The notes below the pieces were generated by a model. It made no database searches. It had not been told where the DNA came from and was given only the letters and a program-made list of their open reading frames with translations. The position numbers were made by a program, and so were the translations under genes. DNA of 64,000 nucleotides from Caldisericia bacterium (lineage in GTDB: Bacteria > Caldisericota > Caldisericia > JAAYUI01): contig JAGNLA010000002.1 of assembly GCA_017999835.1 (NCBI GenBank), forward strand, positions 99,635 to 163,634. Reading direction: 5' to 3'. Positions within the stretch are counted from its first letter, which is position 1, and each line of letters starts with the position of its first letter. This document shows positions 1-64,000 of this stretch, in pieces.

Positions 1-33
1 GTGTTCAATTTTGTTTATGAATGCGTAACAAAG

Positions 34-68
34 CCGCAGGTGGTTTACTCCTGCGGTGGTTTGTCATT
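34..68 (+). terminator. Hairpin (ccgcagg-N9-cctgcgg) followed by a T-rich tract. It possibly terminates a gene that lies upstream of the window.
   Basis: Perfect 7-bp inverted repeat at 34-40 / 50-56, followed by tggtttgtcattatc. Confidence 0.3.
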
Positions 69-378
69 ATCTCAATCCCCCAAGGGTTCACTGATCGCTC
101 TTTTTTTGTTGGCCGTCGCGGATGATGCCTGCAAGGAGCACGTCTACAAGAGTGTTTCCGGTTCCACCTTCTCCGGAAGCGCCTGCAACAATGTCTGGCA
201 CAGCCATGATGGTGGGCTTGTGGGTAGCACTTTTAGGGTTAATCACGGGAACAATGAGTTAACCATATCGATGGCGTCAAGTCATTCTGGCCGTATGCAA
301 AAAGAGGATTGGAAAGTTTCATGGTATCGGAATTCCATCTTCATCTGAAATGGCGCCAATAAAGGTTCAGCTTGAGAA

Positions 379-660
379 ATGGTGACATTTATGCTATGTT
401 ATCGAAGGAGTTTGGGGTCAGTCCGAAAACCCAAATCAAATACCCACAGGCAGGATTATAGATATTGGCCAATGAAACCACAGAACAAAACAAACACAGA
501 AAACAAGCAAAAAGAGAAGTGGTGGGACAAATGGTGGGTTCAACTCATCATTTTCGTTGTTTCAATAATTATTTTCTTCTTCGGTCCTGATTGCACATGG
601 CTCAAGGTACTTTTTGGATTGATAATTCTATGGGATATCTACAGTTGGCGTTTTTACTGA
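379..660 (+). CDS. Small hypothetical membrane protein. It has a Lys-rich N-terminus and one hydrophobic helix.
   Basis: ORF only. The true start may be the internal Met at about 472. No recognisable motif. Confidence 0.25.
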   Translation: MVTFMLCYRRSLGSVRKPKSNTHRQDYRYWPMKPQNKTNTENKQKEKWWDKWWVQLIIFVVSIIIFFFGPDCTWLKVLFGLIILWDIYSWRFY

Positions 661-755
661 TTCTAAAAAAACAGATTTTGTGATTGCATCGACTGATTTC
701 CAATCCTCAAAAACTATCGTTGATTATCTTTAGATTGACAATTTCTTCTTGAAAC

Positions 756-1715
756 CTACAGCGCTTCTTGAATCGTTTCGTCGTTCCAGCCGCCGTAGCC
801 TGGGGATTCTGTCACTTTTCCGTCTGGAAGAACCAGCTTGTCTATCTTTCTCCTGTGGATGATTGTGAGCATCGAGCTTTCAAGTATTGCAGGTGTTATC
901 GTCCGAGACTCGAGTTTTGTGATCGGGTCGTGCTCGTACGGGGATGAATAGGTGACCAGCTCGTTGTAGATGTTTATAAGGATGCTTGCCTCACGCTCAA
1001 GACTGGGCGGGAGAGTGGTTACCGGAAGATTCAGCTCGTAAGCGCACTCGCGTCTGGTGAAAGGCATCATGCTGGAGTTGATGTTTCTGGTAAAGATGTT
1101 TGCTATGCGCTCAACTTCCTCTGGGGAAGTCTGGCGATTGGCAAGACCGATGCACTTTTTTGCAACATCTTTAGCCAGATGCCAACCCCTCATGGCGTTA
1201 CCAATTGCAAGCGGGTGAAGCTGGAACTGGTTGAGAATTTCATCTGGGGAGGAACCGATGGATTTGGCAAAATCGACATAGGTTGTCAGGTCATAAGGAT
1301 TAATCCAGACAGGATTTTCATCCGGGCCAACAGGCCCCATCGGGCTTGCGCTCTGAATGTGAACAGGGGCAAGCTCTGAAATTGGGGTCATGATAACTTC
1401 GTCGGCGCCAAGCGCAATAAATGATGACGCGCTGTGCATCCTGTACCCAACAATGACTGACAGGTAGTCGGTGTACTCGCGAAGCAGGCTCAGAATTCTC
1501 CACGCAGCCTCAGGCGACCCGCCTCGTGCCGAGATGAGCACGTCCAGCCTGGGCTGTTTGCCGATGACTGATAAGGTGTGATAAAGTGGCGGTATAACAT
1601 CATCAGCCACCGATGCGTTGTCAGGTGAAAGATAGTAGCAAACGAGCTTCGACTTGCGCTCAGTCTCAATGGCTTTTATAAGGTTTTTTCTCTGGGATCT
1701 GGTGTCATCCATCAT
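756..1715 (-). CDS. ClpP-class serine protease of the SDH (serine dehydrogenase proteinase) family.
   Basis: 319 aa. 'ISARGGSPEAAWRILSLL' and 'MHSASSFIALGADEVIMTP' resemble the ClpP/SppA crotonase-fold active-site region. The 3' end overlaps miaA, suggesting an operon. Confidence 0.6.
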   Translation of the reverse strand: MMDDTRSQRKNLIKAIETERKSKLVCYYLSPDNASVADDVIPPLYHTLSVIGKQPRLDVLISARGGSPEAAWRILSLLREYTDYLSVIVGYRMHSASSFIALGADEVIMTPISELAPVHIQSASPMGPVGPDENPVWINPYDLTTYVDFAKSIGSSPDEILNQFQLHPLAIGNAMRGWHLAKDVAKKCIGLANRQTSPEEVERIANIFTRNINSSMMPFTRRECAYELNLPVTTLPPSLEREASILINIYNELVTYSSPYEHDPITKLESRTITPAILESSMLTIIHRRKIDKLVLPDGKVTESPGYGGWNDETIQEAL

Positions 1716-2673
1716 AATCCTCCAATAGTTGCAAAATCATTTCTTTTTCGGCATTTTCAAAAACTGTGAAATCACTTCTCGAACGGATGAAGGTCATCTG
1801 ACGCTTTGCGTAGTGCCTGGTGTCCATTCTCATCGTTTCAAGGGCTTCCTCAAGCGTTACAACGCCATGTGCCCAGTCAAGCAACGCCGGGTAGCCGTGG
1901 GCTTTTATGCGCCTGACGTCGTCCTCAAGACCCTTTTCAACAAGCCCTTTGACCTCATCAAGCAGACCAGCCTCGACCATCTTGTCCACTCTGGCGTTGA
2001 TTCTGTCGTAGATTTCTTCTATCGGTCTGGTGATTGCAACAGGGATGAACGTGTACGGCAGAAAGACTTTTTCCTTGAACAGTTCGGTCCTGGTTTTTCC
2101 TGACACCAGATACATCTCCATGGCGCGGACTATGCGCTTGGTGTCGGTTGGTTTTATCTTGAGCGCTGATTCCTGGTCAATGGCAATCAGCTGGCTGTGG
2201 AGTTTTTGGGGGCCATTTTTTGATACAAAATCCTCGAGGTTTTTTCTGACAGCGTCGTCTTTTGGCGGTGCAGGGGAGAGGCCGTCGAGCAATGATGAAA
2301 GCCACATGTTTGTGCCACCGGCAACAATTGGCAGCTTTCCAAGCGAGAAGATGGTGTCGGCAACAGCGGCAAAGTCTTCGATATATCTGGCAACGTTGTA
2401 TTCCTCGGTGACACTGACATGACCGATGAGGTAGTGCTTGACCCCTTTCATCTCTTCCTTGGTGGGTCTTGCTGTGCCGATGAACAGTTCGTGATAAACC
2501 TGTTGGCTGTCGCAACTGATTATTTGGCTGCCCAGCTTCTTTGCCAACTTAATGGACAAATCGGTCTTGCCCGAGGCAGTGGGTCCGAAGATAACGAGGA
2601 TACATTTTTTTGCGACAAGTTCCTTGATGTCAGCCATCACAGAACATGCTACTACGATTTGGCATAACTTCAA
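1705..2673 (-). CDS. miaA: tRNA dimethylallyltransferase.
   Basis: P-loop 'GPTASGKT' at the N-terminus. 322 aa with MiaA-like conservation throughout ('GGTNMW', 'RQMTFIR'). Confidence 0.9.
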   Translation of the reverse strand: MKLCQIVVACSVMADIKELVAKKCILVIFGPTASGKTDLSIKLAKKLGSQIISCDSQQVYHELFIGTARPTKEEMKGVKHYLIGHVSVTEEYNVARYIEDFAAVADTIFSLGKLPIVAGGTNMWLSSLLDGLSPAPPKDDAVRKNLEDFVSKNGPQKLHSQLIAIDQESALKIKPTDTKRIVRAMEMYLVSGKTRTELFKEKVFLPYTFIPVAITRPIEEIYDRINARVDKMVEAGLLDEVKGLVEKGLEDDVRRIKAHGYPALLDWAHGVVTLEEALETMRMDTRHYAKRQMTFIRSRSDFTVFENAEKEMILQLLEDYDG

Positions 2674-2724
2674 TTATCAGTTGTTTGAGTTGACAGGAAG
2701 CTTTCAAAACCAGAAACTTGTGAC

Positions 2725-3786
2725 ATGAGAAAACTTGCTTTTTCCTTGGCAGCCATGGTGCTGCTGGTTTCGTCGTGCGGGAAACCCAAAACAGAGTCTG
2801 TTCACCAGAAACTTTTATCCATGTACCCACAGTACATCGTGACCAAGGCTTTCCAGACCAACAACAACCTGTTCATCTACAGCTTTGACGTAAAAGCCAT
2901 GAAGGAAAAGCAGCAGATAGCATCGGATTCTCCACAAAAATCCGGCCACGAACTTGCGTTGGTTACAGCTTGGGACTTCTCTAAAGACGGAGAATTCAAG
3001 TGCGAAAACCCATCGGCATTTGAAGGGTTCTCATCCTGCCTGTATTATGACATTCAGGTTTTCACACCTGTGCTCGACTATTCAGATTACATGAAGAAAA
3101 ACGGCGCCATCTCCGAACAGGCAGACAATGGCTTTGTCTATTCCATAAAAACAAAAGATGCCAAAGAAAAACCAGTCGTGACAAAATCTTCTGCAAACAA
3201 ACAGATAGTTGTCTGCACCAGATCATCAAAACAACCTTCCCAAAACGCAGCAACCATGATTGTTTCAGGCGAAGACAAACCAATAACCGAGTATGAATCA
3301 GTTCAGACCTGCCTTCGTGAGCTTGAAGGCTATCCTGCCATTATTATAGGTTTCCTCACTGAATCCTTTGCGGTCAAGTCTGACTACAAGGCAATTGTCA
3401 GCCCGGCAAAGTCACCCACGCAAATCATTGGCATGCAGGAAGTTTTTAAGCGCTGGGGCAGAAACGAATTTGTCTCCAACGCAGCTTTTGGCAGCAAGTG
3501 GGCAAACGGCGTAGAGACCGTAAAAGCTGTGCTTGTTTATCAAAACCAGGAAAAGGCTCAGGAGGATTTCGAAACGCTGTCAAAAGACATCACTCAGATC
3601 CCGTCATTTCTCACCGGTGACTCCTGGTACAAGCGGATGAACATGACAACGCCACAACTTGACATCAACGGTTCGGTTGTGACAGTTGAGTTTGACATGG
3701 ATGCAAAAACAGACAGCTTCCAATTTCCGCTGCTGATGAGAAACATAGAAAAAACCGGTGACTGGGGGTGGCTATGGCTAAAGTAA
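2725..3786 (+). CDS. Hypothetical lipoprotein.
   Basis: Signal peptide with lipobox 'VSSCG'. No recognisable domain. Confidence 0.5.
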   Translation: MRKLAFSLAAMVLLVSSCGKPKTESVHQKLLSMYPQYIVTKAFQTNNNLFIYSFDVKAMKEKQQIASDSPQKSGHELALVTAWDFSKDGEFKCENPSAFEGFSSCLYYDIQVFTPVLDYSDYMKKNGAISEQADNGFVYSIKTKDAKEKPVVTKSSANKQIVVCTRSSKQPSQNAATMIVSGEDKPITEYESVQTCLRELEGYPAIIIGFLTESFAVKSDYKAIVSPAKSPTQIIGMQEVFKRWGRNEFVSNAAFGSKWANGVETVKAVLVYQNQEKAQEDFETLSKDITQIPSFLTGDSWYKRMNMTTPQLDINGSVVTVEFDMDAKTDSFQFPLLMRNIEKTGDWGWLWLK

Positions 3787-4970
3787 GACTGGTTGCGCTT
3801 GCACTTATCGTTACCCTTGCTGGATGCGGAAAATCAGAACCTCTGCCAAGGACAGCTTTTCAGAAGGCTCTTGCCAGAATGCCTGCAATGATAATGGGTC
3901 TTACGACTCGACCGTTGAAGATGAAAGGTTTTGTGTTCAACAACATCGAATACACCAGAGATGTTCGAGGCTTGGTTCTTCAAGCCATCGACAAGGAAGA
4001 GTATAGGCTCCACTGGCTGCTTGGAATGGGAAACAACATCGACTCAAGCGTCAGCAAGGTTCTGCCGCTTGGCAAGTGGGATCACACCCAGATGATGAAC
4101 CCAACAACATGGAAGTGGAACATCTTCGATGTGTCAAACGACCACGAGGTTATATGCTCAACAGCCGACATGGACGAGTTCATCGACTGGATGAACAGGC
4201 ACAACTTCCAGATCATAAACAGACAGTATGCCACGGTTATGCAAAGCACAGGCAGGCACGTCGATTCTGACGTGTTTGGCTCAGGTGTGGTCATCGGCCC
4301 TGACGGCGCGGTGTTCATCGAACGCCAGATACCTTCAGACAACTCCCTTGAGCCGGCTTTCAGGCTCTACACCGGCGAAGGCGAGTCCCTGATGTCGATT
4401 CCGGAGATTTACGAAGTGACCTCTAAACTGCCTGAAAACGCCTTCACATCGATGGTTCTCAAGCTTGAGTCGTCCGTTTCAAAGCACAACCAGCTCTCCC
4501 AGGAATATTGGCACGGTATCCCGATCGGATCACCGCTTGACCCTGAACAGACCATTATTTATCAAGGTTTTGGCAGACCCAGCACTCTCACCTGGATAGG
4601 TGTTGCCCACACCACCAAAAACGGCAGGCACGGTCTGCAGTTTGAACTGCTCTACACCTCAGAGGACGAGGCAAAAAAAGACATAACAAAGCTGACAGAG
4701 GCAATTACGCAAGCCCAGGGGCGTTTCACAAAAAAAGCCTGGTGGACTCAGGACATGCGCCTGCTCGAACCAGAGATAAAGCAAGACGGCAAGTTCATCT
4801 CCATCTGGTCTGACTTTGACATGCCACCGCAAACACGTGAAAAAATCGAAAAAAACGACATGACCTACAAGGAAGCTGAAAGCCTCTGGATCGACGACGT
4901 GCCAGCGCTTGTCGACTTCCTCTACAAGCTCGAGAGGCACGACTACGGCCCATTCTGGCAGAAGGAATAA
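3768..4970 (+). CDS. Hypothetical lipoprotein. Its last 70 nt are duplicated at 44767..44836.
   Basis: Signal peptide with lipobox 'LAGCG'. Overlaps the upstream gene by 19 nt. Confidence 0.5.
   Translation: MAMAKVRLVALALIVTLAGCGKSEPLPRTAFQKALARMPAMIMGLTTRPLKMKGFVFNNIEYTRDVRGLVLQAIDKEEYRLHWLLGMGNNIDSSVSKVLPLGKWDHTQMMNPTTWKWNIFDVSNDHEVICSTADMDEFIDWMNRHNFQIINRQYATVMQSTGRHVDSDVFGSGVVIGPDGAVFIERQIPSDNSLEPAFRLYTGEGESLMSIPEIYEVTSKLPENAFTSMVLKLESSVSKHNQLSQEYWHGIPIGSPLDPEQTIIYQGFGRPSTLTWIGVAHTTKNGRHGLQFELLYTSEDEAKKDITKLTEAITQAQGRFTKKAWWTQDMRLLEPEIKQDGKFISIWSDFDMPPQTREKIEKNDMTYKEAESLWIDDVPALVDFLYKLERHDYGPFWQKE
4891..4960 (+). repeat. Copy 1 of a 70-nt direct repeat (the 3' end of CDS 3768..4970). Copy 2 is at 44767..44836.
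   Basis: 68/70 identity with sharp boundaries. Both differences are synonymous in the copy-1 reading frame. Confidence 0.9.
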
Positions 4971-5125
4971 CAAAAAGAGACTTTGACTTTTAAAGTGTAA
5001 AAATCTTTTTGATGCAAAACATGATTCATTTTTGCCATAACCAATAAAGCCATGAAACATTCTCTTTTATTATTCTAATGGCAATAAAAAACTGTGATCA
5101 TTTACAAAAGCAAAGATGGGAGAAA

Positions 5126-5198
5126 AGCCGAAGAGGGGATTCGGACCCCTGACCTGCTGATTACGAATCAGCTGCTCTACCAGCTGAGCTACTTCGGC
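5126..5198 (-). tRNA. tRNA-Thr (anticodon CGU).
   Basis: Reverse complement GCCGAAGTAGCTCAGCTGGTAGAGCAGCTGATTCGTAATCAGCAGGTCAGGGGTCCGAATCCCCTCTTCGGCT. Cloverleaf with 7-bp acceptor stem, anticodon loop TTCGTAA, T-loop TCCGAAT. CCA is not encoded. Confidence 0.85.
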
Positions 5199-5268
5199 GT
5201 TTGAGCTGATATTATATGGTAATGCAATGGCTAGTCCAGCCATGCGCTTTAACAAGCCTCAATGATGC

Positions 5269-6150
5269 TCAAACAAAGGTTGTCAGCATGGAGCAACAGG
5301 TTGGGTGCTCTTCAACCTCAAAACCATGAGCTTTGGCATAGTCCCACGCCTGCTCCGAGGGCACGGCAAGCCCGTCCACACCAGCCTCGATGGCCAATAC
5401 GTCTGTCTTTTGCTTATGAGTGCCGACAGGTCTTGCGCAGCCAAGGTTGACAAACGTATTTGGCATGAGTTTTTTGGCAAGCCTGATAATCTCGGCGATA
5501 CGCTCAGGTGTCGGAGGGGTGACAGACCCCATCTTGGTGTGCTTTGAGGGGCGAAGCGCGATGACGACCATTGCCTTGGGGTTGTACTTTGAAAGCATCT
5601 CCAGAGCTTGCTCTTCGCCTGAGTGTCCGCCATAATCAAGACCGACAAGCACATGCGGGACAACCATCAAACCGGCCGAAAACACCGCATCAAGCGAATT
5701 TTTTACGATGTCTAAATTTATGTGGTATATCTTTTTTGCGACATCGTCAGAGCCGATGATGTCGATGAGAGCCTGGTCAACGCCAGCATCTTTAAGCATC
5801 TTTGCCTGGTTGTGGGTAGCAAATCCGGTGTGAACCGAAAGGTGTAGGTTTGTCTGAGATTTTATCTTTGCCAGTGTCGGAGCAAACTCTTCCCAGGGCA
5901 GTTTTCCCTGGAAATTCGAACCGCCAGAAACCAACAAACCGACATCGCCACGAGCCTGACCCGCAAGAGCGTAGTCCAAAAGCTTGTCAGGGGTTGAACA
6001 GTCTGGCATGGTCACCAAAAGGTGTGCCTGGCAGTGGTCGCACATCAGGTCGCATTTTGAGCCCGTGATTGACACGGCAGGATAGCGTCCGGTCTCGCCG
6101 TAGAGCGTGAACATGCCTGGCAAAAAGAAGTGAAGCTTTCTCATTTGCAA
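5269..6150 (-). CDS. Radical SAM domain protein.
   Basis: CxxxCxxC cluster motif 'CDLMCDHC' near the N-terminus, 293 aa. Subfamily not determinable by eye. Confidence 0.7.
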   Translation of the reverse strand: MQMRKLHFFLPGMFTLYGETGRYPAVSITGSKCDLMCDHCQAHLLVTMPDCSTPDKLLDYALAGQARGDVGLLVSGGSNFQGKLPWEEFAPTLAKIKSQTNLHLSVHTGFATHNQAKMLKDAGVDQALIDIIGSDDVAKKIYHINLDIVKNSLDAVFSAGLMVVPHVLVGLDYGGHSGEEQALEMLSKYNPKAMVVIALRPSKHTKMGSVTPPTPERIAEIIRLAKKLMPNTFVNLGCARPVGTHKQKTDVLAIEAGVDGLAVPSEQAWDYAKAHGFEVEEHPTCCSMLTTFV

Positions 6151-6409
6151 ATGATGATAATTAAAAAAACTGTGATGACCATAAATTTCTGATTATCTGA
6201 CAAATCTGAGATTGGTTTTTGGGACATATCTATGAGACATACTTATTCTGTTTTGAAATAGTAGGAATTTTTTGAAGCGGGAGCAGGTATTATTTCAATT
6301 AATTAGAAATCATTCATAATTAATTAAATCGTATGGCTTTGCCATTGATTTCCATATTTTATGTGTTCAAGGGGGATTAGTGTTTTATCGGCGGAGCCGT
6401 ATTGATTGG

Positions 6410-6481
6410 AGCGGGCGACGGGATTTGAACCCGCGACCATTAGCTTGGAAGGCTAATGCTCTACCACTGAGCTACACCCGC
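6410..6481 (-). tRNA. tRNA-Gly (anticodon UCC).
   Basis: Reverse complement GCGGGTGTAGCTCAGTGGTAGAGCATTAGCCTTCCAAGCTAATGGTCGCGGGTTCAAATCCCGTCGCCCGCT. Anticodon loop CTTCCAA, T-loop TTCAAAT. Confidence 0.85.
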
Positions 6482-6533
6482 TCGAAGCAATTTACTGAAA
6501 TAGAAATTACCAGAGATTGCTCATCTGTCAAGG

Positions 6534-6932
6534 TCAAGCTGGCTTTGACAGCTTTTTGATTCTGGCGTCAGCAAGCCACGGGGCAAGAAAAGCCAGAAGA
6601 TAGCCGACGGCAAGCCAGGGTTCACCTTTAAAGACATAGAAATCCATTGCTTTGAAACGGACAACTACGACATAGATGGCAAAATCGAACAAGACCAGCA
6701 TAAAAAGCCAGAAAATGGCAAGACGTCTGCCTTCGTTTGTTCTTGGTTGAGTGCGATTAAGATAAAACTTTGTCAGGAAATAGAAAAGAACAGGTATCAA
6801 TACCATTCTTGACGCCCACATCACGCTCTGGTACTGGACAAGAATCCACAGCATGAAGGCGATTACGGTTGACACAAGATATCCAAGCAAAAAATATTCA
6901 ATGGCTCTAAGCCAGCTGAGTTTGAACTTCAT
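6534..6932 (-). CDS. Hypothetical integral membrane protein with about 4 TM helices.
   Basis: Hydrophobic segments. Lies downstream of the sugar dehydrogenase on the same strand. Confidence 0.4.
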   Translation of the reverse strand: MKFKLSWLRAIEYFLLGYLVSTVIAFMLWILVQYQSVMWASRMVLIPVLFYFLTKFYLNRTQPRTNEGRRLAIFWLFMLVLFDFAIYVVVVRFKAMDFYVFKGEPWLAVGYLLAFLAPWLADARIKKLSKPA

Positions 6933-6971
6933 CTATAGAATCCTGCCATCTTAGTCCTGATTTGTCAAGCC

Positions 6972-8297
6972 TTATAATGCTTTGTAATCAAGTCCCGTGT
7001 CCATGATGGCTTTTCTGTCGAAGGCGAACCTGCAATCAAGAACCAGTCCTGGTTTTTTCATGTCTGCAAAGAGTTTTGGATCTGAATTGCCTTTTTCAGG
7101 CATCGGCGGCTGCTTGGCTCCGATAATGACAATATCGCAATCTTTTACCAGTTCATCAAGAGCTTTGGCAACATGCTTTGGTTGGACAGAGACCTGACTC
7201 ATGTCAACAACCGGATCGTATGTCCAAACATCCAAACCAGCCTTCATAAGATTTTCAAGCACGTCCACAGCTGGACTCCACCTGGCATCGGTTGAATAAT
7301 CCTTCATGGCAAGTCCAATGAGTCCAACCTTTGGATTTGCTATGCCTTTTTCTTTTGCCCAGTCGGTGACAATTTTTGCAATGTGCGCCGGCTGGTCAAC
7401 GTTGGCTTTTCTGGCTGTCGAAATGACCGGAATGCTGACTCCAAGCTTGTCAGAGGTCGGCTTGAGGTAGTACATTGCCTGTGGAAGGCAGTGTCCACCG
7501 ACTCCAGGCCCAGGCTGATGAAGGAACCCCACACGCTTGTGTGTGCGGATGAGGTCAAGAACCTCTTTGGTGTCCAGATTCATTGCAGTGCAGAAGTTTG
7601 CATATTCGTTTGCAAGGGCGATGTTGACGTCCCTGGCTATATTTTCAAAAACCTTTGCCGCTTCGACCGCCTCTGGGCAGGAAGCCTCACGAACGTCTTT
7701 GATTCCAATATCTGTCAAAAACTCCACAGCCCTTTTTGTGGCTTTTGGGGTCAGGCCAGCAACGGGAGTCACCATACCAATGAGTTCCTCGAAAGCTACA
7801 TTTTCAGCCATTCTTTCCGAGCTGAAGGCAAGGTCGAAGTCTTCAGTTGCCGACATGCCTGTGGGTTTTTCAAGTGTTGGAGCAACATAAGATCTTGTGT
7901 AGCCAACAATCAGCGTCGATCTGGCAACAACAAGGGCACCTTTTCTGAGGTGCTTTGAGAGTGTGTTCAAAGCGCTCTCAAGGTCAGAGGTGTCGGCTTT
8001 GTTGTCTTTAAGCGGTATGCCAACGGTCATGATTATTTTTTGTCCGTCATAGTCGAGGGCTTTGGCTGGATCGGTTGTGATGTGGTATCTGCCTGAGGCA
8101 ACTGCACGCTTGAGCACTGACTCAATTGGCTCCCCTTTGAACGCCTCAGCCATGACAACGCAGCCGTTGTTGAGCTGGTCAACATAAGATTGTCTGACGT
8201 CAAGACCAAACACCTCATAGCCAGAATCCCACATGATAAGTGAAAGAGGGAGTCCAACGTAGCCAAGTCCTATTATCGTAGCTTTTTTTTCTGCCAT
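6972..8297 (-). CDS. Nucleotide-sugar dehydrogenase (UDP-glucose / UDP-ManNAc dehydrogenase family).
   Basis: N-terminal Rossmann motif 'IGLGYVGLPLS', catalytic Cys region 'GGHCLPQ', 441 aa. Start set at the ATG at 8297 (MAEKKATIIG), preceded by GGAAGGTG, rather than the longer ORF start at 8348. Confidence 0.85.
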   Translation of the reverse strand: MAEKKATIIGLGYVGLPLSLIMWDSGYEVFGLDVRQSYVDQLNNGCVVMAEAFKGEPIESVLKRAVASGRYHITTDPAKALDYDGQKIIMTVGIPLKDNKADTSDLESALNTLSKHLRKGALVVARSTLIVGYTRSYVAPTLEKPTGMSATEDFDLAFSSERMAENVAFEELIGMVTPVAGLTPKATKRAVEFLTDIGIKDVREASCPEAVEAAKVFENIARDVNIALANEYANFCTAMNLDTKEVLDLIRTHKRVGFLHQPGPGVGGHCLPQAMYYLKPTSDKLGVSIPVISTARKANVDQPAHIAKIVTDWAKEKGIANPKVGLIGLAMKDYSTDARWSPAVDVLENLMKAGLDVWTYDPVVDMSQVSVQPKHVAKALDELVKDCDIVIIGAKQPPMPEKGNSDPKLFADMKKPGLVLDCRFAFDRKAIMDTGLDYKAL

Positions 8298-8457
8298 AGT
8301 GCGCACCTTCCGATCGAGGATCGAATCGGCATTTTTATACCGACGCAAGCAATTCTACAATTTGAGACTCAAAAGGCAATGTCAAAGTTAACCTATAAAA
8401 GGTTAAAGCCCGCACTTGACTGTCATGGCCAAAATGTAATAATTCAATGGTACGCAT

Positions 8458-8540
8458 GGGCAGTTAGCGAAGTGGCCAAACGCGGTAGACTGTAAATCTA
8501 TTGACTGATGTCTTCGGAGGTTCGAATCCTTCACTGCCCA
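8458..8540 (+). tRNA. tRNA-Tyr (anticodon GUA), type II with a long variable arm.
   Basis: GGGCAGTTAGCGAAGTGGCCAAACGCGGTAGACTGTAAATCTATTGACTGATGTCTTCGGAGGTTCGAATCCTTCACTGCCCA. Anticodon loop CTGTAAA, T-loop TTCGAAT, variable arm hairpin GAC-TGAT-GTC. Confidence 0.85.
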
Positions 8541-8910
8541 GTTATCACCCCAACTTCGTTGGGGAACCCCATCAGAAGAAATCCATTAATATTTGTAAAT
8601 ATTGATTTTTCGAAGTAAATTTCTACAAAACTTTCAACCTGATTTTTGGAAATGGACATCATCCCAAACAATATTAACAGCAACTTTGAAAACAGCAAAA
8701 TCACAACAATAACAATCAGCACCGCCGAGTAGCGAAAAACTTCATAGTCTTCTCTCCTTCTGTAAAGCTTTGATTGACCCATAAACGTCACGAAAGCTCA
8801 GACACTGTTAATCATTTTAGTTTTTCTTGGATCAAGATTTATAGTTTTTGAACATCCATTTGACTAACAGTGGATTGAGAACTTGTGTATGTCGGTTATA
8901 TAATAGGTTC

Positions 8911-9300
8911 ATGAAAGGCATGCTTCACCACGTTGAGATATATGTAAGAGACCTTGCAATCAGCCTTGATTTTTGGGGTTGGCTGCTTGGGGAGCTTGGT
9001 TATAAGTCATTCCAGAAATGGGATGGTGGCGAGAGCTTCATCCTCGGTGATACCTATATCGTGTTTGTTCAAGCCGAGGAAAGGTTTTGCGACATTCCGT
9101 ACCATCGCTGCAGACCAGGTCTCAACCATTTGGCATTTCATGCAGGCAGCAGGGAGTTTGTCGATGAGATCACCAAAAAACTCAAAGACCGCGGTGTGAC
9201 AATTCTTTATGAGGATCGCCATCCTTTTGCCGGCGGGGAAGATTGTTATGGCGTTTACTTTGAAGACCCGGACAGGATGAAGGTGGAGATAACGGAATGA
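8911..9300 (+). CDS. VOC-family protein (glyoxalase / bleomycin-resistance / dioxygenase fold).
   Basis: 'MKGMLHHVEIYVRDLAISLDFW' is a typical VOC N-terminus. Start moved to the ATG at 8911; the track ORF begins at a TTG at 8848. Confidence 0.7.
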   Translation: MKGMLHHVEIYVRDLAISLDFWGWLLGELGYKSFQKWDGGESFILGDTYIVFVQAEERFCDIPYHRCRPGLNHLAFHAGSREFVDEITKKLKDRGVTILYEDRHPFAGGEDCYGVYFEDPDRMKVEITE

Positions 9301-9321
9301 TAAGGCTTTGCCGATATTAAG

Positions 9322-9339
9322 TACCGCTAACGCGGAAAC
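9322..9339. repeat. Left arm of an 18-nt inverted repeat (taccgctaacgcggaaac). Its partner is at 9666..9683.
   Basis: 17/18 complementarity to 9666..9683. Each arm also contains a ccgc-N4-gcgg mini-hairpin. Confidence 0.6.
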
Positions 9340-9470
9340 CCATTAAACAAAAAATGTCTTCCCTGAATAACTTTTTTTCAATCCGCAAAGTAAATTTGAT
9401 AATGCCTTTTACAAATTGTGATAATATGAAAAACATAACAATTGAACCAAAGAAATTGACTAATTAGAAA

Positions 9471-9551
9471 CCATCTTCTCCCTCTGGGAGAAGGATTTCA
9501 GCCACTCAGCCACAATGAAATCGTGTGGCTTTGCCACCGATTTCTAGAAAA
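9471..9551 (+). repeat. Copy A of an ~80-nt structured intergenic repeat.
   Basis: Aligns with 9733..9814. Hairpin 1 is cttctccc-tct-gggagaag (9475..9493). Hairpin 2 is gccaca-N9-tgtggc (9509..9529). Confidence 0.7.
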
Positions 9552-9665
9552 CTTATTTTCAAAGAATTGTTTTACCGGCGCAGTCGCGATAAAACGAAAC
9601 CGTCTGGTTCATCCAGCGGTTTCAATAAAATCTCGTTGAGGACAACTAGTTTTATTTTAAAAAAA

Positions 9666-9683
9666 TGTTTCCGCGTCAGCGGT
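9666..9683. repeat. Right arm of the 18-nt inverted repeat.
   Basis: gtttccgcgtcagcggta is the reverse complement of 9322..9339 with one mismatch. Confidence 0.6.
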
Positions 9684-9732
9684 AGCAATTATCGGCGGAG
9701 CCGTTATAAACTCCCTCATCCGGTACTTCGTA

Positions 9733-9814
9733 CCACCTTCTCCCAGAGGGAGAAGGATACCAGTTACTCAGCCACAACGAAATCGTGTGGCTTTGCCACC
9801 GATTTCTATAAAAA
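9733..9814 (+). repeat. Copy B of the ~80-nt structured intergenic repeat.
   Basis: The stems match copy A. The hairpin-1 loop differs (agag vs tct) while pairing is kept. Confidence 0.7.
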
Positions 9815-9825
9815 TACCGGAATAG

Positions 9826-9857
9826 CAAATTATTGTTAGACCAAACCGAAGGTTTGG
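9826..9857 (-). terminator. Candidate terminator for CDS 9861..11054.
   Basis: Hairpin ccaaacc-gaa-ggtttgg at 9841..9857, followed on the minus strand by a moderately T-rich stretch. Confidence 0.4.
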
Positions 9858-9860
9858 AGG

Positions 9861-11054
9861 TTACACCATAAACATATCCGCAACCATCAGCGAAAGTGAA
9901 TCGGTCAGACCAGCAGCAAGCGCAAGCGCCTGGATGGAAAACATGGTGCACCAGCAGTTGGGGTCGTACCTTTCAGGTCTTTCCCTGCCTGAGTGCATGA
10001 TTGCGCCGTAGCTTTTCGGATCCGGTTCGTCGGATGAGAGCGACACGAGTCTGGCAACAGCCCGATCCAGTGCGTCACCGTAGTTGTCCGGCAACATTCC
10101 GAGCTTGTTGAGCACATAACCTGTGCGGATGAACTGGGCACAGATGTCGGAGCGTTCAAAGTTTTCGCCTGAACCGACAAGCATTGGGAATCCGCCGTTT
10201 GGAAGCTGGTTTTCAGCGACAAACTTCCAGGTTTTAAGCGCAGACTGAATCATATGCTCTCGCTCAAGGTTGACGCCACCGACAAGCAAAGCCTCGATGG
10301 CATAACATGTCGGGTGGAGGTGGAACGCACCGTCACCGTGTGAGGCTGCGCCTTCGACATGTTCCTGAGCCCAGGAATGAACCCATTCCAGCATCTGGCT
10401 GGCATAGTCCCTGACACGGTCGCTCATGGTGGTGTCGGCGTAGTTTAAAAGGCCGATGGCGCACTTGCCAAGGTATGGCTGGATGTCTGTACTCCAGTGT
10501 TTTGCATCGCAAACAAATTCGTTTGTGTCCAGGTCAAATATCGGATATGGCATGCCGTTGCTGGAGCGCATCCTGTCGACTATGAACTCGACGGCGCCTG
10601 CAGCAACCGATAGATAATAGCTGTTTCCAGTTTCCTGATAGAGGTTGACCATGCCGTTGAGGATCATGCCTGTGTCAAAAGTGTAGATTTGCCTGAGGAC
10701 TTTGTTTTGTGTCGGGTAGAATTTTGCAATAAAACCGCCCTGATCCGGAACCCATGCCTGGTCAACAAGCCATGAAGCTGCGTAATCGGCATAGACATCC
10801 CTGGACATGAATGGCAGGATTCTGTCTAAAAATAAAAGTGTCGTGATGGCGTAGCCTGTAATCTCTGAATAAAGATAGGAATACGACCTGTCTGTCGAAG
10901 AATAGTAGGCGTAAAAACCGCCTGCATGCTCGGTTTCTGTCTCCTGAATGCCTGAACCGGTCAACCATGCGCTAGCCCGGAGCAATGCCTTGAGAGCATC
11001 CGGGTTTGTTCGCATTGAGGCTGACACGTCGGTGATTGACCGACGCAAACTCAT
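9861..11054 (-). CDS. Cytoplasmic alpha/alpha-toroid repeat protein (prenyltransferase / terpenoid-cyclase-like or six-hairpin glycosidase-like).
   Basis: Repeated 'Q..GGF' motifs ('DQGGFIAKF', 'QLPNGGFP'). No signal peptide. Overlaps the upstream gene by ATGA. Confidence 0.45.
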   Translation of the reverse strand: MSLRRSITDVSASMRTNPDALKALLRASAWLTGSGIQETETEHAGGFYAYYSSTDRSYSYLYSEITGYAITTLLFLDRILPFMSRDVYADYAASWLVDQAWVPDQGGFIAKFYPTQNKVLRQIYTFDTGMILNGMVNLYQETGNSYYLSVAAGAVEFIVDRMRSSNGMPYPIFDLDTNEFVCDAKHWSTDIQPYLGKCAIGLLNYADTTMSDRVRDYASQMLEWVHSWAQEHVEGAASHGDGAFHLHPTCYAIEALLVGGVNLEREHMIQSALKTWKFVAENQLPNGGFPMLVGSGENFERSDICAQFIRTGYVLNKLGMLPDNYGDALDRAVARLVSLSSDEPDPKSYGAIMHSGRERPERYDPNCWCTMFSIQALALAAGLTDSLSLMVADMFMV

Positions 11055-13183
11055 GGACTGAACTCCATCCTGATGGTCTTGCTGTCAGCATACCAGGAGA
11101 CTTCGGCTCCCAGCGCTTCGGCAAGCGCGCGGAATGGAAGATAGGTTCGACCGTTTTTGAGTTCTGGCGGGCTAGAAAGATCTTTGGCAGTACCGTTGAT
11201 TAGCATCTGTTTTTTCCCAATCCACATCTCGATGACCGTGTCAAAGCGCTTGACAGTTACTTTCTTTTCCTTGGCTTCAAAACCGATGTCAGCACCAAAC
11301 GTTTCACCTACAAATCTGACCGGAACCATGGTTCTGCCTTCTTTTGTGATATAGGGTGGCGCTTCAAGCTCGACCGGGCGCTGATTAAGATAAGCCATAG
11401 TGGAGCCAACTTGCATGGTCAGAACTATCTTTTCCTCGGTTGCAACCCTGACCTGAACAGAAACATTCTGGCAAATGTTGTTGGTTGTGGCAAGAATAAT
11501 TGAGCCAACAGCCTCGGTGCCTGCCGGGATTCTGCTTGCATTCACATATACTTCGACGATTGCAGCCTTGCCAACGGTCTGGAATGTTGTCGGACGCACA
11601 TCAATCCAGCGCTCGTCACCGGTGACCATACCCTGGACTTCAGTGGCTGTGTCAAAGCGGAGGGTGATGATTTTTCTTGCCTCATCGCCTCTCTTGAGGA
11701 AACCAAAATCAAGTGTGGTTGGTTCGACCTTCATGCATGGTGGGATAGGAGAGACAATTTCCCATCTAACAACAAGGTTGTAGTCGCCACCATTTGAGGT
11801 GATTTTTATCAAAGCCTGGTGGTTGCCTGCATCCAAACTCGTTGGATCAAGCGTAACGCGTATTTTTTTCTCAGATTTGTTTTCAATGCCGAAAAATTCT
11901 GAAACATTCAAAGAAAGATGCTTGTCATCCGTGTTAAGTTTGCCTTCGAGCTTGGTTTCAAACTGGTCAGCCCTGACATTCTTAATTTTTACATCAAGGT
12001 ATGGTGAAGAGCCAATTTCAACCTTGCCAAAATTGAGTTCAAGCGGATCGACTTCAAGGATTGGTCCAGGATGGAAAACCTGAACTGTACCACCCCAGGT
12101 GCCAATATAGATTGCTTCACAATAAATAACCGGTGAAGCCTGGATGACAAAACCCAGGTCACCCTTCCACTCTTCGCGACCGGTTTTCCAGTTCAGGCAA
12201 TAGAGCTTTTCATCGTCTGAACCGAAGAAAACATACTTGCCACCAATGGCTGGTGATGAATAGTTCCAGTTCTCGGTTCTATAATCCCAAACAAGCTCGC
12301 CATTTTCCTGGAAGAAACACCTTACAATCTTGTCGTAACCGCATGGTATGATGACTTTATTTTCAACAAGTGCCGGTGTTGCCCAAACATGGGCGCCGAC
12401 TTCCGCCGACCATACTTCCTTGCCTGCCTTGTCAAGGCAGAAGAACTTTCCACCATCGGTACCAAAGAACAGATTGGTGTCTGAAACAGAGCATGACCCA
12501 TACACTTCAGAACCAGTCTGGAACACCCAGGCTTGTCTGCCCGAAGTTGCATCGAATGCATACACAGCCTTGCTCTGGGAACCAACAAGAATGAGATTGG
12601 CGCTCTTCATGTATGCAGGCGCGGCGTGAACCTCGCCACCGGTCTGGGCAATCCAAACTTTCTTGCCTGTCAGGATGTCAATGCAATAAACCTTGTTGTC
12701 AAGCGAGCCAAAATAGACCTTGTCCCCAACAACAAGCGGTGATGATCTTATAAAATTGCCGGTTTTGTATGACCAGATAAGGTCGCCTCTCTCAAGGCCG
12801 AGACAATACATTGTCCCGTCATCTGAGCCACAAAGAGCGACGTTACCTGCAATTGCTGGCGAACACCTGACCATGTTGGAGGTCTTATAAGACCATTTGA
12901 TAATGAAAGAATCGGTGTCGTAACAGTATATTTTGGTATCATCGGAGCCAACTACAGCATAATCGCTTGTAATTGCTACAGAACCTCTGATGCCCATGGT
13001 CGCCTGGTATGCAGTCCGGTAATTGAATGGTGGCGCTGCCTGATTATTGCTGAAACAGGATCTTGCTGCGTCGTGATTGAACATCGTCCAGTCTTCACAT
13101 TCGACTACGTCTTCAGCGTTCAAAGGAGCCAATGTCGAAAACATGCATAACATGACCAAAGATAATATTAATTTCTTCATCAT
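11051..13183 (-). CDS. Secreted PQQ-like beta-propeller repeat protein with a C-terminal copper-amine-oxidase N-terminal (CAO-N) domain.
   Basis: Signal peptide. Repeated 'G.DDG..Y(C)(L/F)D' propeller blades. C-terminal 'GRTMVPVRFVGETFGA...GRTYLPFRALAEALGAEVSW' CAO-N repeats. Confidence 0.6.
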   Translation of the reverse strand: MMKKLILSLVMLCMFSTLAPLNAEDVVECEDWTMFNHDAARSCFSNNQAAPPFNYRTAYQATMGIRGSVAITSDYAVVGSDDTKIYCYDTDSFIIKWSYKTSNMVRCSPAIAGNVALCGSDDGTMYCLGLERGDLIWSYKTGNFIRSSPLVVGDKVYFGSLDNKVYCIDILTGKKVWIAQTGGEVHAAPAYMKSANLILVGSQSKAVYAFDATSGRQAWVFQTGSEVYGSCSVSDTNLFFGTDGGKFFCLDKAGKEVWSAEVGAHVWATPALVENKVIIPCGYDKIVRCFFQENGELVWDYRTENWNYSSPAIGGKYVFFGSDDEKLYCLNWKTGREEWKGDLGFVIQASPVIYCEAIYIGTWGGTVQVFHPGPILEVDPLELNFGKVEIGSSPYLDVKIKNVRADQFETKLEGKLNTDDKHLSLNVSEFFGIENKSEKKIRVTLDPTSLDAGNHQALIKITSNGGDYNLVVRWEIVSPIPPCMKVEPTTLDFGFLKRGDEARKIITLRFDTATEVQGMVTGDERWIDVRPTTFQTVGKAAIVEVYVNASRIPAGTEAVGSIILATTNNICQNVSVQVRVATEEKIVLTMQVGSTMAYLNQRPVELEAPPYITKEGRTMVPVRFVGETFGADIGFEAKEKKVTVKRFDTVIEMWIGKKQMLINGTAKDLSSPPELKNGRTYLPFRALAEALGAEVSWYADSKTIRMEFSP

Positions 13184-13262
13184 GAGTTAAATATAGCACT
13201 TTGGGCAATTTTTATCAATTGTGAATATTTTTCAGTTCCTGATTTTTGTGCAATCGAAAAAA

Positions 13263-13622
13263 TCAAACCTTTATCAGCAATTCTTGCTCGAGTGCAGCCT
13301 CCATTTTATGCTCAAGTTCCCCTGGAATGGTGAATCTCCCGTTAGCAAGATCGCCCAGACAGCCCAAAATATATTCTATTCTCTCTGGCACAAGTTTATA
13401 AAACGCCCATTGTCCGGTTCTTTCAACCTCGACAATCCCCTGAAACCTCAGAACTCTGAGATGCTGTGACACCCCCGCCTGATTGACACCCAATGCCGAT
13501 ACGATCTGCCCCACATTCAGTTTTCCGTACTTGGAAAGCATTGCCAGAATGAGGAAGCGAGTCGGTTCAGCCAGGGCTTTAAGCCCACCCTCCAAACTGC
13601 CTGAACCTGTTGTTGTTCTCAT
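13263..13622 (-). CDS. ArsR/SmtB-family transcriptional regulator.
   Basis: 'LAEPTRFLILAML' followed by a winged HTH 'VGQIVSALGVNQAGVSQHLRVLR'. 119 aa. Confidence 0.8.
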   Translation of the reverse strand: MRTTTGSGSLEGGLKALAEPTRFLILAMLSKYGKLNVGQIVSALGVNQAGVSQHLRVLRFQGIVEVERTGQWAFYKLVPERIEYILGCLGDLANGRFTIPGELEHKMEAALEQELLIKV

Positions 13623-13666
13623 ATGTAATATATGTTAGAATATATCGATGAGGTATTCTTTATACA

Positions 13667-14386
13667 ATGATGAATATTAAGTCAATTAGTTGTAAATTAT
13701 TACTCGTTTATGTACTCATGGCATCTTTGCTACCCGTCAAAGGAGAGGACCCAAGAATAATCATTTCTTATCCGCTCTCAGGCATGCACACAAGATCGGA
13801 CACCATCCTCATTGAAGGGAAAACCATCGGCTTCTCCCCGTCACAGGTAAAAATTATTCTGGACGAATCGACCATATTGACCAGCATGGTCAATTGCGTT
13901 GACAACCACTTCCAGCTGGAAATCAAGCTTGGTTCAGGAAAGACTACCATAAGCGCACAAGCCAAGGTTGGCAACAACCCAATGGTTGAGTCCGGTTTTT
14001 ATATCTTCAGAGACTGCTCGGTAACCAATATTGTTGGTTCAAGCGAGGTTTACATCAACTCTGACAAACGTGAACTGGTCAATCTTTTTATTATGGAAAA
14101 CAACAGGACAATGGTGCCATTGAGGGAGGTTGCTGGTTTCTTTGGAGCAACCATATCCTGGAATGCCAAGAAGAAATCGTGTGACGTAACACTTGGTCGA
14201 AGAACATCTTCAATTGTCATTGGTTCAAAAACAGCGACTGTTGCTGGTTTTACTGTCGAAAGCAATCCTCCTGCAAAAATTATCAACGGAACGCTCTACG
14301 TTTCATCGAGATTGCTCTCAAAAACCGTAGGAGGAGGAGTGGCATGGGACTCCTACACAAGGACAATAACGCTGGCTGTGCCATAA
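13667..14386 (+). CDS. Secreted protein with a C-terminal CAO-N domain.
   Basis: Signal peptide. 'NNRTMVPLREVAGFFGATISW...INGTLYVSSRLLSKTVGGGVAW'. Confidence 0.5.
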   Translation: MMNIKSISCKLLLVYVLMASLLPVKGEDPRIIISYPLSGMHTRSDTILIEGKTIGFSPSQVKIILDESTILTSMVNCVDNHFQLEIKLGSGKTTISAQAKVGNNPMVESGFYIFRDCSVTNIVGSSEVYINSDKRELVNLFIMENNRTMVPLREVAGFFGATISWNAKKKSCDVTLGRRTSSIVIGSKTATVAGFTVESNPPAKIINGTLYVSSRLLSKTVGGGVAWDSYTRTITLAVP

Positions 14387-14532
14387 TTTGACTGGTATCT
14401 CCATTATCACTTGTATTCGATTTTCTATATTTTTTCTCTAAAATACAAAATTTTGGGTAAACAGGCACGTCAAAAGACCAAAAAATTTATGTTCAAAGTT
14501 GATATTGCCTTCTCGTTGTTTAAAATTGAACC

Positions 14533-17148
14533 ATGAAAAAAAGAATCTCAGTCATTTCAGCAGTTACAGCCTTTGCGCTGATTGTGTCACTGCTTCTTGT
14601 GTTTTCCGGATGTTCCAATGACACAAGCAAAGAATCTGTCCAAAAAATGTTTTTGGGCGGCCAACTCATCGAAAACACTTCACAACAGATATTTGCAAAA
14701 CTATCAGTCAATTTCCCGTTCAAGAATACACCGTATAAATCCAAAGTCGAAGGATTGCCTTCCAACTTTGAACTCTACGAAAATAACGTCATATACAGCA
14801 CATATTACCAAACAGAATACATGGTCAGTCCACCTGAAGGATCGTCCGGTCAATACCCTTACAAGATATTGATGACCTCAGATAAAGAAAAGTTCGAATT
14901 CGAAGGTGTTTTGACTGTTGGAAAACCATCCGATTCCCCGGATAGAGTTGGAGGAAATGTCGGTAAGACCGGATATCTTGGCGCAACAAACATATCCAAT
15001 TTTGCCATCACATCCAAGACGGAGATTGGAAAATTATTGATGGCAAACCCCGTTGTTTTCCCAAATGTCTGTGTCATCGGAACATCCAACGGCGAATTGG
15101 TTGGCGTGGACTTCAGCGGCAAAATTCTTTGGAGAGTCCAGATCACAAAAAACATCATCGACACACTCCAGCAATCAGGAAGTCTTGTAATTGTAAGCGA
15201 CAACTCTGGACTCATTTCGACCTTTGACATAGACAAGCTCTCCAAGGGGGAAGACAGAGCAGAAAACACCTACAGAATTCCTTCCACTCTCTCTGGCCCT
15301 CCAACAATCATTGACAAAGACATGATGGTCATCGGTTCAACGGATGGAAAAGTCGCGTGTCTTTCACTCCCTGATTTGAGAAAAATCTGGGAAATAGACA
15401 AAATTAAAGGAACCGTAATTGGTTCAATATCTGCCGTACCACTTGGCGAAGGTAAAGGCAATATTTACATCAACTCTGCGGACAAAAACACCTATATTCT
15501 CGACTACGAAGGCAATCTGCAGAAAAGGCTCGGGCACCCCGTTATTCCAATCGGCTCTCCATGCGCAAGCAACGACACCTTTGCTGTGTTGTCGGCAAAA
15601 AACCAACTTCAATTGAGATACAGCACAGGCCTCGAGGCCTGGATTGATTATTGCGAATTTGAAGTTGCTGGCATGCCGGTTATAACATCAGACCAAATAT
15701 TTGTTTATGGCAAAAACAAACTCAAATCAGTGTCACGAAAAGACGGGTCAGAGTTGTGGACAATAGATCTCCCTTCCAATATAAACGCAAATCCGGTTGT
15801 CATTGGAGACCACATCGTTATTGCTACCGAGAACAAAAACGTCAACGTCATCAGGGCAAATGATGGTTTGATTTCCTATTCATTCTCCATTGACGGATCG
15901 ATGGTCAACTGGCCATACCTTTACAATGACAGACTTTTCATTGTTGACAGGCGAGGAAGCCTATTCATTCTCTCAAAACCGGCAAACGGCAAAAGCAGCA
16001 AGTTCGACATGAGTCAGGTTGTTACCAATGGAGCCAGCACCCGACCCGACCACAACAACGTTGTAAACACAACCCTCCCACTCAAGCCAAAACTCCTCTG
16101 GTCGCTTGATGGCAGCTTTGCACCGGCCATCACGACAAAAGACAAGGTATACTTATATAACATCGACAAAAAGGAATTTTCCTGTCACAAAATGTCAAAC
16201 GGAAACCAAATCTGGAACATTCAAATTGAAGCCGCCGAAGGCATGTTCTACGGTTTCAGTATCACACCTGGCGCTCACGAAACACCAATGTTTTTCACCG
16301 AGAAAGGCTTGCTCCTTGGTACAAAAAACGGGCTTGTGCTTGTCGATCCGGATACGGGATCTGTTCTGAGCAGGTCGAATATCCAAGGCATCCCCCAGTC
16401 AGACGGAAACCTACTGGTCTGCACAACCGGCAAGGAATTGACCGTTGCCACAACAGACATGAAGAAATTGTGGTCAGTGAAAGGTGAGTATCTTTCGCCA
16501 AACGTCCTGATAGAAGGCGATTTCATCTACGCCGTCAAAAGAGGAGAGGGTGCCGGAAGATTTGACATCTTCGAAGCCAAAACCGGAAAGTCCATCTTCG
16601 ATATCTCAGACACATTGTTTGACATCTCAGCGGCCAAACTCATCTCAACCAAACAGTACATTGTTATCTCCACGATGCAGGGCCCGTGGGTCTACGACAA
16701 GATGGAAGCCAAAGTAAAAGGTACTTCAGGCACGGTCTCACTGACCAACATTCAAATTTTTGAATGCAATTACGTCAACAACAAACTCGTATGTTCAACA
16801 AACGATTTTGGACTCGATTTTGATCTCAAGACCGGTGAAGGTACTCTTTATGCTCCAAAAATAGACGAAAATCTAATTGTAATCAACAATGGAGGACACT
16901 GGATGTTCACCTCGACAAACTACGTCTGTTTGGGCATTATCCCGCCAAAAGAAAAAGTGGATATCAACACAGAGACAATGATGATATTTCCAAAATTGCT
17001 CCAGATTCGCAACATGAATTCGGATATAGTCGCATCAGTCAAAATTGAAGCCAACGACTGCGAAAAATACGGCATTGCCCTTGGTGGTTCAACAATCATT
17101 CTCTCCGAGATATGTGATGGAGCAAAATTAAGAGTATACGGGCCATGA
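14533..17148 (+). CDS. Large PQQ-like beta-propeller lipoprotein.
   Basis: Lipobox 'VFSGCS'. Multiple propeller-blade repeats. 871 aa. Confidence 0.55.
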   Translation: MKKRISVISAVTAFALIVSLLLVFSGCSNDTSKESVQKMFLGGQLIENTSQQIFAKLSVNFPFKNTPYKSKVEGLPSNFELYENNVIYSTYYQTEYMVSPPEGSSGQYPYKILMTSDKEKFEFEGVLTVGKPSDSPDRVGGNVGKTGYLGATNISNFAITSKTEIGKLLMANPVVFPNVCVIGTSNGELVGVDFSGKILWRVQITKNIIDTLQQSGSLVIVSDNSGLISTFDIDKLSKGEDRAENTYRIPSTLSGPPTIIDKDMMVIGSTDGKVACLSLPDLRKIWEIDKIKGTVIGSISAVPLGEGKGNIYINSADKNTYILDYEGNLQKRLGHPVIPIGSPCASNDTFAVLSAKNQLQLRYSTGLEAWIDYCEFEVAGMPVITSDQIFVYGKNKLKSVSRKDGSELWTIDLPSNINANPVVIGDHIVIATENKNVNVIRANDGLISYSFSIDGSMVNWPYLYNDRLFIVDRRGSLFILSKPANGKSSKFDMSQVVTNGASTRPDHNNVVNTTLPLKPKLLWSLDGSFAPAITTKDKVYLYNIDKKEFSCHKMSNGNQIWNIQIEAAEGMFYGFSITPGAHETPMFFTEKGLLLGTKNGLVLVDPDTGSVLSRSNIQGIPQSDGNLLVCTTGKELTVATTDMKKLWSVKGEYLSPNVLIEGDFIYAVKRGEGAGRFDIFEAKTGKSIFDISDTLFDISAAKLISTKQYIVISTMQGPWVYDKMEAKVKGTSGTVSLTNIQIFECNYVNNKLVCSTNDFGLDFDLKTGEGTLYAPKIDENLIVINNGGHWMFTSTNYVCLGIIPPKEKVDINTETMMIFPKLLQIRNMNSDIVASVKIEANDCEKYGIALGGSTIILSEICDGAKLRVYGP

Positions 17149-17174
17149 TACTCTGAGACAAATATTATCCTGAT

Positions 17175-17221
17175 ATCTCCAATCTTATTTACTTATTGTA
17201 GGTAAGGTTGGAGATTTTTTT
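17175..17221 (+). terminator. Rho-independent terminator after CDS 14533..17148.
   Basis: Stem atctccaa / ttggagat with an internally paired loop, followed by TTTTTTT. Confidence 0.55.
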
Positions 17222-17318
17222 ATAATTATAGTAAAATATTTGTTACAATTTCAAAATGTCAATCCACAGGTTTTAATTGAGTCATTAACGGCATTTTGCT
17301 ACATATTATTTTGACAAC

Positions 17319-17741
17319 TTGGAAAGAAGGGTGAACATGAATTTTAACGTCCAATCAACATACAGTCAGGCAACCAATACGGCTTTGGTTACAATTAAAG
17401 GATCATTCGAATCAATGTCGGACATCGACTCCGCCATTGAGGCATTTCGAAGAGTTGTGGTAAACCCCAAAACGCTTGTCTACCTGATAACCGACCTCTC
17501 AAACATTGAATTCACCGCTGTCAATCTGATCGACCAGCTTCAATCTGGACTAAAATCAGTTATCGTAAAAAACGTATGCTACAGCATTCTTGTGGCTCCT
17601 TCTTCAACAAGCGAATCGGTATCCAGACTTTTCAACATTTTTAGTGGAAGGCATCTCCCTGTCGCTCCTTCAATTGATGAAGCTCAGGGAATGGTTGCAA
17701 GGGAACAGGCAAAACAAGGATTGATAGTACCAAAGAACTAA
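17319..17741 (+). CDS. STAS-like (anti-sigma-factor-antagonist-like) small protein. Paralog 1.
   Basis: 140 aa. 'YLITDLSNIEFTAVNLIDQL' resembles the STAS 'DLS.V.F.DS.G' segment. Paralogous to the next gene. Confidence 0.4.
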   Translation: MERRVNMNFNVQSTYSQATNTALVTIKGSFESMSDIDSAIEAFRRVVVNPKTLVYLITDLSNIEFTAVNLIDQLQSGLKSVIVKNVCYSILVAPSSTSESVSRLFNIFSGRHLPVAPSIDEAQGMVAREQAKQGLIVPKN

Positions 17742-17774
17742 TTCGCCACAGGCGAAGAAAATATTGGAGGACAA

Positions 17775-18176
17775 ATGAATTTTAAAGTTGAATCAAGCTA
17801 CAACCCTGAAACAAACATCGGAATCTTGAAATTAATCGGCTCACCGGTATCACACCAGGAAATAGACGTTGCAGTTGAAAACGCTGCAAAAGTCTGGGCT
17901 CATGACAAGCACAAAACATATGCCCTCACCGATCTTACCGAGTTGGATTTCACAAAATTTGAAATCATGAGCTACTACGAGCGCCAAGTTGCACCTTTTG
18001 TCAACGGCAAACTTGCTTTCAGCGTAGTTGTCTCCACAAAGACCTCAATGGATATCCTCTCCAGGGCATACAACGTGATAAGTGGCAGGCAATTGCCAAT
18101 AGTTCACAATCACGAAGACGCAATGGCATTGATCACCAAGGAACAGCAGAAACTGGGAGTTTTCCCGTCTCTGTAA
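17775..18176 (+). CDS. STAS-like small protein. Paralog 2.
   Basis: 133 aa. Same architecture as the previous gene ('YALTDLTELDFTKFEIM', 'SGRQLP'). Confidence 0.4.
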   Translation: MNFKVESSYNPETNIGILKLIGSPVSHQEIDVAVENAAKVWAHDKHKTYALTDLTELDFTKFEIMSYYERQVAPFVNGKLAFSVVVSTKTSMDILSRAYNVISGRQLPIVHNHEDAMALITKEQQKLGVFPSL

Positions 18177-18193
18177 ACACGTGGCCAAAAAAC

Positions 18194-18224
18194 AAAAACC
18201 CCGACTGTTATAGTCGGGGTTTTC
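18194..18224. terminator. Bidirectional Rho-independent terminator between convergent genes.
   Basis: aaaaa-ccccgac-tgttata-gtcgggg-tttt. Confidence 0.85.
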
Positions 18225-18237
18225 AATTTCTTTAAGG

Positions 18238-19149
18238 CTATTTTTCCGAATCTACTTTTTTGCCTAGAACAAACGATGCAGAGTTTGAGTTTTTTACTTG
18301 TAAAGTTTCGACTCCAAAATCACCTGACAACAGTTTTGAGTCGTACCCCACGATTATCTTTTCCGGTTTCACTGCTTCGACGAACTCCTGGGTTAGCGAG
18401 CCGTTACCGCCTGTTACTACAATATAGCTTGTAAGTTTGATCTTTCCACGATCAAGGAGTTTCTGTTCAATTTTTTCTGTGATGTTGCCTGTCAAAATGG
18501 CTGAAACTCCATCACGCTCAAGCCTCATTATGCAGGTTTTTTCTGCATGCTCATCGTTGGCAACGTCTGAAGTCATCGGATACAGGATTTCAAAGGTACA
18601 ACCGTTTATCATCCATTTGCCACCTGCATTCTCAAACTCAAACATGACCATTTTTTTGTTCAGGGTGTCAACTAGCGACTTGTAATTGTCAGTCTGGATT
18701 CCACGAATCAGACCAAATGTACCAACGTTGACCTCGGAGTTTATAAGAACCAGCGCTCCAGCCACTTCAGAAGGCGAGGTTGTAGCCAGAACAACATAAT
18801 CAAGGCGGCTTATCTTGTCTTTCTTGAGGATATCGACTATTTTTGCAGCACCTTTTGCGTCTGATGCACCATAGAGCATGTTAAAATATTTGTCCGTAAC
18901 AAGCACTGGCGAACCTGGCAAATCAAGAACCTTGACCGTTGTTACGGTGTCAAACGTGGCCATTCCATCACCAGGAATAAGGTTGCTGTTTTTCTCAACA
19001 GGCCTGTCCACTTTGGCAGGATCATAGTTCTCAACCGGCTGATAAGGATCGTTTTTGCCAGTCTTGTCTTCATTTGCTGTTTGAGTCGATTGCCCACAAC
19101 CAGCTGCAAACAACAGGATTGCAATCAGCGAAAGTGTGAACTTTTTCAT
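18238..19149 (-). CDS. Hypothetical lipoprotein.
   Basis: Start at '[19 protein letters not shown]', with the lipobox. Its ATG overlaps the metK stop (ATGA). The longer track ORF reaching 19197 was rejected. Confidence 0.5.
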
Positions 19150-20312
19150 CCGAGTTTTTCCAGGAGCTGTTTTGAAAGCGTCGTTGTATCTTCCCAAATA
19201 AACTCTGGCAGTTCTCTGCCAAAATGTCCATAGTTGACGGTTTTCTTGTATATAGGCCTGCGAAGGTCAAGCCTTTCGATGATTGATTTTGGTCTCATGT
19301 CGAAGCACTCGAGCACTGCTTTTGCGATTTTCTCATCCTCGACCTTGCCTGTGCCAAATGTTCTGATGGCAAAGTGCGTTGGTTCGGCTCTGCCGATAAC
19401 ATAGCTGACTTCTGCCTGGCAAACGTCAGCCAAACCAGCTGCCACGACGTTTTTTGCGACATATCTGGTTGCATACGATGCCGACCTGTCAACCTTTGTC
19501 GGGTCTTTGCCTGAGAAAGCTCCGCCTCCGTGAGGGCAGGCACCGCCGTAGGTGTCAACAATTATTTTTCTGCCTGTCATGCCGGTGTCCGAACATGGGC
19601 CACCAATGACAAACTTTCCTGTCTGGTTGATGAAATACTGCACGTCGGGAGCAAGAACATCTTGTGGGATGACCGGCTTTACAACCTTTTCAATCAGCGA
19701 GTTTCTTGCGAGCTCTGATATCTGGTTTGGGTTGCACGGGTCAAGCACATCCTCGCTGTGTTGTGCACCAAGAACAACCGACTTTATCCACTTTGCCTTG
19801 CCATTTTCGTACTCAACGACGACCTGTGTCTTGCCATCCGGACCAAGCCAGGGCAAAACGCCTTCTTTTCTTACCTTTGCAAGCTGACGCGCGAGTGCGT
19901 GCGCGTAGTGGATTGGCATAGGCATCAGCTCTGGGGTTTCATTTGTGGCATAACCGAACATCATGCCCTGGTCACCGGCTCCGCCGATGTCAACACCCTG
20001 GGCAATGTCAGGCGACTGCCTGCCGATTGCGTTGATGACGCCAACCGTGTCATAGGTGAACCCAAGCCATCTGTCCTTGTAACCGATGTCAAAGAGCACT
20101 TCACGTACGATCTGTGGGAGGTCAACGTACGATTCCGTCGTAATCTCTCCTCCAACCACAACAAGACCTAAAGTGACGAAAGTCTCGCAAGCTACACGAC
20201 CGGTTGGGTCTTTTGCAAGAATCTTGTCAAGAACGCCGTCGGAAATCTGATCGGCTACCTTGTCCGGATGACCCTCGCATACTGACTCTGATGCGACAAA
20301 TCTTCTTTCCAT
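19146..20312 (-). CDS. metK: S-adenosylmethionine synthase.
   Basis: '[12 protein letters not shown]', '[19 protein letters not shown]' and '[10 protein letters not shown]' signatures. 388 aa. RBS aaggagg. Confidence 0.95.
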
Positions 20313-20342
20313 GTCAAACCTCCTTATGGGAAAATCGGAATG

Positions 20343-20370
20343 ATGATAACAAAAAATGGGTAGGTGTCAA
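20343..20370 (-). promoter_or_regulatory. Sigma-70-type promoter of metK: TTGACA-N16-TATCAT.
   Basis: On the minus strand, TTGACA at 20370..20365 and TATCAT at 20348..20343. The leader is only about 24 nt before RBS AAGGAGG. Confidence 0.55.
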
Positions 20371-20590
20371 TAATTTTCACTATCAAGGACGAGATTGTCA
20401 AGGCCAATATTTGTTGCTCTTGACCAAAACAGCTCATTAAAATCAAATGAAGCTGAGTCCTGTCTAAGTTCGGGATAAAAAACATGTTTTGCAGTCTATT
20501 TCTATATTTATCTAGATTTCGGAAATTTATTTACTGGTTAGAGATTTTCGGGTGGGTCGATTTCTCAACCCACCACATCTGATTATTCGG

Positions 20591-23500
20591 TTACTTGAGA
20601 GAAACACCAAGGTTTGCAAACAGCACAACCAGAGGAATGCACTGCTTTTTGTCCCACTCAACAAGATTGAGCAGAAGCGATGCTCCAGACTTGTTCACAA
20701 ACAACACCATGTTTTTGTTGGCCAGATATTTGAATGAATTTGCCTTGGTAACTGTCACCTCTTTGGTGGAAAACGGCACGGTGACGCCTTCCTTCCAGTT
20801 GTACTGGAAAGACGTTGCTCTTATGACATCTCCTCGGGACAGCCCATTCAGGCAGTCAGGCCTGTCCAGTTTCAAACCTTTATCAGCCTTGGAATTGCCT
20901 ATCGAAATTGATATCGTCGAATCAAATCCTTTCAGTATCTCATTGAGTTTCTTCGTATCGCTGAGTCTGTCCACGATTGTGAAACTGCCTTTGGTGGCAA
21001 AACTCTTTTTCAGGTTGGCAACGTTGACCGATGATGCATCTTTTCCAGCAATGTAATTGATGCCCATGGTTTTACCTGTTGCAAAACCAAGATTTTTTAC
21101 AAACGCCGCGGCACTGGTCGAGAACGTGTACACCGATTTGCCTCCCCTTGCCGTCTGGGCAACAGAAAGCAACTCGGACAGAACCTCGGCGCACCTTGGC
21201 TCGGAGGCTATTTTTTGGGCAACAACTATAGACGAGACCACGCCCTTGCCTGCCAACTCAAAAGCCGTTGCAAACGAACCTTTCGATGTGCCGACTTCGG
21301 CAATCGGGATAGTCACCAAACCAGTTGACCATTCAAAACATCCCATTGAGATGATGTTGTCACCAGCAAAATATCTTAAAACCTTGTCGGCTGGATAGTT
21401 TTTTGTCTTTCTTGTCCAGGTGATGGTTGTGAAGTTCAGGTCTGTTGAGCTGTTCTTGCGGAAGCTGAAGCTGGTCTTGTATCCAAACGATGGCATGACC
21501 CCTTCTTTTTGGGGAAACAGCACCACAGGCTTGATGCCTTTTTTTATCAGGGCATCGTACTCACCTGCCTTGAAGGTGTTTGGAGCAATGACAACTGGGT
21601 TGGTTTTGATGTCAGCAGCCTTGGTGGCCAAAGTGCAATTTATGCCAGCAGTTTTGAAGCTGTCAAACGTGCTCTGGTTGGCGTAAAGGGTAAACTTTGG
21701 AATCGACCATTGCTTTGGGTAAACCGTGAAGGTTATGGTTTGAGAGTAGGTTTCCTTGTCGCCATCGTACAGGGCAAGCTTCCAGGCAACATTCTTTTTT
21801 GTGGTCACCTTTGGCATGGAAAGGGTTATTGTTCTTGCACCAGATTCGGTCACTTTGTATGGTAGCGTCCATTTTTCGTTTCTACCTTCAAAAGATGACG
21901 TCAGGGTGAGATTTCTTGCCACTTCGGAAAAGTTTTGCACAGTAACAGTTCTAGAAACGTCAGTGCCTGAATAGAAGTCGCAATCGCGTTCCCTGACAAA
22001 GAACCTCATTGGAGTGAAAACATCTTTTACAGCCAAAGGCACTATCTGTTCAGGAACCAGCGGTTTCCAGTCTTCAAGGGGATTCCACGGACAGAAGCCG
22101 TCAACGCCCTGCTCCCTGAAAGCCTGAACATACATAGAAAACAGCCTTTCCTTCTGCCTGTACCTGTAGGCAGGGATGTCCTCGTATGCGATGTCGCCTT
22201 CGGTAACCGTTGGTGTGTGGGTTGAGTCCGGCAGCCAGAGCACCTCGCCCATGTAAAGCGGTTTGCCTCTGTTCCACTTGTAGTTTGTGGATGGATACAT
22301 ATCAGTCATGAATGTTTCTGAGAGAAAATAGGCGTCCTCTGGATAGGTCACATGGGCAGTGGGTTCGTACGGATAGTGGAGGTTGGCAATGTCTGTTGAG
22401 CTGTTCGGATCATCATCACCTTCACACTCAACCAGCCTACCAGACATCTCTTTGACGTATTTTGCCATGGCGGCGATTTTGTCTTTGAAGTTGCTCTTGG
22501 TCGAACCACCTGTCAAAAGCAGCTCGTTTTCTATTGAAGCGATGACCCACGAAGGATGGTTGTAGTCACGCAAAATATGTTCGTTCCACATGCGTTTGAG
22601 GTTGTTCCAGAAAACATCCGATTCGTTGTCATAGGGCAACCCCATGCACCAGGCTGCGGACTCGTCTACAATGAGCAAACCTTGCCTGTCAGCCTCGTCA
22701 AGGAACTCTTCTGGGTACGGGTTGGCATGAAGTCTGAGGCAGTTGGAGTTCATGGCTTTAGCCTGAGAGATGACGGTCTTTGCGTAATCAGCCGGCAACG
22801 GTTGTTTTGGTTCATTGCCATAATGCTTGGAGGTGCCACGAAGGATTATCCTGTTGCCGTTGAGGTAGAAGTCACCCATCCTGGACTCAAACTCCCTGAA
22901 ACCAAAAGTTTTCTCGGTTCTGTGAATGTCCTTGCCATCTTTCGACAAAACAATAATGCATCTATACAGGTTTGGGTTTTCCGGACTCCAGAGTTTTGGG
23001 TTGACCCAGTCAACGTCAAACTCCGCCTTGGCGCCGTCCCTTGAGATGTCGACCACAGTTTCGCCAATGTTTTGCGCAGGTAACCCGTCAAGGGACTCAA
23101 TCCATGATGTAACATTGCACCCATTCTGTCTTTCTATGTGTGGCGCAAGCAGGTCAACCCTGACTGCTATCTTTTTGTTTGTAACCGATGTCTTTATCCA
23201 GACGTTGTCGATGAAAGCATCGGGGAGCCTGACGATGCTTGCTGGCAAGATAAGTCCACAAACAGCAACCGTTGAGCCGATCGGGTAGATGAGCGAGTTC
23301 TTTGGGTAGTCTTCCTTACTCAGTTTGTCGGAATAGGTGCCAGGCTTGAAACAGGCAGAATAATCTGTAGCTCCCAAGACAACATCATTCTTACCTTGCT
23401 TTGCAAGGGCTGTCAGGTCGAAGGTAAACGGCAGATAGCCACCCATGTGAGTGCCAGCCAGTTTTCCGTTTACCCAGAGCTTTGCCTTGTGATTCACTGC

Positions 23501-23791
23501 CCCAAGCCTGATTTTGATGACACCTTTGCCATCCCAGTCAAACGCGCCTTTGTAATAGGCAGAGTGAAACTTCGATGGCCTGACCCAAGGCATTGGGTGG
23601 AGAAATTCTTGCCAACCGGTGGCTGGCATCTTTGCCAAATCAGTGTCCAGGTCAGGAGTGCCAACCCATTGCGAAAATACCGGGTCTTTTACGGTTTTCC
23701 CAATTGGCGGGTTGGCGATCAGCTGGTCACCAAAAACCAATCCGGCAAAAACAAGAACAATAACCAATCCAAATATTGTCAGTCTTTTCAT
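20591..23791 (-). CDS. Secreted glycoside hydrolase family 2 protein (beta-galactosidase / mannosidase / glucuronidase-like).
   Basis: Signal peptide. GH2 sugar-binding and TIM-barrel region 'NGNRIILRGTSKHYGNEP...NCLRLHANPYPEEFLDEADRQGLLIVDE'. 1066 aa. Confidence 0.65.
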   Translation of the reverse strand: MKRLTIFGLVIVLVFAGLVFGDQLIANPPIGKTVKDPVFSQWVGTPDLDTDLAKMPATGWQEFLHPMPWVRPSKFHSAYYKGAFDWDGKGVIKIRLGAVNHKAKLWVNGKLAGTHMGGYLPFTFDLTALAKQGKNDVVLGATDYSACFKPGTYSDKLSKEDYPKNSLIYPIGSTVAVCGLILPASIVRLPDAFIDNVWIKTSVTNKKIAVRVDLLAPHIERQNGCNVTSWIESLDGLPAQNIGETVVDISRDGAKAEFDVDWVNPKLWSPENPNLYRCIIVLSKDGKDIHRTEKTFGFREFESRMGDFYLNGNRIILRGTSKHYGNEPKQPLPADYAKTVISQAKAMNSNCLRLHANPYPEEFLDEADRQGLLIVDESAAWCMGLPYDNESDVFWNNLKRMWNEHILRDYNHPSWVIASIENELLLTGGSTKSNFKDKIAAMAKYVKEMSGRLVECEGDDDPNSSTDIANLHYPYEPTAHVTYPEDAYFLSETFMTDMYPSTNYKWNRGKPLYMGEVLWLPDSTHTPTVTEGDIAYEDIPAYRYRQKERLFSMYVQAFREQGVDGFCPWNPLEDWKPLVPEQIVPLAVKDVFTPMRFFVRERDCDFYSGTDVSRTVTVQNFSEVARNLTLTSSFEGRNEKWTLPYKVTESGARTITLSMPKVTTKKNVAWKLALYDGDKETYSQTITFTVYPKQWSIPKFTLYANQSTFDSFKTAGINCTLATKAADIKTNPVVIAPNTFKAGEYDALIKKGIKPVVLFPQKEGVMPSFGYKTSFSFRKNSSTDLNFTTITWTRKTKNYPADKVLRYFAGDNIISMGCFEWSTGLVTIPIAEVGTSKGSFATAFELAGKGVVSSIVVAQKIASEPRCAEVLSELLSVAQTARGGKSVYTFSTSAAAFVKNLGFATGKTMGINYIAGKDASSVNVANLKKSFATKGSFTIVDRLSDTKKLNEILKGFDSTISISIGNSKADKGLKLDRPDCLNGLSRGDVIRATSFQYNWKEGVTVPFSTKEVTVTKANSFKYLANKNMVLFVNKSGASLLLNLVEWDKKQCIPLVVLFANLGVSLK

Positions 23792-23945
23792 TGTATACTC
23801 CTATATCCTTTTGAAGACTGATACGATTGTCAACCGACAATTGTCAGCTAATTAAAAAATACTACATGGAGAATCGATCAGAGATCGGTTCTACCAAAAA
23901 AAGATTTCGCCTTCAAAAAGTTACCGCAACATCGAAAAGTATTTT

Positions 23946-24320
23946 TTACTGTGGTGTTGCTCCGGTATAGATTTTAAGAGTATTTACCAAACTCGTCGGC
24001 GAGAATGGCTTGGTGAGATATTCCGTAGCACCTAGCTTTATGGCTTTGTCCCTGTCCTCTTTTTGACCCCTGCATGTCAGGACTATAACAGGCAGATCAG
24101 TTATCCCCATGCTTTCCCTTATGTTTTGAAGCACATCGAAACCGGAGATGGTCGGTAGCATGAGATCAAGCACAACCAGATCGGGCTTTTTGTCCATGAT
24201 GGCACTGATGGCAGTTTCACCGTCATCAGCAATCCTTACTTCATACCCGTTTGATTCAAGCACAAACTTTATCAGCTTTGCGATGGCTATCTCATCGTCA
24301 ACAACCAGAACGTCGATCAT
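23946..24320 (-). CDS. Stand-alone response-regulator receiver domain (CheY-like).
   Basis: 'VLVVDDE', a phospho-acceptor 'VLDLMLP' Asp, and 'KP' near the C-terminus. Start at the ATG at 24320 with RBS GGAGGAGG. Confidence 0.85.
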   Translation of the reverse strand: MIDVLVVDDEIAIAKLIKFVLESNGYEVRIADDGETAISAIMDKKPDLVVLDLMLPTISGFDVLQNIRESMGITDLPVIVLTCRGQKEDRDKAIKLGATEYLTKPFSPTSLVNTLKIYTGATPQ

Positions 24321-24805
24321 TTTCCAGCCTCCTCCGAACGATTCCATGGCCTGAGCGGATTTTTTGAAAGAATGTATACATCAGCAGGCATCACCTCACC
24401 AGTAGCCTCGTTAAACAACGGGGTACCTCCAAGATACATCGTGTCCTGTGGGTCACCAAATCTATTTTTGTCATTCCTGTCAGCCCAGACGTTGAAAGCA
24501 TCCTCTTCTCCAGGCGCAAAGGTTGACAGCCAACTCTGATCGATATCGTTCCAAGGTCTTTGACGATGATTTGATCTGATGTAGTCGTACCTGTCTGCTG
24601 GCAAGCCATCGGGATATGTTGTTCCCTTTTGGTTTCCGAAAGTATCAAACCCGTTCCAAACAAGCCACGCTTCAATCATTGGCTTCTCATCTTCAAGCAC
24701 CGGCCCGACGGTCTTTGGACCAAACACGATCACAGAAACAACAATTGCCGCAATGAGCATTACACCCGATATCACAACCGCAACCGGAACAGGTTTCTTC
24801 ACCAC
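24317..24805 (-). CDS. Membrane-anchored hypothetical protein, cotranscribed with the receiver domain.
   Basis: N-terminal TM helix. Its stop overlaps the start of the response regulator. Confidence 0.4.
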   Translation of the reverse strand: MVKKPVPVAVVISGVMLIAAIVVSVIVFGPKTVGPVLEDEKPMIEAWLVWNGFDTFGNQKGTTYPDGLPADRYDYIRSNHRQRPWNDIDQSWLSTFAPGEEDAFNVWADRNDKNRFGDPQDTMYLGGTPLFNEATGEVMPADVYILSKNPLRPWNRSEEAGK

Positions 24806-24893
24806 AATTCACTCCTCAAGCTTTTCTTAAGCCTTGTCCAAATTATTATATAAATTTAACTATTAATTTCAAAGCGTCTGGCAAAGTGGCCAA

Positions 24894-27800
24894 CTATGGG
24901 CGATATCCATATGGAAAATAGATGCCAACCTGTTTTGTCGAGGCATTCCAGGTTGTCTCAGCCTGAAAAGCGTCTGCCACGAACCTTACAGGTACAAACG
25001 TTGTCCCGTTCTTAACAACCGGTGGCGGGGAAACCTGAACCTTCATACCAGAAACAACCGCTTCGGGGCTACCAACAACCAACACTACTGATTTCCAACC
25101 TCTTTTGATGGTTATCATTTTTGTTCTTGCCTCATAGGCAACCGTACATTTGAGCGATTCAGCTATGAACCTGAACGGCACCATGGTTTTACCGGTTTTT
25201 GAGTCGATAAATGGAGTGCCGGAAATTGATATGGCTTTCCCATCGACAATCGCCTCTTTTGAACCAACTTTCATGATTATCGAAATATTGGGCGCAAGCG
25301 GCTGAGCCTGAACAGTTGACGGCAGTGCCAATGTTTTACCATAATACGGGGTCACCGTGATGGTGTAGATCGTCTCAAAATCAAGATTGTCAAGCTTGAG
25401 ACTTGTCGTTGACGCATCTAGGGTTTTGCTGGTTTTTGACATAACCTTGAGCATATATGTTTCTTCAATATCAACCTTGTAGCCTGTTGCCTGTTCAACA
25501 TTGTATGCTGGCTTTTCCCAGGTAATCATCAGCGATTGAGCCCCGGGTACAGCTTTCAAGTTGTTGACAACCCTGTCGGCGATATTTGAGGCCTGAACAT
25601 CAACCTTCACCGGGACGACAACGGCTAGTTCTTTGGTCGCAACAGTCACTGAACTCTGCCACGATCCTGGTTGAAGGTTTTCAAGAATGCAAACATTGAC
25701 ACGTTTGGACTGACCCTCTTCAACATGAAGAGACTCAACTGTTGCCGAAAGCGATGGGCTTTCTGTTGTTACGGCAAGATCAACTGCGCCAGGACCCAGG
25801 TTTTTTACCGTGAAACCATCACAAATATTTTTTGTCTGTCTTCTGGTGCCAAAGTCAAGAATAGTCTTGTCTATCTGGATTTTTGCCTGTGGTTTGTCCG
25901 ATTTCACATAGATGCCTGCTGAGTTTGAAAGCTCTGATTTCCCACCATCAGAGCAGATGGTCATGACCTTGTACTGATAGTATTTGCCCCACTCAACAGC
26001 ATTGTCGACAAACGAAGCTTCGGTCACCGGTGTGTTTGTGATCCTGTTATAGGTCTCATCGTTATCGCGCTTGTAGACATACCACCCAAGCGGATTTTCA
26101 ACCTTTGTCTTCCACGAAAGTTTCACAGAGCCGTTTTCAACCGCAGCTGTAACATCCAGGTTTTCATTGCATGATTGCTGCTCATCCTGACCGTACTGCA
26201 GATACCATAACGTGTGGGCTACTTTTGCCGAACCGTCGCTTGCGGTGACATGGAACCTGATTGTCTTTGGGTTCGCAAGGAGCTTGAGCGGTACCGGAAA
26301 CGACAGTCTGCCGTCTCCATACCTGATTCCTAAAAAATCGCCTGTTTTGGTCTTGGTTCCGTCAGGATTGAACCTGTAAACAAAACCAAGGGTTTTGGTC
26401 AGTTCAATTGTGTTGTCGATGCCTGCTGGATTGCCAGCTGTTTTTGGGATGCCTGTCAGAGGGTTTGCATCCTGGTCAACCCAGACAGTAACTGAGCCTT
26501 TATCAAGGTTTGACACGGTTATTCTCATGTAAAGATTGGCAGTGTCAGAAATACACTCCACTTTTCTTATGTCGAGTGGATAACCTCTGGCTGGTTCGGA
26601 ATAAAGCGTCTGATACTGCAGGTACATGAGCTTTCCCGGGAGTTCGTTCTTTGTTGAACAATCCCAGTCAGCCTCCACGGCCTTGAACGCTCCACAGGCA
26701 AACTTCGCCCTTATCTTGTCAGGGCTGCCTATCCTGTTCTTCTTGACTGTCATCTGGCAGATGCCCTTTTCAAAGTCGAGTGTGCCATCGTTGAGCGAAG
26801 GCTGGTTGTAGCCCATGCCTTTTGAGGCGGTGTAGAGTTTTGTTCTTACAGCTCTAGATTCAGTTGCCACTTCCATGATGTAATCTTCGTAGTTGTCACC
26901 AAACTTTATGCCTTCAAAGCCAACGTTTGGCTTGCCATCTGTGTCAAGCATCGCCCAGATCTTGAGGTCGCAATCGCCCATGCCTTTGAGGCTGTTTGCA
27001 AAGTTGAACACAAACTTCAGGTTCTCGTCGTCTTCGAAAACCTCGACTCTTGTCATGAACAGATGCTTGCCAACCTGGGGCTGGTTTGACCAGACAACTG
27101 CATCAGGGTTTGTCGCTGCGTTAACAGCGTATCTGGTTATCGGGAGAACGATGTTATCCCAAACAAGATTTACATGCTCGATGCCAGTTTGGTTTATAAC
27201 CGGTGAAGTCACAAGATATCTTTTGGTGTCAATCTTTTCGACTTTCCAACCGCTAACGGCGGTTGTGCCTGTCAGGTCATAGATGATGTGTTCAGGAGAA
27301 AGGTCAGGTTCTACGGTTTGATAAGTTCTTGCCACAACCTTGAAGTCAAGCTTGCAAGGATCGCCAATGGCCAGCCTTGGGATTGAGAACTTTATCTCTT
27401 TGCCTGAAGCCTTTGCGTTGGCCAGTCCACCGGTTTCAACCGTGTCTGATGAGCTTTGATCCCATCTGTCGATGACAAACTTCTGGTCGCCATAGGCTGT
27501 TGAGAATCTGGCAAAGAAATCCTCGCCACCCATGTTGTATGAACGCTGGTAGAGTTTTGGCATGCCTGTGGTCGGGTTGAGGTCGGTGTCCATGGCAATG
27601 GAGATGAATGGATCCCCAGAGATATCTTCGAGCTTTGCGTTGAGCGTTATCCTGACATTTATGTACTGTACGTCGTGGGAGATATAGACTTTGTCAACAT
27701 CAACAGGAAAATCTGCATTTATTCCCGAGTCCCAGACAATTTTTTCTTCTGATTTTATGTCAGCTGTAAATTTTGGTGAACCGATTGGTTCTACTGGAAG

Positions 27801-27941
27801 AGTGACATCAATGCTGGCTTGCGTACCAGTCTCGCTCATCATTGCCAATGCCTTGGTCGTCAGACTCAATGCCTGAGAGTCGTGTTGCGGAATCATCTGC
27901 AATAAAAGCATGGCGCATATAAGCGGAATCAGTTTTCTCAT
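24894..27941 (-). CDS. Large secreted protein (1015 aa) with Ig/Fn3-like repeats and two C-terminal CAO-N domains.
   Basis: Signal peptide. C-terminal 'GKTMVPFRFIAESLKC' and 'NGTTFVPVRFVADAFQAETTW' CAO-N repeats. Confidence 0.5.
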   Translation of the reverse strand: MRKLIPLICAMLLLQMIPQHDSQALSLTTKALAMMSETGTQASIDVTLPVEPIGSPKFTADIKSEEKIVWDSGINADFPVDVDKVYISHDVQYINVRITLNAKLEDISGDPFISIAMDTDLNPTTGMPKLYQRSYNMGGEDFFARFSTAYGDQKFVIDRWDQSSSDTVETGGLANAKASGKEIKFSIPRLAIGDPCKLDFKVVARTYQTVEPDLSPEHIIYDLTGTTAVSGWKVEKIDTKRYLVTSPVINQTGIEHVNLVWDNIVLPITRYAVNAATNPDAVVWSNQPQVGKHLFMTRVEVFEDDENLKFVFNFANSLKGMGDCDLKIWAMLDTDGKPNVGFEGIKFGDNYEDYIMEVATESRAVRTKLYTASKGMGYNQPSLNDGTLDFEKGICQMTVKKNRIGSPDKIRAKFACGAFKAVEADWDCSTKNELPGKLMYLQYQTLYSEPARGYPLDIRKVECISDTANLYMRITVSNLDKGSVTVWVDQDANPLTGIPKTAGNPAGIDNTIELTKTLGFVYRFNPDGTKTKTGDFLGIRYGDGRLSFPVPLKLLANPKTIRFHVTASDGSAKVAHTLWYLQYGQDEQQSCNENLDVTAAVENGSVKLSWKTKVENPLGWYVYKRDNDETYNRITNTPVTEASFVDNAVEWGKYYQYKVMTICSDGGKSELSNSAGIYVKSDKPQAKIQIDKTILDFGTRRQTKNICDGFTVKNLGPGAVDLAVTTESPSLSATVESLHVEEGQSKRVNVCILENLQPGSWQSSVTVATKELAVVVPVKVDVQASNIADRVVNNLKAVPGAQSLMITWEKPAYNVEQATGYKVDIEETYMLKVMSKTSKTLDASTTSLKLDNLDFETIYTITVTPYYGKTLALPSTVQAQPLAPNISIIMKVGSKEAIVDGKAISISGTPFIDSKTGKTMVPFRFIAESLKCTVAYEARTKMITIKRGWKSVVLVVGSPEAVVSGMKVQVSPPPVVKNGTTFVPVRFVADAFQAETTWNASTKQVGIYFPYGYRP

Positions 27942-28083
27942 AGCAATTCACCTCGAAGCAATATTCTATTCTATAGGGAATATATTTGAAACAGAAAACA
28001 GGTTCGATGAAAAAATGAATTTACGCTTAAATACGGAAAAGCTCAAAAATGACGAGGAAAAGGTCAGTAGAAAAAAACTAGTT

Positions 28084-28638
28084 CTAACCTATGTATGTTC
28101 TCTGCTTTGCTCGCGCAAGCCAGGATTTTTTTATCAGACGAAGGACTTTTGTTCCACCGGTTTGGGTGCCAAACGGGGTGAAGCCAAGTGACAATGCCAG
28201 CGAGAGGCTTCGAGTGTTCCCAGGAGTAATAAAGGTATCGACGAAATATATTTCGTATTCCCTAAATATCTCGTCTAGAACCATGGAGCAGGCATCCTTG
28301 CCAAAACCTTTGCCCCACATGGCCTTGTCACCAATGACAATGAACAATTCGGCTTTGTGTTCGACCTCATAGACATGGCAGGTGATGTCACCGATGATGT
28401 TGCCATCGACATCAATTGCCCAAAGGTAATCGTTGTTTTCGGTACAGCTTTTGAACCAGCGATGGCTTTCCGAGATCGCCTGCTGGATAGTGAGAGGACG
28501 CGCGGCCAAATCAGGAGACAATCCCATTGTCAAAAGGATCTCTGGGTCTGTCATCCAATGAGCACGTTGAGTAAGATCCTGTTCGACCATTGGTCGAAGC
28601 ATAACATTCTGTCCACGAAGAACCTTCTTGACGGCCAC
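28084..28638 (-). CDS. GNAT-family N-acetyltransferase.
   Basis: 184 aa. 'IGDKAMWGKGFGKDA' acetyl-CoA-binding motif. Confidence 0.8.
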   Translation of the reverse strand: MAVKKVLRGQNVMLRPMVEQDLTQRAHWMTDPEILLTMGLSPDLAARPLTIQQAISESHRWFKSCTENNDYLWAIDVDGNIIGDITCHVYEVEHKAELFIVIGDKAMWGKGFGKDACSMVLDEIFREYEIYFVDTFITPGNTRSLSLALSLGFTPFGTQTGGTKVLRLIKKSWLARAKQRTYIG

Positions 28639-28924
28639 CTGCGTCTCCTTTCTCTAGCTATAATACTCCTATCTATTAAAATAGGTTTAGTCAAACAAAC
28701 TGTCAATAGATTAATTTCATTAATTGGTAACATCCCAGAGGTATTGCAATCGAAACAAATCATCTCTAAATGACGTTTAGTCACACTTTTCCAAAAAATT
28801 CTCTATAAAATCGAAAAACATCTGTTTTCGGATGATTTTCGTTACATTGTTGCACATGTTCTCCTATCAATAGACAGTTGACCGGCAACGAGATGGTTAT
28901 ACAATTTTCATTCAGGAGTGTGCC

Positions 28925-29479
28925 ATGCCAACAAGAGAAGAAGCTTATCAGCTTGTGACATCCAAGATTGCAAACAAAAATCTTGTCAAGCACATGCTCG
29001 CGCTCGAAGCGATCATGAGGGAGCTTGCGCCAATGTTTGACGGTGACCCCGAGGTCTGGGGACTTGCCGGTCTTGTCCATGACATCGACTATATGGAAAC
29101 CGAAAAAGACCCTTACAATCACGCGCTTTTAGGCGCAAAAATGCTTTCCGAGTTGGGTTACGCGCCTGATTTAGTCAAGGCTGTTGCAGCCCACAACCCG
29201 GAAAATGGCACGAAAATAGAATCAAAATTTGACCTTGCCCTTCACGTTGGCGATCCCCTCACAGGCCTCATCGTTGCCTGCGCGCTCATCCATCCAGCAA
29301 AAAAACTCGAAACAATAGATGTAGATTTTGTGATGAATCGTTTCGGCGAAAAACGTTTTGCAGCAGGCGCTAACCACGACCAGATTGCACGTTGCGCGGA
29401 ACTTGGCCTCGAACTGCCACAGTTTATTGACATCGGGCTTCGAGCCATGAAGAAAATCTCAAAGGAACTTGGCCTATAA
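28925..29479 (+). CDS. HD-domain phosphohydrolase.
   Basis: 'GLAGLVHDIDY' contains the His-Asp doublet. 184 aa. RBS aggag. Its stop overlaps the next start (TAATG). Confidence 0.65.
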   Translation: MPTREEAYQLVTSKIANKNLVKHMLALEAIMRELAPMFDGDPEVWGLAGLVHDIDYMETEKDPYNHALLGAKMLSELGYAPDLVKAVAAHNPENGTKIESKFDLALHVGDPLTGLIVACALIHPAKKLETIDVDFVMNRFGEKRFAAGANHDQIARCAELGLELPQFIDIGLRAMKKISKELGL

Positions 29480-30921
29480 TGTCGGCAACGACAAGGCTGG
29501 TTCTCCTCACCCACACTAACGAACCCCAGCGAATCTGCACGGCAGCGGCAAGATTGTCATCATTGCCAGGTTCGCCAACTCAGATTCTCGATGAAACACC
29601 CGAGGGTGGCTATCCAGATTTTATCAGGCGAATTTTGTCGATGGGTCACCATTCAATCATGGAGCATGCCAACTTCACCATCGCCTTTGAAAATGTATCG
29701 GTGTTTGTGGAGCAGTTTGTCATCGGTTTCAGACTTGCCTCGTTTACAGTCAAATCCAGGCGTTATGTGTCACATGCTGACGCGGGCTACATCGTTCCCC
29801 AGATGTCAGCAGACGAAGGCTCAAACCTTTTTGGTGGGGACGACAAACCATATGTCGGACCAGAGTTTTACGGACCACTCTCTCAAAGATACCTCCACTA
29901 CTGCGAGGGGCTGTTTCTTGCCTACAAAAAACTCGTCGAAATCGGCATCTCCGTAGAGGATGCCAGGTTCGTTCTCCCATACTCTTTCAAGTCAAACTTC
30001 ATTGCCACCGGCAACGCAAGGTCATGGATTCACATGATTTATTGCGCCTTGCACGGCAAAGGCAAGAGGTACCAGGAAGTAAACTGGATAGGCGTCAAGC
30101 TGCTTGAGATGCTAACAAAAGAAGCACCGGCACTGTTTTCAAAAATCGACACCATAGAAAACGGTTCCTACCAAAAAGAGGAGCAGCTGGCAGCTATTGT
30201 TGCCAAACAAAAGCTTGAAAAGTCATTCGATCATCAAAAAGTCGAAATTCTCGAGCACACACCCGACCCTGACAGGGTTGTAGCCAAAACGGCCCTTGTG
30301 GGAGCTTCGCGCGCTCCTTCCGATGAAGTGGACAAGATTTTGACCAAGGACATGATTGCCGACACAGTCAGGATAGTCGATTCAAGCCTCCACCCAAGAG
30401 AATTTGAGCAAGCCGTTTTCACGTTCAGACTATCAGGCATGAGCCTGCCAACGCTTACCCATGTGACACGTCACAGGATGCAAGGTCTCATCGTTCCAAG
30501 CTTTATGGAGGCAGGACTCTCACCAAATATTGTCATACCGCCTGCTGTTGAAAAGAAACCTGAAGCATTGGCTATTTTCAACTCTGCCCTAACCCAGCAG
30601 AAGAGCTTCTGGGAAGCCATGGACAGGTTCGACGTTCCTCCTGAAAACAGGGTTTACGCTTATCTTTCAGGGCAGACAATCGATGTGATAACAACAATGA
30701 ACGTCCGCGAGCTTTTACATTTCTTCCAGCTTCGAACCTGCAACAGGGCTCAGTGGGAGATAAGGGATTACGCAAGTGAGATGCTCGCCCAGGTGAAAAA
30801 AGTCGCCCCCAATTGCTTTAAACGCGCTGGCGCCAGCTGCTTCCGTGACGGCAAGTGTCGCGAGGGCAGGATGACATGCGGCAGGGAACGTGAAATGAAG
30901 GAATACTTCGGAAAGCTGTAA
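29479..30921 (+). CDS. Fused tandem ThyX-like protein (two flavin-dependent thymidylate synthase domains).
   Basis: The N-terminal half has 'GHHSIMEH...GFRLASFTVKSRRY...EDARFVLPYSF..NARSW'. The C-terminal half has 'ILEHTPDP...TRHRMQGLIVPS' (canonical RHR-x7-S) and 'NVRELLHFFQLRTCNRAQWEIRDYA'. Confidence 0.7.
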   Translation: MSATTRLVLLTHTNEPQRICTAAARLSSLPGSPTQILDETPEGGYPDFIRRILSMGHHSIMEHANFTIAFENVSVFVEQFVIGFRLASFTVKSRRYVSHADAGYIVPQMSADEGSNLFGGDDKPYVGPEFYGPLSQRYLHYCEGLFLAYKKLVEIGISVEDARFVLPYSFKSNFIATGNARSWIHMIYCALHGKGKRYQEVNWIGVKLLEMLTKEAPALFSKIDTIENGSYQKEEQLAAIVAKQKLEKSFDHQKVEILEHTPDPDRVVAKTALVGASRAPSDEVDKILTKDMIADTVRIVDSSLHPREFEQAVFTFRLSGMSLPTLTHVTRHRMQGLIVPSFMEAGLSPNIVIPPAVEKKPEALAIFNSALTQQKSFWEAMDRFDVPPENRVYAYLSGQTIDVITTMNVRELLHFFQLRTCNRAQWEIRDYASEMLAQVKKVAPNCFKRAGASCFRDGKCREGRMTCGREREMKEYFGKL

Positions 30922-30924
30922 AAG

Positions 30925-32649
30925 ATGAAGAAACATCTCTGGGCTATCATCATTTTGATCATCCTGGCTGCAGGCCTGGCCTTGATTCAGTTCCGTTACC
31001 CATTGGCGCTCAACTACGACGGTGGTTACAACGCAGCAAACACAAACGCTCTTATGAACATGGACAAGATGCCGTTTTCAGGCTCTCCTATACTGCCTTT
31101 CTCCATTTCAGCGCTGTTTGGTTTGATTGCCGGTTCAGCATCAGCAGGCATCAAGATAGCTTCGACGCTGGCCTTGGTTTCGGTTGGCTGGATGATTTAC
31201 GCTTTCACAAGAAAAATCACAAACGACGAAATGGCAGGTCTTGCTGCTCTTCTTGGCTGGTGCGTCACGCTTGGCGTGTTCAACTACATTTACGGTTACC
31301 TCAAGCAAACCATCGCCCTGCCGTTCCTTGTGGGTGGGCTGATGACGCTGTACTTTGCCATTGAAGAAAAGAAGTTGGTTTGGTGGATCCTCTGGATTGC
31401 TGGCGCAATCGGCACATACCTGAGTCACACCCCTGCCTTCATGACCTATGCAGTTTGTTCAGCCTTTGTTGGCGCTGTCATGTTTTACAAGTCAACATAC
31501 AAGTATGCAAAAGTTGTTGCCATAATGCTTTGGGTGGGTATCGGACTTGGGTTGCTTTCAATCCCGTGGTCGGTGCCATTCCTTTCAAAATACGTGCCAC
31601 AGCTCTCACTTGGCGGATGGCGCACAATACTGATCTACATCAAAGGTCTCTTCTCCCATCGCTACCAGATGACTACAGACTTCAACCTGTTTGACATACC
31701 GGTTCTGCTGCTGCCGGTTGCTGGCCTTGTTCTGGTTTGGCTCAAGCAGAGGAAGCTCGGATGGTGGTTCTTTGCCTTCGGCTGCGGAGTGCTGTTCATC
31801 TCGTTGTTTGCAGTCAAGTATGAGTGGCAGGGGCGCAACATCATGACCATGTTTGTCCCGATAGCCATGCTCTCCGGTCTTGGCATCTGGGAGATGGCAA
31901 AGTTATTGTCAAAGGAAAAACTCGCAAGGGTCATCACTTCAATTGTTCTTGCTGCCGCAATCTTTTTCTGCGCAAACTGGCCACTGACACTAAAGCAGCA
32001 CGTTGCTGACGCAAGACCACTGGTCAACCAATCTCAGGTTGACGATTTGAAAACATTTCTTGGAACAAACGGCAAGGGTTCGGAATTTATCCCCAGCCTC
32101 TACGCGCGTCACGGTCTTCGTTTCTGGGCAACATACGCAACCGGCGATTATGTTGGCGTGCTTTTCTACGACTGGGACAAAAAGACTCTTGGCATCAGGC
32201 AGAGCCGCTCCGGTGAAGACCTTGGCCCGAGCCACACTCCGAGTAAAGGCGAGTATCTCCTGCTCTCAAAAACTGCGCTTTTTTCATGGCCAACCACAGT
32301 TTGTGCAGGAGAAAAGCTTAGAGCGTCAATTCCAACGAAAGCTCAGGAATACCTCCTGGTCGACCTTCGCTCCACTGACAAAATGGATGATGTCTGGATT
32401 GCGATAAGAGACAAAAACTGGGGTTTGCTCAAAAAAGTATACTTTAGGGACATTACCTATGGCACAAACAAAACTGGCATGCTTTTGACAGGAATCAAGA
32501 GAGGGCAATACTGGGTTCAGGTTGGTTATGACGAACAGAGTTTGCCGCCAGCAAAAATTGAGATAGAAGAAAATCTTCTGGAGTGGGCCACCACTGATTT
32601 TACTGTAAAGGCTCAATCACAGGAATATTTGATAATCGAAGCAAAATGA
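30925..32649 (+). CDS. Polytopic membrane protein (about 12 TM helices plus a C-terminal extracytoplasmic domain), possibly a GT-C-type glycosyltransferase.
   Basis: Hydrophobicity pattern only. The family assignment is a guess. Confidence 0.4.
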   Translation: MKKHLWAIIILIILAAGLALIQFRYPLALNYDGGYNAANTNALMNMDKMPFSGSPILPFSISALFGLIAGSASAGIKIASTLALVSVGWMIYAFTRKITNDEMAGLAALLGWCVTLGVFNYIYGYLKQTIALPFLVGGLMTLYFAIEEKKLVWWILWIAGAIGTYLSHTPAFMTYAVCSAFVGAVMFYKSTYKYAKVVAIMLWVGIGLGLLSIPWSVPFLSKYVPQLSLGGWRTILIYIKGLFSHRYQMTTDFNLFDIPVLLLPVAGLVLVWLKQRKLGWWFFAFGCGVLFISLFAVKYEWQGRNIMTMFVPIAMLSGLGIWEMAKLLSKEKLARVITSIVLAAAIFFCANWPLTLKQHVADARPLVNQSQVDDLKTFLGTNGKGSEFIPSLYARHGLRFWATYATGDYVGVLFYDWDKKTLGIRQSRSGEDLGPSHTPSKGEYLLLSKTALFSWPTTVCAGEKLRASIPTKAQEYLLVDLRSTDKMDDVWIAIRDKNWGLLKKVYFRDITYGTNKTGMLLTGIKRGQYWVQVGYDEQSLPPAKIEIEENLLEWATTDFTVKAQSQEYLIIEAK

Positions 32650-34034
32650 GGTTAAACATGAAAAAAGCACTTAGCATGGTTATGGCCATGGTTTTGGCCG
32701 TTTCGTTCTCAGCAGCGTTCTCTGGCTGCGGTTCCAACTCTCCAGGCAACAAGGTTCTCGAGGTTTTGAACTCGATAGGCAAGGGTGACTGGGCAACAGT
32801 GTATGACAAACTCCAGATATTCTCAAAATACACGGACAACAAAGAGCTTTATGTGGCCCAGATGGCTGAGTACGGCAAACCACTCGTTGAGTTTTTAAAG
32901 GATGCAAAACTCAATGTTGATTCAGAGATTTTTGAAAAAGAATGGTCTTTTGAGGGCAATAAGTTTTCAAACGTCACAAGGGTAACCGTCAGAATGGAGC
33001 CAGGCCAAACAAAGGAATGGCCAGCAGAATTCCCGTTTGCTGTCAGCCTTGGACAGACGCTCCAGTGCGAATGTCTTTACACGGACGAAAAGGATAACAG
33101 TGGCGTGATAATCAATATGGGTAATCCGCCCCAGGCTTTCTGGGTCTGGCTTGCAAAAAATGAAAATGAATACTCATCCCCGGCACCAATTTATGTTGTT
33201 TCAGACCCTGACCCTGAAAACCAGGGTAGTCCGGCTGTTGCCAGTTTTTATTGGATTTTTGATGAAAAATACAGCGGAAAATACGTAGCTGTTCCTGTCG
33301 AAACCTACACAAAAACGATTGTTGTGGCAATAAACCCAGAGAATGGCACAGTTGCTTTCGTCAAACAGGTTTTGCCTGAGCCAGCCATGGGAGAAGCGCC
33401 ATTTATGGAAGCAATTTTCAAACCATACGAGACGACAAGCGTAACAGCCGATTCCATCGCCACATTCACCCTACAGCCAAATCCTGAGCCGGTTTACAAC
33501 GAATACGCAAAAAAAGTCAAAGAGGCTGTTGCCCAGGTGCTAAAACTCTATACCATCCACAAAATGGGTAGCTATGGCATGTTCCATAGCAAATATCCAA
33601 ACGGTCTTTTGTCTGTTCGCAAAGGTTCAAAAATCGAGCTTCCTCCAGGCATGATTGACACAAAAGAGAGAAGCATTGTTGGTAACTCTTTCTATCCAGG
33701 AGGGAAGACGGCGTTTATAAAAGTCAGCTCTTGCGGAACATGCCAGAGCAAGGCACTGGAATTAATAAAGGAACTTGGCATATTTGGACTTCCACAGGAT
33801 AGAATAATTCTCGTATCCTCGTCAACAAAAGACAAACTGGTCGAGTTTGAGAAAAAAATTGGCAACGCTCACCTGGTCATTGATGATAAAGGAATAATAA
33901 GCCTTTCATTGATGGTCAACACCACACCATCCATGGTAATTGTTGACAAAAACCAGAAAGTTCTGGTATTCATGGAATCGAAGGATCTTGAAAACGGCAA
34001 CGCACTAAAAAGAGAACTCAACGAAGCGTTCTAA
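32646..34034 (+). CDS. Lipoprotein with a C-terminal thioredoxin-like (TlpA / redoxin) domain.
   Basis: Lipobox 'FSGCG'. C-terminal 'SSCGTCQSK' CxxC in a thioredoxin-like context. Its start overlaps the upstream stop. Confidence 0.5.
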   Translation: MRLNMKKALSMVMAMVLAVSFSAAFSGCGSNSPGNKVLEVLNSIGKGDWATVYDKLQIFSKYTDNKELYVAQMAEYGKPLVEFLKDAKLNVDSEIFEKEWSFEGNKFSNVTRVTVRMEPGQTKEWPAEFPFAVSLGQTLQCECLYTDEKDNSGVIINMGNPPQAFWVWLAKNENEYSSPAPIYVVSDPDPENQGSPAVASFYWIFDEKYSGKYVAVPVETYTKTIVVAINPENGTVAFVKQVLPEPAMGEAPFMEAIFKPYETTSVTADSIATFTLQPNPEPVYNEYAKKVKEAVAQVLKLYTIHKMGSYGMFHSKYPNGLLSVRKGSKIELPPGMIDTKERSIVGNSFYPGGKTAFIKVSSCGTCQSKALELIKELGIFGLPQDRIILVSSSTKDKLVEFEKKIGNAHLVIDDKGIISLSLMVNTTPSMVIVDKNQKVLVFMESKDLENGNALKRELNEAF

Positions 34035-34055
34035 TCGCCAAGCTATCCGATAATA

Positions 34056-34087
34056 AAAAACTCCCGGCAAAACCGGGAGTTTTTTAT
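34056..34087. terminator. Bidirectional Rho-independent terminator.
   Basis: aaaaaa-ctcccgg-caaaa-ccgggag-tttttt. Confidence 0.85.
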
Positions 34088-34117
34088 TGGTTTAAGATCA
34101 AGGATTTTGCGGTATTG

Positions 34118-35227
34118 TTACTTGCCTTTTTTTGGTCTGGCTATGATGATTGCTGGCAATTGCCGGCAATTTTCTTCTTTTTTCTGACCGTCAAAGTACA
34201 GGAACGTCGAGCATCCTCCATCAAGATTGAACGCATGTCTGGCGCCAAGCGCAACCATTACCGGGCCTTCCTCTTTGATCGAAATAGCATCAGTAAACGC
34301 TACAAAAAAAGCCTTACCCTTGCCATCGATACCAAACGCTGAGCGCTGAGCGCTATAGCTTAAAGCATCGGGGTTGTACGACTTGTCCTCAGTCAGATTC
34401 CAGTAAGCCTTCCCATCTTTTACAACGGTTGGTGAGCCTCCAAAGATTATCTTGCTTTCTTTCCACTGGGAAAGGTTTACGTTGTTGCCAGGCTCAGCCT
34501 TCCAGAAAAGATTTATATGCAGGCCTTTCCTGATGTAACCTTTTGGCCATCTTGTTTTACTGCATCTGTCACGGTTTGCACCGGTGTACATGAGTACCAC
34601 GCCGTTTTTCGGGATTGCCACTGGACCTGTCGTTACATTGGTCACAACACCTTTTTCGATGACCACGCACGTGGAGGCGTAGGTGTTTGGAACCTTTGAG
34701 CCCCATTCTGACGTGTAATAGGTTGTTGAACTTGCCGATGGTGGTTGGTTGATACCGCTAACGAAAACATCCATCAAAGATGCCGGGAGCAGACTTTCCT
34801 TGACTCTCCCCTGAATCTTGAATCGGAGTCTGCCCCAGAGCCACTTTCCATCCCTGGTGACACAGAAGTTCGAACCACCGTTATAAATCCTTACTGCTTT
34901 CCCGTTAACTATATAGTGACTGTCAAACAGATAGTTGCTCCAACCGCCTGATTCATTGTGATAGGGGCCAGTCATGGCGCAGATTGCACCCTCATATCTG
35001 GCTATCTTCTCCGGGTCATCCCTTGTGAAGAGTTTCTGCTTGGCAAGACCAAGGGTTATCTCGACAGGAGCCTTTGTTCCATCAACGACACAATACTTCA
35101 CGTTGTAGGTTTTCCCATTAACTTTGACTTGTTTTGATTGAAAAACATAGTTCTCAGGAGCCTTTGCAAAAGTCAAACCAGAAAAAAGTGTCATCACAAC
35201 TGCGGTGACGGCAATAATGCGTTTCAT
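34118..35227 (-). CDS. Secreted protein, phosphodiester-glycosidase-like (NAGPA / DUF2233-type).
   Basis: Signal peptide. 'NLDGGCSTFLYFDG' resembles the NLDGGGS motif of that family. Confidence 0.45.
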   Translation of the reverse strand: MKRIIAVTAVVMTLFSGLTFAKAPENYVFQSKQVKVNGKTYNVKYCVVDGTKAPVEITLGLAKQKLFTRDDPEKIARYEGAICAMTGPYHNESGGWSNYLFDSHYIVNGKAVRIYNGGSNFCVTRDGKWLWGRLRFKIQGRVKESLLPASLMDVFVSGINQPPSASSTTYYTSEWGSKVPNTYASTCVVIEKGVVTNVTTGPVAIPKNGVVLMYTGANRDRCSKTRWPKGYIRKGLHINLFWKAEPGNNVNLSQWKESKIIFGGSPTVVKDGKAYWNLTEDKSYNPDALSYSAQRSAFGIDGKGKAFFVAFTDAISIKEEGPVMVALGARHAFNLDGGCSTFLYFDGQKKEENCRQLPAIIIARPKKGK

Positions 35228-35252
35228 GTCGCGGAAACCTCCTAATTAATAT

Positions 35253-37676
35253 CTATCGTTTTGATATTTTTATGACGCTTGTGACGGGCATGCCATCGAT
35301 ATCTGCTTGAAAGAACACCTCAAGATTCTGGTTGCGTGGTTTTGCAACCATAAACGAGGCCAATCCTTCGTGAGTAGTTCTTATCGAAATCGGAGGAAAG
35401 CCCAGCTCAGCCTGCATTGCCTTTGAATCGCCAATTGAGTATGAAATGTCGACCCACTTGCCGGCTACAGCATTCCCGGCAGAATCCAGCAGTGTCAGTT
35501 TAATTGTTGATATGGGTGTACCATCATCTTCAAGCGTGGTTTTAAGGATCGGATGCTGCTTTGGAGGAGGTGGGATGGAGAGCGTGACCGAACGGGCCAA
35601 ACCTGAAGTGAGTGTCGACACCGTTACCCTGACATCTTCGATGATCAGGTCTTTAAGTGCTGCTGCCAGATCGAGTTCAACCCACGCGCATCCGGTACGA
35701 TTTGTCCTTGTATTCTTTGGAAGATCCAGGAATACATTCCTGTCAGGCACCCAGCCGATCGCTCTACCCATTTCATAATCGATTCGTAATCTTTGGCCTG
35801 AAACAGGTTTGCCTGACTTGTCAAGAACCGATGTACTGAGAATTATGTTGCCATCTGCCGAGATACCCCAGGCAGCTTTCATGCTTATCTGTTCAGCGCA
35901 AGGGTCAAACTGACAGCTATCCGAGATCTTGGTTCCCGAAACCACCATCTGGCAGTCCACAGTCAACAGATACCTACCAGCACAGGCTTTGTCTGCTTTG
36001 ACAGGCAATCTGTATGGAATAAGCGAAACAAAGATTTCCTCCGGTGCAGATGCGATAACTTTGCCCACCGGCACAGACTGCTGGAGGATTCTGTCCCAAA
36101 GATGCCAAGACAGGTTCATGTTGCCAGTAACGGAGATATTTGATGTTACCAATATTTCTGGGGTGTCTCCAGAGGCCACGGGTTTAAGCCTTATGTCGGG
36201 CAGATTTGCTGGAAACTGGAGGTTTTTCTGGGTTGTTACAGTTACATATTCAAAGTCAGCCCGGATAAGTGGCTTGAGGAGAACCTGCTCCTCTCTGATC
36301 AGCATCATGGCATTGCCGGTTGAGGTTTGGAGAACTTCGTTTATGGCACCATCATCTGTTGAAACAGAAATTACCGATTTTCTGGTCACCAGTCGATTTG
36401 TCTGGTCGACAAGCGAAATATTCAACCACTTCTGACCATGATTTGCAGCCGTTTCAACGGCTATGGATGGTGTCCAAACTGATGTAACAATATTTGTGCT
36501 GATATAGGGGCTAACATTGATGACAGGCTCTTGCATATCAAAACCAAATGATCGGTCGGCTGCAACAAGCAGATATTGTCCAACAGCCATGGTTAATCCT
36601 GTCTCAATGGTTTCAGTTCCAAGGGTTGCCTCAAAGGCAACTTGATGTGAAGGCAACGGGCCAAGCAGGTTTATGGTTTTCCCGGCAGCGCCTTTTATTG
36701 TCAAAGTCGCTCCACCCCTTGCTTCGCCTTCAACAACAATCTTCCAGGCTGGGATTGGAAAATTTTCTCCGCTGCCCTGATCATCCAGGGGTGTTGCAAA
36801 AACACTAAATTCCCCGGATCTGACGTATTTATGTCTGAATGTACAGGTTGCCTGAGCGCCAGAGCAGTCAACATTCTGGCTGGTGCCGTCACCGAAATCT
36901 ATCCTGCAACCTGAAAGTCGCCCTTCAGGGTCAGTCAGATTCGTCTCGAAAATAACTTCCTGGTCGATGTTTGCTTTCTCGGGCCATGTGCCTGAAACCT
37001 GACCAATTGGAAGCTTGTTATCTATAACGGTTACCTTTGATGTGACAGGTTTTGAGATTGTGTTTCTGTCGTCAGTAACAATAAAATTGACAAGGTATGC
37101 TCCGGATTTCTCATATGCATGGGTTATCTTCGAAGTGTCACCAATATCTTCATAAGTTTTGCCATCGCCCATGTCCCACAGACATTTGACAACCTTGCCG
37201 TCTACGTCGGTGCCATGACCAACAAACGTCATGGTCTGGCCGGTTCTCCCGGGGAGCGGAAAAATCTGGTCGACAAAAGATGTTGGCTCAGCGTTGAGGT
37301 CTCTGGCTGCTATCTGCACCATAGCCTCGAGGCTTATAATGCTGCCGGAATCATTGATGGTTGCTTTTGCAAGAACATATCCCATGCCGGATTCCTGTGG
37401 GATGAAGACCGTTGAAGCTTCACCAGATTTGTCAGTGAGTATCATTTGGCTCTTCAATTGACCTGTTATCCCCTGCAGACCAAGGAATATCTGGACATTG
37501 GCGACAGGCACTGATTCTCTTGTTACCTTAAGCGATATCAACGATGTCGCCCTGATATCGACGGTCTGTGGTGATGCACCCATGCTTATGCTGTACCCGG
37601 CAGCGTTGACCGTTGCTGGAAAAACCGTAAACAGCATGGATATAATCAATATTGCATTGCGCAGGAAAACCATCAA
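35253..37676 (-). CDS. Secreted PKD / Ig-like repeat protein.
   Basis: Signal peptide. PKD signature 'WDMGDGKTYEDIGDTSKITHAYEKSGAYLVNFIVTDD'. Confidence 0.55.
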   Translation of the reverse strand: MMVFLRNAILIISMLFTVFPATVNAAGYSISMGASPQTVDIRATSLISLKVTRESVPVANVQIFLGLQGITGQLKSQMILTDKSGEASTVFIPQESGMGYVLAKATINDSGSIISLEAMVQIAARDLNAEPTSFVDQIFPLPGRTGQTMTFVGHGTDVDGKVVKCLWDMGDGKTYEDIGDTSKITHAYEKSGAYLVNFIVTDDRNTISKPVTSKVTVIDNKLPIGQVSGTWPEKANIDQEVIFETNLTDPEGRLSGCRIDFGDGTSQNVDCSGAQATCTFRHKYVRSGEFSVFATPLDDQGSGENFPIPAWKIVVEGEARGGATLTIKGAAGKTINLLGPLPSHQVAFEATLGTETIETGLTMAVGQYLLVAADRSFGFDMQEPVINVSPYISTNIVTSVWTPSIAVETAANHGQKWLNISLVDQTNRLVTRKSVISVSTDDGAINEVLQTSTGNAMMLIREEQVLLKPLIRADFEYVTVTTQKNLQFPANLPDIRLKPVASGDTPEILVTSNISVTGNMNLSWHLWDRILQQSVPVGKVIASAPEEIFVSLIPYRLPVKADKACAGRYLLTVDCQMVVSGTKISDSCQFDPCAEQISMKAAWGISADGNIILSTSVLDKSGKPVSGQRLRIDYEMGRAIGWVPDRNVFLDLPKNTRTNRTGCAWVELDLAAALKDLIIEDVRVTVSTLTSGLARSVTLSIPPPPKQHPILKTTLEDDGTPISTIKLTLLDSAGNAVAGKWVDISYSIGDSKAMQAELGFPPISIRTTHEGLASFMVAKPRNQNLEVFFQADIDGMPVTSVIKISKR

Positions 37677-37719
37677 AGTCTATTTTACGCCTGGCAACTC
37701 TCTTTTGCAAACGCAAAGG

Positions 37720-38976
37720 TTATCTTTCAACCATGTCAACAAGCTTGGGATTGTCAAAAAGAGTATCAGCCACAACGGTGAATTCGAGCTTCAGGCCACC
37801 ATAAAGTCTGAAGGTTGCAGCCGAAAAGTTTTTCGACACATCAATGATAATATCGGAAAACTCTTCAACCTGGGTCGGTTTTATCGGTATCTGGAGCTTC
37901 CAGTCTATTGAACCGGCAATAATGGCTTCATGCCAAAAGCCGGCATTTTCTATTCTGAACCTTCTACGCGCGACAGCGTCGTAGATAACGTAGAATACCA
38001 TTCCAGTTGAATTCTTCGACCTGACTGCAAAGAACCTGTCATCCAACCACGCTGCCCCTGAAACATCGGAATAGTCAGTCTTCATGTCCAGGATGTCAAC
38101 TTCCATGCCTTCGCCTTTTTTTGAAATGATGGCTAGCTTGTTATCACGTTTCTCTGCCCATAGCGTGTAATACTTCGATGGTGATGCAATCTCGCCAGTC
38201 TTGTACTCAAGGCTTGAAACCCATTTGCCTGAAGGTTTGCTGTATTCTTGCCTTTTTTCCATTTCCATATAAGCGAAGAAAGAACCGCTTCCGGTAAGAA
38301 TTCTTGGAGCAAACCCTTCTTTTCTGAAAACAAACAGGTGTTCGGATGCCATCTTAAAGAGTTCGGCGTTTGTTGTCTCAAATGGGGTGAGTCCAAGCAT
38401 ACTGCTTTTATCGGTTATTTTACCATCTTTTATGTTGTAGTTGTCAACCGCAACGCCCTTTGGCTGACTGCTAAAGGTGCAAATTGTACTCGGGAAATAT
38501 TTTACCGTTGGCTTGAGCGTTTTCATTCTGTATGAACTGCCAGTAACAACAAACTCGTCAGTCAGATCCTGGTGATACTCATGTCTGACCACAAAAGTTA
38601 GTTTTCCTGCCGTTCTCTCGATAACCAGCGGTGTCCTCCCGATCAGTCTGCCATCTTCCCAAACCTCGGAGCCTTCAGGCATATAACTGAGCTTTATCTG
38701 GTAAAGCTGGTCGAGACGGATTAAAGCGTAACCAGCAACCAGATCTCTGGGGTCAACGGTTTTGCTGTGGTATCCTGATTTGGAAATTGTTATTGTTGCG
38801 CCTGGTGGAAGCTCTATCTCGACAGGTGTTTGCCCATGCAGTTTGCCCATAACATAAACGTCCGCTTCCGGAGGCAGCGAGTCAATGTAACACATCTGTC
38901 CAAGTGGCTGTTTTGGCAGGCAGGCGGACAAAAGCACTACCAGAATTAATGAAGTCAGGATTCGCTTCATGAGCAA
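37720..38976 (-). CDS. Lipoprotein with PEGA-like domains.
   Basis: Lipobox 'LSACL'. 'VMGKLHGQTPVEIELPPG' and 'WEDGRLIGRTPL' are PEGA-like. Confidence 0.45.
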   Translation of the reverse strand: MLMKRILTSLILVVLLSACLPKQPLGQMCYIDSLPPEADVYVMGKLHGQTPVEIELPPGATITISKSGYHSKTVDPRDLVAGYALIRLDQLYQIKLSYMPEGSEVWEDGRLIGRTPLVIERTAGKLTFVVRHEYHQDLTDEFVVTGSSYRMKTLKPTVKYFPSTICTFSSQPKGVAVDNYNIKDGKITDKSSMLGLTPFETTNAELFKMASEHLFVFRKEGFAPRILTGSGSFFAYMEMEKRQEYSKPSGKWVSSLEYKTGEIASPSKYYTLWAEKRDNKLAIISKKGEGMEVDILDMKTDYSDVSGAAWLDDRFFAVRSKNSTGMVFYVIYDAVARRRFRIENAGFWHEAIIAGSIDWKLQIPIKPTQVEEFSDIIIDVSKNFSAATFRLYGGLKLEFTVVADTLFDNPKLVDMVER

Positions 38977-39157
38977 ATCATAATCCTGCGTGCATCAAGA
39001 TGCAATAAATTCGCTTTGCAAGTTCACCCCATTTTCAAAATCAATGAAAAACCGACTGAACCTGCAAAAGTATTTTAAAATATTGATTTGAGTGAGATTG
39101 CATGTTCCACCTGCTGACAAAACGCATCAAATTGGTAAAATATAAGAAGGGTACCAA

Positions 39158-40564
39158 ATGACAGTAGTCAAAAAAAAGAAAAAACACGGCAAGAAAAAAA
39201 ACAAACTCGGGAGAGTGCTGTTTCGGTTAATACTTCTGCTTGGTCTTCTTGCGTTAATTATTTTCCTGGCTGTAAAGGCTTTCAGCTGGTTGTCAGGCGT
39301 TGTCACCGGCAACCAGGAACCAGTGACGGTCTATTACTATGACGACATCATCGGCACACTCGTGCCATTCGAACACAAAGTTGATGCCAGCGACGGGCTG
39401 CCTCAGGCCATTGTACGTGAAATCTGTGCCGGACCTGCTGCAACAGATCATGCCGTCAGGACGGTTGCCAAAGGCACCAAGCTATTGTCACTGGAAATTG
39501 TCGACAAGACAGCTGTGGTCAATCTTTCAGGCGAAGCCCAGACTCCGGTTCCACCGTGTCCAGAAGACATGAGCCTGCTCTCGATAACAAACTCCCTGTG
39601 CGGAGTTGACGGCATTGAATCAGTAAGATACCAGATTGATGCGGTAACACCAGCAATCTATTGGATCGAAACAGCACTCAATCAGGAATTCAGAAAACAG
39701 GACTTAAAAATCCCGGCAGTGGAACATTTCTCCGTTTATTTTCCTGAAAAACGAGACAGATACGTCGCCCGCGAGGAAGTGACGGTTAAAAAAACCGATC
39801 TCGTAAAGGACAAAGCTAGACTCGTGCTTCAAAGGTTCATCCAGGGGCCAAAGCTTCAGGCATTGAAAGGCCCTTTATCAAAAGAAACAAAAATCCTTGG
39901 CCTGACCTTTGCCGGCAGCAAGCTGACGATAAACCTGTCATCTGCAGGACTCAACCTCAACACCGACGCAAAAGGCGAGCTGTTGTTTGCGCAATCGATC
40001 GTGTGGACTCTCACAGATATTAAAAACGTCAGGATCGTTCAGTTTCTTGTCGATGGCAAGCCAGCATCGTCAATTGGTGGGCACATCTCATTTTCAGACG
40101 AATTCACAAGGCTTGACCAGAGATTGATTGAAAACCCAGAGGAATCCGTCGGCAGCACGTCCATTATAAACCTGGCAGCCGACCTTGGTGACGGCATCTA
40201 CGTCATTGTGCCAAGGATAAGGTTCCTTACCGGCCCAGCTTTTGAACGCGAGCCTCTGGACAAGCTGTTTGCTGGCCCAAGCCCAACGGAAAAAGAACTG
40301 GAGATCATTTCCTGCATCCCAATTGACACAGAGCTCAAAGATATCAAGTTCAGCGATGGCCAAATCAATGTTTATCTCTCAGCCGAAGCCACAAAAACCC
40401 CAAACAAGGCCATTGAAGAAGCTTTCATTGAGCAAATAGTCAGAACCGCAACAGAGACCGATGAGAACAGGCTTTCCAGAGTTACCTTTTTCATAGACGG
40501 CGAAGCCAGGGAGAGCCTGCCAAATGGCACTCCCATCAGCAAAAGAGCGCGGCAGGTGCAATGA
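39158..40564 (+). CDS. Membrane-anchored protein with two GerMN (sporulation / germination-like) domains.
   Basis: Lys-rich N-terminus with a TM anchor. 'VTVYYYDDIIGTLVPFEHKVDASDGLPQAIVREICAGP' is a typical GerMN segment. Confidence 0.55.
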   Translation: MTVVKKKKKHGKKKNKLGRVLFRLILLLGLLALIIFLAVKAFSWLSGVVTGNQEPVTVYYYDDIIGTLVPFEHKVDASDGLPQAIVREICAGPAATDHAVRTVAKGTKLLSLEIVDKTAVVNLSGEAQTPVPPCPEDMSLLSITNSLCGVDGIESVRYQIDAVTPAIYWIETALNQEFRKQDLKIPAVEHFSVYFPEKRDRYVAREEVTVKKTDLVKDKARLVLQRFIQGPKLQALKGPLSKETKILGLTFAGSKLTINLSSAGLNLNTDAKGELLFAQSIVWTLTDIKNVRIVQFLVDGKPASSIGGHISFSDEFTRLDQRLIENPEESVGSTSIINLAADLGDGIYVIVPRIRFLTGPAFEREPLDKLFAGPSPTEKELEIISCIPIDTELKDIKFSDGQINVYLSAEATKTPNKAIEEAFIEQIVRTATETDENRLSRVTFFIDGEARESLPNGTPISKRARQVQ

Positions 40565-42132
40565 AAAAAATCCTGGCTGTCTCTTTGATATTCATGACAC
40601 TCTTGTGTGGTTGGCAGCCAGAAACCCAATACCTGGTTGTTGTCGACAAACCCGCTGGTGAAGTGGTGCAAGTCATTGACGGCAAATATCACTGCATTGT
40701 CAGGGCATCGCAAATACCAGACGGAGCAACCATTAAATCAGCTCTGCCAACCTTTCAGGCTCTGGGCCAATTCCATGACTACGCAAAGGTAGGCAAGGAG
40801 CTTCGGGAACTTGAGGTAAAATATCCAGGAAGATGCTCTGTATACGACATTGGTGACTCCATCGAAGGCAGAGACATCCTCGCTATAAGATTTCAACCAT
40901 TAAAACCTGCTCCGGCCATACTTTTTGTGGGTGAACATCATGCCAGGGAATGGATGAGCGTTGAAGTACCAATGGCTCTGGCAAAGCTTTTTGCCGAGAA
41001 TCCAGAAAAAGACCAAAGAATTGAACAATGGCTTTCTCAATATGACATCTGGATCGTCCCAATGCTCAACCCCGACGGTCACCAGTACAGCATCGACAAG
41101 GACAGACTGTGGAGAAAAAACAGGAGACCCCTTGTTGCCGCTTTCGGCGTTGATCTCAACAGAAACTACGCTTACAAATGGAGCAACATGGGCGCCTCTG
41201 GCAACTTCGAGTCTGATATCTACCAGGGAGCAGATGAATTCTCGGAGCCCGAGACTCAGGCGATTCGAAATCTTGCCGACAACATCCCTGTCTTTGGTGC
41301 AATAACCTTTCACACTTATGGCAATATGATCATCCATTCCTGGAATTACGGTTATGAAAAAGCTCCGTATTTTGAAAAACTCAGAAATATCGGTCTTGCC
41401 ATGGCAAAACTCTCAGGCCCAAACAATGATTCAGAAAGCAAAAAAACAGACTATCTTTACGAGGTAATGGAAGGTTCGAAACTCTATCCTGCCTCGGGCG
41501 ACATGTGCGACTACCTCTACTCTACGTGGGGAGCACCAACATATACTTACGAAATGACTCGCTCGGCTGGTGGATTTGTCAACGATGAAAGCGAAATCCA
41601 ACCAACAGTTGACCTTGTTGTTCCAATGGCTCTTGAGTTCTTTGACGCCCTGCCAAAAGAGTTTTGCATGGTCTACGGCAAAGCTACCGATGGCAACGGC
41701 AACCCTGTAGCAACTGATCTTTTCTACAAAAACATCGAGTTTGCAATCAAGACAGACCCACAGACCGGAAGGTTTCATCATGTTCTCCCCAAAGGGCAAG
41801 GTTTTATCCGCTACAAAGTCAATGGCAAGGATACGATTTTGAAGGTGGATTTCCAAAAGGACACCAACATTTTGAACCTGATTGTAGGTAAATCCGACGT
41901 CTTTGACCTTTCAGGCGACGTTGTCGACAGCTCTGGCCAACCTTTCAAAGCAATCGTTTCTCTGTACGACCAGAAAAACACCGAAATCGCATTATTTAAA
42001 AACGTCTCTCATTTCTCGTTCAAAAGCGTCCCAAGCGGCAGCTATATCCTAAAGGTGTTAGGCATTGACCAAGTCAGGGAATACCAGATAACACTCTCCC
42101 GCAACCTTTCCATCACGGTCACAGCAAATTAA
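40561..42132 (+). CDS. Zinc carboxypeptidase (M14 family) lipoprotein with a C-terminal beta-sandwich domain.
   Basis: 'GEHHAREWMSVE' (HxxE zinc ligands), 'NPDGHQY', 'FHTYGNMIIHSW'. Confidence 0.8.
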   Translation: MKKILAVSLIFMTLLCGWQPETQYLVVVDKPAGEVVQVIDGKYHCIVRASQIPDGATIKSALPTFQALGQFHDYAKVGKELRELEVKYPGRCSVYDIGDSIEGRDILAIRFQPLKPAPAILFVGEHHAREWMSVEVPMALAKLFAENPEKDQRIEQWLSQYDIWIVPMLNPDGHQYSIDKDRLWRKNRRPLVAAFGVDLNRNYAYKWSNMGASGNFESDIYQGADEFSEPETQAIRNLADNIPVFGAITFHTYGNMIIHSWNYGYEKAPYFEKLRNIGLAMAKLSGPNNDSESKKTDYLYEVMEGSKLYPASGDMCDYLYSTWGAPTYTYEMTRSAGGFVNDESEIQPTVDLVVPMALEFFDALPKEFCMVYGKATDGNGNPVATDLFYKNIEFAIKTDPQTGRFHHVLPKGQGFIRYKVNGKDTILKVDFQKDTNILNLIVGKSDVFDLSGDVVDSSGQPFKAIVSLYDQKNTEIALFKNVSHFSFKSVPSGSYILKVLGIDQVREYQITLSRNLSITVTAN

Positions 42133-42195
42133 ACAATCAACACAATAAAACCTTTTGCAAACCACTGGAGTATTCTTTTTAAAAGGAGGCAATCC

Positions 42196-44733
42196 TTGAA
42201 CAAGATTGTTATGCTTGTGTGCGCCTTGCTGGCCATTCCAGCATTTGGCATTCATAATTCGTCATCAGAGGACTTGCCCAAACCCTGGCCGCAGTTTGCC
42301 TGTGACATTGCGCACTCGTCTGTGGCTTCGGACAAATGGGACTACAAAACGTACAAAACACCGGCATGGATACTGACAATGAAAGGCACAGACGGATTTT
42401 CTCGAAATCCAGTCATTGACAAAGGCTTGATGGTTATCGCCGATTCACAGCGGATTTATTGCATGGACGTGATCTCCGGTAAACAGAAATGGTCATCGGA
42501 CTTGGTCAACGGATGTGGCGGATCCTGCGCAATAATAGGCGATCGCGTGCTTGTTCCGACGTCAGGGAACATTCTTTCAATCGATTTGGCCACCGGCAAC
42601 GTTCAGGCTTCCCTGAGCATCGGATCAGCAACATCGCCAAGTTTTTATACAGATGACTACAGCAATACAGGCTTCTACTTCGGAGTCCCTGGGAAACCAG
42701 GCTACGCTGCCAAATACGACATAGATTCAGGCAGGAAAAGATGGGAGATGCAGACTGAATGGGGTTGCCCGGGTGCAATCGCCGTCAACACTGAGGAAGG
42801 CATCGCCGGTGTAACATCCCACTACAGTATCTATGCTCTCGATGAGATGTACGGCTCAATGGAAAGCCAGATTGAGACAGGAACCCAGTCTTTTGCAGCA
42901 ACGTCAGCCATCGACAGGTTCTGCGTCTACACCATGTCAGGCGGTGAAACATATTTGCTGCCAAAACTTTACGAAAAGTGGAACCCGATGATCATCGACT
43001 GTGGAGGATTCACCTTCTGGCCACCTGCCCAGTTTGGCAAAACACTCATCCAGGGCAATCAGGATGGCAGGCTGGTCAACTTCGATTTAACAGGCAAGGT
43101 CATCTGGGATGTCCAAATGCCAGGGCCGGTGACAAACGGTTCAACGGTCATGGACGGAACCGTGCTTGTGCCTGTCGGTGGCTCGGACAAAACAAAGTCA
43201 GGTGTCTACATCATGGATGCCAAAACCGGCTCGCAGATAGATTTCATCAACATTCAAGCCGAGTATGTCTTCCAGCCAGTCGTTGCCTGGCAGAGGATGT
43301 TTGTCGAGTATGGAAAGAACGAAAAATATACCAGCCGCTGGCTTGCCTGTTACGGCAAAAAACCAAGACCAGCCGACCAGGAACCAAAGCTGACAATCAA
43401 AGATTTTGTCATCACGACACAAGTGGCGTGGATGGGCGAAACACTCAAACAGGCAACACTGACAAACTCAGGCAAGGTCAAGCTCGACCTGCTGCTGACC
43501 GGCGACACGCTCATCACTCCAACCGTTGAAACAATGACGCTTGCGCCAGGTGCATCGGAAACACTGAGGATAAAAATTGTCGGCAAAAACAAACCCGGCA
43601 AATACACGCAAAAGATAAACTGCCACATCACCGATCCCGATTATGGCGACCAGTCGCTTGGCTACATAACGGCAATCATCACCATCACTGAGGCTGCTCC
43701 ACCTGAACCGCAGGATCAGCCGCCAAACCCGCCAAGAGAGCTGCAGGCAAGGGTGGTTTACGACTACATTCAACTGGAGTGGAAGCAACCTGACAAAGGA
43801 ACAGAACCTCTTGGGTACAACGTTTTCAGAACCGTCGGCACCGATGCGTTTCCAAAAGACCCGATAAACAAGTCCAAAATCACCGACCTGACATACGCCG
43901 ACAAGGAGGTCATTGCCGGGCTGCAATACACCTACAAAGTCGTTGCCCTTGGCAAGGCTGGATTGGTGTCCGACCCATCAAACACCGCAACAGCCGAAAT
44001 CCCAATAAAGCTGCTGGCTGTCAAGAACCTGAAAGCAGAAAAACAAGGCGAGGGCGTGCTTTTGACCTGGGAATCCGAGCAGCCTGTGACTTTTGTAATC
44101 GAGCGCAACGGCGACCAGGTAGGCATGACCTCAAATCTTCTGTTTTCTGACACAAACCCTCCCCAGGAAAAACTTATCTACAAGGTGTTTCCGAAGAAAG
44201 ACAACCAGTTTGGCCCTGAAGCTTTTGTCATCATTGACCTTTCTCCCCAAAAGCCACCTGACCCAGACCCAAATCCGGAACCCGAGCCTGAACCGCAACC
44301 AGAGCCGACGCCTGAAGAAAAAGAAGTCAAAATCGTTGTCGAGTTCACGGTTGGCAAGGAGATCGCCACAGTCAACGGAACGGCCAAGTTTTCAGGCGCA
44401 ATCCCGTTTATCAGTAACGGCAGGATGATGGTTCCATTCAGGTTTTTGGGTGAATCCATCGGCGCAAAGGTCAGCTACACATCAGACCCAAAAACCGGCA
44501 AAGTGTTGACTGTTACTTATGAGCTTGCCGGCAAAACCGTCCAGCTGGTCATGGGCTCAAAGACTGCAATTGTTGGCGAAGACAGCGTTGAGCTTGACGC
44601 CCCTCCACAGATTTCAGGTGGCAAAACCTATGTTCCTCTCAGGTTTGTCACGGCAGCGCTGGGTGGGACCGTGGACTGGAACGCTACAGAAAAGAAAGCA
44701 ACGATAACATATATCTCGAAGGTGAAGCCGTAG
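42196..44733 (+). CDS. Secreted PQQ-like beta-propeller / Fn3 protein with a Pro/Glu/Asp-rich linker and a C-terminal CAO-N domain.
   Basis: TTG start with RBS AAGGAGG. Linker 'PDPDPNPEPEPEPQPEPTPEE'. C-terminal 'NGRMMVPFRFLGESIGAKVSY...GGKTYVPLRFVTAALGGTVDW'. Confidence 0.55.
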   Translation: MNKIVMLVCALLAIPAFGIHNSSSEDLPKPWPQFACDIAHSSVASDKWDYKTYKTPAWILTMKGTDGFSRNPVIDKGLMVIADSQRIYCMDVISGKQKWSSDLVNGCGGSCAIIGDRVLVPTSGNILSIDLATGNVQASLSIGSATSPSFYTDDYSNTGFYFGVPGKPGYAAKYDIDSGRKRWEMQTEWGCPGAIAVNTEEGIAGVTSHYSIYALDEMYGSMESQIETGTQSFAATSAIDRFCVYTMSGGETYLLPKLYEKWNPMIIDCGGFTFWPPAQFGKTLIQGNQDGRLVNFDLTGKVIWDVQMPGPVTNGSTVMDGTVLVPVGGSDKTKSGVYIMDAKTGSQIDFINIQAEYVFQPVVAWQRMFVEYGKNEKYTSRWLACYGKKPRPADQEPKLTIKDFVITTQVAWMGETLKQATLTNSGKVKLDLLLTGDTLITPTVETMTLAPGASETLRIKIVGKNKPGKYTQKINCHITDPDYGDQSLGYITAIITITEAAPPEPQDQPPNPPRELQARVVYDYIQLEWKQPDKGTEPLGYNVFRTVGTDAFPKDPINKSKITDLTYADKEVIAGLQYTYKVVALGKAGLVSDPSNTATAEIPIKLLAVKNLKAEKQGEGVLLTWESEQPVTFVIERNGDQVGMTSNLLFSDTNPPQEKLIYKVFPKKDNQFGPEAFVIIDLSPQKPPDPDPNPEPEPEPQPEPTPEEKEVKIVVEFTVGKEIATVNGTAKFSGAIPFISNGRMMVPFRFLGESIGAKVSYTSDPKTGKVLTVTYELAGKTVQLVMGSKTAIVGEDSVELDAPPQISGGKTYVPLRFVTAALGGTVDWNATEKKATITYISKVKP

Positions 44734-44766
44734 AAGAACTGAAAAATTCTTCCTCTCGACGACGTG

Positions 44767-44836
44767 CCGGCGCTTGTGGACTTCCTCTACAAGCTCGAGA
44801 GGCACGACTACGGCCCATTCTGGCAAAAAAATATTC
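44767..44836 (+). repeat. Copy 2 of the 70-nt direct repeat, a non-coding fragment identical to the 3' end of CDS 3768..4970.
   Basis: 68/70 identity to 4891..4960. No start codon in frame. Sits between the stop of the propeller gene and the 3' end of the SIR2-like gene. Confidence 0.9.
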
Positions 44837-44865
44837 TGTTGTTCCAACAAACGAAATATGGTTAT

Positions 44866-46713
44866 TTACGATATAGGAAATGGAGGCGAAACAGCATACC
44901 AGTTCTGAGCTGATGTTTTTACTTGAATCGTATAATAACACGATGTTTGAGGATTTTTGATTCCAGAACTTTTATCAAATCTAATATCAAATTTTTCACA
45001 TTCTTTTATTGTCATTGGCAAAGTAATTGTTAATAAATTGCCATTAACCGTAGGTTTTATTTTTATCTTATACCATTTACTTATATTTCTAAAACCAATT
45101 CTTTTTAATAAACATTGTAGAAAGTTATGCTTGCTAACTGAGATCGTATTATTATCAATATTTTCTGGAATTGTAAAACCGATTGGGAATGCAATAGTAA
45201 TTGTATCTATATCATTAACCAATTTGATTTTATTATTCACTAAACGAATCTCTATGTCATCACTCATGCCAAGTTTATTATTCATAAATATAATAGGATT
45301 ATTTCTAATAAAATGAATTGTGTCTCTAATCTCGTATGGCTGAGATTTAAGCTTGTCCTCAGCGTTGTTAACTGCAATGCTTAAGTGATATAATCCACTT
45401 TTTGATGTGTTGATTAGGCGACAATTCGAATTGAAAACAAGACATAGTTTTCCTGATTGTTCTATCTTAAATCTATTTTGGAAAAAAATTCTAATTTTAT
45501 TATTATTTATGTATTCTATATTTTGCGCATGTTGAACTCCATAACCATAATAACTCCCAGGATACAAGATAATATTATCAGCAACTACCCTTTTGAAAAA
45601 TCTCAAATTTTTTAATAGAGATTTTTTTCTACCATGTTGAAAATCTATCTCAATCAATTTCAAATATTTATTTTTACTTTTACAGACATAGTTAAAAGCA
45701 ATAGCATATTCAGCACCAGATTGTAATGTCGCATTATGATTTACAGTAACATTTAATTCAGAAATAAAGATTTTTGGTATTTTTTGCTCATAATCGTCAT
45801 AGGAGACTTGAGCATTATCAGTTGATGAAAATTTCTCTGACTTTAATCTTTCATAGCTTTTCCATAATTGTTTAAAAAAATCATTACCATCTTGGACAAT
45901 TGGCTTAAAATCCAGCGAATCTAATAATTCTTTTGATTCTTCTTTAAATTCATACTTATCGATCCAATAATTGGTATATGCTTTATTATTAGTATATGAT
46001 TGTTTTATTATCTCTCTCAATCTAGAATCATATTTTGCTGACCAACCACAGATTATTACACCAAAATTATCGAAGATATCTGTCAATAATGAGTCGACAC
46101 TGGAATCAAAATTAGAAAGTTCTTGACTAGTATTTTTTAGTTCAGTATCCAGATAATCACCACATATTTTTATAAGAGATAAGTTTCTATTGGGCCAATC
46201 AGCAATAAAAGGTTTTTGATCAATAAAGCTATTCTTATCTATTATTCTTGAATAACCGATATCCTCTAGATGCAATTCCATTAATCTATCAAAGTTTGTT
46301 GTAATGATAATTTTTATTACATCTTCTTTTACTAATTTTACAATTACTTTATGTGCATTATCATCTTTGGAATTATATACGGTATCCATCTTGTGGAATG
46401 GTTCAAAGATTTCTTTTAAGTATAATCTTTTATCAGAATTTTTATTAAAATACCAGTCAATGATATCTGAATAATCAATATTTGTTTTACCTGTTTCAGT
46501 ATAATACCATTTCTCATAATCATTAAGATTCGAAAACTTTGATGAATTCATGCTGGCATACTTCTTTTTAATCAAATCCATTGATATCGAGTATGCCGTT
46601 GGTATTCCAGCAGATGTTGATAAACCAGAGCCAATTAATAGCACATATCCCCATTTATTGTTATCAAGCATACTTGCAATATTAGATATGGTTGAATCAT
46701 TTGAAGGTGACAT
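44866..46713 (-). CDS. SIR2-like (SIR2_2 / DHS-like NAD-binding) domain protein with an unrecognised ~360-aa C-terminal domain.
   Basis: N-terminal 'GSGLSTSAGIPT' (sirtuin GAGIS..GIP-like) and 'TTNFDRLME' (TTNYD-like). No Cys4 zinc ribbon. The gene is very AT-rich compared with its neighbours. Confidence 0.7.
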   Translation of the reverse strand: MSPSNDSTISNIASMLDNNKWGYVLLIGSGLSTSAGIPTAYSISMDLIKKKYASMNSSKFSNLNDYEKWYYTETGKTNIDYSDIIDWYFNKNSDKRLYLKEIFEPFHKMDTVYNSKDDNAHKVIVKLVKEDVIKIIITTNFDRLMELHLEDIGYSRIIDKNSFIDQKPFIADWPNRNLSLIKICGDYLDTELKNTSQELSNFDSSVDSLLTDIFDNFGVIICGWSAKYDSRLREIIKQSYTNNKAYTNYWIDKYEFKEESKELLDSLDFKPIVQDGNDFFKQLWKSYERLKSEKFSSTDNAQVSYDDYEQKIPKIFISELNVTVNHNATLQSGAEYAIAFNYVCKSKNKYLKLIEIDFQHGRKKSLLKNLRFFKRVVADNIILYPGSYYGYGVQHAQNIEYINNNKIRIFFQNRFKIEQSGKLCLVFNSNCRLINTSKSGLYHLSIAVNNAEDKLKSQPYEIRDTIHFIRNNPIIFMNNKLGMSDDIEIRLVNNKIKLVNDIDTITIAFPIGFTIPENIDNNTISVSKHNFLQCLLKRIGFRNISKWYKIKIKPTVNGNLLTITLPMTIKECEKFDIRFDKSSGIKNPQTSCYYTIQVKTSAQNWYAVSPPFPIS

Positions 46714-46804
46714 AATAAGATTATATATACTTTTTCAAGTAATAAAATACATTTATGTATACCATTCTGGAAAAATCCGAACTTTTCCGTTATCCTATCC
46801 CACC

Positions 46805-48445
46805 ATGGAACCAAACACACAAAAACCAAGCCAGCGCGTGGCGATATCGGCAAAGCTTGCCCAGGCGCTGCAAAAGATGGATGTAGAATTCACGCCCGAC
46901 GTCATGCGTCCGGACTCTCCCGACCACGGCGACTGGTCCAGCAATTGCGCCATGGCGCTTGCGCGCCAGATGAAGAAGGCGCCGAGGATGGTTGCCGAGG
47001 AAATAATAAAAAACCTTGACCAGACGATGTTTGAGAAGGTTGAGATTGTTGGCCCGGGGTTCATGAACTTTTTCCTCAAGCCAGAGGTTGTCACTAAATT
47101 TGTAAAGGACGCCTGCGACGAAGGTTTCGGCAGGTCGGACTTTGGCAAGGGCACAAAGGTCATGGTGGAGTTTGTCTCGGCAAACCCAACGGGGCCGGTA
47201 ACGGTTGCAAACGGTCGCGGCGCACCTCTGGGCGACTCGATTTCCAGATTGCTTGAGTGGGTCGGTTACAGCGTTCACCGTGAGTTCTACGTCAATGACC
47301 GAGGCTCCAAAGTCACAAACCTTGGACGCTCGCTTGAACAAAGGTACAGACAGGCGCGAGGTTTGGATTGGTCGATGCCTGAAGAAGGGTATCCAGGAGA
47401 ATATCTTCTCGATATCGCAAAGGAAATGGTTCCTGACTTTGGCAACACCCCTTTTGACATGCCAGACTCCGAAAGAGTAGAGTTTTTTGGCAGGCAGGCT
47501 GTCACCAGAATGATCGCCTGGCAGGAAAAGGTATTTGAAAAATTCGGCATAAAGTTTGACCTTTGGTTCTCAGAGGCCAAGATGGCGGCAGAAGGCAAAA
47601 TCGAACAAACTCTTGAAAGGCTGAAAAAAACCGGCTGCATCTACGAAGCCGAGGGTGCAACATGGTTGCGTTCAACGGACTTTGGCGATGACAAGGATTT
47701 TGTCGTGGTCAAATCAACAGGTGACGCCACCTACACGCTTGGCGACATAGCCTACCACATTGGCAAGTTTGACCGTGGCTTTGACCTTGCAATCGACCTG
47801 ATGGGTGCCGACCACCATGGCCACGTTGGTCCGATGCACGCAGGTCTTCAGGCTTTGGGCATCGACCACAACAGGCTTGAGTTTGTCCTCTACCAGCTGG
47901 TGCACCTTTTCAGAGGTGAGGTTCAGGTCAAGATGAGCAAGTCCAGCGGCGAGTTTGTCACGCTCGAGGAGCTGCTTGATGAAGTTGGCGTGGATGCTGC
48001 CAGGTATTTCTACCTCATGCGTTCCAGCGACACCCATCTGAACTTTGACCTTGACCTGGCAAAGTCACAAACAATGGACAATCCGGTCTATTATGTACAG
48101 TATGCCCATGTCAGGTGCTGCGCGATCATGGATGATGAAAGGGCAAAAGACATCGATTTGTCCAAAGCATCGCCGTTTGAGCACCAGCTTGAGAAGGCGC
48201 TTGCCATGGAGCTTGTGACTTTCCCGGACGAGGTGAAGGCGTCAGCGCTTGCCAGAACCCCTCACAGAATTGCCGCATATGCGGAGAAAATTGCGTCAGC
48301 ATTCCATTCCTTCTACTACGAGTGCCACGTGCTAAACGAAGAGCCGGCCATAAAAGCCAGACGCATGCTGCTTGTGAAAGCCACAAGAAACGTCCTGAAA
48401 GGCTGTCTTGACATTTTGGGAGTGAGCGCGCCAAACAGGATGTAA
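46805..48445 (+). CDS. argS: Arginyl-tRNA synthetase with a non-canonical HIGH region.
   Basis: 'VEFVSANPTGPVTVANGRGAPLGD', 'YVNDRGSKV' and 'KMSKS' are present. 547 aa from the ATG at 46805. The upstream ORF extension was rejected because it overlaps the SIR2 gene start. Confidence 0.85.
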   Translation: MEPNTQKPSQRVAISAKLAQALQKMDVEFTPDVMRPDSPDHGDWSSNCAMALARQMKKAPRMVAEEIIKNLDQTMFEKVEIVGPGFMNFFLKPEVVTKFVKDACDEGFGRSDFGKGTKVMVEFVSANPTGPVTVANGRGAPLGDSISRLLEWVGYSVHREFYVNDRGSKVTNLGRSLEQRYRQARGLDWSMPEEGYPGEYLLDIAKEMVPDFGNTPFDMPDSERVEFFGRQAVTRMIAWQEKVFEKFGIKFDLWFSEAKMAAEGKIEQTLERLKKTGCIYEAEGATWLRSTDFGDDKDFVVVKSTGDATYTLGDIAYHIGKFDRGFDLAIDLMGADHHGHVGPMHAGLQALGIDHNRLEFVLYQLVHLFRGEVQVKMSKSSGEFVTLEELLDEVGVDAARYFYLMRSSDTHLNFDLDLAKSQTMDNPVYYVQYAHVRCCAIMDDERAKDIDLSKASPFEHQLEKALAMELVTFPDEVKASALARTPHRIAAYAEKIASAFHSFYYECHVLNEEPAIKARRMLLVKATRNVLKGCLDILGVSAPNRM

Positions 48446-48466
48446 GAATTTTTATCTAATCACTAT

Positions 48467-48498
48467 AAAAAGATGCTCTCAAAAAGAGCATCTTTTTT
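48467..48498 (+). terminator. Rho-independent terminator of argS.
   Basis: aaaa-agatgctct-caaaa-agagcatct-ttttt. Confidence 0.85.
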
Positions 48499-48586
48499 GT
48501 TATCTATTGCCATTGTCAGTTAAATTAAATACTATCTGGTCATCAATTTGGGAGTCAAGCACCCCACAAAAAAAGGATACAAAGAC

Positions 48587-49615
48587 ATGAACATTGAATT
48601 TAGAAGGCTTGGGTACGACGAGATAATAAACAACTGCTTTGCCCAGTTCAAAGCATTCAACGATGCCTTCAGTAAAGACATTTATCCTGATGAAAACCCG
48701 GACACCGAAGACAGGCTCAAGGAGATAATTCACGAACGTGACTGCGATTTTTACAGGTTCACTGCCTTCGACGGTGACAAGATAGTTGGCTCGATATCCT
48801 CAGGCAAGCTCAAGCCGGAGCATCCAGAATACAGCTCTAGAAAGCATGTCAGCTGGCTTGAAGGTTTTGTCCTTCCACAGTACAGAAGGCGAGGGATTGG
48901 AAAGCAGCTCGTTAGGCAAGCACTCGAAATGGCTTCCCAAAACGGTGTCGAGGTCGTCAAACCCTACACCTATTGCGATGAAGGCTTTGCGTTCATCGAA
49001 AGCCTTGGCGGAAAAGCGGTTTCGGCTCAGTCTGACAGGACACTGGAGCTTGACAAACTCGACTGGTCTCTGGTTGAATCCTGGCTCAAAATCCCTATTG
49101 GAGACCTGAAACTGGAATATTTTTCAGAATTCTCAGATGAGCTTATGGAAAGGCTCATTGATGTTTCATTTGCCTCGACGCAGGAAGTGTCTGCCATGGA
49201 CAGCTGCGAGGTGCCACCAACCCTTGATGGTGAAAGGCATTCGCTGAGGGAATTCTCAGATTACATTAAAAATACTGGTACGAGATACCATTGTCTGCTT
49301 TTGACCGACGAAGCCGGAAACATCCTTGGTTACACTGAAGGAACCATTCCCCCGGAAGACCCTGATGTTTTCAGGCAAGCCATGACAATGGTCTGGAAAC
49401 ACCATCGTGGCAAGGGTTATGGCAAGTTCCTCAAAGCAGCGATGCTCGACTTTATCCGCAAAAACCTGCCAAACATAAAAAAACAGGTGACAGGCAACAA
49501 CGACCTTAATGCCCCGATGCTTGCCATCAACCTAAAGCTGGGCTTCCAGCTTGTCAGGCAGTGGAAGGTCTACAGAGTTGAGGTGGCAAAAGCGCTGGAC
49601 AATCTCAAAATGTAA
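48587..49615 (+). CDS. Double-GNAT acyl-CoA N-acyltransferase. Paralog 1 of 4.
   Basis: 343 aa. The N-terminal half has 'VLPQYRRRGIGKQLV'. The C-terminal half has 'VWKHHRGKGYGKFLKAAML...TGNNDLNAPMLAINLKLGF'. RBS aaaaagga. Confidence 0.7.
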   Translation: MNIEFRRLGYDEIINNCFAQFKAFNDAFSKDIYPDENPDTEDRLKEIIHERDCDFYRFTAFDGDKIVGSISSGKLKPEHPEYSSRKHVSWLEGFVLPQYRRRGIGKQLVRQALEMASQNGVEVVKPYTYCDEGFAFIESLGGKAVSAQSDRTLELDKLDWSLVESWLKIPIGDLKLEYFSEFSDELMERLIDVSFASTQEVSAMDSCEVPPTLDGERHSLREFSDYIKNTGTRYHCLLLTDEAGNILGYTEGTIPPEDPDVFRQAMTMVWKHHRGKGYGKFLKAAMLDFIRKNLPNIKKQVTGNNDLNAPMLAINLKLGFQLVRQWKVYRVEVAKALDNLKM

Positions 49616-49711
49616 ATTCCAAAGCTATTGCCGACAAAAGTTAATTCCAATATCATCCAAAAACAAGAAACACGTGGGAGGTCCACGACCACAGACAAAG
49701 GAAATATTGAT

Positions 49712-50755
49712 ATGAACATAGAAATTAGAAAAGTAGAAAAAGAAGAACTTCTGGGAGATTTGTATCAGACCTACAGAATCCTTGCAATCAGGGACTTTGC
49801 CGACATGTACCCGGAGGAATCTACATTGAATGATGAGATCATCAGAACAAGACTCGAAAACAAAAATTATGATGAAAGCAATTATTTTGCTTTTTTGGAT
49901 GGGCAAATGATTGGCTATTCCGATATTAGCAGACCCAGCAGAAGCAATCCTGCTTATGAACAAAACAAGAACAGAATTGGTTTTTGGGCTTTTATTTTGC
50001 CAGAGTATAGAAAACAGGGGCTAGGTGTAAAGCTACTTACGATGGCACTTGAAGATCCACTGCGTGAGTATATCCAAAGGCTCAGAACTTCAGCGTACAG
50101 CGCCGATGGTCGAAGGTTCGTCGAGTCGCTCGGTGGCAAGGTTGTAGAAAAAAGTTCCACACGAGAGCTTCTTGTCAAAGACATTGACTGGGAGCTGGTA
50201 GAATCATGGAAAAACATGAGTTTCTCTCCAGACAAAAAACCGGTTATAGAGTTTCATAGTAAAATTGACTGGCAAATTGTTGAGCAATTCCTGGACCTGT
50301 CTTTTGAAATAAACCTGGAACTCAGCCAGATGGACAATCGCGAGTTTATTCACACCAGAGAGTCTGAGGAGCATGACTGGAAAGAAATGCTGGAGTACTG
50401 GGGTAAAACTGGCTTTGAAAATGAATGTTTCATTCTGAAAGATTCTGCTGGTTCAACCATTGGCTACACAATGTGCATTTTCTCATCCAGAGATCCAGAC
50501 ACTGTCGGTCAAAGTATGACTGCTGTCTGGAAGCACCTCCGAGGCAACGGTTATGGACAGCTCCTGAAAGCTTTGATGCTTGAAAATATTAGGACAAACC
50601 ATCCGCAGATAGTAAAAATCAACACCAGCAACAACGATCTCAACGACCCAATGGTGGGTATAAACAGAAAGCTTGGGTTTGTAGAAAAAAGTCTCTGGTG
50701 TTCGTATATTGTCGACTACAGTGAGGCAATTGAAAAACTGAGGAGCAAAAAATGA
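49712..50755 (+). CDS. Double-GNAT acyl-CoA N-acyltransferase. Paralog 2 of 4.
   Basis: 'MNIEIRKVEKEELLG', 'ILPEYRKQGLGVKLL', 'VWKHLRGNGYGQLLKALML...TSNNDLNDPMVGINRKLGF'. Confidence 0.7.
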   Translation: MNIEIRKVEKEELLGDLYQTYRILAIRDFADMYPEESTLNDEIIRTRLENKNYDESNYFAFLDGQMIGYSDISRPSRSNPAYEQNKNRIGFWAFILPEYRKQGLGVKLLTMALEDPLREYIQRLRTSAYSADGRRFVESLGGKVVEKSSTRELLVKDIDWELVESWKNMSFSPDKKPVIEFHSKIDWQIVEQFLDLSFEINLELSQMDNREFIHTRESEEHDWKEMLEYWGKTGFENECFILKDSAGSTIGYTMCIFSSRDPDTVGQSMTAVWKHLRGNGYGQLLKALMLENIRTNHPQIVKINTSNNDLNDPMVGINRKLGFVEKSLWCSYIVDYSEAIEKLRSKK

Positions 50756-51783
50756 ACATAGAAATTAGGAAAGTTGACAAGGAAGAGTTGCTGGGTGAAT
50801 ATTTTGACGCATACTGCAAAATTGTCAGACTCCAACGAGCCCAGTTTGCTCCTGACAATCCACCACCATCAAACGAGCGAATCCGAATTGGACTGGAGGA
50901 AGCGAGCGAGGACTGGCAGGTAATACGGTATATGGGATTTGCAGGAATAGATGCAATTGGATTGCTGGAATTTGGTTCTTTGAAACCTGAGTCACCCGAT
51001 TATTCCAAAAACAAGGAGATTGGCTGGCTGGACATTTTTATTGTCGACTCACACCGAAGGCAAGGAATAGGCACGAAATTTGCCAAGCAGGCAATCTTGA
51101 CTTTGAAGGAGTTAGGAGTCACAAAAATAGATGCAGGTTCAGTTTCTCAAAATGGTCAGCGATTTTTGGAACAACTTGGGGCAACTCTTAAATCAAAGTT
51201 TTCTGACAGAAATCTTGATTTGAACACGATGAACTGGAGCATTGCCGATGACTGGCTTGAAATCAGGAACAAGCTGCCAGATAAATGGTCAATTGAGTTT
51301 CATGTCGAGATTTCTGACAATTTCATCGAACAGGTAATTGATGTAAGTCATGACATTGTCTGTGAGTTAAGGGCAATGAGTAGTTACGAGTTTGTATCAA
51401 CACGCGAGTCAGAAATTAAGGACTGGAAAGAATTTGCCAGATGGGTTGAAAAGACTGGCGAAAAATATTCATGTTTCCTCATAAAAGATGATTCCGGCAA
51501 AGTCGTTGGGTACACTGAAGGCGGTTTCCGCAATGACAACCCAGCTCAGTTCCAACAATATGTCACTGGCGTAACAAAATCCAAAAGAGGTTTGGGACTT
51601 GGAAAACTACTCAAGGCGTTGATGCTTGATTATATCAGACGAGAACACCCCGAAGTCCAAAAAATCTCAACCGGCAGCAACGATTTGAACGACCCAATGC
51701 ATGGCATCAATAACATCCTTGGCTTCACACCCGGTGTTACCCGTTCAAACTACCGCATCTTAGTTGAAGAAACCATGAAATAA
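50752..51783 (+). CDS. Double-GNAT acyl-CoA N-acyltransferase. Paralog 3 of 4.
   Basis: 'MNIEIRKVDKEELLG', 'IVDSHRRQGIGTKFA', 'TKSKRGLGLGKLLKALML...TGSNDLNDPMHGINNILGF'. ATGA overlap with paralog 2. Confidence 0.7.
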   Translation: MNIEIRKVDKEELLGEYFDAYCKIVRLQRAQFAPDNPPPSNERIRIGLEEASEDWQVIRYMGFAGIDAIGLLEFGSLKPESPDYSKNKEIGWLDIFIVDSHRRQGIGTKFAKQAILTLKELGVTKIDAGSVSQNGQRFLEQLGATLKSKFSDRNLDLNTMNWSIADDWLEIRNKLPDKWSIEFHVEISDNFIEQVIDVSHDIVCELRAMSSYEFVSTRESEIKDWKEFARWVEKTGEKYSCFLIKDDSGKVVGYTEGGFRNDNPAQFQQYVTGVTKSKRGLGLGKLLKALMLDYIRREHPEVQKISTGSNDLNDPMHGINNILGFTPGVTRSNYRILVEETMK

Positions 51784-51793
51784 TGGAGTAAAG

Positions 51794-52792
51794 ATGAGTC
51801 AGGGAATTTCAATCAGACAAATTGAAAAACATGACCTGCTTGGTGAAAGCCTCAAGGCGTTTCTTGCATTCTTCAAAACCATGAACCTTGAAACATATCC
51901 AGAAGAAAAACCCTGGAGCGACAACCAGATAACCGACATCATAAAACAGAGCAGTGACAAGATGTTTCGGGTGTGCGCTCTTGATGGCGACAAGATGGTT
52001 GCCTATTCATCGCTTGACTGGAGCTTGTGCAAGCCTGGATTTGGCAGGAGTTTCATTAACGTCCTGCCAGATTACAGAAGACAAGGTCTTGGCTCAGATA
52101 TTTTTAGCCAGGTTCTCGGCCATACCCGAAACATCGGTCTTTCAAAACTGATATGCCAGACACATCATCAGTCCGGCGAGGAGTTCATGACCAGCCGGGG
52201 TGGAAAGATTGTTGCCAAAGAGTCCACCCGGACGCTTTTGATGACCAGTGTCGACTGGAGCCTTGTCGACAACTGGATTGCCATAGGGAAAATCCGCAAT
52301 CCATCGCTGAAACTTATCTTTTCAAGGCATGTTGACGACTCGATGATCCCAGGTTTGGCAACAGTCTCGCTTGAGATTGAAAGGGATTTGATGTCTCTAA
52401 ATGCAAATCAAATAGACATTTCTTACGAGTTTGAGGTTGAGGAATGGAAACGAAGGCAAGCTGAAGCGACAAGCCCAAACCAGTCAAGAATATTTCTATT
52501 TGTCCATGACGGCTGTGGCGAGATTGTCGGATACTCCAACGTTTCCATTCAAAACAGCGACCCCACCTTTGCCAGACAAGGCATGACCGCTGTCAAAAAG
52601 GATTGCCGCGGTGCAGGCATAGGAAAGCTCCTCAAGGCAGCCATGCTTCGATTCATCAAGGATAATCATCCTGAAATTGTAAAGGTTTCCACAGGCAACA
52701 ACGACTTGAACGCGCCAATCGTTGCCATCAACGAAAAGCTTGGTTTTACCAAAGGAGTTTGCTGGACAAACTTTGAACTTGAAGTAAGTTAA
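51794..52792 (+). CDS. Double-GNAT acyl-CoA N-acyltransferase. Paralog 4 of 4.
   Basis: 'VLPDYRRQGLGSDIF', 'VKKDCRGAGIGKLLKAAML...TGNNDLNAPIVAINEKLGF'. Confidence 0.7.
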   Translation: MSQGISIRQIEKHDLLGESLKAFLAFFKTMNLETYPEEKPWSDNQITDIIKQSSDKMFRVCALDGDKMVAYSSLDWSLCKPGFGRSFINVLPDYRRQGLGSDIFSQVLGHTRNIGLSKLICQTHHQSGEEFMTSRGGKIVAKESTRTLLMTSVDWSLVDNWIAIGKIRNPSLKLIFSRHVDDSMIPGLATVSLEIERDLMSLNANQIDISYEFEVEEWKRRQAEATSPNQSRIFLFVHDGCGEIVGYSNVSIQNSDPTFARQGMTAVKKDCRGAGIGKLLKAAMLRFIKDNHPEIVKVSTGNNDLNAPIVAINEKLGFTKGVCWTNFELEVS

Positions 52793-52857
52793 TAAGTGAA
52801 CCTGAACCCTGCCAAGGCTTGTATTCCTTTCAGGATTGGTTGTTTGCCTGGAGGAAT

Positions 52858-55158
52858 ATGAAAAAGTTTATTATCACATTGGTTTTGGGGTTGGTAATGC
52901 TTTCGTCAAGTGTTGGCATCAGAACAGATTCGAGCGTCCAGCTGAGCCCTTTAATAAAAACAAACCCTTTAAAAACCAGTTTTAATCACTATATACTAGT
53001 CAAAGATGGTGACTGCGACACCTTTTCAACACTGAAAAGGCCAAATTCTTTTCCTCTAAACTCTCGAATCATCGACACCGATTTCAACATACTCAAACAA
53101 ACACCATATCTTGACGGGTTGTATTTCTTTGACGGACAAAACTTTGCGGAAAGGTTTTATTTTCCAACCTTCTCAGCACCAAGTTCGCCATCATCGCTTT
53201 TGACCGTTGATGGGCAACATTACTATATCCCGGGAGGCTGGGACACCTATCCTTTGGAAAACATCTGCTCATACCGTTCGGGCAAAAAGGTTGAGTTTTG
53301 CAGGCTTGACACTGGAGAGATGTTTGCAACGTTTGACTTTGCCGAGACAAAAAACCCACCGTATCTTCTGGAAAACGGGAAGCTTGCCGTTATGTTTGAC
53401 AAAACAAACATCAAGCTGCTTGACCTGACAAACCAAAAGGTGCTGTACCAAACAAAATCCATTCAAAACTGGGATGCTGGCAACGGTGTCTTTGCTACGT
53501 CAAGTGCGATTTTCAACTACCGAACAGGTGAAAGCTTTGATTTGTCCAATCTGGGTCTGGACATTATATTTACACATATCCTGATAAAGAAGGATTATGT
53601 CGAGTTCTATGTTGACGTTGACCGCAACTCGAAAATGTCTGACAACCCAAGGATTGTTCGGGTTGGTTTTGATGGCAGGATAATTGAGACGATCCAGATG
53701 TCGTTTTTGCAAAAAGGCCAGGATTTCAGAATTCTTCAGTCAAAAGGCGACATAGTTCTTGTAAATCTTTGGAAATTACAATACGGGACAGAAGCTTCAA
53801 TTTCAGCCTACAGTCTGTCAACAGGCCAGATGTTGTGGGAGCAGGCTTTTGGCAATAATCTTGATACATACGACGAAGTGTTCATTTCAAACGAGAAAGA
53901 ACCGAAAGTGATTCTCCATGTTTGCCACCAGCTGGTCAAACTGGATTTAAATTCTGGAAATATCGAAAAAAGCATTAATTGGATTTACCAGCAAGTTTAC
54001 GATCCAAGGCTTGCTTTTATCAAAGGCGATCTTGTTTATGCAATGCAGGAGAGCACCAACTGTGTATTTGACAAGTATTCAATTGAAAAGATGGATTCAC
54101 AGGGCAACAAGGCTCCTGTAGAAATCCCTTTCCAAGTGCACGAGGCACTCATCGATTCCTTTGAAGACAAAGTTTATCTGGTAAGCAGAAAAATGATGGC
54201 TGACATGTCAGCTCTGATTGTTGACACTGCCATCATTGACCCCAAAACAGGAGTTGCCACAAAAAGCATTTCGTTTGTGGCAGAGGGAGTTGATGCCAAA
54301 GCAGTTACTCTGGATGGAAAATTCCTTTTTGTTTTTGGAGCGATAAAACAAACGGTTTATGACCTTTCAACCGGAAAAAAGGCAGTACTCGACGATACAA
54401 AATCAAGTCCTTGCGGCAGCATAAGCAGCAAGGTGGCAGGGGACAAGATTTATGTCCTTGCAAACTTTGCAGACAAAAAAGATGTTTTGACGGTGTTCGA
54501 CACAAATCTTGTCCAGCTGTCAAAAACCTGGGGGCTGGGAGATGCTGCAAAAATACTTTTTGCCAACGACAAGTATGTGATTTTTGGCAAGAGTAGTCCC
54601 GAAGGCATGGTGGTTTCAGACTGCAACGGCAACTGGTGGGACTCAAGCAGCTCATGCGTCATGCTTGACGGCGATTTCGCTGTCATCAAGAAGAACGGAA
54701 CTGCAAACGACTTTTTCAGGTTGAACCTTGAAACCAGGCAGGTTGAAGTCCTCGGTCAAAAGAACGTTTGGTCGTATCCGATCACCACATCTTTAGGTAA
54801 CACCTTTTTTGGTGGACGCAACACCTATGACAGGGACTTAAACTGGCTCCAGACCGACATGTACATCTCCAGAATTTTCCCGTCAACTGACAAGATTTAT
54901 GCACAACCATCATACTTTTTCGGCTCGGTTGTGGAGTTGAAACCTGCGCCATGCTATACCCTAAAAAGAGTTAGCAACAACTCATTTACAATTCAGAACA
55001 GCCGTGGCGATGAGCTTGCAGACAGCCTTTATGGCTGCGCCTATGCTTTTACCACCCCAAACAACACCATCGACCGACCAACAAAACTTGAGGGAGTGCA
55101 AAGATTTGAAAACCTCAAACCAGAGCAGTCGGCAACCTTGAAGTTTGATCTTGGTTAA
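52858..55158 (+). CDS. Large secreted hypothetical protein (766 aa).
   Basis: Signal peptide 'MKKFIITLVLGLVMLSSSVG'. RBS GGAGG. No recognisable domain. Confidence 0.5.
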   Translation: MKKFIITLVLGLVMLSSSVGIRTDSSVQLSPLIKTNPLKTSFNHYILVKDGDCDTFSTLKRPNSFPLNSRIIDTDFNILKQTPYLDGLYFFDGQNFAERFYFPTFSAPSSPSSLLTVDGQHYYIPGGWDTYPLENICSYRSGKKVEFCRLDTGEMFATFDFAETKNPPYLLENGKLAVMFDKTNIKLLDLTNQKVLYQTKSIQNWDAGNGVFATSSAIFNYRTGESFDLSNLGLDIIFTHILIKKDYVEFYVDVDRNSKMSDNPRIVRVGFDGRIIETIQMSFLQKGQDFRILQSKGDIVLVNLWKLQYGTEASISAYSLSTGQMLWEQAFGNNLDTYDEVFISNEKEPKVILHVCHQLVKLDLNSGNIEKSINWIYQQVYDPRLAFIKGDLVYAMQESTNCVFDKYSIEKMDSQGNKAPVEIPFQVHEALIDSFEDKVYLVSRKMMADMSALIVDTAIIDPKTGVATKSISFVAEGVDAKAVTLDGKFLFVFGAIKQTVYDLSTGKKAVLDDTKSSPCGSISSKVAGDKIYVLANFADKKDVLTVFDTNLVQLSKTWGLGDAAKILFANDKYVIFGKSSPEGMVVSDCNGNWWDSSSSCVMLDGDFAVIKKNGTANDFFRLNLETRQVEVLGQKNVWSYPITTSLGNTFFGGRNTYDRDLNWLQTDMYISRIFPSTDKIYAQPSYFFGSVVELKPAPCYTLKRVSNNSFTIQNSRGDELADSLYGCAYAFTTPNNTIDRPTKLEGVQRFENLKPEQSATLKFDLG

Positions 55159-55430
55159 GTAGACGAAACCGCGCCTGTCCATCTTGCTGTGTTTTCAAAC
55201 GGTTTTTACGATAAAAAGAACACCAACCCTGAGAAAAACAAATATGCCTATGTCGGTACCTATCTTAGCGATGAAAACCCAATGTTGATCTACATTGGCA
55301 GCTGGATAACAAAATAAAGATAATACTTATTTAATAATTTTTATTAACTGATTTTTATAAAGTTGTGATTATTACATAAATAATTGGTATTTCAACTCCT
55401 TTTTCATTACAATCAGGTTACATCACGTTC

Positions 55431-55459
55431 TTGAACATTTCACTGCATGCATTTATCCT
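55431..55459 (+). promoter_or_regulatory. Candidate sigma-70 promoter for the cbi operon (TTGAAC-N17-TATCCT).
   Basis: Hexamers at 55431..55436 and 55454..55459. RBS GGAGG lies 7 nt before the cbiM ATG. Confidence 0.35.
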
Positions 55460-55492
55460 CACCACCTGTGAAATCATTATGGAGGTTTATTC

Positions 55493-56137
55493 ATGCACAT
55501 ACCTGATGGATTTCTTTCTGTACCGACAAGCGCCACGTTAATTGGCGTATCGGGTGCCTCTTTGGGTTTTTCAATCTGGAAAACCACTAAAGAGCTTGTT
55601 GAGAAGCAGGTTCCCCTGCTTGCAGTTACGGCTGCGTTTATCTTTGCAGCCCAGATGCTCAATTTCCCTGTTGCAGTTGGCACGTCAGGCCATTTCTTGG
55701 GCGCGATGCTTGCTGCCGTTTTGCTTGGTCCCTATGCCTCATTTATTGTCATCTCTATTGTTCTGGTTCTTCAGGCGCTGATATTCAAAGACGGCGGCCT
55801 GCTGGCAATGGGTGCCAACATCTTCAACATGGCGTTCATGGGCGGACTCGTCTGTTCGTGGATTTTTGCCGGATTGAAGAAAATCCTCCCAAAAAACAAG
55901 AGTGTTTTCCTTGTTCTTGTTGGCGTGGTTTCATGGCTGTCTGTGGTGTTAGCATCGTTTGCATGCTCAACCGAACTGGCAATCTCTGGCACATTCCAGT
56001 TTGTGCCGGTCACCTGGTCGATGTTTATTGTTCACGCCATTATTGGATGCGGTGAGGCAATAATAACAGTTGCCGTTATTTCACTGATTCTTGGCGTCCG
56101 TCCAGACCTTGTGGCCATGTGGGATGGTGGTAAATGA
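55493..56137 (+). CDS. cbiM: ECF transporter substrate-capture component CbiM/NikM.
   Basis: N-terminal 'MHIPDGFLS' signature. About 6 TM helices. Confidence 0.85.
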   Translation: MHIPDGFLSVPTSATLIGVSGASLGFSIWKTTKELVEKQVPLLAVTAAFIFAAQMLNFPVAVGTSGHFLGAMLAAVLLGPYASFIVISIVLVLQALIFKDGGLLAMGANIFNMAFMGGLVCSWIFAGLKKILPKNKSVFLVLVGVVSWLSVVLASFACSTELAISGTFQFVPVTWSMFIVHAIIGCGEAIITVAVISLILGVRPDLVAMWDGGK

Positions 56138-56430
56138 ACAAAAAAAACCTGCTGTTTGTTATCATCGGTTTGGTTGTAGCCGTGGCTCTTGCCATTTTCA
56201 TCTCGCCTTTCGCCTCACCCGATCCAGACGGATTGGAGAGGGTTGCCGAGGACAAGGGTTTCATTGACAAAGCTCAAGACACCTGGACAAGCGCCCCGCT
56301 TCCGGATTACACTGTACCTGGAATCGGCAACGAAAGCCTGTCTACAGCCCTGGCCGGTGCCATTGGCACGGTTGTGGTTTTCGGCGTTGGACTTGGCGTA
56401 GCGTTTGTTTTAAAGAAAAGAGCTGTTTGA
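56134..56430 (+). CDS. cbiN: Small membrane component with a PDGLE motif (CbiN / NikL-like).
   Basis: N-terminal TM helix, then 'SPDPDGLERVAED', then a C-terminal TM helix. Translationally coupled on both sides. Confidence 0.55.
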   Translation: MNKKNLLFVIIGLVVAVALAIFISPFASPDPDGLERVAEDKGFIDKAQDTWTSAPLPDYTVPGIGNESLSTALAGAIGTVVVFGVGLGVAFVLKKRAV

Positions 56431-57191
56431 GACACGATTTTTTTGATTCGCACTGCCACCACGAGAGCGTTCTTGGGACTTTAGATCCCAGAGTGAAGCT
56501 TGTTGCCACACTTGCTTTCGTGGTGGCAATCACCATCATCCCACCCAATGCCTACTTTGCCTATCTTGTTTTTTTTGTTGCCGCAATAATTATGTCCATT
56601 GTTAGCAAAGTAAGACCAAACCACTATCTTCAATCGCTTCTGGTTATTACCCCACTGATTGCCACTTTGGCGCTTGCCGTACCCTTCATGAATCCGCGGC
56701 CTGGGGATGGCTTGTCTCTTGGCAATGACCTGAGCATAAACTCTTACAAACTGATAATGTTGTTCAGTCTGGTATCAAAGACTGTATTATCCTATCTTTT
56801 TTCACTTATTCTATTGTTTTCCACAAGCTTTGGCAGCCTGATGGAAGCGTTTGAAAAACTCGGAGTACCAAAACTTTTTGTCATGATAGCCAATTTTGCC
56901 TACCGCTATCAGTTCATCATTGTTGATGAAACCGAAAGACTTGTACGATCCAGAAACTCAAGGCTGTGGCAGCCACGTTTCATAACCCAGGCCAAAACCA
57001 TTGGCTACATGGTTGGCACACTTTTTTTGCGATCCTATGAACGCTCGGAGAGGGTTTACATGGCCATGTCCTCGCGTGGATTTACAGGCAAATTCGTTTC
57101 TCACACTGAGATGAAACTCAAGCCTGCCGATTGGGTTTATTCCTTGCTTTGTGCGGGGACAATCGCAGCAGTCTGGATTTGGTTGATATGA
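56427..57191 (+). CDS. cbiQ: ECF transporter transmembrane (T) component CbiQ.
   Basis: TTG start overlapping the cbiN stop. 'LDPRVKLV' N-terminal motif. Multi-TM. Confidence 0.7.
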   Translation: MRHDFFDSHCHHESVLGTLDPRVKLVATLAFVVAITIIPPNAYFAYLVFFVAAIIMSIVSKVRPNHYLQSLLVITPLIATLALAVPFMNPRPGDGLSLGNDLSINSYKLIMLFSLVSKTVLSYLFSLILLFSTSFGSLMEAFEKLGVPKLFVMIANFAYRYQFIIVDETERLVRSRNSRLWQPRFITQAKTIGYMVGTLFLRSYERSERVYMAMSSRGFTGKFVSHTEMKLKPADWVYSLLCAGTIAAVWIWLI

Positions 57192-57889
57192 AAATATTGG
57201 AGATTGAAAACCTCAGCTATTCCTACCCAGATGGCACAAAAGCCATTGATAACATCAGCTTTTCGATGGATGAAGGACAAAAGATGGCAGTGCTTGGCGC
57301 AAATGGTGCTGGCAAATCCACACTTATGCTCCACCTCAACGGCATCCTGGAAGGAAAAGGCAGAATTTCTGTCTGCGGACTCGAGCTTGGCAAGAAAAAT
57401 ACCAGGCAAATAAGGCAAAAGGTCGGTCTGGTGTTTCAAAACCCTGACGATCAGTTATTCTGCCCAACCGTTTTCGACGACGTTGCCTTTGGCCCTCAGA
57501 ACATGGGATTACCCAAGGAAGAGATCCAAAAGAGAGTGACGGCAGCGCTTGCCAGAGTCGGTCTTACCGGTTTTGAAAAGCGCAGTCCTTTCCATCTCTC
57601 CACAGGCGAAAAGAAACGTGTTTCGCTTGCAACAGTGCTTTCCATGGATTCAGAACTGATAGTGCTTGACGAACCAACATCAAACCTCGACCCAAAGGGA
57701 AGACGTGAAATAATCGAACTTCTGGCAACACTGGGCAAATCCATGATTATCGTCACCCATGACTTTGACATGGCAAGCAGACTATGTCCAAGAAGCATCG
57801 TGCTTTCAAAGGGCCGCTTGGTTGCTGACGGGGAAACAGCAAAAATAATATCAGACGAAACCTTGCTCAAAAATAACGGATTGTACTAA
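57188..57889 (+). CDS. cbiO: ECF transporter ATPase CbiO.
   Basis: Walker A 'GANGAGKST', signature 'LSTGEKKR', Walker B 'LIVLDEPTS'. Start at the ATG overlapping the cbiQ stop. Confidence 0.85.
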   Translation: MKILEIENLSYSYPDGTKAIDNISFSMDEGQKMAVLGANGAGKSTLMLHLNGILEGKGRISVCGLELGKKNTRQIRQKVGLVFQNPDDQLFCPTVFDDVAFGPQNMGLPKEEIQKRVTAALARVGLTGFEKRSPFHLSTGEKKRVSLATVLSMDSELIVLDEPTSNLDPKGRREIIELLATLGKSMIIVTHDFDMASRLCPRSIVLSKGRLVADGETAKIISDETLLKNNGLY

Positions 57890-57949
57890 CAAAAACATTT
57901 CTGGTTAAAACGGTTCCAAATGGGTGTAGGGCATAAAGGAGGTTCTTGC

Positions 57950-58468
57950 ATGAAAAGGTTTGCATTGGTGTTTTTGTGTCTGGTACTTGTCTGCTTGGGG
58001 TTTGTTTCCTGTGGGAAAAAAGTCGAGATGAAGGAAAGCAAAACCTATCATTTCGAAGGTTACGACCTTAGCTTTTCTGTGCCAAAGGGGTGGAAAGTTG
58101 AGCAGGCAACTGAGGATTTTGAAAAAGGACCAGTAAATTTCCTTTACATCAGAGGCATCACTTACAAGGATGATGTTTCGTACGAAGACATTGCGTTCTA
58201 CATTTCTAGACCGAAAGACTCCATCAACAATCGCATTGAAGATTTGGACGAAAGCAAATGCAATAAATATGGTAATTACTACATTTACGTTCCAATCTAC
58301 AACCCAACTGAGCAACCAGCAGGAGGTTTGTATATAGAAAAGAACTTATCCTTTGGGCTGTGGCTCTACAATGTACCCATGATGAAAATTACCCCAGAAC
58401 TTGAAGCCATCTTTAACTCGTTCAGAATAGAAAAGACAGGATCAAACTTACCAGGCAAAGACATTTGA
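57950..58468 (+). CDS. Hypothetical lipoprotein.
   Basis: 'MKRFALVFLCLVLVCLGFVSCG'. RBS AAGGAGG. Confidence 0.5.
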   Translation: MKRFALVFLCLVLVCLGFVSCGKKVEMKESKTYHFEGYDLSFSVPKGWKVEQATEDFEKGPVNFLYIRGITYKDDVSYEDIAFYISRPKDSINNRIEDLDESKCNKYGNYYIYVPIYNPTEQPAGGLYIEKNLSFGLWLYNVPMMKITPELEAIFNSFRIEKTGSNLPGKDI

Positions 58469-58471
58469 CAT

Positions 58472-58873
58472 TCAGTCGTCAAAAACAATCGTTGCCGTCA
58501 GAAAATTCTCGAGACTCTCAATCGAAAGGTTGTGATAGGTGGCAGCCTTCACGCAGTGGCGGATGTCTTCCCTGCTTGTGCTGCCAGCAACCTCTGCCTC
58601 AAGGTGGTAGTTGTCAATTTCAAGTTTGGCTGTGACTGGCAAAAAATATTCTGTATCAAACAAAAATATGAGCCTGTTGCAAAACCTGACCAGAAGGCTC
58701 TCCAGGTCTTGGGCTTCGACTGAAAAACATTGAACCGTGCTTGCTTTTATCGTTTTGTCGCCGATCAGCAAAAATCTGTAGCCGTCTAGCGCCGACTGGA
58801 ACAACTCCGACAAATCCTTGCCCCAAACCTTCACAGCCAGGTCTGCTGTGTGCGGGACAATTTCATACCCCAT
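58472..58873 (-). CDS. Archease.
   Basis: 'MGYEIVPHTADLAVKVWGKDLSELFQSAL...ATIVFD'. 133 aa. Start at the internal ATG that overlaps the upstream stop (ATGA). Confidence 0.75.
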   Translation of the reverse strand: MGYEIVPHTADLAVKVWGKDLSELFQSALDGYRFLLIGDKTIKASTVQCFSVEAQDLESLLVRFCNRLIFLFDTEYFLPVTAKLEIDNYHLEAEVAGSTSREDIRHCVKAATYHNLSIESLENFLTATIVFDD

Positions 58874-59442
58874 CAGTCTAGATGGACAACAAAAGCGCAG
58901 GGCGCGCTGCCGGAGCAGGCAGAGCCGATTATTTCGCCAGAAAGCGGTTTTCTTTTGAGGGCGACCTCCATGAGTCTGAGCACGTGACCTTTGCAGCAAT
59001 GGCAGTAGGTTTGCGAGACCATGCGACCGGAAAACTTCGGGCTGCACACGCACCCTCCGTTTCCAAAGTTCACTTTTACCCTGTTGCCCTCAAGTTCAGC
59101 TCTGTAGCCAAATATCTTGCTTTTATCGATTTCTTTTATGGTTTCAGCCAGAGAGAGGTTCATCTTGGCAATGTTTTTCATGGTTTCAAGCCTCTTGCCT
59201 CCGGTGCAGCAGGCGCAGCCTTCGCGAACCTTGAACCTTATTTCTTCAGGCAGGAGCGCGTCCATCCTGTCCATCGCCTCGGCAAGCCAGAGTGCCTTGA
59301 CCTTTGGGTTCAAAGTGTTGAGAACTTTGTCCCCACCTTCCATTATCTTCTCCCTTATTTCAGGAGCTACTCCCACTTTTGCCAGGTTTTCATCCAAAAC
59401 CCTGACCCTACCAAAAATTGTCTTTTCCAGCTTCTTCTCCAT
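58873..59442 (-). CDS. Cysteine-rich hypothetical protein, translationally coupled to the archease.
   Basis: 189 aa. Clusters 'CACCTGG', 'GGCVCSP', 'CHCCKGH', 'CSGSAPC'. Confidence 0.5.
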   Translation of the reverse strand: MEKKLEKTIFGRVRVLDENLAKVGVAPEIREKIMEGGDKVLNTLNPKVKALWLAEAMDRMDALLPEEIRFKVREGCACCTGGKRLETMKNIAKMNLSLAETIKEIDKSKIFGYRAELEGNRVKVNFGNGGCVCSPKFSGRMVSQTYCHCCKGHVLRLMEVALKRKPLSGEIIGSACSGSAPCAFVVHLD

Positions 59443-59518
59443 AGGTCAATGATAGCTTTGTAAGAAAAAAAATCAAAGACGTTTGAAAACGTAGTCGACA
59501 ACAGATATCATATCTTGA

Positions 59519-60010
59519 ATGGAACGCTTTTCAAAACAATTGATTCCCGCATGGCTGTCGCCGCTGCTTGCCTACTACCTGCTTTTGCCGGCAATTTTGT
59601 GGACTGTCACATGGCTGATAAAGCAAATATTGGCAGAACCGCCGATAAACTTCGGCTGGGTCAACTGGGTGGTCGGACTAGTCATCCTTGCCCCAAACCT
59701 TGCCATCTCGGTTTGGTCGCTTGCCACGCTTTTGGGGCATAGAGCAGACAGGCTTGTCGTGACCGGCCCTTATGCCCACAGCAGAAATCCACTGCCAGCC
59801 TCAATGCTTGGCGTCTATTGGGGTGTAGGAATCCTCATCGGATCGCTGATTTTTATCATTGCAGCATCGTTTGTGTTTGCCGTAATAGCCTTATACATCA
59901 TACTTTTTGGAGAAAAGAAGCTCTGCGACAGGTTTGGCAGGGAGTATCTGCTGTACCGGCAGAGGACACCGTTTATGATACCGAGAGTAACAAATAGGAG
60001 GGACGAATGA
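59519..60010 (+). CDS. Membrane methyltransferase of the ICMT / phospholipid-methyltransferase family.
   Basis: 'LVVTGPYAHSRNPLP...EEKKLCDRFGREYLLYRQRTP' is the ICMT C-terminal signature. 4 TM helices. Confidence 0.7.
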   Translation: MERFSKQLIPAWLSPLLAYYLLLPAILWTVTWLIKQILAEPPINFGWVNWVVGLVILAPNLAISVWSLATLLGHRADRLVVTGPYAHSRNPLPASMLGVYWGVGILIGSLIFIIAASFVFAVIALYIILFGEKKLCDRFGREYLLYRQRTPFMIPRVTNRRDE

Positions 60011-60579
60011 GCGATAACACATATTGGTCACCAGTTATCATAGGTGTTTTTTCTGGTTTACTTGGTGTAATTATTACAAGTGCAGTTAACTTAATCATTG
60101 CTACCTTAAACAGAAAAAACCAGAACAAATTAACAATTCGAGAATTAGAATTGAAAGAGAAGATTGAATATCACAAAATTGCAATCGAACATCTGATGAA
60201 TAAAGTAAGATATCTGAATGAATGGACTATTGAGTATATAAAAATTAATGAAATTGAGAATATATTTGAGTTGTACAACAATAGTGAGGATAAAGATATA
60301 CCTAAAGATACAATTATTCAAGTACAGGTATTATTGACTAATATTAGAGATAATTTAGAAAAAATATCGACATATTTATCAGGAGATAAATTAATATCGT
60401 TATTTGATATGACCGAAAAAACGATGGTTGAATTAGAAAAAAATATAAGTAGTAACAATTCGAACGATTTTAAGAGAAATGCGATTAATTATCTAAAGGA
60501 TTGTAGAACTTTTATTAATATTGAGGTTTCAACAGCGATAAAAAAAATAGATAAATTGATTGGAAAATACATTGAGTAA
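60007..60579 (+). CDS. AT-rich hypothetical protein with an N-terminal TM helix and a long coiled-coil.
   Basis: ATGA overlap with the ICMT stop. Lys/Glu/Ile/Asn-rich. Strongly AT-rich relative to the flanks. Confidence 0.45.
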   Translation: MSDNTYWSPVIIGVFSGLLGVIITSAVNLIIATLNRKNQNKLTIRELELKEKIEYHKIAIEHLMNKVRYLNEWTIEYIKINEIENIFELYNNSEDKDIPKDTIIQVQVLLTNIRDNLEKISTYLSGDKLISLFDMTEKTMVELEKNISSNNSNDFKRNAINYLKDCRTFINIEVSTAIKKIDKLIGKYIE

Positions 60580-60617
60580 CTACTTGATAAATAGTCAAAT
60601 TAGATCATTATATTCAT

Positions 60618-61616
60618 ATGAACTTCTTTGAACTGGACATTATGGCATTGCAGGAGTGGATGGTAAACCACGGCATGGAAAAATACCGCGCAAAGCAGGT
60701 GATGTCATGGGTCTGGGACAAAGGCGTTCTTGATCCTCTCCAGATGACCAACCTGCCTGAATCTGACAGAAACCAGCTGCGCGAGATATTTTCTAGCATG
60801 CCGGTTGTTGAAAAGGCAGTACGCTCCAGGGACACTTCAAGAAAAGTGCTCATAGGCTTCCCTGACGGCAAAAAGGTTGAGATGGTGCTGATGAAATCAG
60901 TCGGCCACCTGACCCTTTGCGTTTCAACGCAGGTCGGTTGCGCGTTTTCCTGCAAGTTCTGCCAGTCCGGCAAGGAAGGGCTCGAACGAAACCTGACAGC
61001 AGGAGAGATCATCGCCCAGGTCGCCCTTTGCAACCCACGCCCACGAAATCTTGTTTTTATGGGCATCGGTGAACCATTTGCCAACTGGGACAACTTCCTT
61101 AAAGCTGTAAAAAGACTCAACAAGGAAGCTGGATTCTCCATGAGGCACATGACCGTTTCAACGATAGGTGTGCCTGGCAAGATCATGATGGTGGCAAAGG
61201 AATTGCCACAAATCAAACTTGCCATCTCGCTCCACGCGCCAAGGCAGGCAACCCGCGAACGCATAATGCCAAAAGCGGCAAAAACAATGAAACTCAAGGA
61301 CTTGATGGCTGACGTGAAAGACTACGTGGCAGCCACAAAAAACCGCATAACATTTGAATATATAATGATCTCCAAAGTCAACGACTCGGTTGACGACGCA
61401 ATAGCGCTCTCCGACATGCTTGCTGGACTTCCATGCCTGATAAACCTTATTCCATACAACGAAACCGAAGGTTCGGAATTCCATCCTTCCTCTCCCCAGG
61501 CTATTCGAAAATTCCTCGAGCTCATTCGCAGCGAGGGGTATGACGCAACAGTTCGAAAATCTCTGGGCTTAAGTGAGAATGCCGCCTGTGGCCAGCTCAA
61601 AGCGTCGCAAGATTAG
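60618..61616 (+). CDS. rlmN: 23S rRNA / tRNA adenine-C2 methyltransferase (radical SAM, RlmN/Cfr family).
   Basis: 'CVSTQVGCAFSCKFCQSG' cluster motif, 'MGIGEPFAN', 'EPTS'-type architecture. 332 aa. Confidence 0.85.
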   Translation: MNFFELDIMALQEWMVNHGMEKYRAKQVMSWVWDKGVLDPLQMTNLPESDRNQLREIFSSMPVVEKAVRSRDTSRKVLIGFPDGKKVEMVLMKSVGHLTLCVSTQVGCAFSCKFCQSGKEGLERNLTAGEIIAQVALCNPRPRNLVFMGIGEPFANWDNFLKAVKRLNKEAGFSMRHMTVSTIGVPGKIMMVAKELPQIKLAISLHAPRQATRERIMPKAAKTMKLKDLMADVKDYVAATKNRITFEYIMISKVNDSVDDAIALSDMLAGLPCLINLIPYNETEGSEFHPSSPQAIRKFLELIRSEGYDATVRKSLGLSENAACGQLKASQD

Positions 61617-62637
61617 ACCGTTCCTGGCCTGGCTAGGATTTTTAGCAATCTTTGCCGGTCTGTGTGCTGTCATTTTTTTCACCTACGCAAACTCGGTCAT
61701 CACAAGACCTTTTGGTGAACCTCCTTTCCCAAAGCAGATAAAAGTTGAAAAGGGTGAAACTCCACAGATGATTGCTGACAAGCTCGATGAAAACGGCGTC
61801 ATCAACTCAAAATGGTTCTTCCTCTACGAAGTGCGCAAGCAAAACGCAGGACCGACCCTTCAGGCTGGTATATTCATCTTTGACAAACCTTACGACATCA
61901 GGCAGGTAATCGTCAAGCTCCAGACCGAAGGCAAGCTGCCGGCAAAGGTCATCACCATCCCCGAAGGCTCCACCATCGCCCAAATTGACACCAAAATAAC
62001 CGAGAAGCTTGGCAAAAAAACAGCTTTCAGGGAAATTGCCTTATCGGGCAAGAAAAAATATCCGTTCAAATTCTCAGACACGATAACAACCGATTCGCTT
62101 GAGGGTTATCTCTTTCCGGACACCTACCAGTTCGACAGCCTGGAACCGGGCATCGTCATCAAAACCCAGCTCAAACGGTTCGAGGAAATGTTTGACGCCA
62201 AAATGGTTGCCCGTTGCAAGGAACTTGGAAAGACAGTCCATGAAATTGTGACTCTGGCCTCTATCATAGAAAAAGAGGGGGCAAACGCCGACGAAATGCC
62301 CATCGTCTCATCAGTGTTCTGGAACAGGATGCGCGACGGTTGGATGCTCCAGTCCGACCCGACGCTGATGTACGTCCTGGACAAGCACGACAAGGTGCTG
62401 ACTCTTGAAGAGATGGCCATGGACAACCCTTACAACACCTACAAAAACCTCGGCTTGCCACCAGGACCGATCTGCAACCCTGGCAAAACCGCGCTCATGG
62501 CTGCACTCTACCCCAAGGACACAAAATATTTCTTCTTTGTTGGGGATGGCAAAGGCCACACCGACTTTTCTGAAACCCAGTACGAGCACGAGCAAAAGAT
62601 GGAAAAGTATTGGGGAAACTATAAGATACAGCAGTAG
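61573..62637 (+). CDS. mltG: Endolytic murein transglycosylase MltG (YceG family).
   Basis: N-terminal TM helix. YceG core 'LEGYLFPDTYQF', 'LASIIEKE', 'LQSDPTLMY'. Confidence 0.8.
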   Translation: MRMPPVASSKRRKIRPFLAWLGFLAIFAGLCAVIFFTYANSVITRPFGEPPFPKQIKVEKGETPQMIADKLDENGVINSKWFFLYEVRKQNAGPTLQAGIFIFDKPYDIRQVIVKLQTEGKLPAKVITIPEGSTIAQIDTKITEKLGKKTAFREIALSGKKKYPFKFSDTITTDSLEGYLFPDTYQFDSLEPGIVIKTQLKRFEEMFDAKMVARCKELGKTVHEIVTLASIIEKEGANADEMPIVSSVFWNRMRDGWMLQSDPTLMYVLDKHDKVLTLEEMAMDNPYNTYKNLGLPPGPICNPGKTALMAALYPKDTKYFFFVGDGKGHTDFSETQYEHEQKMEKYWGNYKIQQ

Positions 62638-62639
62638 AA

Positions 62640-63293
62640 TTATATTTCAATCCATTGTGACAACATTGTGTTCAACGCTAAAAGAACAACCAATGTTAGC
62701 AATACAGACATAATTATAAATACTATTCTTATGTTTTTACTCCATTCATATAAAATGTTTTTTCTATAATGTTCCAAGTTAATTCTATTATTGAACGCTA
62801 ACCAGAAATCATCACTGAATTCCTTCGATCGCAATGGTATATTGTATAATCCGAGTTTGTCCTCAATGGCTCTGATATACAAAACCGTTGTTTCATGATA
62901 AAGTCTGTTTTTATGGATAGAGGTTATTAATGGGATATATATCAACCAAGAAAATATACAAACTAATATTAAACCAAAGAAAGCATAAGAATTATCTTTA
63001 AATGCACTTATTAAAGCAACTGCAATGGTCATTATTCCAGATGTAATTGCATATGTCTGTGTTTGAATCAAATGAAATTCTTCATTATTTTTCAAATATA
63101 CATTTATCATAGCATTGTACTGATTTATGATTAAATTCAGCTTTTGTTCGGTTGCTGGATCTGCCATATCCAAATTTGAATACAATAATGGGTCTGAATC
63201 TGTATAGCATTTTTTTAAGTCATGCAGCGAACCTTTGGCTTTTTTTTCTAATATTAACTCTTTAAAACTTCTATCCATACGTTTCCTCCACAA
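62640..63293 (-). CDS. AT-rich hypothetical 3-TM membrane protein. Paralog 1.
   Basis: 217 aa. Low GC. Its stop abuts the mltG stop with a 2-nt gap. Confidence 0.5.
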   Translation of the reverse strand: MWRKRMDRSFKELILEKKAKGSLHDLKKCYTDSDPLLYSNLDMADPATEQKLNLIINQYNAMINVYLKNNEEFHLIQTQTYAITSGIMTIAVALISAFKDNSYAFFGLILVCIFSWLIYIPLITSIHKNRLYHETTVLYIRAIEDKLGLYNIPLRSKEFSDDFWLAFNNRINLEHYRKNILYEWSKNIRIVFIIMSVLLTLVVLLALNTMLSQWIEI

Positions 63294-63398
63294 AAAAATA
63301 CATCCAGAGAGGATTATGGGCTTTATCGGTTAAGCAGGTAATAAATAAATGTATTTGCCAAATTTACATTTGTCAAATAGGTTATTTTTACAGAGATT

Positions 63399-64000
63399 TT
63401 AAAAAAACAAAGGTAGCAGCTCTAACAGAAGTAGTGCAAATATAAAAATCGGAATCATATAAACAACAATAAATACAGCCAATTTCCAATATTCTCCTTC
63501 TTTTTTTGTTGCAAACCGGCCTTCGTTATCTTTAATTAACTTTCTTAGGTTCTCGTGCAATTCAGATGCCCTCAGAGGAATGTTTTGGAGCTCAAAGTTG
63601 TTTTCAATGGATCTTATAACAAAGGATGTGTACTTATGAAATAATCTACTTTTATTTATGCTATTAGCCATTGAGAATGCTGTGATGAAGGAAAAGAGAA
63701 CTAAAAAGGATTGAAAGACGACAGCAGCCCAGAAGTTGACCTGTAAAACTGCGATAGAGAGGAACGCAAAAAAAGTGTAGAGAGCGACATTGAGCGTTAG
63801 TTGTGTTTGGATTTTCCTGTATTCATCGTGATTTTTCAGGTAAACATCAAACAATGCCCTATACTGAACCAGCAACACCTCTCTTTTGAACGGGTCAGTT
63901 ATGATTTCCTTATAATTTACAGGCTTATCCGTGTAAAGGTTGTGAAGATCTTTAAGGTCGCCCTTCCAGCCATCTTTATAGAATTGTTCGAACTGGTTAT
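63399..64000 (-). CDS. AT-rich hypothetical membrane protein. Paralog 2, with its 5' end beyond the window.
   Basis: The frame stays open upstream of the track start to the window edge. The upstream translation '...GDLKDLHNLYTD...VYLKNHDEY' aligns with paralog 1 '...GSLHDLKKCYTD...VYLKNNEEF'. Confidence 0.5.
   Translation of the reverse strand, partial: NQFEQFYKDGWKGDLKDLHNLYTDKPVNYKEIITDPFKREVLLVQYRALFDVYLKNHDEYRKIQTQLTLNVALYTFFAFLSIAVLQVNFWAAVVFQSFLVLFSFITAFSMANSINKSRLFHKYTSFVIRSIENNFELQNIPLRASELHENLRKLIKDNEGRFATKKEGEYWKLAVFIVVYMIPIFIFALLLLELLPLFF

Follow-up and report, generated by a model that had tools for sequence, protein, structure and literature searches.

The 560-bp gap at positions 9301-9860 of the window (the whole stretch of 64,000 nucleotides that was analyzed) is a convergent spacer between a VOC gene (+ strand, stop at 9300) and an alpha/alpha-toroid gene (- strand, stop at 9861), and is best read as the Caldisericales counterpart of the REP/BIME intergenic repeats. 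We assign a probability of roughly 0.65 to the reading that the gap is not a gene but a mosaic in which short interspersed palindromic modules of the REP/BIME kind (or of the BOX type) are clustered. The gap contains an inverted and decayed partial unit (9304 to ~9406), a truncated unit (element A), and a full unit that extends from copy C to element B. Its hairpin and repeat modules recur with their structure kept, are found at other loci and in other genomes, differ in number and orientation, lie at the 3' ends of genes, and fall where strain identity and synteny break off. REP-like dispersed repeats were among the candidates named in a preliminary description of this DNA, and further copies were indeed found in the window (6303-6362), in related genomes and, depending on the module type, in other phyla. 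The same description regarded the long ORF at 9525-9839 as probably non-coding, which agrees with the lack of a Pfam match for this ORF and for the antisense ORF at 9676-9951, neither of which is preserved in relatives. The following features were recognized (bit scores refer to R1, the model of the 28-nt hairpin that was used to scan the window):

6303-6400, + strand: second locus in the window, R1 38.5 bits, E = 3e-6 (whole window, filters off).
9304-9339, - strand: left arm, inverted partial unit with GGC-TTT-GCC and CCGC-TAAC-GCGG (9324-9335), then AAAC; directly after the VOC stop.
9379-9406, - strand: candidate decayed 28-nt hairpin of the inverted unit, uncertain; 17/28 positions agree with an antisense family member, GTAAAT loop included.
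9396-9425, + strand: promoter-like site TTGATA-18-TGtGATAAT, 10/12 match plus TG; not conserved.
9470-9551, + strand: element A, truncated to the 3' part of the unit; R1 70.5 bits for its 28-nt hairpin.
9596-9623, + strand: copy C of the 28-nt hairpin, GAAACCG-T-CTGG-TTCAT-CCAG-CGGTTTC; R1 50.4 bits.
9667-9703, + strand: right arm, mini-hairpin CCGC-GTCA-GCGG (9671-9682) and HP-b CGGC-GGA-GCCG (9693-9703).
9708-9757, + strand: cross-phylum module, AAACTCCCTCATCC (9708-9721), HP-c (9722-9734), and hairpin 1 of B (9736-9756).
9732-9813, + strand: element B, hairpin 1, linker with TTACTCAG, and 28-nt hairpin (9779-9806); R1 61 bits.
9841-9857, no strand assigned: hairpin CCAAACC-GAA-GGTTTGG, separated by 3 nt from the toroid stop; hairpins of this type are also present in the related loci L062 and L064.

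Read on the + strand of the window, the repeat unit has a length of ~150-185 nt and begins with a 28-nt hairpin that consists of the foot GAAAYCG/CGRTTTC, a bulged T, a covarying 4-bp top, and a YTTNY loop, flanked by (A)CCACTCR-N6-AAT on the 5' side and an A-rich tail on the 3' side. One or two mini-hairpins, the conserved unpaired AAACTCCCTCATCC, the small covarying hairpin HP-c (GGTAC-TTC-GTACC), and hairpin 1 (CCTTCTCCC-loop-GGGAGAAGG) follow in this order. Copy C is the first hairpin of a 183-nt unit ending with element B, in which AAACTCCCTCATCC is single-stranded and hairpin 1 reads CCTTCTCCC-AGA-GGGAGAAGG. In element A, hairpin 1 (9475-9493, loop TCT) is joined to the 28-nt hairpin (9517-9544) through a 22-nt linker that includes GCCACTCAG (9501-9509); the CCCTCATCC and HP-c parts 5' of hairpin 1 are missing. 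The 80-nt double hairpin singled out in the preliminary description corresponds to a junction of two units, comprising hairpin 1, the 22-nt linker, and the next 28-nt hairpin. The alignment of A and B over ~80 nt reported there was reproduced (82 nt each, 88% identical, gap-free; BLAST E = 6e-23 within the window), and the 28-mer common to both elements occurs only at 9517-9544 and 9779-9806 and is present in 0/100 shuffles.

Hairpin 1 exists in both copies as had been described. Its stem pairs 9475-9482 with 9486-9493 in A (8 bp, to which a U.G pair is added) and 9736-9744 with 9748-9756 in B (9 bp), but the loops given as tct and agag are TCT and AGA. These loops are exact reverse complements of each other and the 20-nt hairpins of A and B are mutually 100% complementary. 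The difference between A and B thus resembles a single flip of the hairpin more than three separate point changes. The second hairpin originally proposed, gccaca-N9-tgtggc, is literally present (9509-9529 in A), but is neither the favored nor the conserved fold. The stable fold conserved in A and B is the 28-nt hairpin GAAATCG-T-GTGG-CTTTG-CCAC-CGATTTC, whose 3' arm is the 'tttgccaccgatttcta' tail that had been placed behind the second hairpin. Minimum free energy folding of A and B, on either strand, yields GAAATCG(T)GTGGC-TTT-GCCACCGATTTC with 12 bp and one bulged base (z ~ -4.5 to -4.8), and this is the only one of the two alternative folds kept by the relatives. The argument that stems preserved despite differing loops imply a structure was thus right in spirit, but had been applied to a wrongly chosen second hairpin.

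In an alignment of 17 copies from 6 loci, the family hairpin has 11 bp and one bulged base, and 99.5% of the cells pair. Compensatory changes on both sides occur in 6/11 pairs, a result matched by 0/500 shuffles. Every copy has a length of 28 nt, a fixed 7-bp foot (with the variant GAATTCA/TGAATTC in L075), one bulged T, and a fully covarying upper stem. The second locus in the window contains a degenerate copy at 6325-6352 (TAAATCG-T-ATGG-CTTTG-CCAT-TGATTTC), followed by a spacer and TTATCGGCGGAGCCGT (6385-6400), and abuts the 3' end of a tRNA-Gly gene (6407-6481, - strand); beyond the two loci, the R1 scan of the 64-kb window gave no match better than E = 2. The candidate at 9379-9406, which R1 did not detect, was called by eye from a comparison with the L064 copies and lies 43 nt from the left arm, the spacing expected for a unit.

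In related genomes, arrays of the family lie in both orientations downstream of orthologous genes, and all Caldisericales copies are located in spacers. One of these loci, L064, has eight hairpins (six direct, two inverted), 139-nt tandem units, four other recurrent hairpin types, a hairpin identical to copy C (at 4614), and 3' of the toroid stop a module of two mini-hairpins like that of the left arm. In L062 two units are spaced 183 nt apart, as from C to B in the window; a speE locus carries units in two Caldisericales MAGs (L013, L038), and one MAG has units at two loci (L013, L062). The host of the window is itself a Caldisericales genome with a G + C content of 45%, in which an ArsR-type HTH gene is located two genes from the gap. 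Searches with the 28-nt hairpin gave no exact 28-mer match in the JGI metagenomes, where seven matches to the degenerate family pattern were all chance-like and without hairpin geometry. The 20-mer hairpin core was absent from viral contigs, and a search of phage records was negative as well. String searches of the literature with the hairpin and module sequences retrieved nothing or unrelated primers, and a search for Caldisericota repeats retrieved nothing.

Conservation of the whole unit, including the 14-nt unpaired C/U-rich stretch, between species whose toroid proteins are only 86% identical counts against a mere mosaic of repeats and would also fit a functional RNA. The units could be tandem paralogues of a ~150-185-nt structured small RNA on the + strand, with four or five hairpins and an unpaired C/U-rich seed (AAACUCCCUCAUCC) pairing with purine-rich, Shine-Dalgarno-like targets. 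We consider this unlikely, even though covariation affects all helices, the unpaired stretch is invariant across species, the promoter-like site at 9396-9425 is a good one, and hairpin 1 is followed by a canonical terminator in L038 and L013. The excess of G.U over A.C wobbles on the + strand (5 vs 1-2), which was counted partly by eye, is suggestive but not significant. However, the number of promoter-like sites in the gap is at chance (4 vs 2.5 +/- 1.6 expected), as it is in related loci, and the site at 9396-9425 is probably fortuitous; promoters and terminators do not recur with the units. Units in both orientations within one spacer (L064), truncated and inverted fragments, and the proteobacterial relatives of hairpin 1, which have no strand bias relative to transcription and often form inverted doublets, speak against such an RNA as well, and a search of the window for seed targets gave only 3-mismatch matches, none at a clear ribosome-binding site. 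Tandem small RNA paralogues are known from Listeria, where every copy of LhrC1-4 comes with its own promoter and terminator and all copies point the same way; the gap resembles this system in its tandem structured units with C/U-rich motifs in one spacer, but its units are without their own promoter or terminator and differ in orientation. The tandemly duplicated sRNA that had been listed as a first candidate is disfavored on the same grounds.

With respect to intrinsic termination, neither hairpin 1 nor the 28-nt hairpin of A or B is followed by a proper T run on either strand, and a terminator scan of both elements gave weak partial matches only (hairpin 1 of A on the minus strand, and 5 bp at the top of the hairpin of B). 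A run of T5-6 is present at related CCCTCTCC-loop-GGAGAGGG modules of L003, L064, and L038/L013. The right arm, since it is followed by T7 (9665-9655) when read on the - strand, is predicted to be a weak terminator-like end for the toroid transcript. The Rfam comparison proposed earlier returned no family for the region: at the gathering score the whole window contained only three tRNAs, and at E <= 10 the gap region had nothing better than E = 2, with all hits far below the gathering score. Nothing relevant was obtained either when 15 loci containing the hairpin core, eight proteobacterial loci, and a single betaproteobacterial spacer were scanned.

A link between the repeats and genome rearrangement comes from strain L003, which is 98.4% identical to the window up to position 9665 and unalignable from there leftwards; it possesses the right arm, but neither the interior nor the left arm, and keeps the 43-nt spacing to a different family hairpin. 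In every genome compared, a different gene is found beyond the cluster on the toroid side, and several short-read contigs end inside or beside B, or <=80 nt from the toroid stop. Hairpin-recognizing site-specific recombination (cf. attC, Xer/pdif), with the hairpins as sites and the neighboring genes swapped as cassettes, would account for the switch of gene content exactly at the clusters in every comparison. The 28-nt length fits an 11-6-11 division whose outer dyad is conserved, the bulged base is reminiscent of the extrahelical bases in attC sites, and the VOC gene is small and accessory-like. We nevertheless regard this explanation as distinctly improbable, as the observed break at 9665 lies outside any 28-nt hairpin, no recombinase gene was found nearby, the variable genes have no matching flanking sites, and duplex-binding recombinases do not require a palindromic, covarying hairpin center. 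Two further sources of mobility were considered and rejected. An integration island at a tRNA gene was explored by searching 8300-9900 for a repeat of the 3' end of the tRNA, and none was found; the tRNA-Tyr gene ends at 8541, and two contigs start at 8511. An IS200/IS605 or TnpB origin was examined in the neighboring proteins 2725-3786 and 3768-4970, which have no Pfam match and carry lipoprotein-type N-termini.

The 18-nt inverted repeat noted in the preliminary description was recovered at 17/18 positions, with a CCGC-N4-GCGG mini-hairpin in each arm, and extends to 36 nt (9304-9339 and 9667-9702; 81% complementary, 327 nt apart). These arms led to the suggestion that they bound a miniature element of ~360 bp, which would make 9304-9702 a MITE. 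This is very improbable: L003 has one arm only, the arms are internal pieces of the unit in opposite orientation, the module occurs in both orientations in L064, the flanks have no target-site duplication, and a second copy of the 399-bp segment was not found anywhere searched. Correia and ERIC MITEs are small, non-coding, repeated, and hairpin-forming, but the gap has no terminal inverted repeats that define a transposed unit, and no target duplications. It is likewise highly unlikely that the 28-nt dyads serve as operators through which a dimeric regulator controls the flanking genes. Conservation of the outer half-sites GAAAYCG...CGRTTTC and the nearby ArsR-type gene would fit this, but the inner stems covary to keep pairing, which is not needed for duplex recognition, and the sites lie at convergent gene 3' ends, not at promoters, and also beside the unrelated speE, tRNA-Gly, and ackA genes; the paired operator sites initially considered leave the compensatory changes inside the hairpins unexplained. 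Short peptides (MKS.DLL.DF..., 10-33 aa) encoded by the hairpins are scarcely credible: an ATG (AATGAAAYCG) is found in 12/17 copies and the products of L038 and L062 are similar (25-26 aa, ending in AEP), but compensatory stem changes rewrite the product (SDLLG, CGFAT, SGSSS), B and C have no ATG, the lengths vary without any Shine-Dalgarno sequence, substitutions are not biased to synonymous sites, and ORF 9525-9839 has no Pfam match.

Compared with known repeat families, the gap shares its modular, strongly folded, intergenic build with the BOX elements of Streptococcus pneumoniae, which have a variable number of sub-elements in the fixed order A-Bn-C and no clear function; there is no sequence relation. 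A 28-nt palindromic repeat with a conserved foot also resembles a Cas6-type hairpin, but unlike in CRISPR arrays, where identical repeats are evenly spaced by unique spacers, the spacing is irregular (79 and 183; 98-255 in L064), orientations are mixed, and tops are variable, and Tandem Repeats Finder reported no array. REP and BIME sequences are known in E. coli, Pseudomonas, Xanthomonas, and Stenotrophomonas, where they are associated with RAYT transposases (PMC2817692, PMC3116915, PMC3337134). Like these, the 28-nt hairpin is an imperfect palindrome within the range of 20-35 nt with an interrupting bulge, and the copies are extragenic, located at gene 3' ends or inside operons, clustered in mixed orientations with other small motifs, divided into several stem subclasses per genome, strain-variable in copy number, and linked to rearrangements. 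The gap as a whole, with an inverted partial unit, three direct hairpins, and mini-hairpins, resembles a BIME with irregular alternation. RAYT-associated REPs carry a conserved GT(A/G)G head on the 5' side of their palindrome (PMC2817692, Table 1); in front of the 28-nt hairpins the sequence is instead AAT/AAC, and in front of hairpin 1 it is ACCA/GTACCA. Further differences are that the length is strictly 28 nt and the foot fixed while the top is free, that the hairpins are placed within a longer 150-185-nt unit with conserved unpaired motifs, that no rayt gene was seen at the loci, and that the copy number observed so far is low: two loci in the 64 kb of the window and two or more in a related MAG, compared with tens to hundreds of REPs per genome. 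REPINs are inverted REP doublets (PMC3116915, PMC3337134), an arrangement seen only in the proteobacterial relatives of hairpin 1, as A and B carry their hairpin-1 modules in direct orientation, without an inverted partner. Rhizobial intergenic repeats (RIMEs, Sm-repeats, and AB/C palindromes) have been described as dozens of conserved structured sequences without an assigned function (PMC2573895). The hairpin-1 module is abundant in spacers of Rhizobium, Shinella, and Neorhizobium, but here the host belongs to the Caldisericales and the module is fused to a lineage-specific 28-nt hairpin.

Intergenic repeats that are abundant in Rhizobiaceae and Xanthomonas match the module of CCCTCATCC, small covarying hairpin, and CACCTTCTCCC-loop-GGGAGAAGG. 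A spacer of Xanthomonas sacchari, which adjoins a GTAG-headed hairpin, agrees with the module at 9708-9757 in 41/45 nt (E = 1e-7); 111 plasmid or chromid records and >120 IMG/VR stretches match the hairpin-1 module, and it occurs at 21 places in one 4.6-Mb Shinella replicon. The proteobacterial relatives are found on both strands without bias (19 vs 18), in 24 convergent vs 7 divergent spacers, and often as inverted copies 55-100 nt apart that are able to form one long hairpin. Separately, a multicopy hairpin in Burkholderiales spacers has exactly the sequence of the top of the 28-nt hairpin; the ORFs beside these hairpins were only housekeeping genes, and no variant tops were found beside the second Burkholderiales hairpin. 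It is possible, albeit doubtful, that the module of CCCUCAUCC, covarying hairpin, and CACCUUCUCCC-loop-GGGAGAAGG, and separately the UCG-U-GUGG-CUUUG-CCAC-CGA hairpin, are structured non-coding elements conserved across phyla, from Caldisericota to Alpha-, Beta-, and Gammaproteobacteria and Actinobacteria, and absent from Rfam. Their invariant letters would be held by a shared trans-acting factor, candidates for which are a hairpin-specific nuclease or transposase or an RNA-binding protein, or would reflect inter-phylum transfer of a repeat-plus-enzyme system.

For the repeat cluster itself, we infer a spread by local tandem duplication (periods 262, 183, and 139 nt) plus recombination, or through a hairpin-specific enzyme. 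The hairpins would fold in single-stranded DNA, in the 3' untranslated RNA of the two convergent genes, or in both, and there they may act at most as orientation-independent transcript-end or stability elements, and the fixed foot, the bulge, and the invariant unpaired motifs may be kept through recognition by a protein. Some observations weigh against the mosaic reading: only two loci were seen in 64 kb, so that the copy number looks low, and neither an empty site nor a target duplication indicating mobility was found. No transposase of any kind was detected, a scan for RAYT-like proteins (HUH...Y..NP motif; heuristic only) of the window and all fetched loci was negative, and there was no rayt gene among the Pfam-annotated genes listed around the locus.

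For annotation, the gap and its long predicted ORF should be labeled as repeat DNA, and neither as a gene nor as an sRNA. As the repeats break short-read assemblies and mark differences in gene order, they offer a practical way to mark genome plasticity in these MAGs. The clean covariation of the 28-nt hairpin, with foot and bulge fixed and the top free, makes it a good handle for a recognizing protein in a poorly studied phylum. Its near-identity, and that of the hairpin-1 module, to modules of Proteobacteria was unexpected and, if not a coincidence, bears on the origin of REP-like elements and on their movement between phyla. If the cross-phylum conservation is real, the Caldisericales unit would be a chimera of two such recognition modules, which would contradict the usual view of REP-type repeats as lineage-specific signatures.

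The 560-bp region is best read as a BIME/REP-like mosaic made up of repeated hairpin modules and lies between two converging genes, a glyoxalase/VOC gene ending at 9300 (+ strand) and an alpha/alpha-toroid gene ending at 9861 (- strand). The closest relatives of the window that have named records are uncultured Caldisericales MAGs.

Repeat features of the window
6303-6400: second locus of the repeat family; a degenerate 28-nt hairpin (6303-6362), then the start of the next module, TTATCGGCGGAGCCGT
6407-6481, - strand: tRNA-Gly, whose 3' end adjoins this second locus
9470-9551: element A, first 82-nt direct repeat; hairpin 1 at 9475-9494
9596-9623: C, a diverged copy of the 28-nt hairpin between A and B
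9732-9813: element B, second 82-nt direct repeat; hairpin 1 at 9736-9755

The preliminary description had recognized two repeat elements, and A and B indeed share 88% ungapped identity; the 28-mer common to both has no other site in the 64 kb and was absent from every shuffle. The stems of hairpin 1 are as described there, but the loops read TCT in A and AGA in B (previously given as tct and agag). These loops are exact reverse complements between identical stems, the two hairpins being 100% mutually complementary, as would be expected if template switching had inverted one hairpin. A single inversion at the DNA level would explain the difference more simply than three substitutions. The letters of the proposed hairpin 2 (gccaca-N9-tgtggc) are present, but compete with the much stronger GAAATCG(T)GTGGC-TTT-GCCACCGATTTC, which is the minimum-free-energy fold in both elements on either strand (z about -4.5). 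The inverted repeat, first put at 18 nt, extends to 36 nt at 81%.

Alignment of five units from three genomes gave the following order of modules.

Order of modules in the repeat unit
1: 28-nt hairpin
2: spacer
3: mini-hairpin CCGC-N4-GCGG (optional)
4: hairpin HP-b, CGGCGGAGCCG
5: unpaired stretch AAACTCCCTCATCC
6: small hairpin HP-c
7: hairpin 1

In the window, one unit spans C through B, with a hairpin-to-hairpin spacing of 183 nt that equals the spacing in L062, a locus of another genome. Element A is a truncated copy (hairpin 1, linker, and next hairpin), and a partial unit, oppositely oriented, makes up the inverted repeat's left arm. Locus L064 carries 139-nt tandem units on the same plan (hairpin, 22-nt linker with CCACTCG, 28-nt hairpin), whose first stem has an entirely different sequence from that of the window.

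Further copies of the 28-nt hairpin were collected from the regions 3' of toroid orthologues (protein identity 97 to 59%) and from two hairpin-sharing Caldisericales loci: eight in L064 (two inverted), two each in L062 and L038, and one to two each in L013, L003, and L075. Every copy is exactly 28 nt long and consists of a foot of 7 bp (GAAAYCG/CGRTTTC), a single bulged base (mostly T), an upper stem of 4 bp that is free in sequence, and the 5-nt loop YTTNY, flanked by (A)CCACTCR-N6-AAT upstream and an A-rich tail downstream. Across 17 aligned copies 99.5% of cells are paired, and 6 of the 11 pairs show changes on both sides (27 cells); neither shuffles nor slid registers of this alignment came near the observed pairing and covariation. 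A covariance model built from the copies recovers A, B, and C, and finds the degenerate copy at the second locus with 38.5 bits (E = 3e-6). With this fourth copy, the family proves to be dispersed but thinly spread. Of the candidates in the preliminary description, the REP-like one is supported, with further copies at a second site of the window and in spacers of related genomes.

The near-identical strain L003 matches the window at 98.4% identity from the toroid operon to 9665 and is unrelated beyond it, with a different neighboring gene, yet another family hairpin follows at an equal distance of 43 nt; this pattern would fit paralogous units having been exchanged. On one side of their cluster, L013 and L038 also differ, and the gene beyond the toroid-side cluster differs in each toroid-bearing genome that could be traced past it (window, L003, L062, L064). 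Several short-read contigs terminate in or beside B, or no more than 80 nt from the toroid stop codon. In L062, from a related MAG, a block of an SDH-type protease, IPT, and two lipoprotein-like genes (5748-9194; window 756-4970) is inverted relative to the window and sits directly past the toroid-side cluster, and the window segment with tRNA, radical-SAM, UDP-glucose dehydrogenase, and VOC genes is missing there. Two independent short-read contigs start at window 8511 within tRNA-Tyr (8457-8541; contigs L005, L060, L061), about one k-mer short of the 3' end of the tRNA; this hints that strains vary there or that a repeat boundary coincides with the tRNA end. A 73-nt direct repeat of 96% identity (4891-4963 and 44756-44828) forms the 3' end of a 400-aa lipoprotein-like ORF (3768-4970) and recurs in the spacer past ORF 42196-44733; since the two proteins are unrelated, it looks like duplication of a gene-end fragment.

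The hairpin-1 module also occurs in Proteobacteria. The sufC-sufB spacer of Xanthomonas sacchari holds a match to 45 nt of B (9713-9757; 41/45, E = 1e-7) that adjoins a GTAG-headed hairpin, and the module has matches in 111 plasmid or chromid records, chiefly of Rhizobium and Shinella, lying in unannotated spacer at all eight inspected loci. Comparison of eight proteobacterial with five Caldisericales copies shows CCCTCATCCG and CCACCTTCTCCC to be unchanged or almost so, and there is covariation in HP-c (91% paired, 4/5 pairs). An exact-pattern scan of IMG/VR yielded at least 120 stretches, with 60-73% G+C in 80 sampled ones and inverted doublets in many of those listed. In a rough orientation analysis of the matches listed, single copies between co-directional genes had no preferred strand (19 opposite, 18 same), and convergent spacers outnumbered divergent ones (24 vs 7), which is classic REP behavior (PMC3337134, PMC2817692). 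High-G+C Proteobacteria carry the form CCCTCATCC, hairpin, CACCTTCTCCC-loop-GGGAGAAGG in great abundance, and many of its occurrences are inverted doublets (L076 1415-1545; L077 1505-1625; L079; IMG/VR L084-L203); Rfam has no family for the proteobacterial module, and doublets score weakly against microRNA precursor models. The canonical intrinsic terminators of four Caldisericales loci are of one recurrent type, (CCTCACCC-AA-)CCCTCTCC-loop-GGAGAGGG-T5-6 (L003 2666-2700; L064 3981-4020; L038 7247-7279; L013 2909-2929), resembling the proteobacterial repeats CCCTCACCC...CCCTCTCCC/GGGAGAGGG; such a terminator interrupts the passage from hairpin 1 to the 28-nt hairpin in both L038 and L013.

In the reference-genome collection, 52 stretches contain the 20-nt top of the 28-nt hairpin, against an expectation of a few by chance, including the Burkholderiaceae mreB/mreC spacer, a multicopy two-hairpin element of Casimicrobiaceae, and tandem arrays of Acidimicrobiales. 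Lower stems covary in all three groups; the weight of this second cross-phylum coincidence is uncertain. The conserved Burkholderiales spacer element (L007-L058; e.g., L010 896-990, L016 117-200) comprises AAAATCG-T-GTGGCTTTGCCAC-CGATTTT, identical to the window's hairpin over 20-26 nt, and a second hairpin GCGCAAAAGTAGGTTTGCACTTTTGCGC. Its sites are the mreB-mreC spacer and the neighborhoods of rho, infB, iscS, and argG; it is multicopy in Casimicrobiaceae MAGs and matches no Rfam family. Acidimicrobiales and Microthrixaceae MAGs carry the top in tandem units with 78-nt and 109-nt periods (L046 1180-1300; L021 3380-3520), and the Acidimicrobiales unit recurs in an Acidobacteria MAG (L039).

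The active form of the modules may be single-stranded DNA or RNA. DNA, or hairpins that work in either orientation, is favored by the mixed orientations and the absence of a strand bias; an RNA role is kept alive by the excess of G.U over A.C pairs (5:2 on the + strand) and by the conserved unpaired stretch. The repeats are not shown to belong to the RAYT-type REP family: those of the window lack the GTAG head, and no rayt gene was found at the examined loci. No transposase was seen among the genes around the locus or in a motif scan of the loci. Comparison with L003 speaks against the two arms of the inverted repeat being the ends of a MITE. Short ATG-initiated frames were rejected as peptides, being rewritten by the compensatory changes, and Pfam found no domain in the ORFs of the gap. 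A CRISPR array was rejected for the hairpin repeats, Rfam has no family matching the region, phage records gave no matches, and promoter-like sites were at chance level with none recurring with the units. For the BIME/REP-like mosaic, the fixed foot, the bulge, the invariant unpaired motifs, and the freely varying stems point to recognition of the modules by a putative protein.

Follow-up and report, generated by a model that had tools for sequence, protein, structure and literature searches.

The fused thyX gene and its neighborhood

In the analyzed window, a 64-kb stretch of Caldisericia DNA, a double-length gene for a homolog of the flavin-dependent thymidylate synthase ThyX is situated between genes for an HD-domain metalloprotein and a polytopic membrane protein, and a lipoprotein gene follows (Table 1). 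Its product is identical to a deposited protein (P0001) titled 'FAD-dependent thymidylate synthase [Caldisericia bacterium]'. The HD stop codon overlaps the thyX start (TAATG), as had been read from the DNA in an earlier note on this locus. The best promoter match, roughly 20 nt ahead of the HD gene, is a probable operon start, as judged from its consensus. A riboswitch was also considered and rejected, as the leader (28600-29000) holds no THF, ZTP or other Rfam family. Within the window, tblastn with E. coli ThyA and T. maritima ThyX as queries found no second thyX or thyA, and a Tmk-family protein from locus L065 found no tmk.

Table 1. Features of the fused thyX locus (positions in the window)
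Feature	Position	Strand	Basis or remark
GNAT acetyltransferase, divergent neighbor	28084..28638	-	Pfam Acetyltransf_3, E 1.8e-19
Best sigma-70-like promoter match, TTGACC-16-TACAAT, 10/12	28878..28905	+	Consensus match only
HDIG/HD-domain metalloprotein, 184 aa	28925..29479	+	Pfam HD, E 3.2e-10; TIGR00277 HDIG, E 3.3e-13
Fused tandem ThyX, 480 aa plus stop	29479..30921	+	Pfam/NCBIfam profiles, structure model
N-terminal Thy1 domain, residues 9-218	29503..30132	+	Pfam, E 1.3e-39
N-half motif GFRLASFTVKSRRY	29725..29766	+	RHR changed to GFR; substrate/catalytic loop S-R-R-Y kept
Inter-domain linker, residues 219-256	30133..30246	+	Predicted helix 233-243 (secondary structure of the model)
C-terminal Thy1 domain, residues 257-445	30247..30813	+	Pfam, E 9.1e-34
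Cys421, first of four invariant cysteines	30739..30741	+	Two residues past R419, the R174 equivalent
Cys-rich tail, residues 446-480	30814..30918	+	Outside the Thy1 model
Polytopic membrane protein, 574 aa, soluble C-terminal domain	30925..32649	+	About 10-11 hydrophobic segments
Lipoprotein, 462 aa, probable C-terminal thioredoxin-like CxxC domain	32646..34034	+	Lipobox

The HD protein found no match in a PDB sequence search. The membrane protein is possibly GT-C-like: it scores 25.6 bits against PMT_2, below the cut-off of 26.1, and 2 of 7 orthologs match this family (E<0.01). In PDB searches its single sequence gave no match and the ortholog profile chance-level matches only, and its single-sequence structure model (pLDDT 40) was unusable. 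For the lipoprotein, the ATG at 32658 (MKKALS...FSGC) is the likelier start; all orthologs have a lipobox, and their C-x2-C and Pro-Ser are invariant. The ortholog profile matches 5um7, a 'thioredoxin signature protein' (E 1e-4), and scores against Pfam AhpC-TSA/Redoxin are 15-18 bits, below cut-offs of about 26.

Two complete ThyX domains in one chain

Both halves of the 480-aa protein match Pfam PF02511 (Thy1) over the full model, with 136.4 bits for the N half, 117.3 bits for the C half and 249.5 bits for the whole protein against a cut-off of 24.8. Against the TIGR02170 equivalog (cut-off 87.9), the whole protein scores 175.1 bits, and the separate halves 98.9 bits (N) and 80.8 bits (C). 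Fold matches of a confident monomer model are to ThyX only. The two complete ThyX folds proposed in the earlier note are thereby borne out, and so are the features it had described: RHR-x7-S and the AQWEI helix in the C half, GFR in the N half, and a Cys-rich tail behind the C half. The linker shows little conservation among fused relatives.

Catalytic residues are partitioned between the halves

Canonical ThyX is a homotetramer, each active site of which is assembled from three subunits. In that enzyme, R78 stabilizes FADH-, S88 and Y91 lie on an active-site loop, and H53 comes from the third monomer and stacks on flavin and folate (PMC11940539); dUMP is activated by R174, and the T. maritima mutants S88A, R90A and Y91A are impaired (PMC8316439). 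Equivalents of these residues were mapped against real PDB chains of Mtb and T. maritima ThyX (T. maritima numbering is used for the canonical residues), and conservation was assessed in 89 diverse fused representatives less than 50% identical to one another.

The N half carries H57 (equivalent to H53), S93/R95/Y96 (S88/R90/Y91) and R163 (R147), which are retained in 89 (H57), 87 (S93), 87 (R95), 72 (Y96) and 89 (R163) of the 89 representatives. It has no equivalents of R78, H79 and R174: position 83, corresponding to R78, is Arg in 0/89, and position 190, corresponding to R174, is M, A or L. The C half carries R331-H332-R333 (R78-H79-R80; retained in 89, 86 and 87, respectively) and R419 (R174, with AQWEI; retained in all 89), and N408/R410 are also kept. 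The equivalents of H53, S88, R90, Y91 and R147 are unconserved there; R391 of the window protein can be aligned with R147, and Arg occupies this position in just 11 of the 89 relatives. R80 is represented in both halves, as R333 and as R85 of the N half (88/89). Taken together, the two halves hold the full catalytic and substrate-binding set (H53, R78, H79, R80, S88, R90, Y91, R147 and R174).

The same division is visible in the signature motif. The N-half family motif, (E/G)-F-R-L-A-S-F-T-V-K-S-R-R-Y, is highly conserved across fused relatives; in the window it reads GFR-x7-S, with RHR gone and the Ser retained. The C half of the window protein has RHR-x7-S, but its Ser is unconserved in the family (D in 25, S in 19 and P in 13 of 89). 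At the level of sequence, RHR-x7-S is conserved only in trans, the RHR being on the C half and the Ser on the N half.

The earlier note had pictured an asymmetric pseudo-dimer with one crippled half. The asymmetry stands, as the halves are not equivalent; the crippled half does not, since each half keeps what the other lost: S93, R95, R163 and H57 are near-invariant in the supposedly defective N half, and the supposedly intact C half is without their equivalents. These counts also bear on the idea that the N half serves as an inert scaffold or as a pseudo-enzyme with a regulatory part and that the C halves alone catalyze. The missing signature RHR of the N half (GFR in the window) would fit this idea, as would the retention of RHR and the LR...AQWEI helix in the C half. 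However, the C half lacks conserved equivalents of S88, R90, Y91, R147 and H53, the loop mutants S88A, R90A and Y91A impair T. maritima ThyX (PMC8316439), and H53 stacks on flavin and folate (PMC11940539). These residues are near-invariant in the N half only, and an inert domain would lose them; we regard this alternative as very improbable.

A proposed composite two-site architecture

We consider it likely that the protein is a true flavin-dependent thymidylate synthase, one that converts dUMP to dTMP, fused and sub-functionalized into complementary halves. Its origin would lie in a single-domain ThyX of a 'Cys-tail' clade that was duplicated in tandem and then fused, after which complementary parts of the active site would have been lost from the two copies. 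The N half would contribute the flexible loop S93/R95/Y96, R163 and the folate/flavin-stacking H57, and the C half would contribute the flavin-contacting R331-H332-R333 and the uracil-activating R419. Given the complementary residue loss, two fused chains that pair up should resemble the ThyX tetramer, but with two complete composite sites in place of four. Two chains would form an N2C2 pseudo-tetramer in which two sites are complete, each combining the loop of one N half (N1), the RHR and R174 equivalents of a C half and the His of the other N half (N2); the remaining two positions would be without any of the key residues and catalytically dead. We infer the dTMP-forming activity, the quaternary arrangement and the number of live sites, all three, from sequence, and the placing of S88/R90/R147, R78/R174 and H53 on three subunits from cited text, the known T. 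maritima structures and conservation logic. Some positions of the predicted 'dead' site (E at 83, R307 and E310) show moderate conservation, so a different binding function may have arisen there.

A conserved four-cysteine motif

C421, C454, C460 and C467 are invariant in the family alignment; C421 is found in 88 of the 89 fused representatives, the lone exception having a garbled C-terminus. The last three cysteines belong to the tail motif GPxC-x4/5-CPEG-x3-SCG, and the overall spacing C-x32-C-x4/5-C-x6-C recurs in more than 340 sequences. Residues 446-480 have no Pfam match, and the tail is modeled at pLDDT of about 88-93. The four cysteines, located on the half bearing the flavin and uracil residues, are common to fused ThyX and a very large clade of single-domain ThyX from anaerobes.

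This pattern suggests an undescribed metal or Fe-S site beside the active-site Arg: the four cysteines probably bind a metal, which could be either an Fe-S cluster or Zn. A literature full-text search found no paper linking ThyX to Fe-S or Zn. Tentatively, and with more doubt than confidence, we propose that the site could be a [4Fe-4S] cluster through which ferredoxin or another low-potential donor feeds electrons to the flavin, which would define an NAD(P)H-independent, oxygen-sensitive 'anaerobe-type' ThyX class. If so, this class would be large and undescribed, comprising single-domain (Geobacter, Synergistota, Fusobacteriota) and fused forms, and of the two halves of the fusion, only the one forming the live active site would have kept the cluster. 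Conservation of the four cysteines also raises the prospect that the physiological reductant of ThyX, long debated, may differ in anaerobes.

Distribution and relatives

Fused ThyX was identified in 592 or more GTDB species; Caldisericota, Clostridia, Desulfobacterota and Micrarchaeota are among the groups represented. As regards architecture, fusion is the standard form in this lineage, as seen at the Caldisericota loci and in the at least 592 species overall, a state of affairs that, if joined by demonstrated ordinary thymidylate synthase activity, the earlier note had named as speaking against its own proposal. The fused format is uncharacterized and common among anaerobes; many gut Clostridia (Oscillospiraceae, Ruminococcaceae, Acutalibacteraceae), sulfate reducers and Caldisericota appear to rely on it as their thymidylate synthase. 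In most Chloroflexi, a duplicated, uncharacterized ThyX is the only thymidylate synthase (Valas & Bourne 2009, PMC3224940), and one paragraph of that paper was the only prior mention of duplicated ThyX found by literature full-text search.

Both halves are nearest to the single-domain Cys-tail clade (E 1e-32 and 1e-45), with half against half reaching only 2e-4; single-domain relatives with the identical Cys motif hold the whole catalytic set in one chain. In a phage collection, a collinear fused copy was detected in one unannotated fecal contig (H1) only, the other matches being single-domain. One relative bears a fused Peptidase_C26 domain (gamma-glutamyl hydrolase family).

Genomic context across lineages

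All 11 Caldisericota loci have the HD, membrane protein, lipoprotein and GNAT genes alongside fused thyX, as against none of 74 loci of other lineages. In Caldisericota, the order is kept down to 54-57% ThyX identity, and the GNAT gene has the same relative position in all loci. Identity among the encoded proteins is 54-68% for ThyX, 59-67% for HD, 42-46% for the membrane protein and 33-37% for the lipoprotein. Across phyla, members of the HD family share 55-60% identity; outside Caldisericota they are found in unrelated contexts, not adjoining thyX. In the other lineages, tblastn detected a Thymidylate_kin-family gene within +/-7 kb of fused thyX in 28 of the 74 loci, and in 24 of those loci among the three nearest ORFs. 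In Clostridia, fused thyX adjoins thymidylate kinase or sits in a housekeeping block, as in Pelotomaculum (cysS-mrnC-thyX-rlmB-sigH).

One explanation of the Caldisericota arrangement is a functional module of HD protein, fused ThyX, membrane protein and thioredoxin-like lipoprotein, for example one performing envelope flavin/thiol redox chemistry linked to nucleotide metabolism. Tight packing with overlaps, a single promoter-like site upstream and an order kept in 11/11 Caldisericota loci, even at 54-57% ThyX identity, are consistent with it. Shared ancestry alone, however, predicts a conserved order within one phylum; no partner lies near fused ThyX in the 74 other loci, membrane protein and lipoprotein diverge much faster than ThyX and HD, and the predicted locations differ, the enzyme being cytoplasmic and these partners envelope proteins. 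We give this module hardly any credence: the partnership of HD, membrane protein and lipoprotein is Caldisericota-specific and probably not functionally tied to the enzyme.

The earlier note had taken the unusual operon partners as a hint of a role other than dTMP synthesis, a suggestion that finds no support, with the partners absent from all 74 loci of other lineages and with thymidylate kinase or housekeeping contexts there instead. A neofunctionalized ThyX-like methylase (acting on UMP or dCMP, or in hydroxymethylation, PolB-like), for which the HD protein supplies or processes the substrate, is improbable on several further grounds. Every documented residue for dUMP activation and methyl transfer is kept, the protein scores above the thyX equivalog cut-off, no biosynthetic cluster surrounds the gene, the HD link is limited to one phylum, and most Chloroflexi have no thymidylate synthase other than a duplicated ThyX (PMC3224940). 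The gene most likely encodes an ordinary DNA-precursor, or housekeeping, enzyme, and the HD-ThyX-membrane-lipoprotein operon is not a new system.

Implications

ThyX is a target for antibacterial drugs, and an active site built from three subunits has hampered mechanistic work on it. Complementary halves in a natural fusion would reveal which residues act from which subunit, and a two-site scaffold would allow one active site to be mutated without touching symmetry mates. Since the fused form is apparently the thymidylate synthase of many gut Clostridia, sulfate reducers and Caldisericota, what has been learned about inhibitors from homotetramers may not carry over directly to organisms with fused ThyX.

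Comparison with known systems

Chlamydial ThyX (C. trachomatis CT632) is about 529 aa long, biochemically active and possibly double-length; if so, it would be an experimentally validated fused thymidylate synthase. It is reported to be highly divergent (PMC6171736), and our literature search found no open paper describing its architecture. Two proteins of 523-528 aa (P0234 and P0266), considered as chlamydial ThyX, were rejected as single-domain ThyX interrupted by an intein. The duplicated ThyX of Chloroflexi (PMC3224940), likened here by description only, likewise has two ThyX domains per protein, and the distribution found here, at least 592 species, is far wider than that reported. Single-domain Cys-tail ThyX (Trichlorobacter lovleyi P0295, Geobacter sp. 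P0330, Haliovirga abyssi P0373 and Synergistota P0247) shares the Cys motif, but each chain is about 230 aa long and holds the catalytic residues complete; these proteins are presumably ordinary homotetramers with four active sites and four Cys4 sites.

Canonical ThyX (T. maritima TM0449, M. tuberculosis, PBCV-1 A674R, H. pylori) is a homotetramer, whereas here two diverged domains form each 480-aa chain, RHR/R174 and S88/R90/Y91/R147/H53 lie on different domains, two live sites per particle are predicted instead of four, and a Cys4 tail is added; solved ThyX chains in the PDB do not exceed 270 aa. PolB (PDB 4p5a/4p5b), which methylates UMP/dUMP at C5 in polyoxin biosynthesis, is a single-domain protein encoded in a nucleoside-antibiotic cluster; no such cluster is present here, the neighbors being GNAT, HD, membrane protein, lipoprotein and surface proteins. 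Leduc et al. reportedly engineered ThyX heterotetramers as laboratory mixtures of homotetramer point mutants, in which residues of different subunits complement one another in one site. Those heterotetramers are not an evolved fusion, and fused ThyX is a natural, fixed version of the same arrangement.

Domain architecture of the fused protein

The fused ThyX is a real feature, and the best explanation for it is an ordinary flavin-dependent thymidylate synthase of a fused, sub-functionalised kind with two active sites. The 480-aa ORF claimed in the earlier note is present in the window, and all motifs quoted there were found in its translation; an identical protein has been deposited before under the name 'FAD-dependent thymidylate synthase [Caldisericia bacterium]'. 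Both Pfam Thy1 and NCBIfam TIGR02170 (thyX) hit the protein in two stretches, and scoring the halves apart confirmed two Thy1 domains at residues 9–218 (E 1.3e-39) and 257–445 (E 9.1e-34), both spanning model positions 2–191 (model length 191). The N-half and C-half share only 21% identity (E 2e-4). An AlphaFold2 model built with 44 homologues was confident throughout, including the Cys tail (pLDDT 89.7, pTM 0.87). The proposed start/stop overlaps hold for the HD/ThyX (TAATG) and membrane protein/lipoprotein (ATGA) junctions, but the ThyX and membrane protein genes are separated by a 3-nt gap.

Coordinates of the features in the window
Feature	Position	Strand
GNAT gene (divergent)	28084-28638	-
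HD gene	28925-29479	+
Fused ThyX	29479-30921	+
Predicted dead-site positions (residues 83-84, 305-310)	29725-29730, 30391-30408	
C421 codon	30739-30741	+
Cys tail	30814-30918	+
Membrane protein	30925-32649	+
Lipoprotein	32646-34034	+
SIR2_2-domain protein	44866-46713	-
Large secreted/surface proteins	14533-17148, 42196-44733	+
Large secreted/surface proteins	24894-27941, 35253-37676	-

Catalytic residues are divided between the halves

Conservation was assessed in alignments of 120 close homologues, then of 44 selected ones, and then of 89 representatives of the fused type, drawn from a library of 50%-identity clusters. Thermotoga maritima numbering was verified against PDB chains of M. tuberculosis and T. 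maritima ThyX and against residue numbers in the literature. In T. maritima ThyX, H53 is supplied by 'monomer-3' and stacks on flavin or folate, R78 stabilises the anionic reduced flavin, and S88 and Y91 lie on a flexible active-site loop (PMC11940539); R174 activates dUMP, and the mutants S88A, R90A and Y91A are strongly impaired (PMC8316439).

Conservation of T. maritima ThyX positions in each half (counts among 89 fused representatives)
T. maritima	N-half	C-half
H53	H57 89	305: R 44, H 4
E58	E62 80	E310 79
R78	83: E 61, G 7, R 0	R331 89
H79	84: F 42, H 25	H332 86
R80	R85 88	R333 87
S83	S88 79	336: S 64, T 8
S88	S93 87	341: D 25, S 19, P 13
R90	R95 87	343: unconserved
Y91	Y96 72	344: unconserved
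R147	R163 89	392: V/I/A
N163 / R165	N179 71, R181 77	N408 75, R410 70
R174	190: M/A/L	R419 89
Q180-W-E	gone	Q425, W426, E427 retained

These counts indicate that the canonical residues, R80 excepted, are kept on one half apiece. The protein had been read as one intact and one crippled half; the halves are instead complementary, and the degenerate-looking N-half motif ranks with the family's most conserved segments. R391 of the window protein was aligned opposite R147 by HMMER, yet Arg occurs there in just 11 of the 89 relatives.

We take R78/R174 and S88/R90/R147 to lie on different subunits, partly on the basis of the T. maritima structures. In an N2C2 particle, like halves would be related by a true two-fold axis, and a live site would combine the loop and R147 equivalent of N1, the RHR and R174 equivalent of a C-half, and the His of N2. 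The symmetry-related alternative, built from the C loop, N RHR/R174 and C His, would lack every key residue, from which we infer a dimer of fused chains with two live and two dead sites. Positions in the predicted dead site are non-random (E at position 83 in 61/89, R307 in 73/89, E310 in 79/89); the inactive pocket may be retained for another ligand or for regulation.

A conserved Cys4 site and the origin of the fusion

Of the leads found here, the conserved Cys4 site most deserves follow-up. Four cysteines, C421 (two residues past R419), C454, C460 and C467, are invariant across the fused proteins but for one sequence whose C-terminus is garbled, and over 340 sequences share the fixed spacing C-x32-C-x4/5-C-x6-C. 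The Thy1 model does not extend into the tail, which no Pfam family matches. The fusion retains the motif solely on the half carrying RHR and R174. It is tempting to see in these cysteines a putative Fe-S cluster close to the flavin, and a structural Zn is just as possible; the searchable literature yielded no metal or Fe-S site in ThyX.

The motif LRxC-x32-GPxC-x4/5-CPEG-x3-SCG is not fusion-specific and marks a very large single-domain ThyX clade (P0226, P0247, P0295, P0330, P0373 and others). The 120 single-domain relatives retrieved from a search with at least 7999 matching proteins all carry it, among them those of Trichlorobacter lovleyi, Geobacter sp. and Haliovirga abyssi. The clade covers Geobacter/Trichlorobacter, Synergistota, Fusobacteriota, and Nitrospirae and Planctomycetota MAGs; the organisms named are presumably almost all anaerobes. 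Two Cys-tail members, P0234 (528 aa) and P0266 (523 aa), each contain an intein that bears an HNH-like insert and sits directly before the SQxSQRY active-site loop (Intein_splicing E 9.6e-14).

True single-domain ThyX proteins (~230 aa) with the identical cysteine motif carry the full catalytic set in one chain. Both window halves are far closer to these (E 1e-32 and 1e-45) than to each other or to T. maritima ThyX (E 1e-9 and 1e-7). The simplest history would be tandem duplication and fusion of a single-domain Cys-motif thyX, then complementary loss. Three C-half-like relatives, P0191, P0222 and P0240 (222–237 aa), have RHR, R174 and the Cys tail and lack the S88/R90/Y91/R147 equivalents; they are probably partial sequences from short contigs, but may instead represent the fused enzyme split over two genes.

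Gene neighbourhood

The operon partners had been taken to hint at a role other than dTMP synthesis, a suggestion that the wider context does not support: divergent GNAT, HD, membrane protein and lipoprotein genes accompany fused ThyX in 11/11 Caldisericota loci, down to 54% ThyX identity, and in 0/74 loci of other lineages. In our view the cluster is an arrangement particular to this lineage, and nothing about it calls a dTMP role into question. No riboswitch was found upstream of the window operon. The HD protein is one of a well conserved group of ~183-aa HDIG proteins without known function, found outside Caldisericota in eno-secG-PPase-4HBT-HD-rnr-smpB order or adjoining purF, with thyX never adjacent in the loci examined; the Firmicutes context may indicate a housekeeping function with no link to thymidylate. 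In Carboxydothermus and Sporotomaculum (L086, L087) the order eno-secG-H+-PPase-4HBT thioesterase-HD-(rnr)-smpB recurs. The lipoprotein combines a lipobox with a C-terminal CxxC domain resembling extracytoplasmic thioredoxins at modest significance, and the polytopic membrane protein gave a weak, inconsistent PMT_2 signal.

Among the 74 non-Caldisericota loci, a thymidylate-kinase-family gene (PF02223) lies within the +/-7 kb flanks in 28, mostly ~600 bp upstream and divergent, and within the three nearest ORFs in 24. A divergent pair, a small cupin (Cupin_2) and a thymidylate-kinase/dNK-family kinase, precedes fused thyX in 24 Clostridia loci (L027, L033, L045, L065 and others); it recurs in Oscillospirales-type genomes, often followed by an LPG_synthase_C-domain protein. 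In Pelotomaculum the context is gltX-cysE-cysS-mrnC-thyX-...-rlmB-yacP-sigH.

Several very large secreted or surface proteins, with domains including PQQ-like beta-propeller and Cu_amine_oxidN1, surround the cluster in the window and likewise in related Caldisericota loci (L001, L005). A 615-aa SIR2_2-domain protein adjoins argS in the lowest-GC stretch of the window (37% vs ~46%); its gene may be of defence type and have arrived by horizontal transfer.

Distribution and comparison with known ThyX proteins

A word-indexed search with the fused ThyX returned 2356 proteins at E<=1e-5, the best 120 all of 450–511 aa; an exhaustive search of 50% clusters gave 169 representatives at E<=1e-30, with 96 of the 150 listed reaching at least 400 aa. 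Scanning GTDB species representatives with N-half-specific peptides confirmed at least 592 fused loci, of which the best 80 fall in Caldisericota, Desulfobacterota (including cultured Desulfoluna and Desulfobotulus), many Clostridia families, Micrarchaeota and one Spirochaetia MAG. One relative, P0162 (638 aa), adds a C-terminal Peptidase_C26/GATase domain (E 2.5e-51) to the two-domain protein; Peptidase_C26 is the gamma-glutamyl hydrolase family, so this fusion may tie the enzyme to folylpolyglutamate handling. In the phage collection, an unannotated 'Bacteriophage sp.' contig from human faeces (MT835736.1, 16506–17807) encodes a collinear full-length fused ThyX (38% identity, 96% coverage), which may be a mis-binned bacterial fragment; all other matches there are single-domain.

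No solved ThyX structure above 270 aa was found among PDB chains, and no description of duplicated ThyX was found in the searchable literature beyond one 2009 mention of it as the only thymidylate synthase in most Chloroflexi (PMC3224940). The fused two-site format is common in anaerobes, noted once before and never characterised. The chlamydial ThyX, at ~529 aa, is enzymatically active.

Follow-up and report, generated by a model that had tools for sequence, protein, structure and literature searches.

A 70-nt repeat in the genome of a Caldisericia bacterium is a gene-fragment scar, next to a polymorphic candidate defence cassette, at a breakpoint of recombination or rearrangement. Scars of this kind are known; this one comes from an uncultivated phylum, the Caldisericota. 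In the window, by which we mean the whole 64-kb stretch of DNA analysed here, one copy of the repeat is the end of a functional lipoprotein gene, and the other is a dead remnant of that gene's last ~78 nt, which marks an old breakpoint and on which no recombinase acts. We regard this second copy as a recombination or rearrangement scar and not as an att site because sister lineages carry the complete lipoprotein gene at the spot that the relic occupies. The window lineage and a 7%-diverged sister lineage have a propeller gene, 22 nt and the relic where others have the lipoprotein gene. The functional gene lies 39.9 kb upstream of the relic, beside blocks that neighbour the lipoprotein gene in outgroups too.

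The precise duplication of a gene's 3′ end beside an AT-rich defence gene can mimic attL/attR without an integrase, which calls for caution in the prediction of island boundaries. For the Caldisericota, the comparison documents a defence-gene site, between the lipoprotein gene and argS, that is empty, occupied or filled with a divergent allele, as well as frequent homologous exchange between ~8%-diverged lineages and a repeatedly rearranged neighbourhood with small hairpin repeats at its breakpoints. Further, gene-fragment relics can help to tell in which order and direction rearrangements took place.

Two copies of a lipoprotein gene end

The functional lipoprotein gene (3774–4970, forward strand; 398 aa, lipobox LAGC) is conserved in Caldisericales. 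The original prediction had the first copy of the repeat end a coding sequence at 3768–4970; the gene end holds, and the actual start is the ATG at 3774. The protein matched no family in Pfam or NCBIfam, and its C-terminus is uniform, with 11 of 11 homologues stopping 2 residues past a WQ/WT motif. The sequence is encoded on contig JAHZTK010000088.1 of MAG GCA_020047475.1 (Caldisericia bacterium), and the window belongs to a Caldisericales MAG.

The 70-mer (TCGACGACGTGCC...CCATTCTGGCA) occurs exactly twice in the 64-kb window, at 4891–4960 and 44756–44825, both on the forward strand and 39,865 bp apart from start to start; shuffled sequence gave no such match (0 of 100 shuffles). Copy 1 corresponds to the final 23 codons (minus 3) of that lipoprotein gene. 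The claimed identity of 68/70 and the position of copy 1 are correct, and copy 2 had been placed 11 nt too high, at 44767–44836. Both differences between the copies (CCA/CCG and GTC/GTG) are synonymous in the lipoprotein frame, as predicted. Copy 2 lies 22 nt past the stop codon of the propeller gene and 40 nt ahead of that of a SIR2_2-domain gene, gaps that confirm its proposed place between the propeller gene and the AT-rich SIR2 gene. It was also rightly described as a start-less, non-coding relic: a start codon is absent, and two in-frame stops (TAG at 44731 and TGA at 44740) precede it. As a truncated homologue of part of a functional gene that lacks a start codon, copy 2 has the properties of a gene-fragment pseudogene.

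In every locus fetched from relatives, the 70-mer has at most one copy, always as the lipoprotein gene end or as the relic. A dispersed REP/MITE-like repeat was rejected on these counts, two copies per 64 kb and no more than one per fetched locus; the many dispersed copies that would have spoken against the original prediction did not appear in the window or in these loci. A search of JGI metagenomes with the 47-nt exact core gave 0 matches.

On the left of the relic, the propeller/Cu-amine-oxidase-N gene (42196–44733, forward strand, 845 aa) is followed by a 22-nt spacer, AAGAACTGAAAAATTCTTCCTC (44734–44755), whose right end is the true breakpoint. The first 18 nt of the spacer, together with the AG of the propeller stop codon, are predicted to fold into a hairpin, GAAGAA-N8-TTCTTC (44732–44751). 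The spacer has no homology to the sequence 3′ of the propeller gene in two relatives, L019 and L022. A scan with the propeller protein returned one weak irrelevant match. An extension of the relic, in decayed form, by ~25 nt further left (a TA-AAG-AA-CTGAAA similarity, in the propeller frame) was rejected as unproven. Read in its original lipoprotein frame, the relic continues the phase of the propeller gene, with the two stops between them; this match is probably a coincidence (1 in 3), and it would fit a former in-frame fusion.

The same locus in related lineages

The related genomes are Caldisericales MAGs, whose contigs we name by type: R (L004, ENA ERZ28615113; L005, which is the L003 contig, ERZ15185865; and L006, Logan ERR4682896), R0 (L020, Logan SRR32942125, 69.6 kb), V (L017, Logan ERR14964774, and L018, Logan ERR14964780) and W (the window lineage and L002, ERR14064716). 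Four independent contigs of ~92%-identical relatives, the three R types and L020, have a single copy of the 70-mer. The R types come from different samples, and their lipoprotein is 94% identical to the window's at the protein level and ~92% at the DNA level. All three have the order 353-aa gene, lipoprotein gene, SIR2 (minus strand), and L004 runs on past SIR2 into argS and GNAT genes. In BLAST alignments they correspond to window 2378–4968 and to the sequence from 44756 on, the two being joined by a single 70-mer. L020 is 96% identical to L004. The contigs of L006 and L020 pass unbroken through the lipoprotein gene end, so that no second copy with common 31-mers is present in those genomes.

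These alignments show that the relic derives from a lipoprotein-SIR2-argS adjacency. It agrees with the R-type gene end at 69 of 70 positions and has the R-type bases at both sites that distinguish it from copy 1. At three variable codons, L013 and the R types read GTT-CCG-GTG, the relic GTG-CCG-GTG, L020 GTG-CCA-GTG and the window's lipoprotein gene GTG-CCA-GTC. The R-type lipoprotein gene ends in ...TGGCAGAAGGAATGA, followed by a hairpin (CTCGGCTTCGCCGGGGTTTT) and the SIR2 stop codon. Around the lipoprotein stop codon the relatives have GAAGGAATGA, as against AAAAAATATT at the window's copy 2. Beyond AAAAAATATT the hairpin is deleted in the window, and alignment to the R types resumes ~20 nt before the SIR2 stop codon. 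The stretch at 44826–44865 (forward strand) is thus, by alignment to L004, L005 and L006, the decayed lipoprotein stop codon and the remainder of the lipoprotein/SIR2 intergenic region with its terminator hairpin lost. No terminator-like site and no canonical terminator was found around the relic; the plus-strand fold there is moderately stable (z = −2.7). Copy 2 thus follows the R-type lipoprotein-SIR2-argS order together with all the DNA on its right, and its left edge, between 44755 and 44756, is the only breakpoint. The sharp edges and unrelated flanks of the original prediction therefore describe the left side of copy 2, and the right side has continuous, decayed homology to the relatives.

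The V types place this breakpoint in time. They are 92.6% identical to window 32210–44825, and their contigs end with the propeller stop codon, an identical 22-nt spacer and a decayed relic (TCTCG directly followed by CGCATGTGGACTTCCTCTACAAACTCAAGAGGCACGACTACGGCCCATTCTGGCAGA), which has a 12-nt deletion and 3 substitutions and is more decayed than that of the window. Assembled with k=31, these contigs break off at the very point at which a 30-mer is also found in the gene end. L002 is 99.98% identical to window 44779–56671, covers the relic core, SIR2 and argS, and has the opening base of the 47-nt exact core as its own first base, where a k=31 assembly of a two-copy repeat is expected to break. 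The same junction with a more decayed relic in the V types implies that assembly did not create the junction and that it is old, and the identical spacer implies that the relic boundary was already sharp in the common ancestor of W and V, on which ground the extension further left was rejected. Indeed, the alignments show that the left junction predates the W/V split. An assembler error, in which paths through the 47-nt exact core were mis-paired or the junction itself was made, is hardly credible. The source is a short-read MAG, and no single independent contig spans propeller, relic and SIR2; yet the left junction recurs in two further samples (L017 and L018), the right part recurs in L002, and reads of 100–150 nt span a 47-nt repeat. 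The alternative pairing would moreover give the lipoprotein an aberrant C-terminal extension of 18 residues, at odds with the shared end of its 11 homologues.

The R types look like what a deletion between the two copies would produce. Their origin by simple deletion from the window was rejected as impossible, since the natural gene end, with its stop codon and hairpin, is retained in them. The same observation weighs on a reversible process, in which RecA acts at the 70-nt repeat and the 39.8-kb segment between the copies is either integrated or excised and relocated, with R as the excised state and V as the circle or an alternative junction. Its junctions would be propeller-relic-GAAGGAATAA-tRNA-Thr in the circle and lipoprotein gene-SIR2 in the deletion. 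Such switching is very improbable. The R types do resemble a precise deletion between repeats, and the V-type relic ends in ...GGCAGA as the gene-type continuation does, unlike the window's GGCAAA; but the R types have the natural gene end and hairpin and not the window's continuation of copy 2, L006 (k=31) is unbranched at the gene end, with no second 31-mer-sharing copy in that sample, no replication or partition genes were found in the segment, and the arrangement in L022 differs. We also give little credence to 'portable homology', in which the segment or the SIR2 cassette moves via RecA at the 70-nt repeat, R and V are alternative states, and the relic is kept by selection or conversion.

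Identity between the window and its relatives is a mosaic, ranging from 84 to 100% per 200–300 nt against L004 and L020 (2378–4968 and 46761–50340) and against L017 (32210–44825). It reaches 100% at 2578–2777 and 99% at 35210–35509, with 84–88% nearby. This pattern indicates frequent homologous recombination among ~8%-diverged Caldisericales lineages.

The window's relic core has no private substitution. Between W and V, the 80 nt that make up spacer and relic show 3 substitutions and one deletion, which is less than the 11–22% by which third codon positions differ at the neighbouring 3′ end of the propeller gene. On the few differences counted, this low divergence may reflect selection, a recent local exchange, or conversion by the functional copy. 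It may be, though we consider it improbable, that the relic is more than a scar and has been kept by conversion or selection, as a homology arm for SIR2 cassette exchange with lineages of the other order or as a SIR2 3′ UTR antisense to the lipoprotein mRNA; this would be compatible with either origin discussed below. The low divergence and the plus-strand fold would fit such a role. The numbers are small, however, the V copy has lost 12 nt and carries 3 substitutions, local coalescence times vary, as the identity mosaic implies, and there is no covariation.

To the right of the relic, the SIR2_2-domain gene (44866–46713, reverse strand; 615 aa, start possibly M15) is a single-gene candidate defence cassette with 26% GC, as against ~46% in its flanks. 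It matches the PADLOC profile PDC-S65 with E = 1.2e-71, residues 6–305 covering positions 16–308 of 592 and the C-terminal half remaining unmatched. The resemblance to known families (SIR2_2, PDC-S65 and the SIR2 domains that accompany short pAgo proteins) is confined to the N-terminal ~300 residues. No match was obtained for the C-terminal ~310 residues, and full-length relatives fall in two clusters only. An AT-rich upstream region (46714–46760) leads to the right edge of the cassette at ~46760. Homology to L020 resumes at 46761, with the ancestral argS leader (ACCATTCTGGAAAAATCCG...) and argS (46761–48445, forward strand, ATG at 46805), a candidate homologous anchor. The first 400 nt of argS are 96–97.5% identical to L020, and ~89% further on.

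SIR2 is absent from L020, 57–59% identical at the amino acid level in L004 and L005, and 91% identical at the nucleotide level in L006. The order in L020 is protease, miaA, 353-aa gene, lipoprotein gene, a 370-nt spacer of small hairpin repeats and argS. The cassette of L004 (2614–4541) replaces L020 4321–4690, and by this alignment the 370-nt spacer is the empty site of the SIR2 cassette. The cassette's left edge lies past the intact lipoprotein gene and hairpin, and its right edge at ATTCTGGAAAAA, ~45 nt upstream of the argS ATG. The 70-mer is found on the left side of the cassette only, and the right edge has just the 9-nt CCATTCTGG. Homology to L020 across the argS leader implies that CCATTCTGGAAAAA upstream of argS is ancestral and that the 9 nt which it has in common with the relic's end are no target duplication. 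CCATTCTGG at both cassette edges was accordingly rejected as a target-site duplication, the right-hand copy existing in the SIR2-less L020.

Variation is also seen beyond argS. Window 48548–52792 holds four tandem double-GNAT acetyltransferase paralogues, mutually 31–38% identical, whose number and sequence vary among lineages (L020 and L004). Homology to L020 skips from window 52200 to 54992, a second presence/absence difference within a few kb of the SIR2 site: the stretch at 52201–54991 (ORF 52819–55158, 779 aa, no Pfam family) is in the window and L002 and absent from L020.

The segment between the copies

The DNA between the 70-mer copies (4969–44755, 39.8 kb) is core genome and not a mobile element. 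Its last gene is the propeller gene, and it also carries tRNA-Thr(CGT), tRNA-Gly(TCC) and tRNA-Tyr(GTA), genes for a radical SAM protein, UDP-glucose dehydrogenase, a glyoxalase, metK, thyX and GH2, a response regulator, a Germane-domain protein, an M14 peptidase and several PQQ-propeller/CuAO-N surface proteins. In GC content (0.40–0.52) the segment resembles its flanks. Pfam scans and precomputed Pfam hits, covering large ORFs (~120 aa and up) between and flanking the repeats, revealed no integrase, resolvase, transposase, relaxase, replication or partition gene in the segment. We assign the segment to the core genome because it has housekeeping genes, normal GC and no recombinase, and because its parts are elsewhere or inverted in other lineages.

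Site-specific integration, with the 70-mer as the att core of the SIR2 cassette or as attL/attR of the whole 40-kb segment, is consequently highly improbable. The outward form is right, since direct repeats of a gene 3′ end bound 39.9 kb and the relatives join its flanks via one copy, so that they look like an empty site. Set against this, an internal recombinase, a unitary mobile cargo and a core at both ends of the SIR2 cassette are lacking. No integrase, transposase or relaxase occurs among the ORFs of the segment or in the rest of the window, in line with the original statement that no integrase is visible and with the absence of recombinases from the Pfam scan of the window's large ORFs. 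The segment has three tRNAs, metK and thyX, has host GC, and is not coherent in other lineages, its sub-blocks being separated or inverted in L013 and L022. The original idea of a 40-kb attL/attR element therefore fits in form alone. The alternative idea, that SIR2 arrived on an element carrying this att core and was later separated from its target, is right to link SIR2 with the lipoprotein 3′ end and to have a rearrangement part the two, as the order in L004, L005 and L006 attests. Its att mechanism is not supported: the 70-mer is on one side of the cassette only, the empty site in L020 lies downstream of the intact gene and outside its 3′ end, no recombinase is present in the window, and the CCATTCTGG match at the other cassette edge is ancestral argS leader. 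IMG/VR yielded no match to the 27-nt 3′ part of the core and no SIR2 protein relative.

Block A (756–4968), the unit to which the functional gene belongs, comprises an SDH-type protease gene (reverse strand), miaA (reverse), the 353-aa gene (forward) and the lipoprotein gene (forward), and its flanks vary by lineage. Homology to L020 runs exactly from 756 to 4968, at 92.4% identity; both flanks differ between the window and L020, and L013, L007/L008 and L004 have other neighbours again. Downstream of the lipoprotein gene, the window has a tRNA-Thr block (4971–9860) and then block B (9861 onwards). L013, whose lipoprotein is 84% identical at the amino acid level, has block B directly (window 9861–15686). 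L007 and L008 (70%) have an FGGY kinase, with block B at the other end of a flipped block A in L008, and the R types have SIR2 or argS. The downstream neighbour is thus a different one in every lineage. A and B adjoin in the outgroups L013 and L008, which makes the functional gene's location in the window look ancestral.

Other rearrangements are visible nearby. In L022 (~88% identical at the nucleotide level), window 5153–8563 is inverted right after the propeller gene, with no relic; L022 1–7672 corresponds to window 40821–44732 and 5153–8563. The inverted block carries tRNA-Tyr, UDP-glucose dehydrogenase, tRNA-Gly, radical SAM and tRNA-Thr genes, and the contig ends inside tRNA-Thr. In several Caldisericales lineages, most places where synteny breaks near the lipoprotein block have small intergenic hairpin repeats (TCTCCC..GGGAGA plus GAAATCGTGTGGCTTTGCCACCGATTTC): at 9470–9551 and 9732–9813 in the window, with a partial copy at 6322–6356, and in relatives at L020 4309–4496, L013 8939–9143, L008 6555–6810 and 11374–11421, L022 3989–4009 and the ends of L019 and L014–L016. 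An Rfam search returned three tRNAs only, leaving these repeats without a family. They could be a substrate of recurrent inversions and translocations. Towards the end of the window, AT-rich stretches at 60001–61000 (GC 0.36) and 63001–64000 (GC 0.34), against ~0.46, may be additional foreign or intergenic islands.

Origin of the relic

The route that we favour, tentatively and from comparative genomics, is import from a sister lineage by homology-facilitated illegitimate recombination (HFIR). A relative with the R-type order would have supplied the lipoprotein 3′ end, terminator, SIR2 and 5′ argS to an ancestor that had the propeller gene upstream of argS. The first joint would have been a homologous crossover in argS, and the second an illegitimate joint 22 nt past the propeller gene. 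Such an event would have brought in the AT-rich SIR2 candidate defence gene, and 78 nt of the donor's lipoprotein gene would have hitch-hiked with it, after which the stop codon and part of the terminator would have decayed.

This route is favoured because it takes one event and leaves the resident gene in its ancestral neighbourhood, because the relic has R-type bases at both sites that differ from copy 1, and because mosaic identity points to frequent exchange. Further, the first 400 nt of argS are unusually L020-like, and the cargo, a candidate defence gene, is of a type that typically moves horizontally. The inserted stretch is contiguous and collinear in the donor-type contigs L004, L005 and L006; the break between 44755 and 44756 is abrupt, in the V types too, and homology on the argS side is continuous. 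The pre-insertion state, a propeller gene directly upstream of argS with no relic, was present in none of the retrieved contigs. Import has the drawback that block A must also have been translocated, independently, in the R lineage. The divergence between W and R in SIR2 (~91% nucleotide identity, L006) and argS is about at the genomic level, so any import would be old and would have left no clean tract. To our knowledge, natural transformation has not been documented for Caldisericia.

The main rival to import is a duplicative translocation within the genome, which we consider possible but doubtful. Here the ancestor would have had the order lipoprotein-SIR2-argS, block A or the segment would have moved by duplication, and the old block A would have been deleted down to ~78 nt, either through a tandem duplication and two deletions or through an ectopic copy of A. 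The difference between the window and the R types amounts to precisely one 39,865-bp segment with the direct repeat at its ends, and neither flank of block A is the same in the window as in L020. The neighbourhood is rearranged in almost every sampled lineage, and the near-genomic divergence of SIR2 and argS from the R types is consistent with vertical descent. However, two or three events would be needed, they would have to restore by coincidence the A-next-to-B order of the outgroups L013 and L008, and the 87 nt upstream of A in L020 have no similarity to the sequence that follows the propeller gene.

The feature can be set beside known systems. The attL and attR sites of integrative elements occur in the 3′ ends of tRNA, tmRNA and protein genes, and the likeness is a direct repeat of a gene 3′ end bounding a segment that relatives lack at that place. 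The Caldisericia locus differs in having no integrase, a housekeeping and host-like cargo, an incoherent segment, and a repeat that does not flank the SIR2 cassette. Hot spots for defence genes occur between conserved core genes, and the site between the lipoprotein gene and argS resembles them in being empty, occupied by the AT-rich SIR2 or occupied by a 57%-identical SIR2 allele. In relation to PDC-S65, the N-terminal SIR2 half alone matches, and a defence role here is that of a candidate.

The closest parallels to the favoured route come from recombination of foreign DNA. The HFIR mechanism has been described (PMC3240628) and discussed for comparable displaced gene ends (PMC5361080), and its products are reported for Acinetobacter baylyi, Streptococcus pneumoniae, Pseudomonas stutzeri and E. 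coli conjugation (PMC3240628, and primary papers that PMC5361080 cites). There as here, foreign DNA would have one homologous anchor (in our case argS) and one illegitimate junction, donor sequence adjacent to the cargo hitch-hikes, and recipient DNA between the joints is replaced; the difference is that our proposed event is read from comparative genomics, is old and concerns an uncultivated organism. Orphaned 3′ gene fragments are also known from Rhs/T6SS effector-immunity loci ('C-terminal displacement'; PMC5361080), and references there, where repeated, displaced 3′ ends likewise lie beside horizontally exchanged conflict genes and are explained by one-sided homologous recombination. In the window, by contrast, the fragment comes from a conserved neighbouring lipoprotein gene and not from a variable toxin domain, and it stands singly, outside any array.

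Follow-up and report, generated by a model that had tools for sequence, protein, structure and literature searches.

The solved proteins nearest to the SIR2 domain described here, both by sequence and by structure, are all antiphage SIR2 effectors. The closest of them is the Sir2-APAZ protein of SPARSA (PDB 8in8, 8jl0, 8y80; sequence E = 2e-8, fold E = 1e-14), in which N142 and H186 are catalytic and mutation of the His abolishes NAD processing (PMC11452484). Mutation of the catalytic His likewise abolishes NAD processing in FAM118 (H206 in FAM118B). DSR2 is a single polypeptide of about 1,000 aa that senses a phage structural protein; its effector is an N-terminal SIR2 domain and its protein sensor a C-terminal alpha-solenoid, and the DSR2 structures use H171A, an inactive form. 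Two other architectures require a partner: ThsA has a SLOG domain and an adjacent ThsB (TIR) gene, and SIR2-HerA has an adjacent HerA ATPase.

Two further systems bear on the protein. SirTM sirtuins, in which Gln naturally takes the place of the catalytic His, are still active ADP-ribosyltransferases, for which the Asn is still required (PMC4518038). In pSlfn5, an N-terminal tRNase effector is followed by a single C-terminal Ig-like domain, which binds a phage tail-assembly chaperone, sets the specificity and is swappable (PMC13056530).

The closest relatives of the protein form the PDC-S65 family, a single-gene candidate of PADLOC (about 585 aa, 'SIR2 family protein'), which is widespread in bacteria and archaea. 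The PDC systems of PADLOC are computational candidates, and PDC-S65 is named in none of the full texts searched. Here we describe a gene in which a SIR2 half of this kind is joined to a different C-terminus. The gene lies in a 64-kb stretch of DNA from a Caldisericia bacterium, the whole of which was analysed and is referred to as the window (Table 1).

An intact AT-rich gene divergent from argS

The reading frame is intact and encodes exactly the protein P0219 (MBP7732497.1, 'SIR2 family protein [Caldisericia bacterium]'). A second sample gave a 615-aa protein, P0001, with the single substitution V608A, and across independent samples the protein is 99.8–100% conserved. The ATG at 46713 is supported as the start, because homology to PDC-S65 and to P0129 and P0130, two other proteins with the same fusion, extends to residue 6. 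The divergent orientation relative to argS had been recognised in the original prediction; argS in fact starts with the ATG at 46805, and the intergenic region measures 91 nt.

The GC content of the gene is 0.278, while that of its neighbours is about 0.5. Its GC3 is 0.214, against 0.58–0.62 in argS, an 845-aa gene and gene X (see below), and the earlier estimate of about half the GC of the neighbours was therefore correct. A TATAAT box upstream of the ATG is indeed present, but at a spacing of 6 nt rather than the 8 nt proposed. No –35 hexamer accompanies it at sigma-70 spacing, and there is no two-hexamer sigma-70 match in 46714..46804. The sigma-70 scan produced 21 matches against 13 expected, none of them at the 5' end of the gene, and no terminators were found, although at 27% GC such scans are uninformative. 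The Shine-Dalgarno sequence is not visible, as had been stated, which says little, since argS is also without one; a leaderless transcript, as originally suggested, is a possibility. Rfam gives no match in 44000–47500 and three tRNAs only in the whole window.

Table 1. Coordinates of the features in the window
Feature	Position	Strand	Remarks
SIR2/Ig-like fusion gene	44866..46713	-	Complete, 615 aa; stop codon 44866-44868
SIR2_2 NAD-binding Rossmann domain, aa 1-292	45838..46713	-	Pfam, PADLOC, Foldseek; GSGLS aa 28-32, TTNFD aa 138-142
Codon of Asn140, catalytic Asn of TTNFD	46294..46296	-	Aligns to SPARSA Sir2 N142
Codon of Cys184, catalytic-His position (K-I-C-G-D)	46162..46164	-	Aligns to SPARSA Sir2 H186
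Flexible linker, aa 293-314	45772..45837	-	pLDDT <50 for aa 295-309 in full-length model
Ig-like beta-sandwich module A, aa 315-466	45316..45771	-	
Ig-like beta-sandwich module B, aa 467-615	44869..45315	-	Most conserved part of repeat family
Recombinant segment	44869..45304	-	DNA 97-100% identical to L002 allele (sliding identity); backbone ~92%
AT-rich block, sharp edges	44829..46761	.	GC 0.274; gene with 37-nt 3' flank and 48-nt 5' flank
Divergent intergenic region, SIR2 gene/argS	46714..46804	.	Contains TATAAT 46725-46720 (-)
Original 73-nt copy, in 3' end of gene X	4891..4963	+	Gene X is 400-aa ORF 3768..4970
Orphan copy of gene X 3' coding end, 73 nt	44756..44828	+	96% identical to 4891-4963
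14-nt direct repeat, left copy CCATTCTGGCAAAA	44815..44828	+	Left edge of AT-rich block, end of gene X tail copy
14-nt direct repeat, right copy CCATTCTGGAAAAA	46762..46775	+	Right edge of AT-rich block

A SIR2 half of antiphage type with a substituted catalytic residue

Pfam SIR2_2 (PF13289) is matched over aa 135–271 with 35.6 bits, against a gathering cutoff of 24.5. The PADLOC PDC-S65 profile (positions 16–308 of 592) aligns to aa 6–305 with E = 1.2e-71, and the short-pAgo SIR2 profile gives E = 2e-26, the PADLOC Aga_SIR2 matches ending at aa 253–265. The top Foldseek match of the SIR2 domain is SPARSA Sir2-APAZ 8y80 (1e-14), followed by DSR2, KomC and ThsA. The canonical deacylase profiles remain below their cutoffs (PF02146, 11.1 vs 24 bits; NCBIfam CobB, 22 vs 320 bits). 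The reading frame, the GSGLS loop and the TTNFD signature that had been reported are all present in the translation, and the deacetylase zinc ribbon is missing as claimed, there being no CxxC anywhere in the 615 aa. On these matches, the N-terminal half is assigned to the antiphage-sirtuin clade and not to the deacylases.

The catalytic Asn is kept as Asn140, and TTNFD is found in 119 of the 123 members of the PDC-S65-like family. Cys184, however, occupies the position of the His. Of the same 123 proteins, 90 have His there, 29 Asn and 4 Cys, so that most of the family differs from the fusion protein in having kept the His. The substitution is also found in the allele of L021, a relative of the window, which has Cys, and all fusion members have Cys or Asn, not His. 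Since Asn occurs in 29 of the 123, loss of the His is tolerated repeatedly in the clade, and the change to Cys is old and has been maintained, because it is common to alleles of 50% identity and to P0129 (30–36% identity). The Gly-rich loop, TTNFD and the G-D after the substituted residue are strictly kept, which argues for a working nicotinamide-ribose pocket. The SIR2_2 type and Asn140 are confirmed, but the depletion of NAD originally predicted is not assured, because Cys184 stands in for the key catalytic His.

Replacement of the C-terminal domain

The C-terminus, which had been called unrecognisable, consists over about 320 aa of two Ig-like beta-sandwich modules that are homologous to a surface-protein repeat. 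It is modelled as two all-beta domains with a pLDDT of 90; in the full-length model (pTM 0.53) the mutual placement of the domains is of low confidence. The fold is the Ig-like sandwich of YweA/BslA, CBMs, cohesins, pilins and the two-domain ligand-binding regions of MSCRAMM adhesins, and a BFVD fold search returned generic Ig-like matches only (TM at most 0.32). Module B carries the motifs DTITIAFP..IP and IKNP.T...Y.IQVKTS.Q.WYAVSPP.

An exhaustive HMMER search with the module found 89 proteins, nearly all of them giant and signal-peptide-bearing. In these secreted surface proteins the module is present in 3–14 tandem copies, often 10–14, and many of the proteins end in a Cu_amine_oxidN1 or T9SS sorting domain. 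The giant protein that best matches the modules is P0121, which, like the module-bearing P0126 and P0128, matches Pfam DUF2808 (PF10989; 4e-13 to 8e-6); DUF2808 has no direct Pfam match in the 615-aa protein. In contrast to the extracellular giant proteins, the fusion protein has two copies joined to an enzyme and an N-terminus in which no signal peptide is recognised, and it is hence predicted to be cytoplasmic. A signal peptide flagged in P0129 and P0130 by a crude rule was rejected, the flagged stretch being the LLLGSG strand. Homology shows that the modules were recruited from the repeat that builds the giant secreted surface proteins.

The fusion protein and PDC-S65 are both single polypeptides of about 600 aa. 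Over the N-terminal 300 aa they are 33–40% identical, and they have in common the GSG loop, TTNFD, the K-x-[H/N/C]-G-D-Y strand and the ICGWS motif. The C-terminal half of PDC-S65, however, is helical (profile positions 309–592), whereas that of the fusion protein is the pair of Ig-like sandwiches, which does not align to the PDC-S65 profile. When the C-termini of 60 PDC-S65 proteins were compared with the module alignment by hhalign, the probability was 0.04%. These comparisons show that the Ig-like modules replaced the helical C-terminal domain of the closest relatives. What is new is the domain swap, which combines an effector with a putative Ig-like sensor, while the SIR2 half is of an already known kind. 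The earlier proposal of a new single-gene system outside every described architecture consequently holds for the C-terminal swap, but not for the SIR2 half, which corresponds to the existing candidate PDC-S65.

Genomic context and distribution

Partner genes were sought with Pfam in all ORFs of 150 aa or more at 1–45 kb, among precomputed Pfam matches at 46.7–56.7 kb and with PADLOC in ten neighbours. By these searches no TIR, HerA, PIWI/pAgo or STAND gene is present in the 64-kb window, nor was an FtsK-like ATPase found there, and the SIR2 gene stands alone, as originally described. Around it lie argS, GNAT-like genes and surface-protein genes; none of the ten neighbours matches PADLOC, and there is no defence island. 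Five secreted Cu_amine_oxidN1 proteins are encoded in the window, and Caldisericia genomes are rich in such proteins.

The view that the protein does not fit Thoeris, DSR1/2, SIR2-HerA or pAgo-SIR2 is borne out by domains, lengths and neighbours alike. Unlike SPARSA, the fusion protein has neither an APAZ domain nor a MID-PIWI pAgo neighbour. It has no SLOG domain, and within the window neither a ThsB gene nor a HerA ATPase adjoins it. DSR2, with a similar SIR2 fold, is longer, has an alpha-solenoid in place of the beta-sandwiches and has H171 where the fusion protein has Cys.

The same SIR2 and Ig-like architecture was found at four other loci only (P0218, P0129, P0130 and a pseudogene in L022), and all fusions of known origin are from Caldisericia; the fusion differs in this from the widespread PDC-S65. 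The pseudogene has at least five frameshifts and sits between two secreted Cu_amine_oxidN1 proteins. The gene of P0130 is likewise an insert of low GC; it has sbcCD on one side and a 16S rRNA gene on the other, and it too lies in no defence island. A word-indexed homologue search with alignment of the C-terminus returned P0002 only, and a metagenome scan only another copy of P0130. IMG/VR gave no match to the scan, and PHROGs no match for the SIR2/Ig-like protein, gene X or a 353-aa gene. The genomic context of two ordinary PDC-S65 homologues shows a weak association with defence.

In a relative of about 92% identity, a mosaic allele of the SIR2 gene lies next to argS, at the position that the gene has in the window. 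The amino-acid identity between this allele and that of the window is 50% in the SIR2 domain and 51% in module A, but 93% in module B. In the next-closest species (L011 and L012) the SIR2 gene is missing beside argS. The gene is accessory: its composition is foreign, it has recombined between close relatives, and it is decaying in one lineage.

Origin of the adjoining repeat

A 70-nt att-like repeat had been described at 44767..44836, beside the 3' end of the gene. The repeat measures 73 nt, at 44756–44828, and arose by duplication of the 3' coding end of gene X, about 40 kb away; no integrase is present. In L021 and L002 the 73-nt sequence is the tail of an intact gene X that is directly convergent with the SIR2 gene; in L021, where these two genes and argS form one contiguous run, it is single-copy. 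The repeat was left behind by a rearrangement of the core genome and is not an att site. It gives reason for caution elsewhere, where a long direct repeat adjoins an AT-rich gene.

Three other accounts were considered and rejected. Against an integrative element of about 39.8–39.9 kb between the 73-nt copies, neither an integrase nor phage genes lie in that interval, which is occupied by miaA-adjacent core genes, metK, thyX, tRNAs, GH2 and surface proteins. A SIR2 cassette that moved to argS together with 73 nt of its former flank was suggested by L002, and was dropped because the three genes are contiguous in L021. The AT-rich spacer that follows gene X (4971–5125), taken as a possible remnant of the SIR2 gene, has only chance short matches to it.

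Possible functions

We tentatively favour, with rather less than full conviction, the reading that the protein is a rare one-gene, cytoplasmic anti-phage sensor-effector of the antiphage-sirtuin kind, with an Ig-like sensor. The N-terminal SIR2_2 domain binds NAD+, as homology shows, and the linker joins it to the Ig-like pair, which is most likely a ligand-binding sensor. Binding of a phage protein to this pair would either relieve autoinhibition or cause the SIR2 domains to oligomerise, and once activated these domains would use up NAD+ and so halt the infected cell. Because Cys184 replaces the His while Asn140 is kept, the enzyme may hydrolyse NAD+ slowly or transfer ADP-ribose, in contrast to DSR2 and SPARSA with their fast NADase activity. 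As in DSR2, a SIR2 effector precedes a region that would be protein-sensing here as well, and the layout is also that of pSlfn5, in which the effector is N-terminal and an Ig-like beta-sandwich C-terminal; by analogy with pSlfn5, the Ig-like pair may bind a phage protein. The two differ in that pSlfn5 has a tRNase and one Ig-like domain where the fusion protein has a SIR2 domain and two, and no kinship of the Ig-like sequences is expected. If the protein is active, SIR2 defence would gain a new type of sensor, a tandem Ig-like unit derived from the repeats of extracellular giant proteins, and the design of effector plus Ig-like sensor, proven in 2026 for Schlafen nucleases, would extend to a sirtuin effector and to a deep-branching, uncultured phylum.

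The active site suggests a different possibility, namely that the protein has no NAD hydrolase activity and is a target-specific ADP-ribosyltransferase, or a non-catalytic binder of NAD or an ADP-ribose ligand, perhaps still with an anti-phage role. We regard this as unlikely. In its favour, those characterised proteins that are closest to the fusion cannot do without the His, it is replaced by Cys or Asn in the other fusion members as well as by Asn in 29 of the 123 PDC-S65-like proteins, and sirtuins without it can be transferases, as in SirTM (PMC4518038), which has the sirtuin fold and likewise lacks the His while keeping the Asn. Against a lost hydrolase stands the strict conservation of the Gly-rich loop, TTNFD and the following G-D. 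SirTM, moreover, belongs to the canonical sirtuin branch and has a Gln/Arg site and an operon with a macrodomain and GcvH-L, none of which is seen for the fusion protein; the Gln/Arg pair is not evident in the 615 aa, and no macrodomain or other eraser gene is found near the gene. The Cys or Asn in every fusion, and in about a quarter of the PDC-S65 clade, raises the question of whether an antiphage sirtuin needs the canonical base to function, which is relevant to annotation pipelines that equate 'SIR2_2' with 'NADase'. Were the substitution instead a recent event in a decaying or inactive relic of a SIR2 defence gene, the frameshifted sister copy in L022 and the lack of a detected promoter match at the 5' end would be accounted for along with the lost His. 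Such a relic is very improbable, however, since the 1,848-nt ORF has stayed open at 27% GC with near-complete conservation in independent samples, Cys is found in the 50%-identical alleles and in P0129, and all remaining pocket motifs are conserved.

The homology of the modules to surface-protein repeats would also be expected of a non-immune cytoplasmic factor, whose modules pair with the repeats of nascent surface proteins while the SIR2 domain modifies or checks these before export. The abundance of secreted Cu_amine_oxidN1 proteins in Caldisericia, with five in the window and two flanking the L022 pseudogene, is in keeping with such a role, as is the location of both the window gene and that of P0130 outside defence islands. 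But the SIR2 clade groups with antiphage effectors and not with deacylases, no module-bearing surface gene is linked to the SIR2 gene within 64 kb, and the gene is foreign in composition, absent from argS in L011 and L012, pseudogenised in L022 and hypervariable in its alleles, which argues against a dedicated housekeeping role; we consider this function improbable. A chance close to negligible is given to a ThsA-like component of Thoeris with a divergent SLOG domain, as once suggested for this protein, or to cargo of an element bounded by the 70-nt att repeat. The SIR2_2 N-terminus does resemble ThsA, and a long direct repeat does adjoin the gene. The C-terminus, however, is all-beta and Ig-like in both the model and the fold search, not an alpha/beta SLOG domain, which refutes the ThsA alternative for the window, where no TIR gene is found in the 64 kb; the repeat is the coding tail of gene X, with no integrase in the 39.8 kb between the copies, and is single-copy in L021.

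Within the sensor-effector reading, the homology of the putative sensor to host surface repeats makes receptor mimicry a concrete and testable idea. The Ig-like pair would be an intracellular bait, a mimic of the host surface repeat to which freshly synthesised tail or receptor-binding proteins of the phage attach, thereby triggering a His-independent (Cys/Asn) SIR2 chemistry. This more specific version is a slender possibility; if true, it would join a new mode of sensing infection to a new sirtuin reaction. In the receptor-decoy idea the host surface repeat is the structure that phage receptor-binding proteins evolved to grip. The host is uncultured.

Edges of the AT-rich block

The AT-rich block is bordered on both sides by copies of a 14-nt direct repeat (Table 1), a pattern that occurs twice in the 64 kb and in none of 100 shuffles. 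In the relatives L011 and L012, homology to the window begins at 46764, next to the edge of the block. Within the right copy, ATTCTGG.AAA belongs to the native argS leader, and the string is conserved in this leader in L011, L012 and L021.

The gene and its SIR2 half

The minus-strand ORF encodes a protein of 615 aa that agrees at every residue with GenBank MBP7732497.1 ('MAG: SIR2 family protein [Caldisericia bacterium]'). An independent Logan assembly (contig L001) carries the same protein with a single substitution (P0001). Comparison of ArgRS places the window in uncultured Caldisericales, with 86–87% ArgRS identity to the nearest species representatives. The conspicuous AT-richness noted in the original prediction is confirmed by a GC of 0.278 and a GC3 of 0.214, against a GC3 of 0.58–0.62 in the neighbours argS, an 845-aa gene and gene X (a 400-aa ORF); the edges of the low-GC block are sharp. 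The gene does diverge from argS, whose true ATG lies 91 nt off. TATAAT stands 6 nt ahead of the SIR2 gene ATG; no -35 partner was found for it, and the AT-rich DNA there yields many promoter-like matches through composition alone. The Shine-Dalgarno sequence is absent from argS too, as from the SIR2 gene.

Both predicted motifs occur (GSGLS at aa 28, TTNFD at aa 138), and the deacetylase zinc ribbon is missing, as predicted, the protein being without any CxxC. It passes Pfam SIR2_2 (35.6 bits, cutoff 24.5) and falls far under the cutoffs of the canonical sirtuin and CobB models. In PADLOC, the protein matches PDC-S65 (E = 1.2e-71), followed by short-pAgo-associated SIR2 models (2e-26). PDC-S65 is a candidate single-gene system that is named in no paper of the literature searched. 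The match is confined to aa 6–305 (profile positions 16–308 of 592), and the SIR2 half alone is common to the two. Similarly, in all but two of 551 word-indexed homologs only the N-terminal ~45% aligns; these are 'SIR2 family proteins' of ~585 aa from many bacteria and archaea. Among solved sequences, the Sir2-APAZ subunit of SPARSA is nearest (E = 2e-8), with human FAM118B next. The full-length model has a pLDDT of 84.6 and a pTM of 0.53, the inter-domain geometry being unreliable; the best Foldseek matches of its SIR2 part are SPARSA Sir2-APAZ, DSR2, KomC/HAM-SIR2 and ThsA, all antiphage sirtuins. In Clostridium sp. LQ25, a PDC-S65-type SIR2 (P0037) begins 14 nt after the gene of a 1,048-aa TPR protein in a transposase-rich region, and the pair recurs on two independent contigs; some 'single-gene' PDC-S65 members may be two-gene systems.

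HMMER alignment to the SPARSA chain, which recovers the published numbering (N142, Y168, H186), pairs N142 with N140 of the window protein and H186 with Cys184. Both SPARSA residues, N142 and H186, are reported to be crucial for NAD+ catalysis (PMC11452484), FAM118A/B likewise need the equivalent His (PMC12700824), and DSR2 structures use H171A as the inactive form. In the family alignment, the catalytic-His position is H in 90 of 123 members, N in 29 and C in four, the last being the window protein, P0001, P0002 (an allele on contig L002) and P0129 (another SIR2-Ig fusion). The full-length version of the allele, on L021, also has Cys, and the fusion P0130 has Asn; His is kept in no fusion member. 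The Gly-rich loop, TTNFD and the subsequent G-D are strictly conserved despite this loss. SirTM, with Gln in place of His, is yet a robust ADP-ribosyltransferase that still requires the Asn (PMC4518038). Judged from the alignment, the active site is non-canonical. Because the His is replaced while the other pocket motifs are kept, and in view of SirTM, binding of NAD+ is likely, but its fast hydrolysis is not assured.

Ig-like modules in the C-terminal half

The C-terminal half, originally described as unrecognisable, consists of two Ig-like modules, A and B, which are homologous to surface-protein repeats and have been swapped for the C-terminal half of PDC-S65. With aa 296–615 as query, HMMER run exhaustively over 1.84 billion representatives returned 89 proteins, most of them giant (up to 4,669 aa) and carrying the module in up to 14 copies. 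Signal peptides open the giant proteins, Cu_amine_oxidN1 forms the C-terminal end of several module proteins, as well as of five secreted window proteins, and a T9SS sorting domain is annotated in one. In some giant proteins the match extends over both modules as one unit, which indicates that their arrays consist of an A-B super-repeat. Three module proteins match Pfam DUF2808 (4e-13 to 8e-6), the link of the window protein to this family being transitive; DUF2808 is uncharacterised, and reports place it in a cyanobacterial exoproteome and, as accessory domain, on a few orthocaspases. The fold likeness of the modules to BslA/YweA is moderate.

On contig L010 (GCA_040961665.1), two adjoining giant genes (4,405 aa and >2,740 aa) both end in Cu_amine_oxidN1; the first has 13–16 module copies and gives the best match to the C-terminus of the window protein. 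The window itself is unusually rich in large secreted proteins, composed of PQQ/ACSF4-type beta-propellers, fn3/PKD-like domains and a C-terminal Cu_amine_oxidN1.

Distribution and allelic variation

Among 87 module-bearing representatives (P0002 and the cluster of the window protein itself excluded), SIR2 is present only in P0129 and P0130, and scans of JGI metagenomes and IMG/VR found no further new fusion. The fusions form a very small family confined to one lineage. P0130, annotated as 'SIR2 family protein [Caldisericia bacterium]', is found on 22 contigs from anaerobic digesters; its gene is a low-GC insert (0.33–0.35 vs 0.45–0.5) flanked by sbcCD and a 16S rRNA gene. In its MAG (contig L004), this 16S rRNA gene, lone and complete, lies convergent directly after the fusion gene; 8 kb upstream stand an unknown gene of 397 aa and a gene of DUF4917, which is a further SIR2-like family. 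In another Caldisericia MAG (GCA_041391325.1, contig L022), a P0129-like gene with at least five frameshifts and at least six frame segments sits between two Cu_amine_oxidN1 genes; the protein called from it (P0144) covers no more than the final 172 codons. This gene appears to be a pseudogene or poorly assembled.

Between the window protein and the L021/L002 allele, amino-acid identity is 50% in the SIR2 part, 51% in module A and 93% in module B. The last ~430 nt of the gene are 97–100% identical in DNA, more than the ~92% found for the backbone, which indicates a recent exchange of this 3' part. The apparent truncation of P0002 is due to a sequencing error together with the contig end: where L002 (coverage 1.09x) has an in-frame stop near the allele start, L021, 99.8% identical to it, encodes Tyr. 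The combination of foreign composition, presence/absence variation, fixed-slot allelic replacement and, in one lineage, pseudogenisation is typical of an accessory conflict gene.

The locus and its repeat

The repeat beside the SIR2 gene, taken originally for a 70-nt att-like sequence, is a 73-nt duplication (96% identity) of the coding 3' end of gene X, and the 39.8 kb separating the copies consist of core genes and contain no integrase. In L002/L021, two contigs from a relative with a backbone about 92% identical, the order is contiguously a 353-aa gene, gene X, the SIR2 gene (convergent), argS and GNAT genes, and the 73-nt sequence is single-copy; hence the SIR2 gene adjoins argS in both genomes. 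Only in the window lineage of the two does the core block part gene X from the SIR2 gene, with the gene X tail duplicated. The repeat is the scar of a large rearrangement of the core genome by which these close relatives differ, not an att site. L001 stops within the repeat, as expected of a genome holding two copies.

The AT-rich block is flanked on both sides by the 14-mer CCATTCTGG[C/A]AAAA, which occurs twice in the 64 kb (0 of 100 shuffles). The left copy coincides with the end of the gene X tail. Most of the right copy is native argS leader, because ATTCTGG.AAA is conserved across L021 and the more distant relatives L011 and L012; in the latter two, another neighbour lies upstream of argS and the SIR2 gene is absent there. 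Directly downstream of argS are four tandem paralogous genes (332–375 aa) with weak double-GNAT (acetyltransferase) signatures and the repeat families D1 and D2 in common; L021 holds at least one of them.

Proposed function

As originally stated, no partner accompanies the gene: TIR, HerA, PIWI, STAND and other defence genes were absent among the window ORFs and neighbours screened (Pfam on ORFs of at least 150 aa at 1–45 kb, precomputed Pfam at 46.7–56.7 kb, PADLOC on ten neighbours), and PHROGs and Rfam gave no match at the SIR2 locus. Nor does a described architecture fit: the protein belongs to none of the named systems, lacking features that define them. In its proposed working it would most resemble DSR2 or pSlfn5, both of which carry effector and protein sensor on one chain. 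The C-terminal Ig-like domain of pSlfn5, which is swappable between orthologues, binds the tail-assembly chaperone of a phage and determines specificity (PMC13056530), a direct experimental precedent for such a design.

The best-supported reading, which we hold tentatively, is a one-gene sensor-effector in which the Ig-like pair would bind a phage protein, whereupon NAD+ would be consumed by the SIR2 domain; activation may be driven by oligomerisation. The missing His and the SirTM precedent are consistent with a SIR2 domain that is a transferase or non-catalytic, an alternative that we consider unlikely; the kept pocket motifs speak for a functional NAD+ pocket. Kinship with surface repeats suggests a cytoplasmic factor in service of surface proteins, which is quite improbable beside an antiphage-type SIR2 half. 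A decaying relic, for which the broken L022 gene might speak, is very improbable for a protein recurring nearly unchanged in an independent assembly. A ThsA-like protein, the alternative of the original prediction, and cargo of an att-bounded element are both refuted for the window. As a speculation to which we give only slight probability, the sensor might imitate, within the cytoplasm, the repeat that phages use as receptor on the host itself, and might be coupled to a sirtuin chemistry that needs no His.

Other features of the window

An intergenic direct repeat of 82 nt (88% identical copies, 262 nt apart) contains in each copy two hairpin-forming stretches, CTTCTCCC..GGGAGAAG and GCCACA..TGTGGC, and matches nothing in Rfam. 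The product of thyX (480 aa) contains two Thy1 (ThyX) stretches, apparently a tandem ThyX that arose by internal duplication.

Coordinates of the features in the window and on related contigs
Feature	Contig	Coordinates	Remark
SIR2 gene	window	44866..46713 (-)	
Low-GC block	window	44829 to 46761	
argS ATG	window	46805	
Gene X	window	3768..4970	
73-nt repeat	window	4891-4963 and 44756-44828	
39.8-kb block	window	4964-44755	three tRNAs, radical SAM gene, UDP-glucose dehydrogenase, metK, thyX, GH2, GerM, M14 peptidase, many surface proteins
Large secreted proteins	window	11051-13183, 13667-14386, 14533-17148, 24894-27941, 42196-44733	
GNAT-like paralogues	window	48548-52792	
82-nt direct repeat	window	9470-9551 and 9732-9813	
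thyX	window	29479-30921	
Stop near allele start	L002	26-28	
DUF4917/397-aa genes	L004	487-2746	
16S rRNA gene	L004	11875-13414	
Giant module genes	L010	5001-23218	
Broken fusion gene	L022	6794-8501	
P0037 + TPR pair	L023	4841-9761	
P0037 + TPR pair	L024	336-5256
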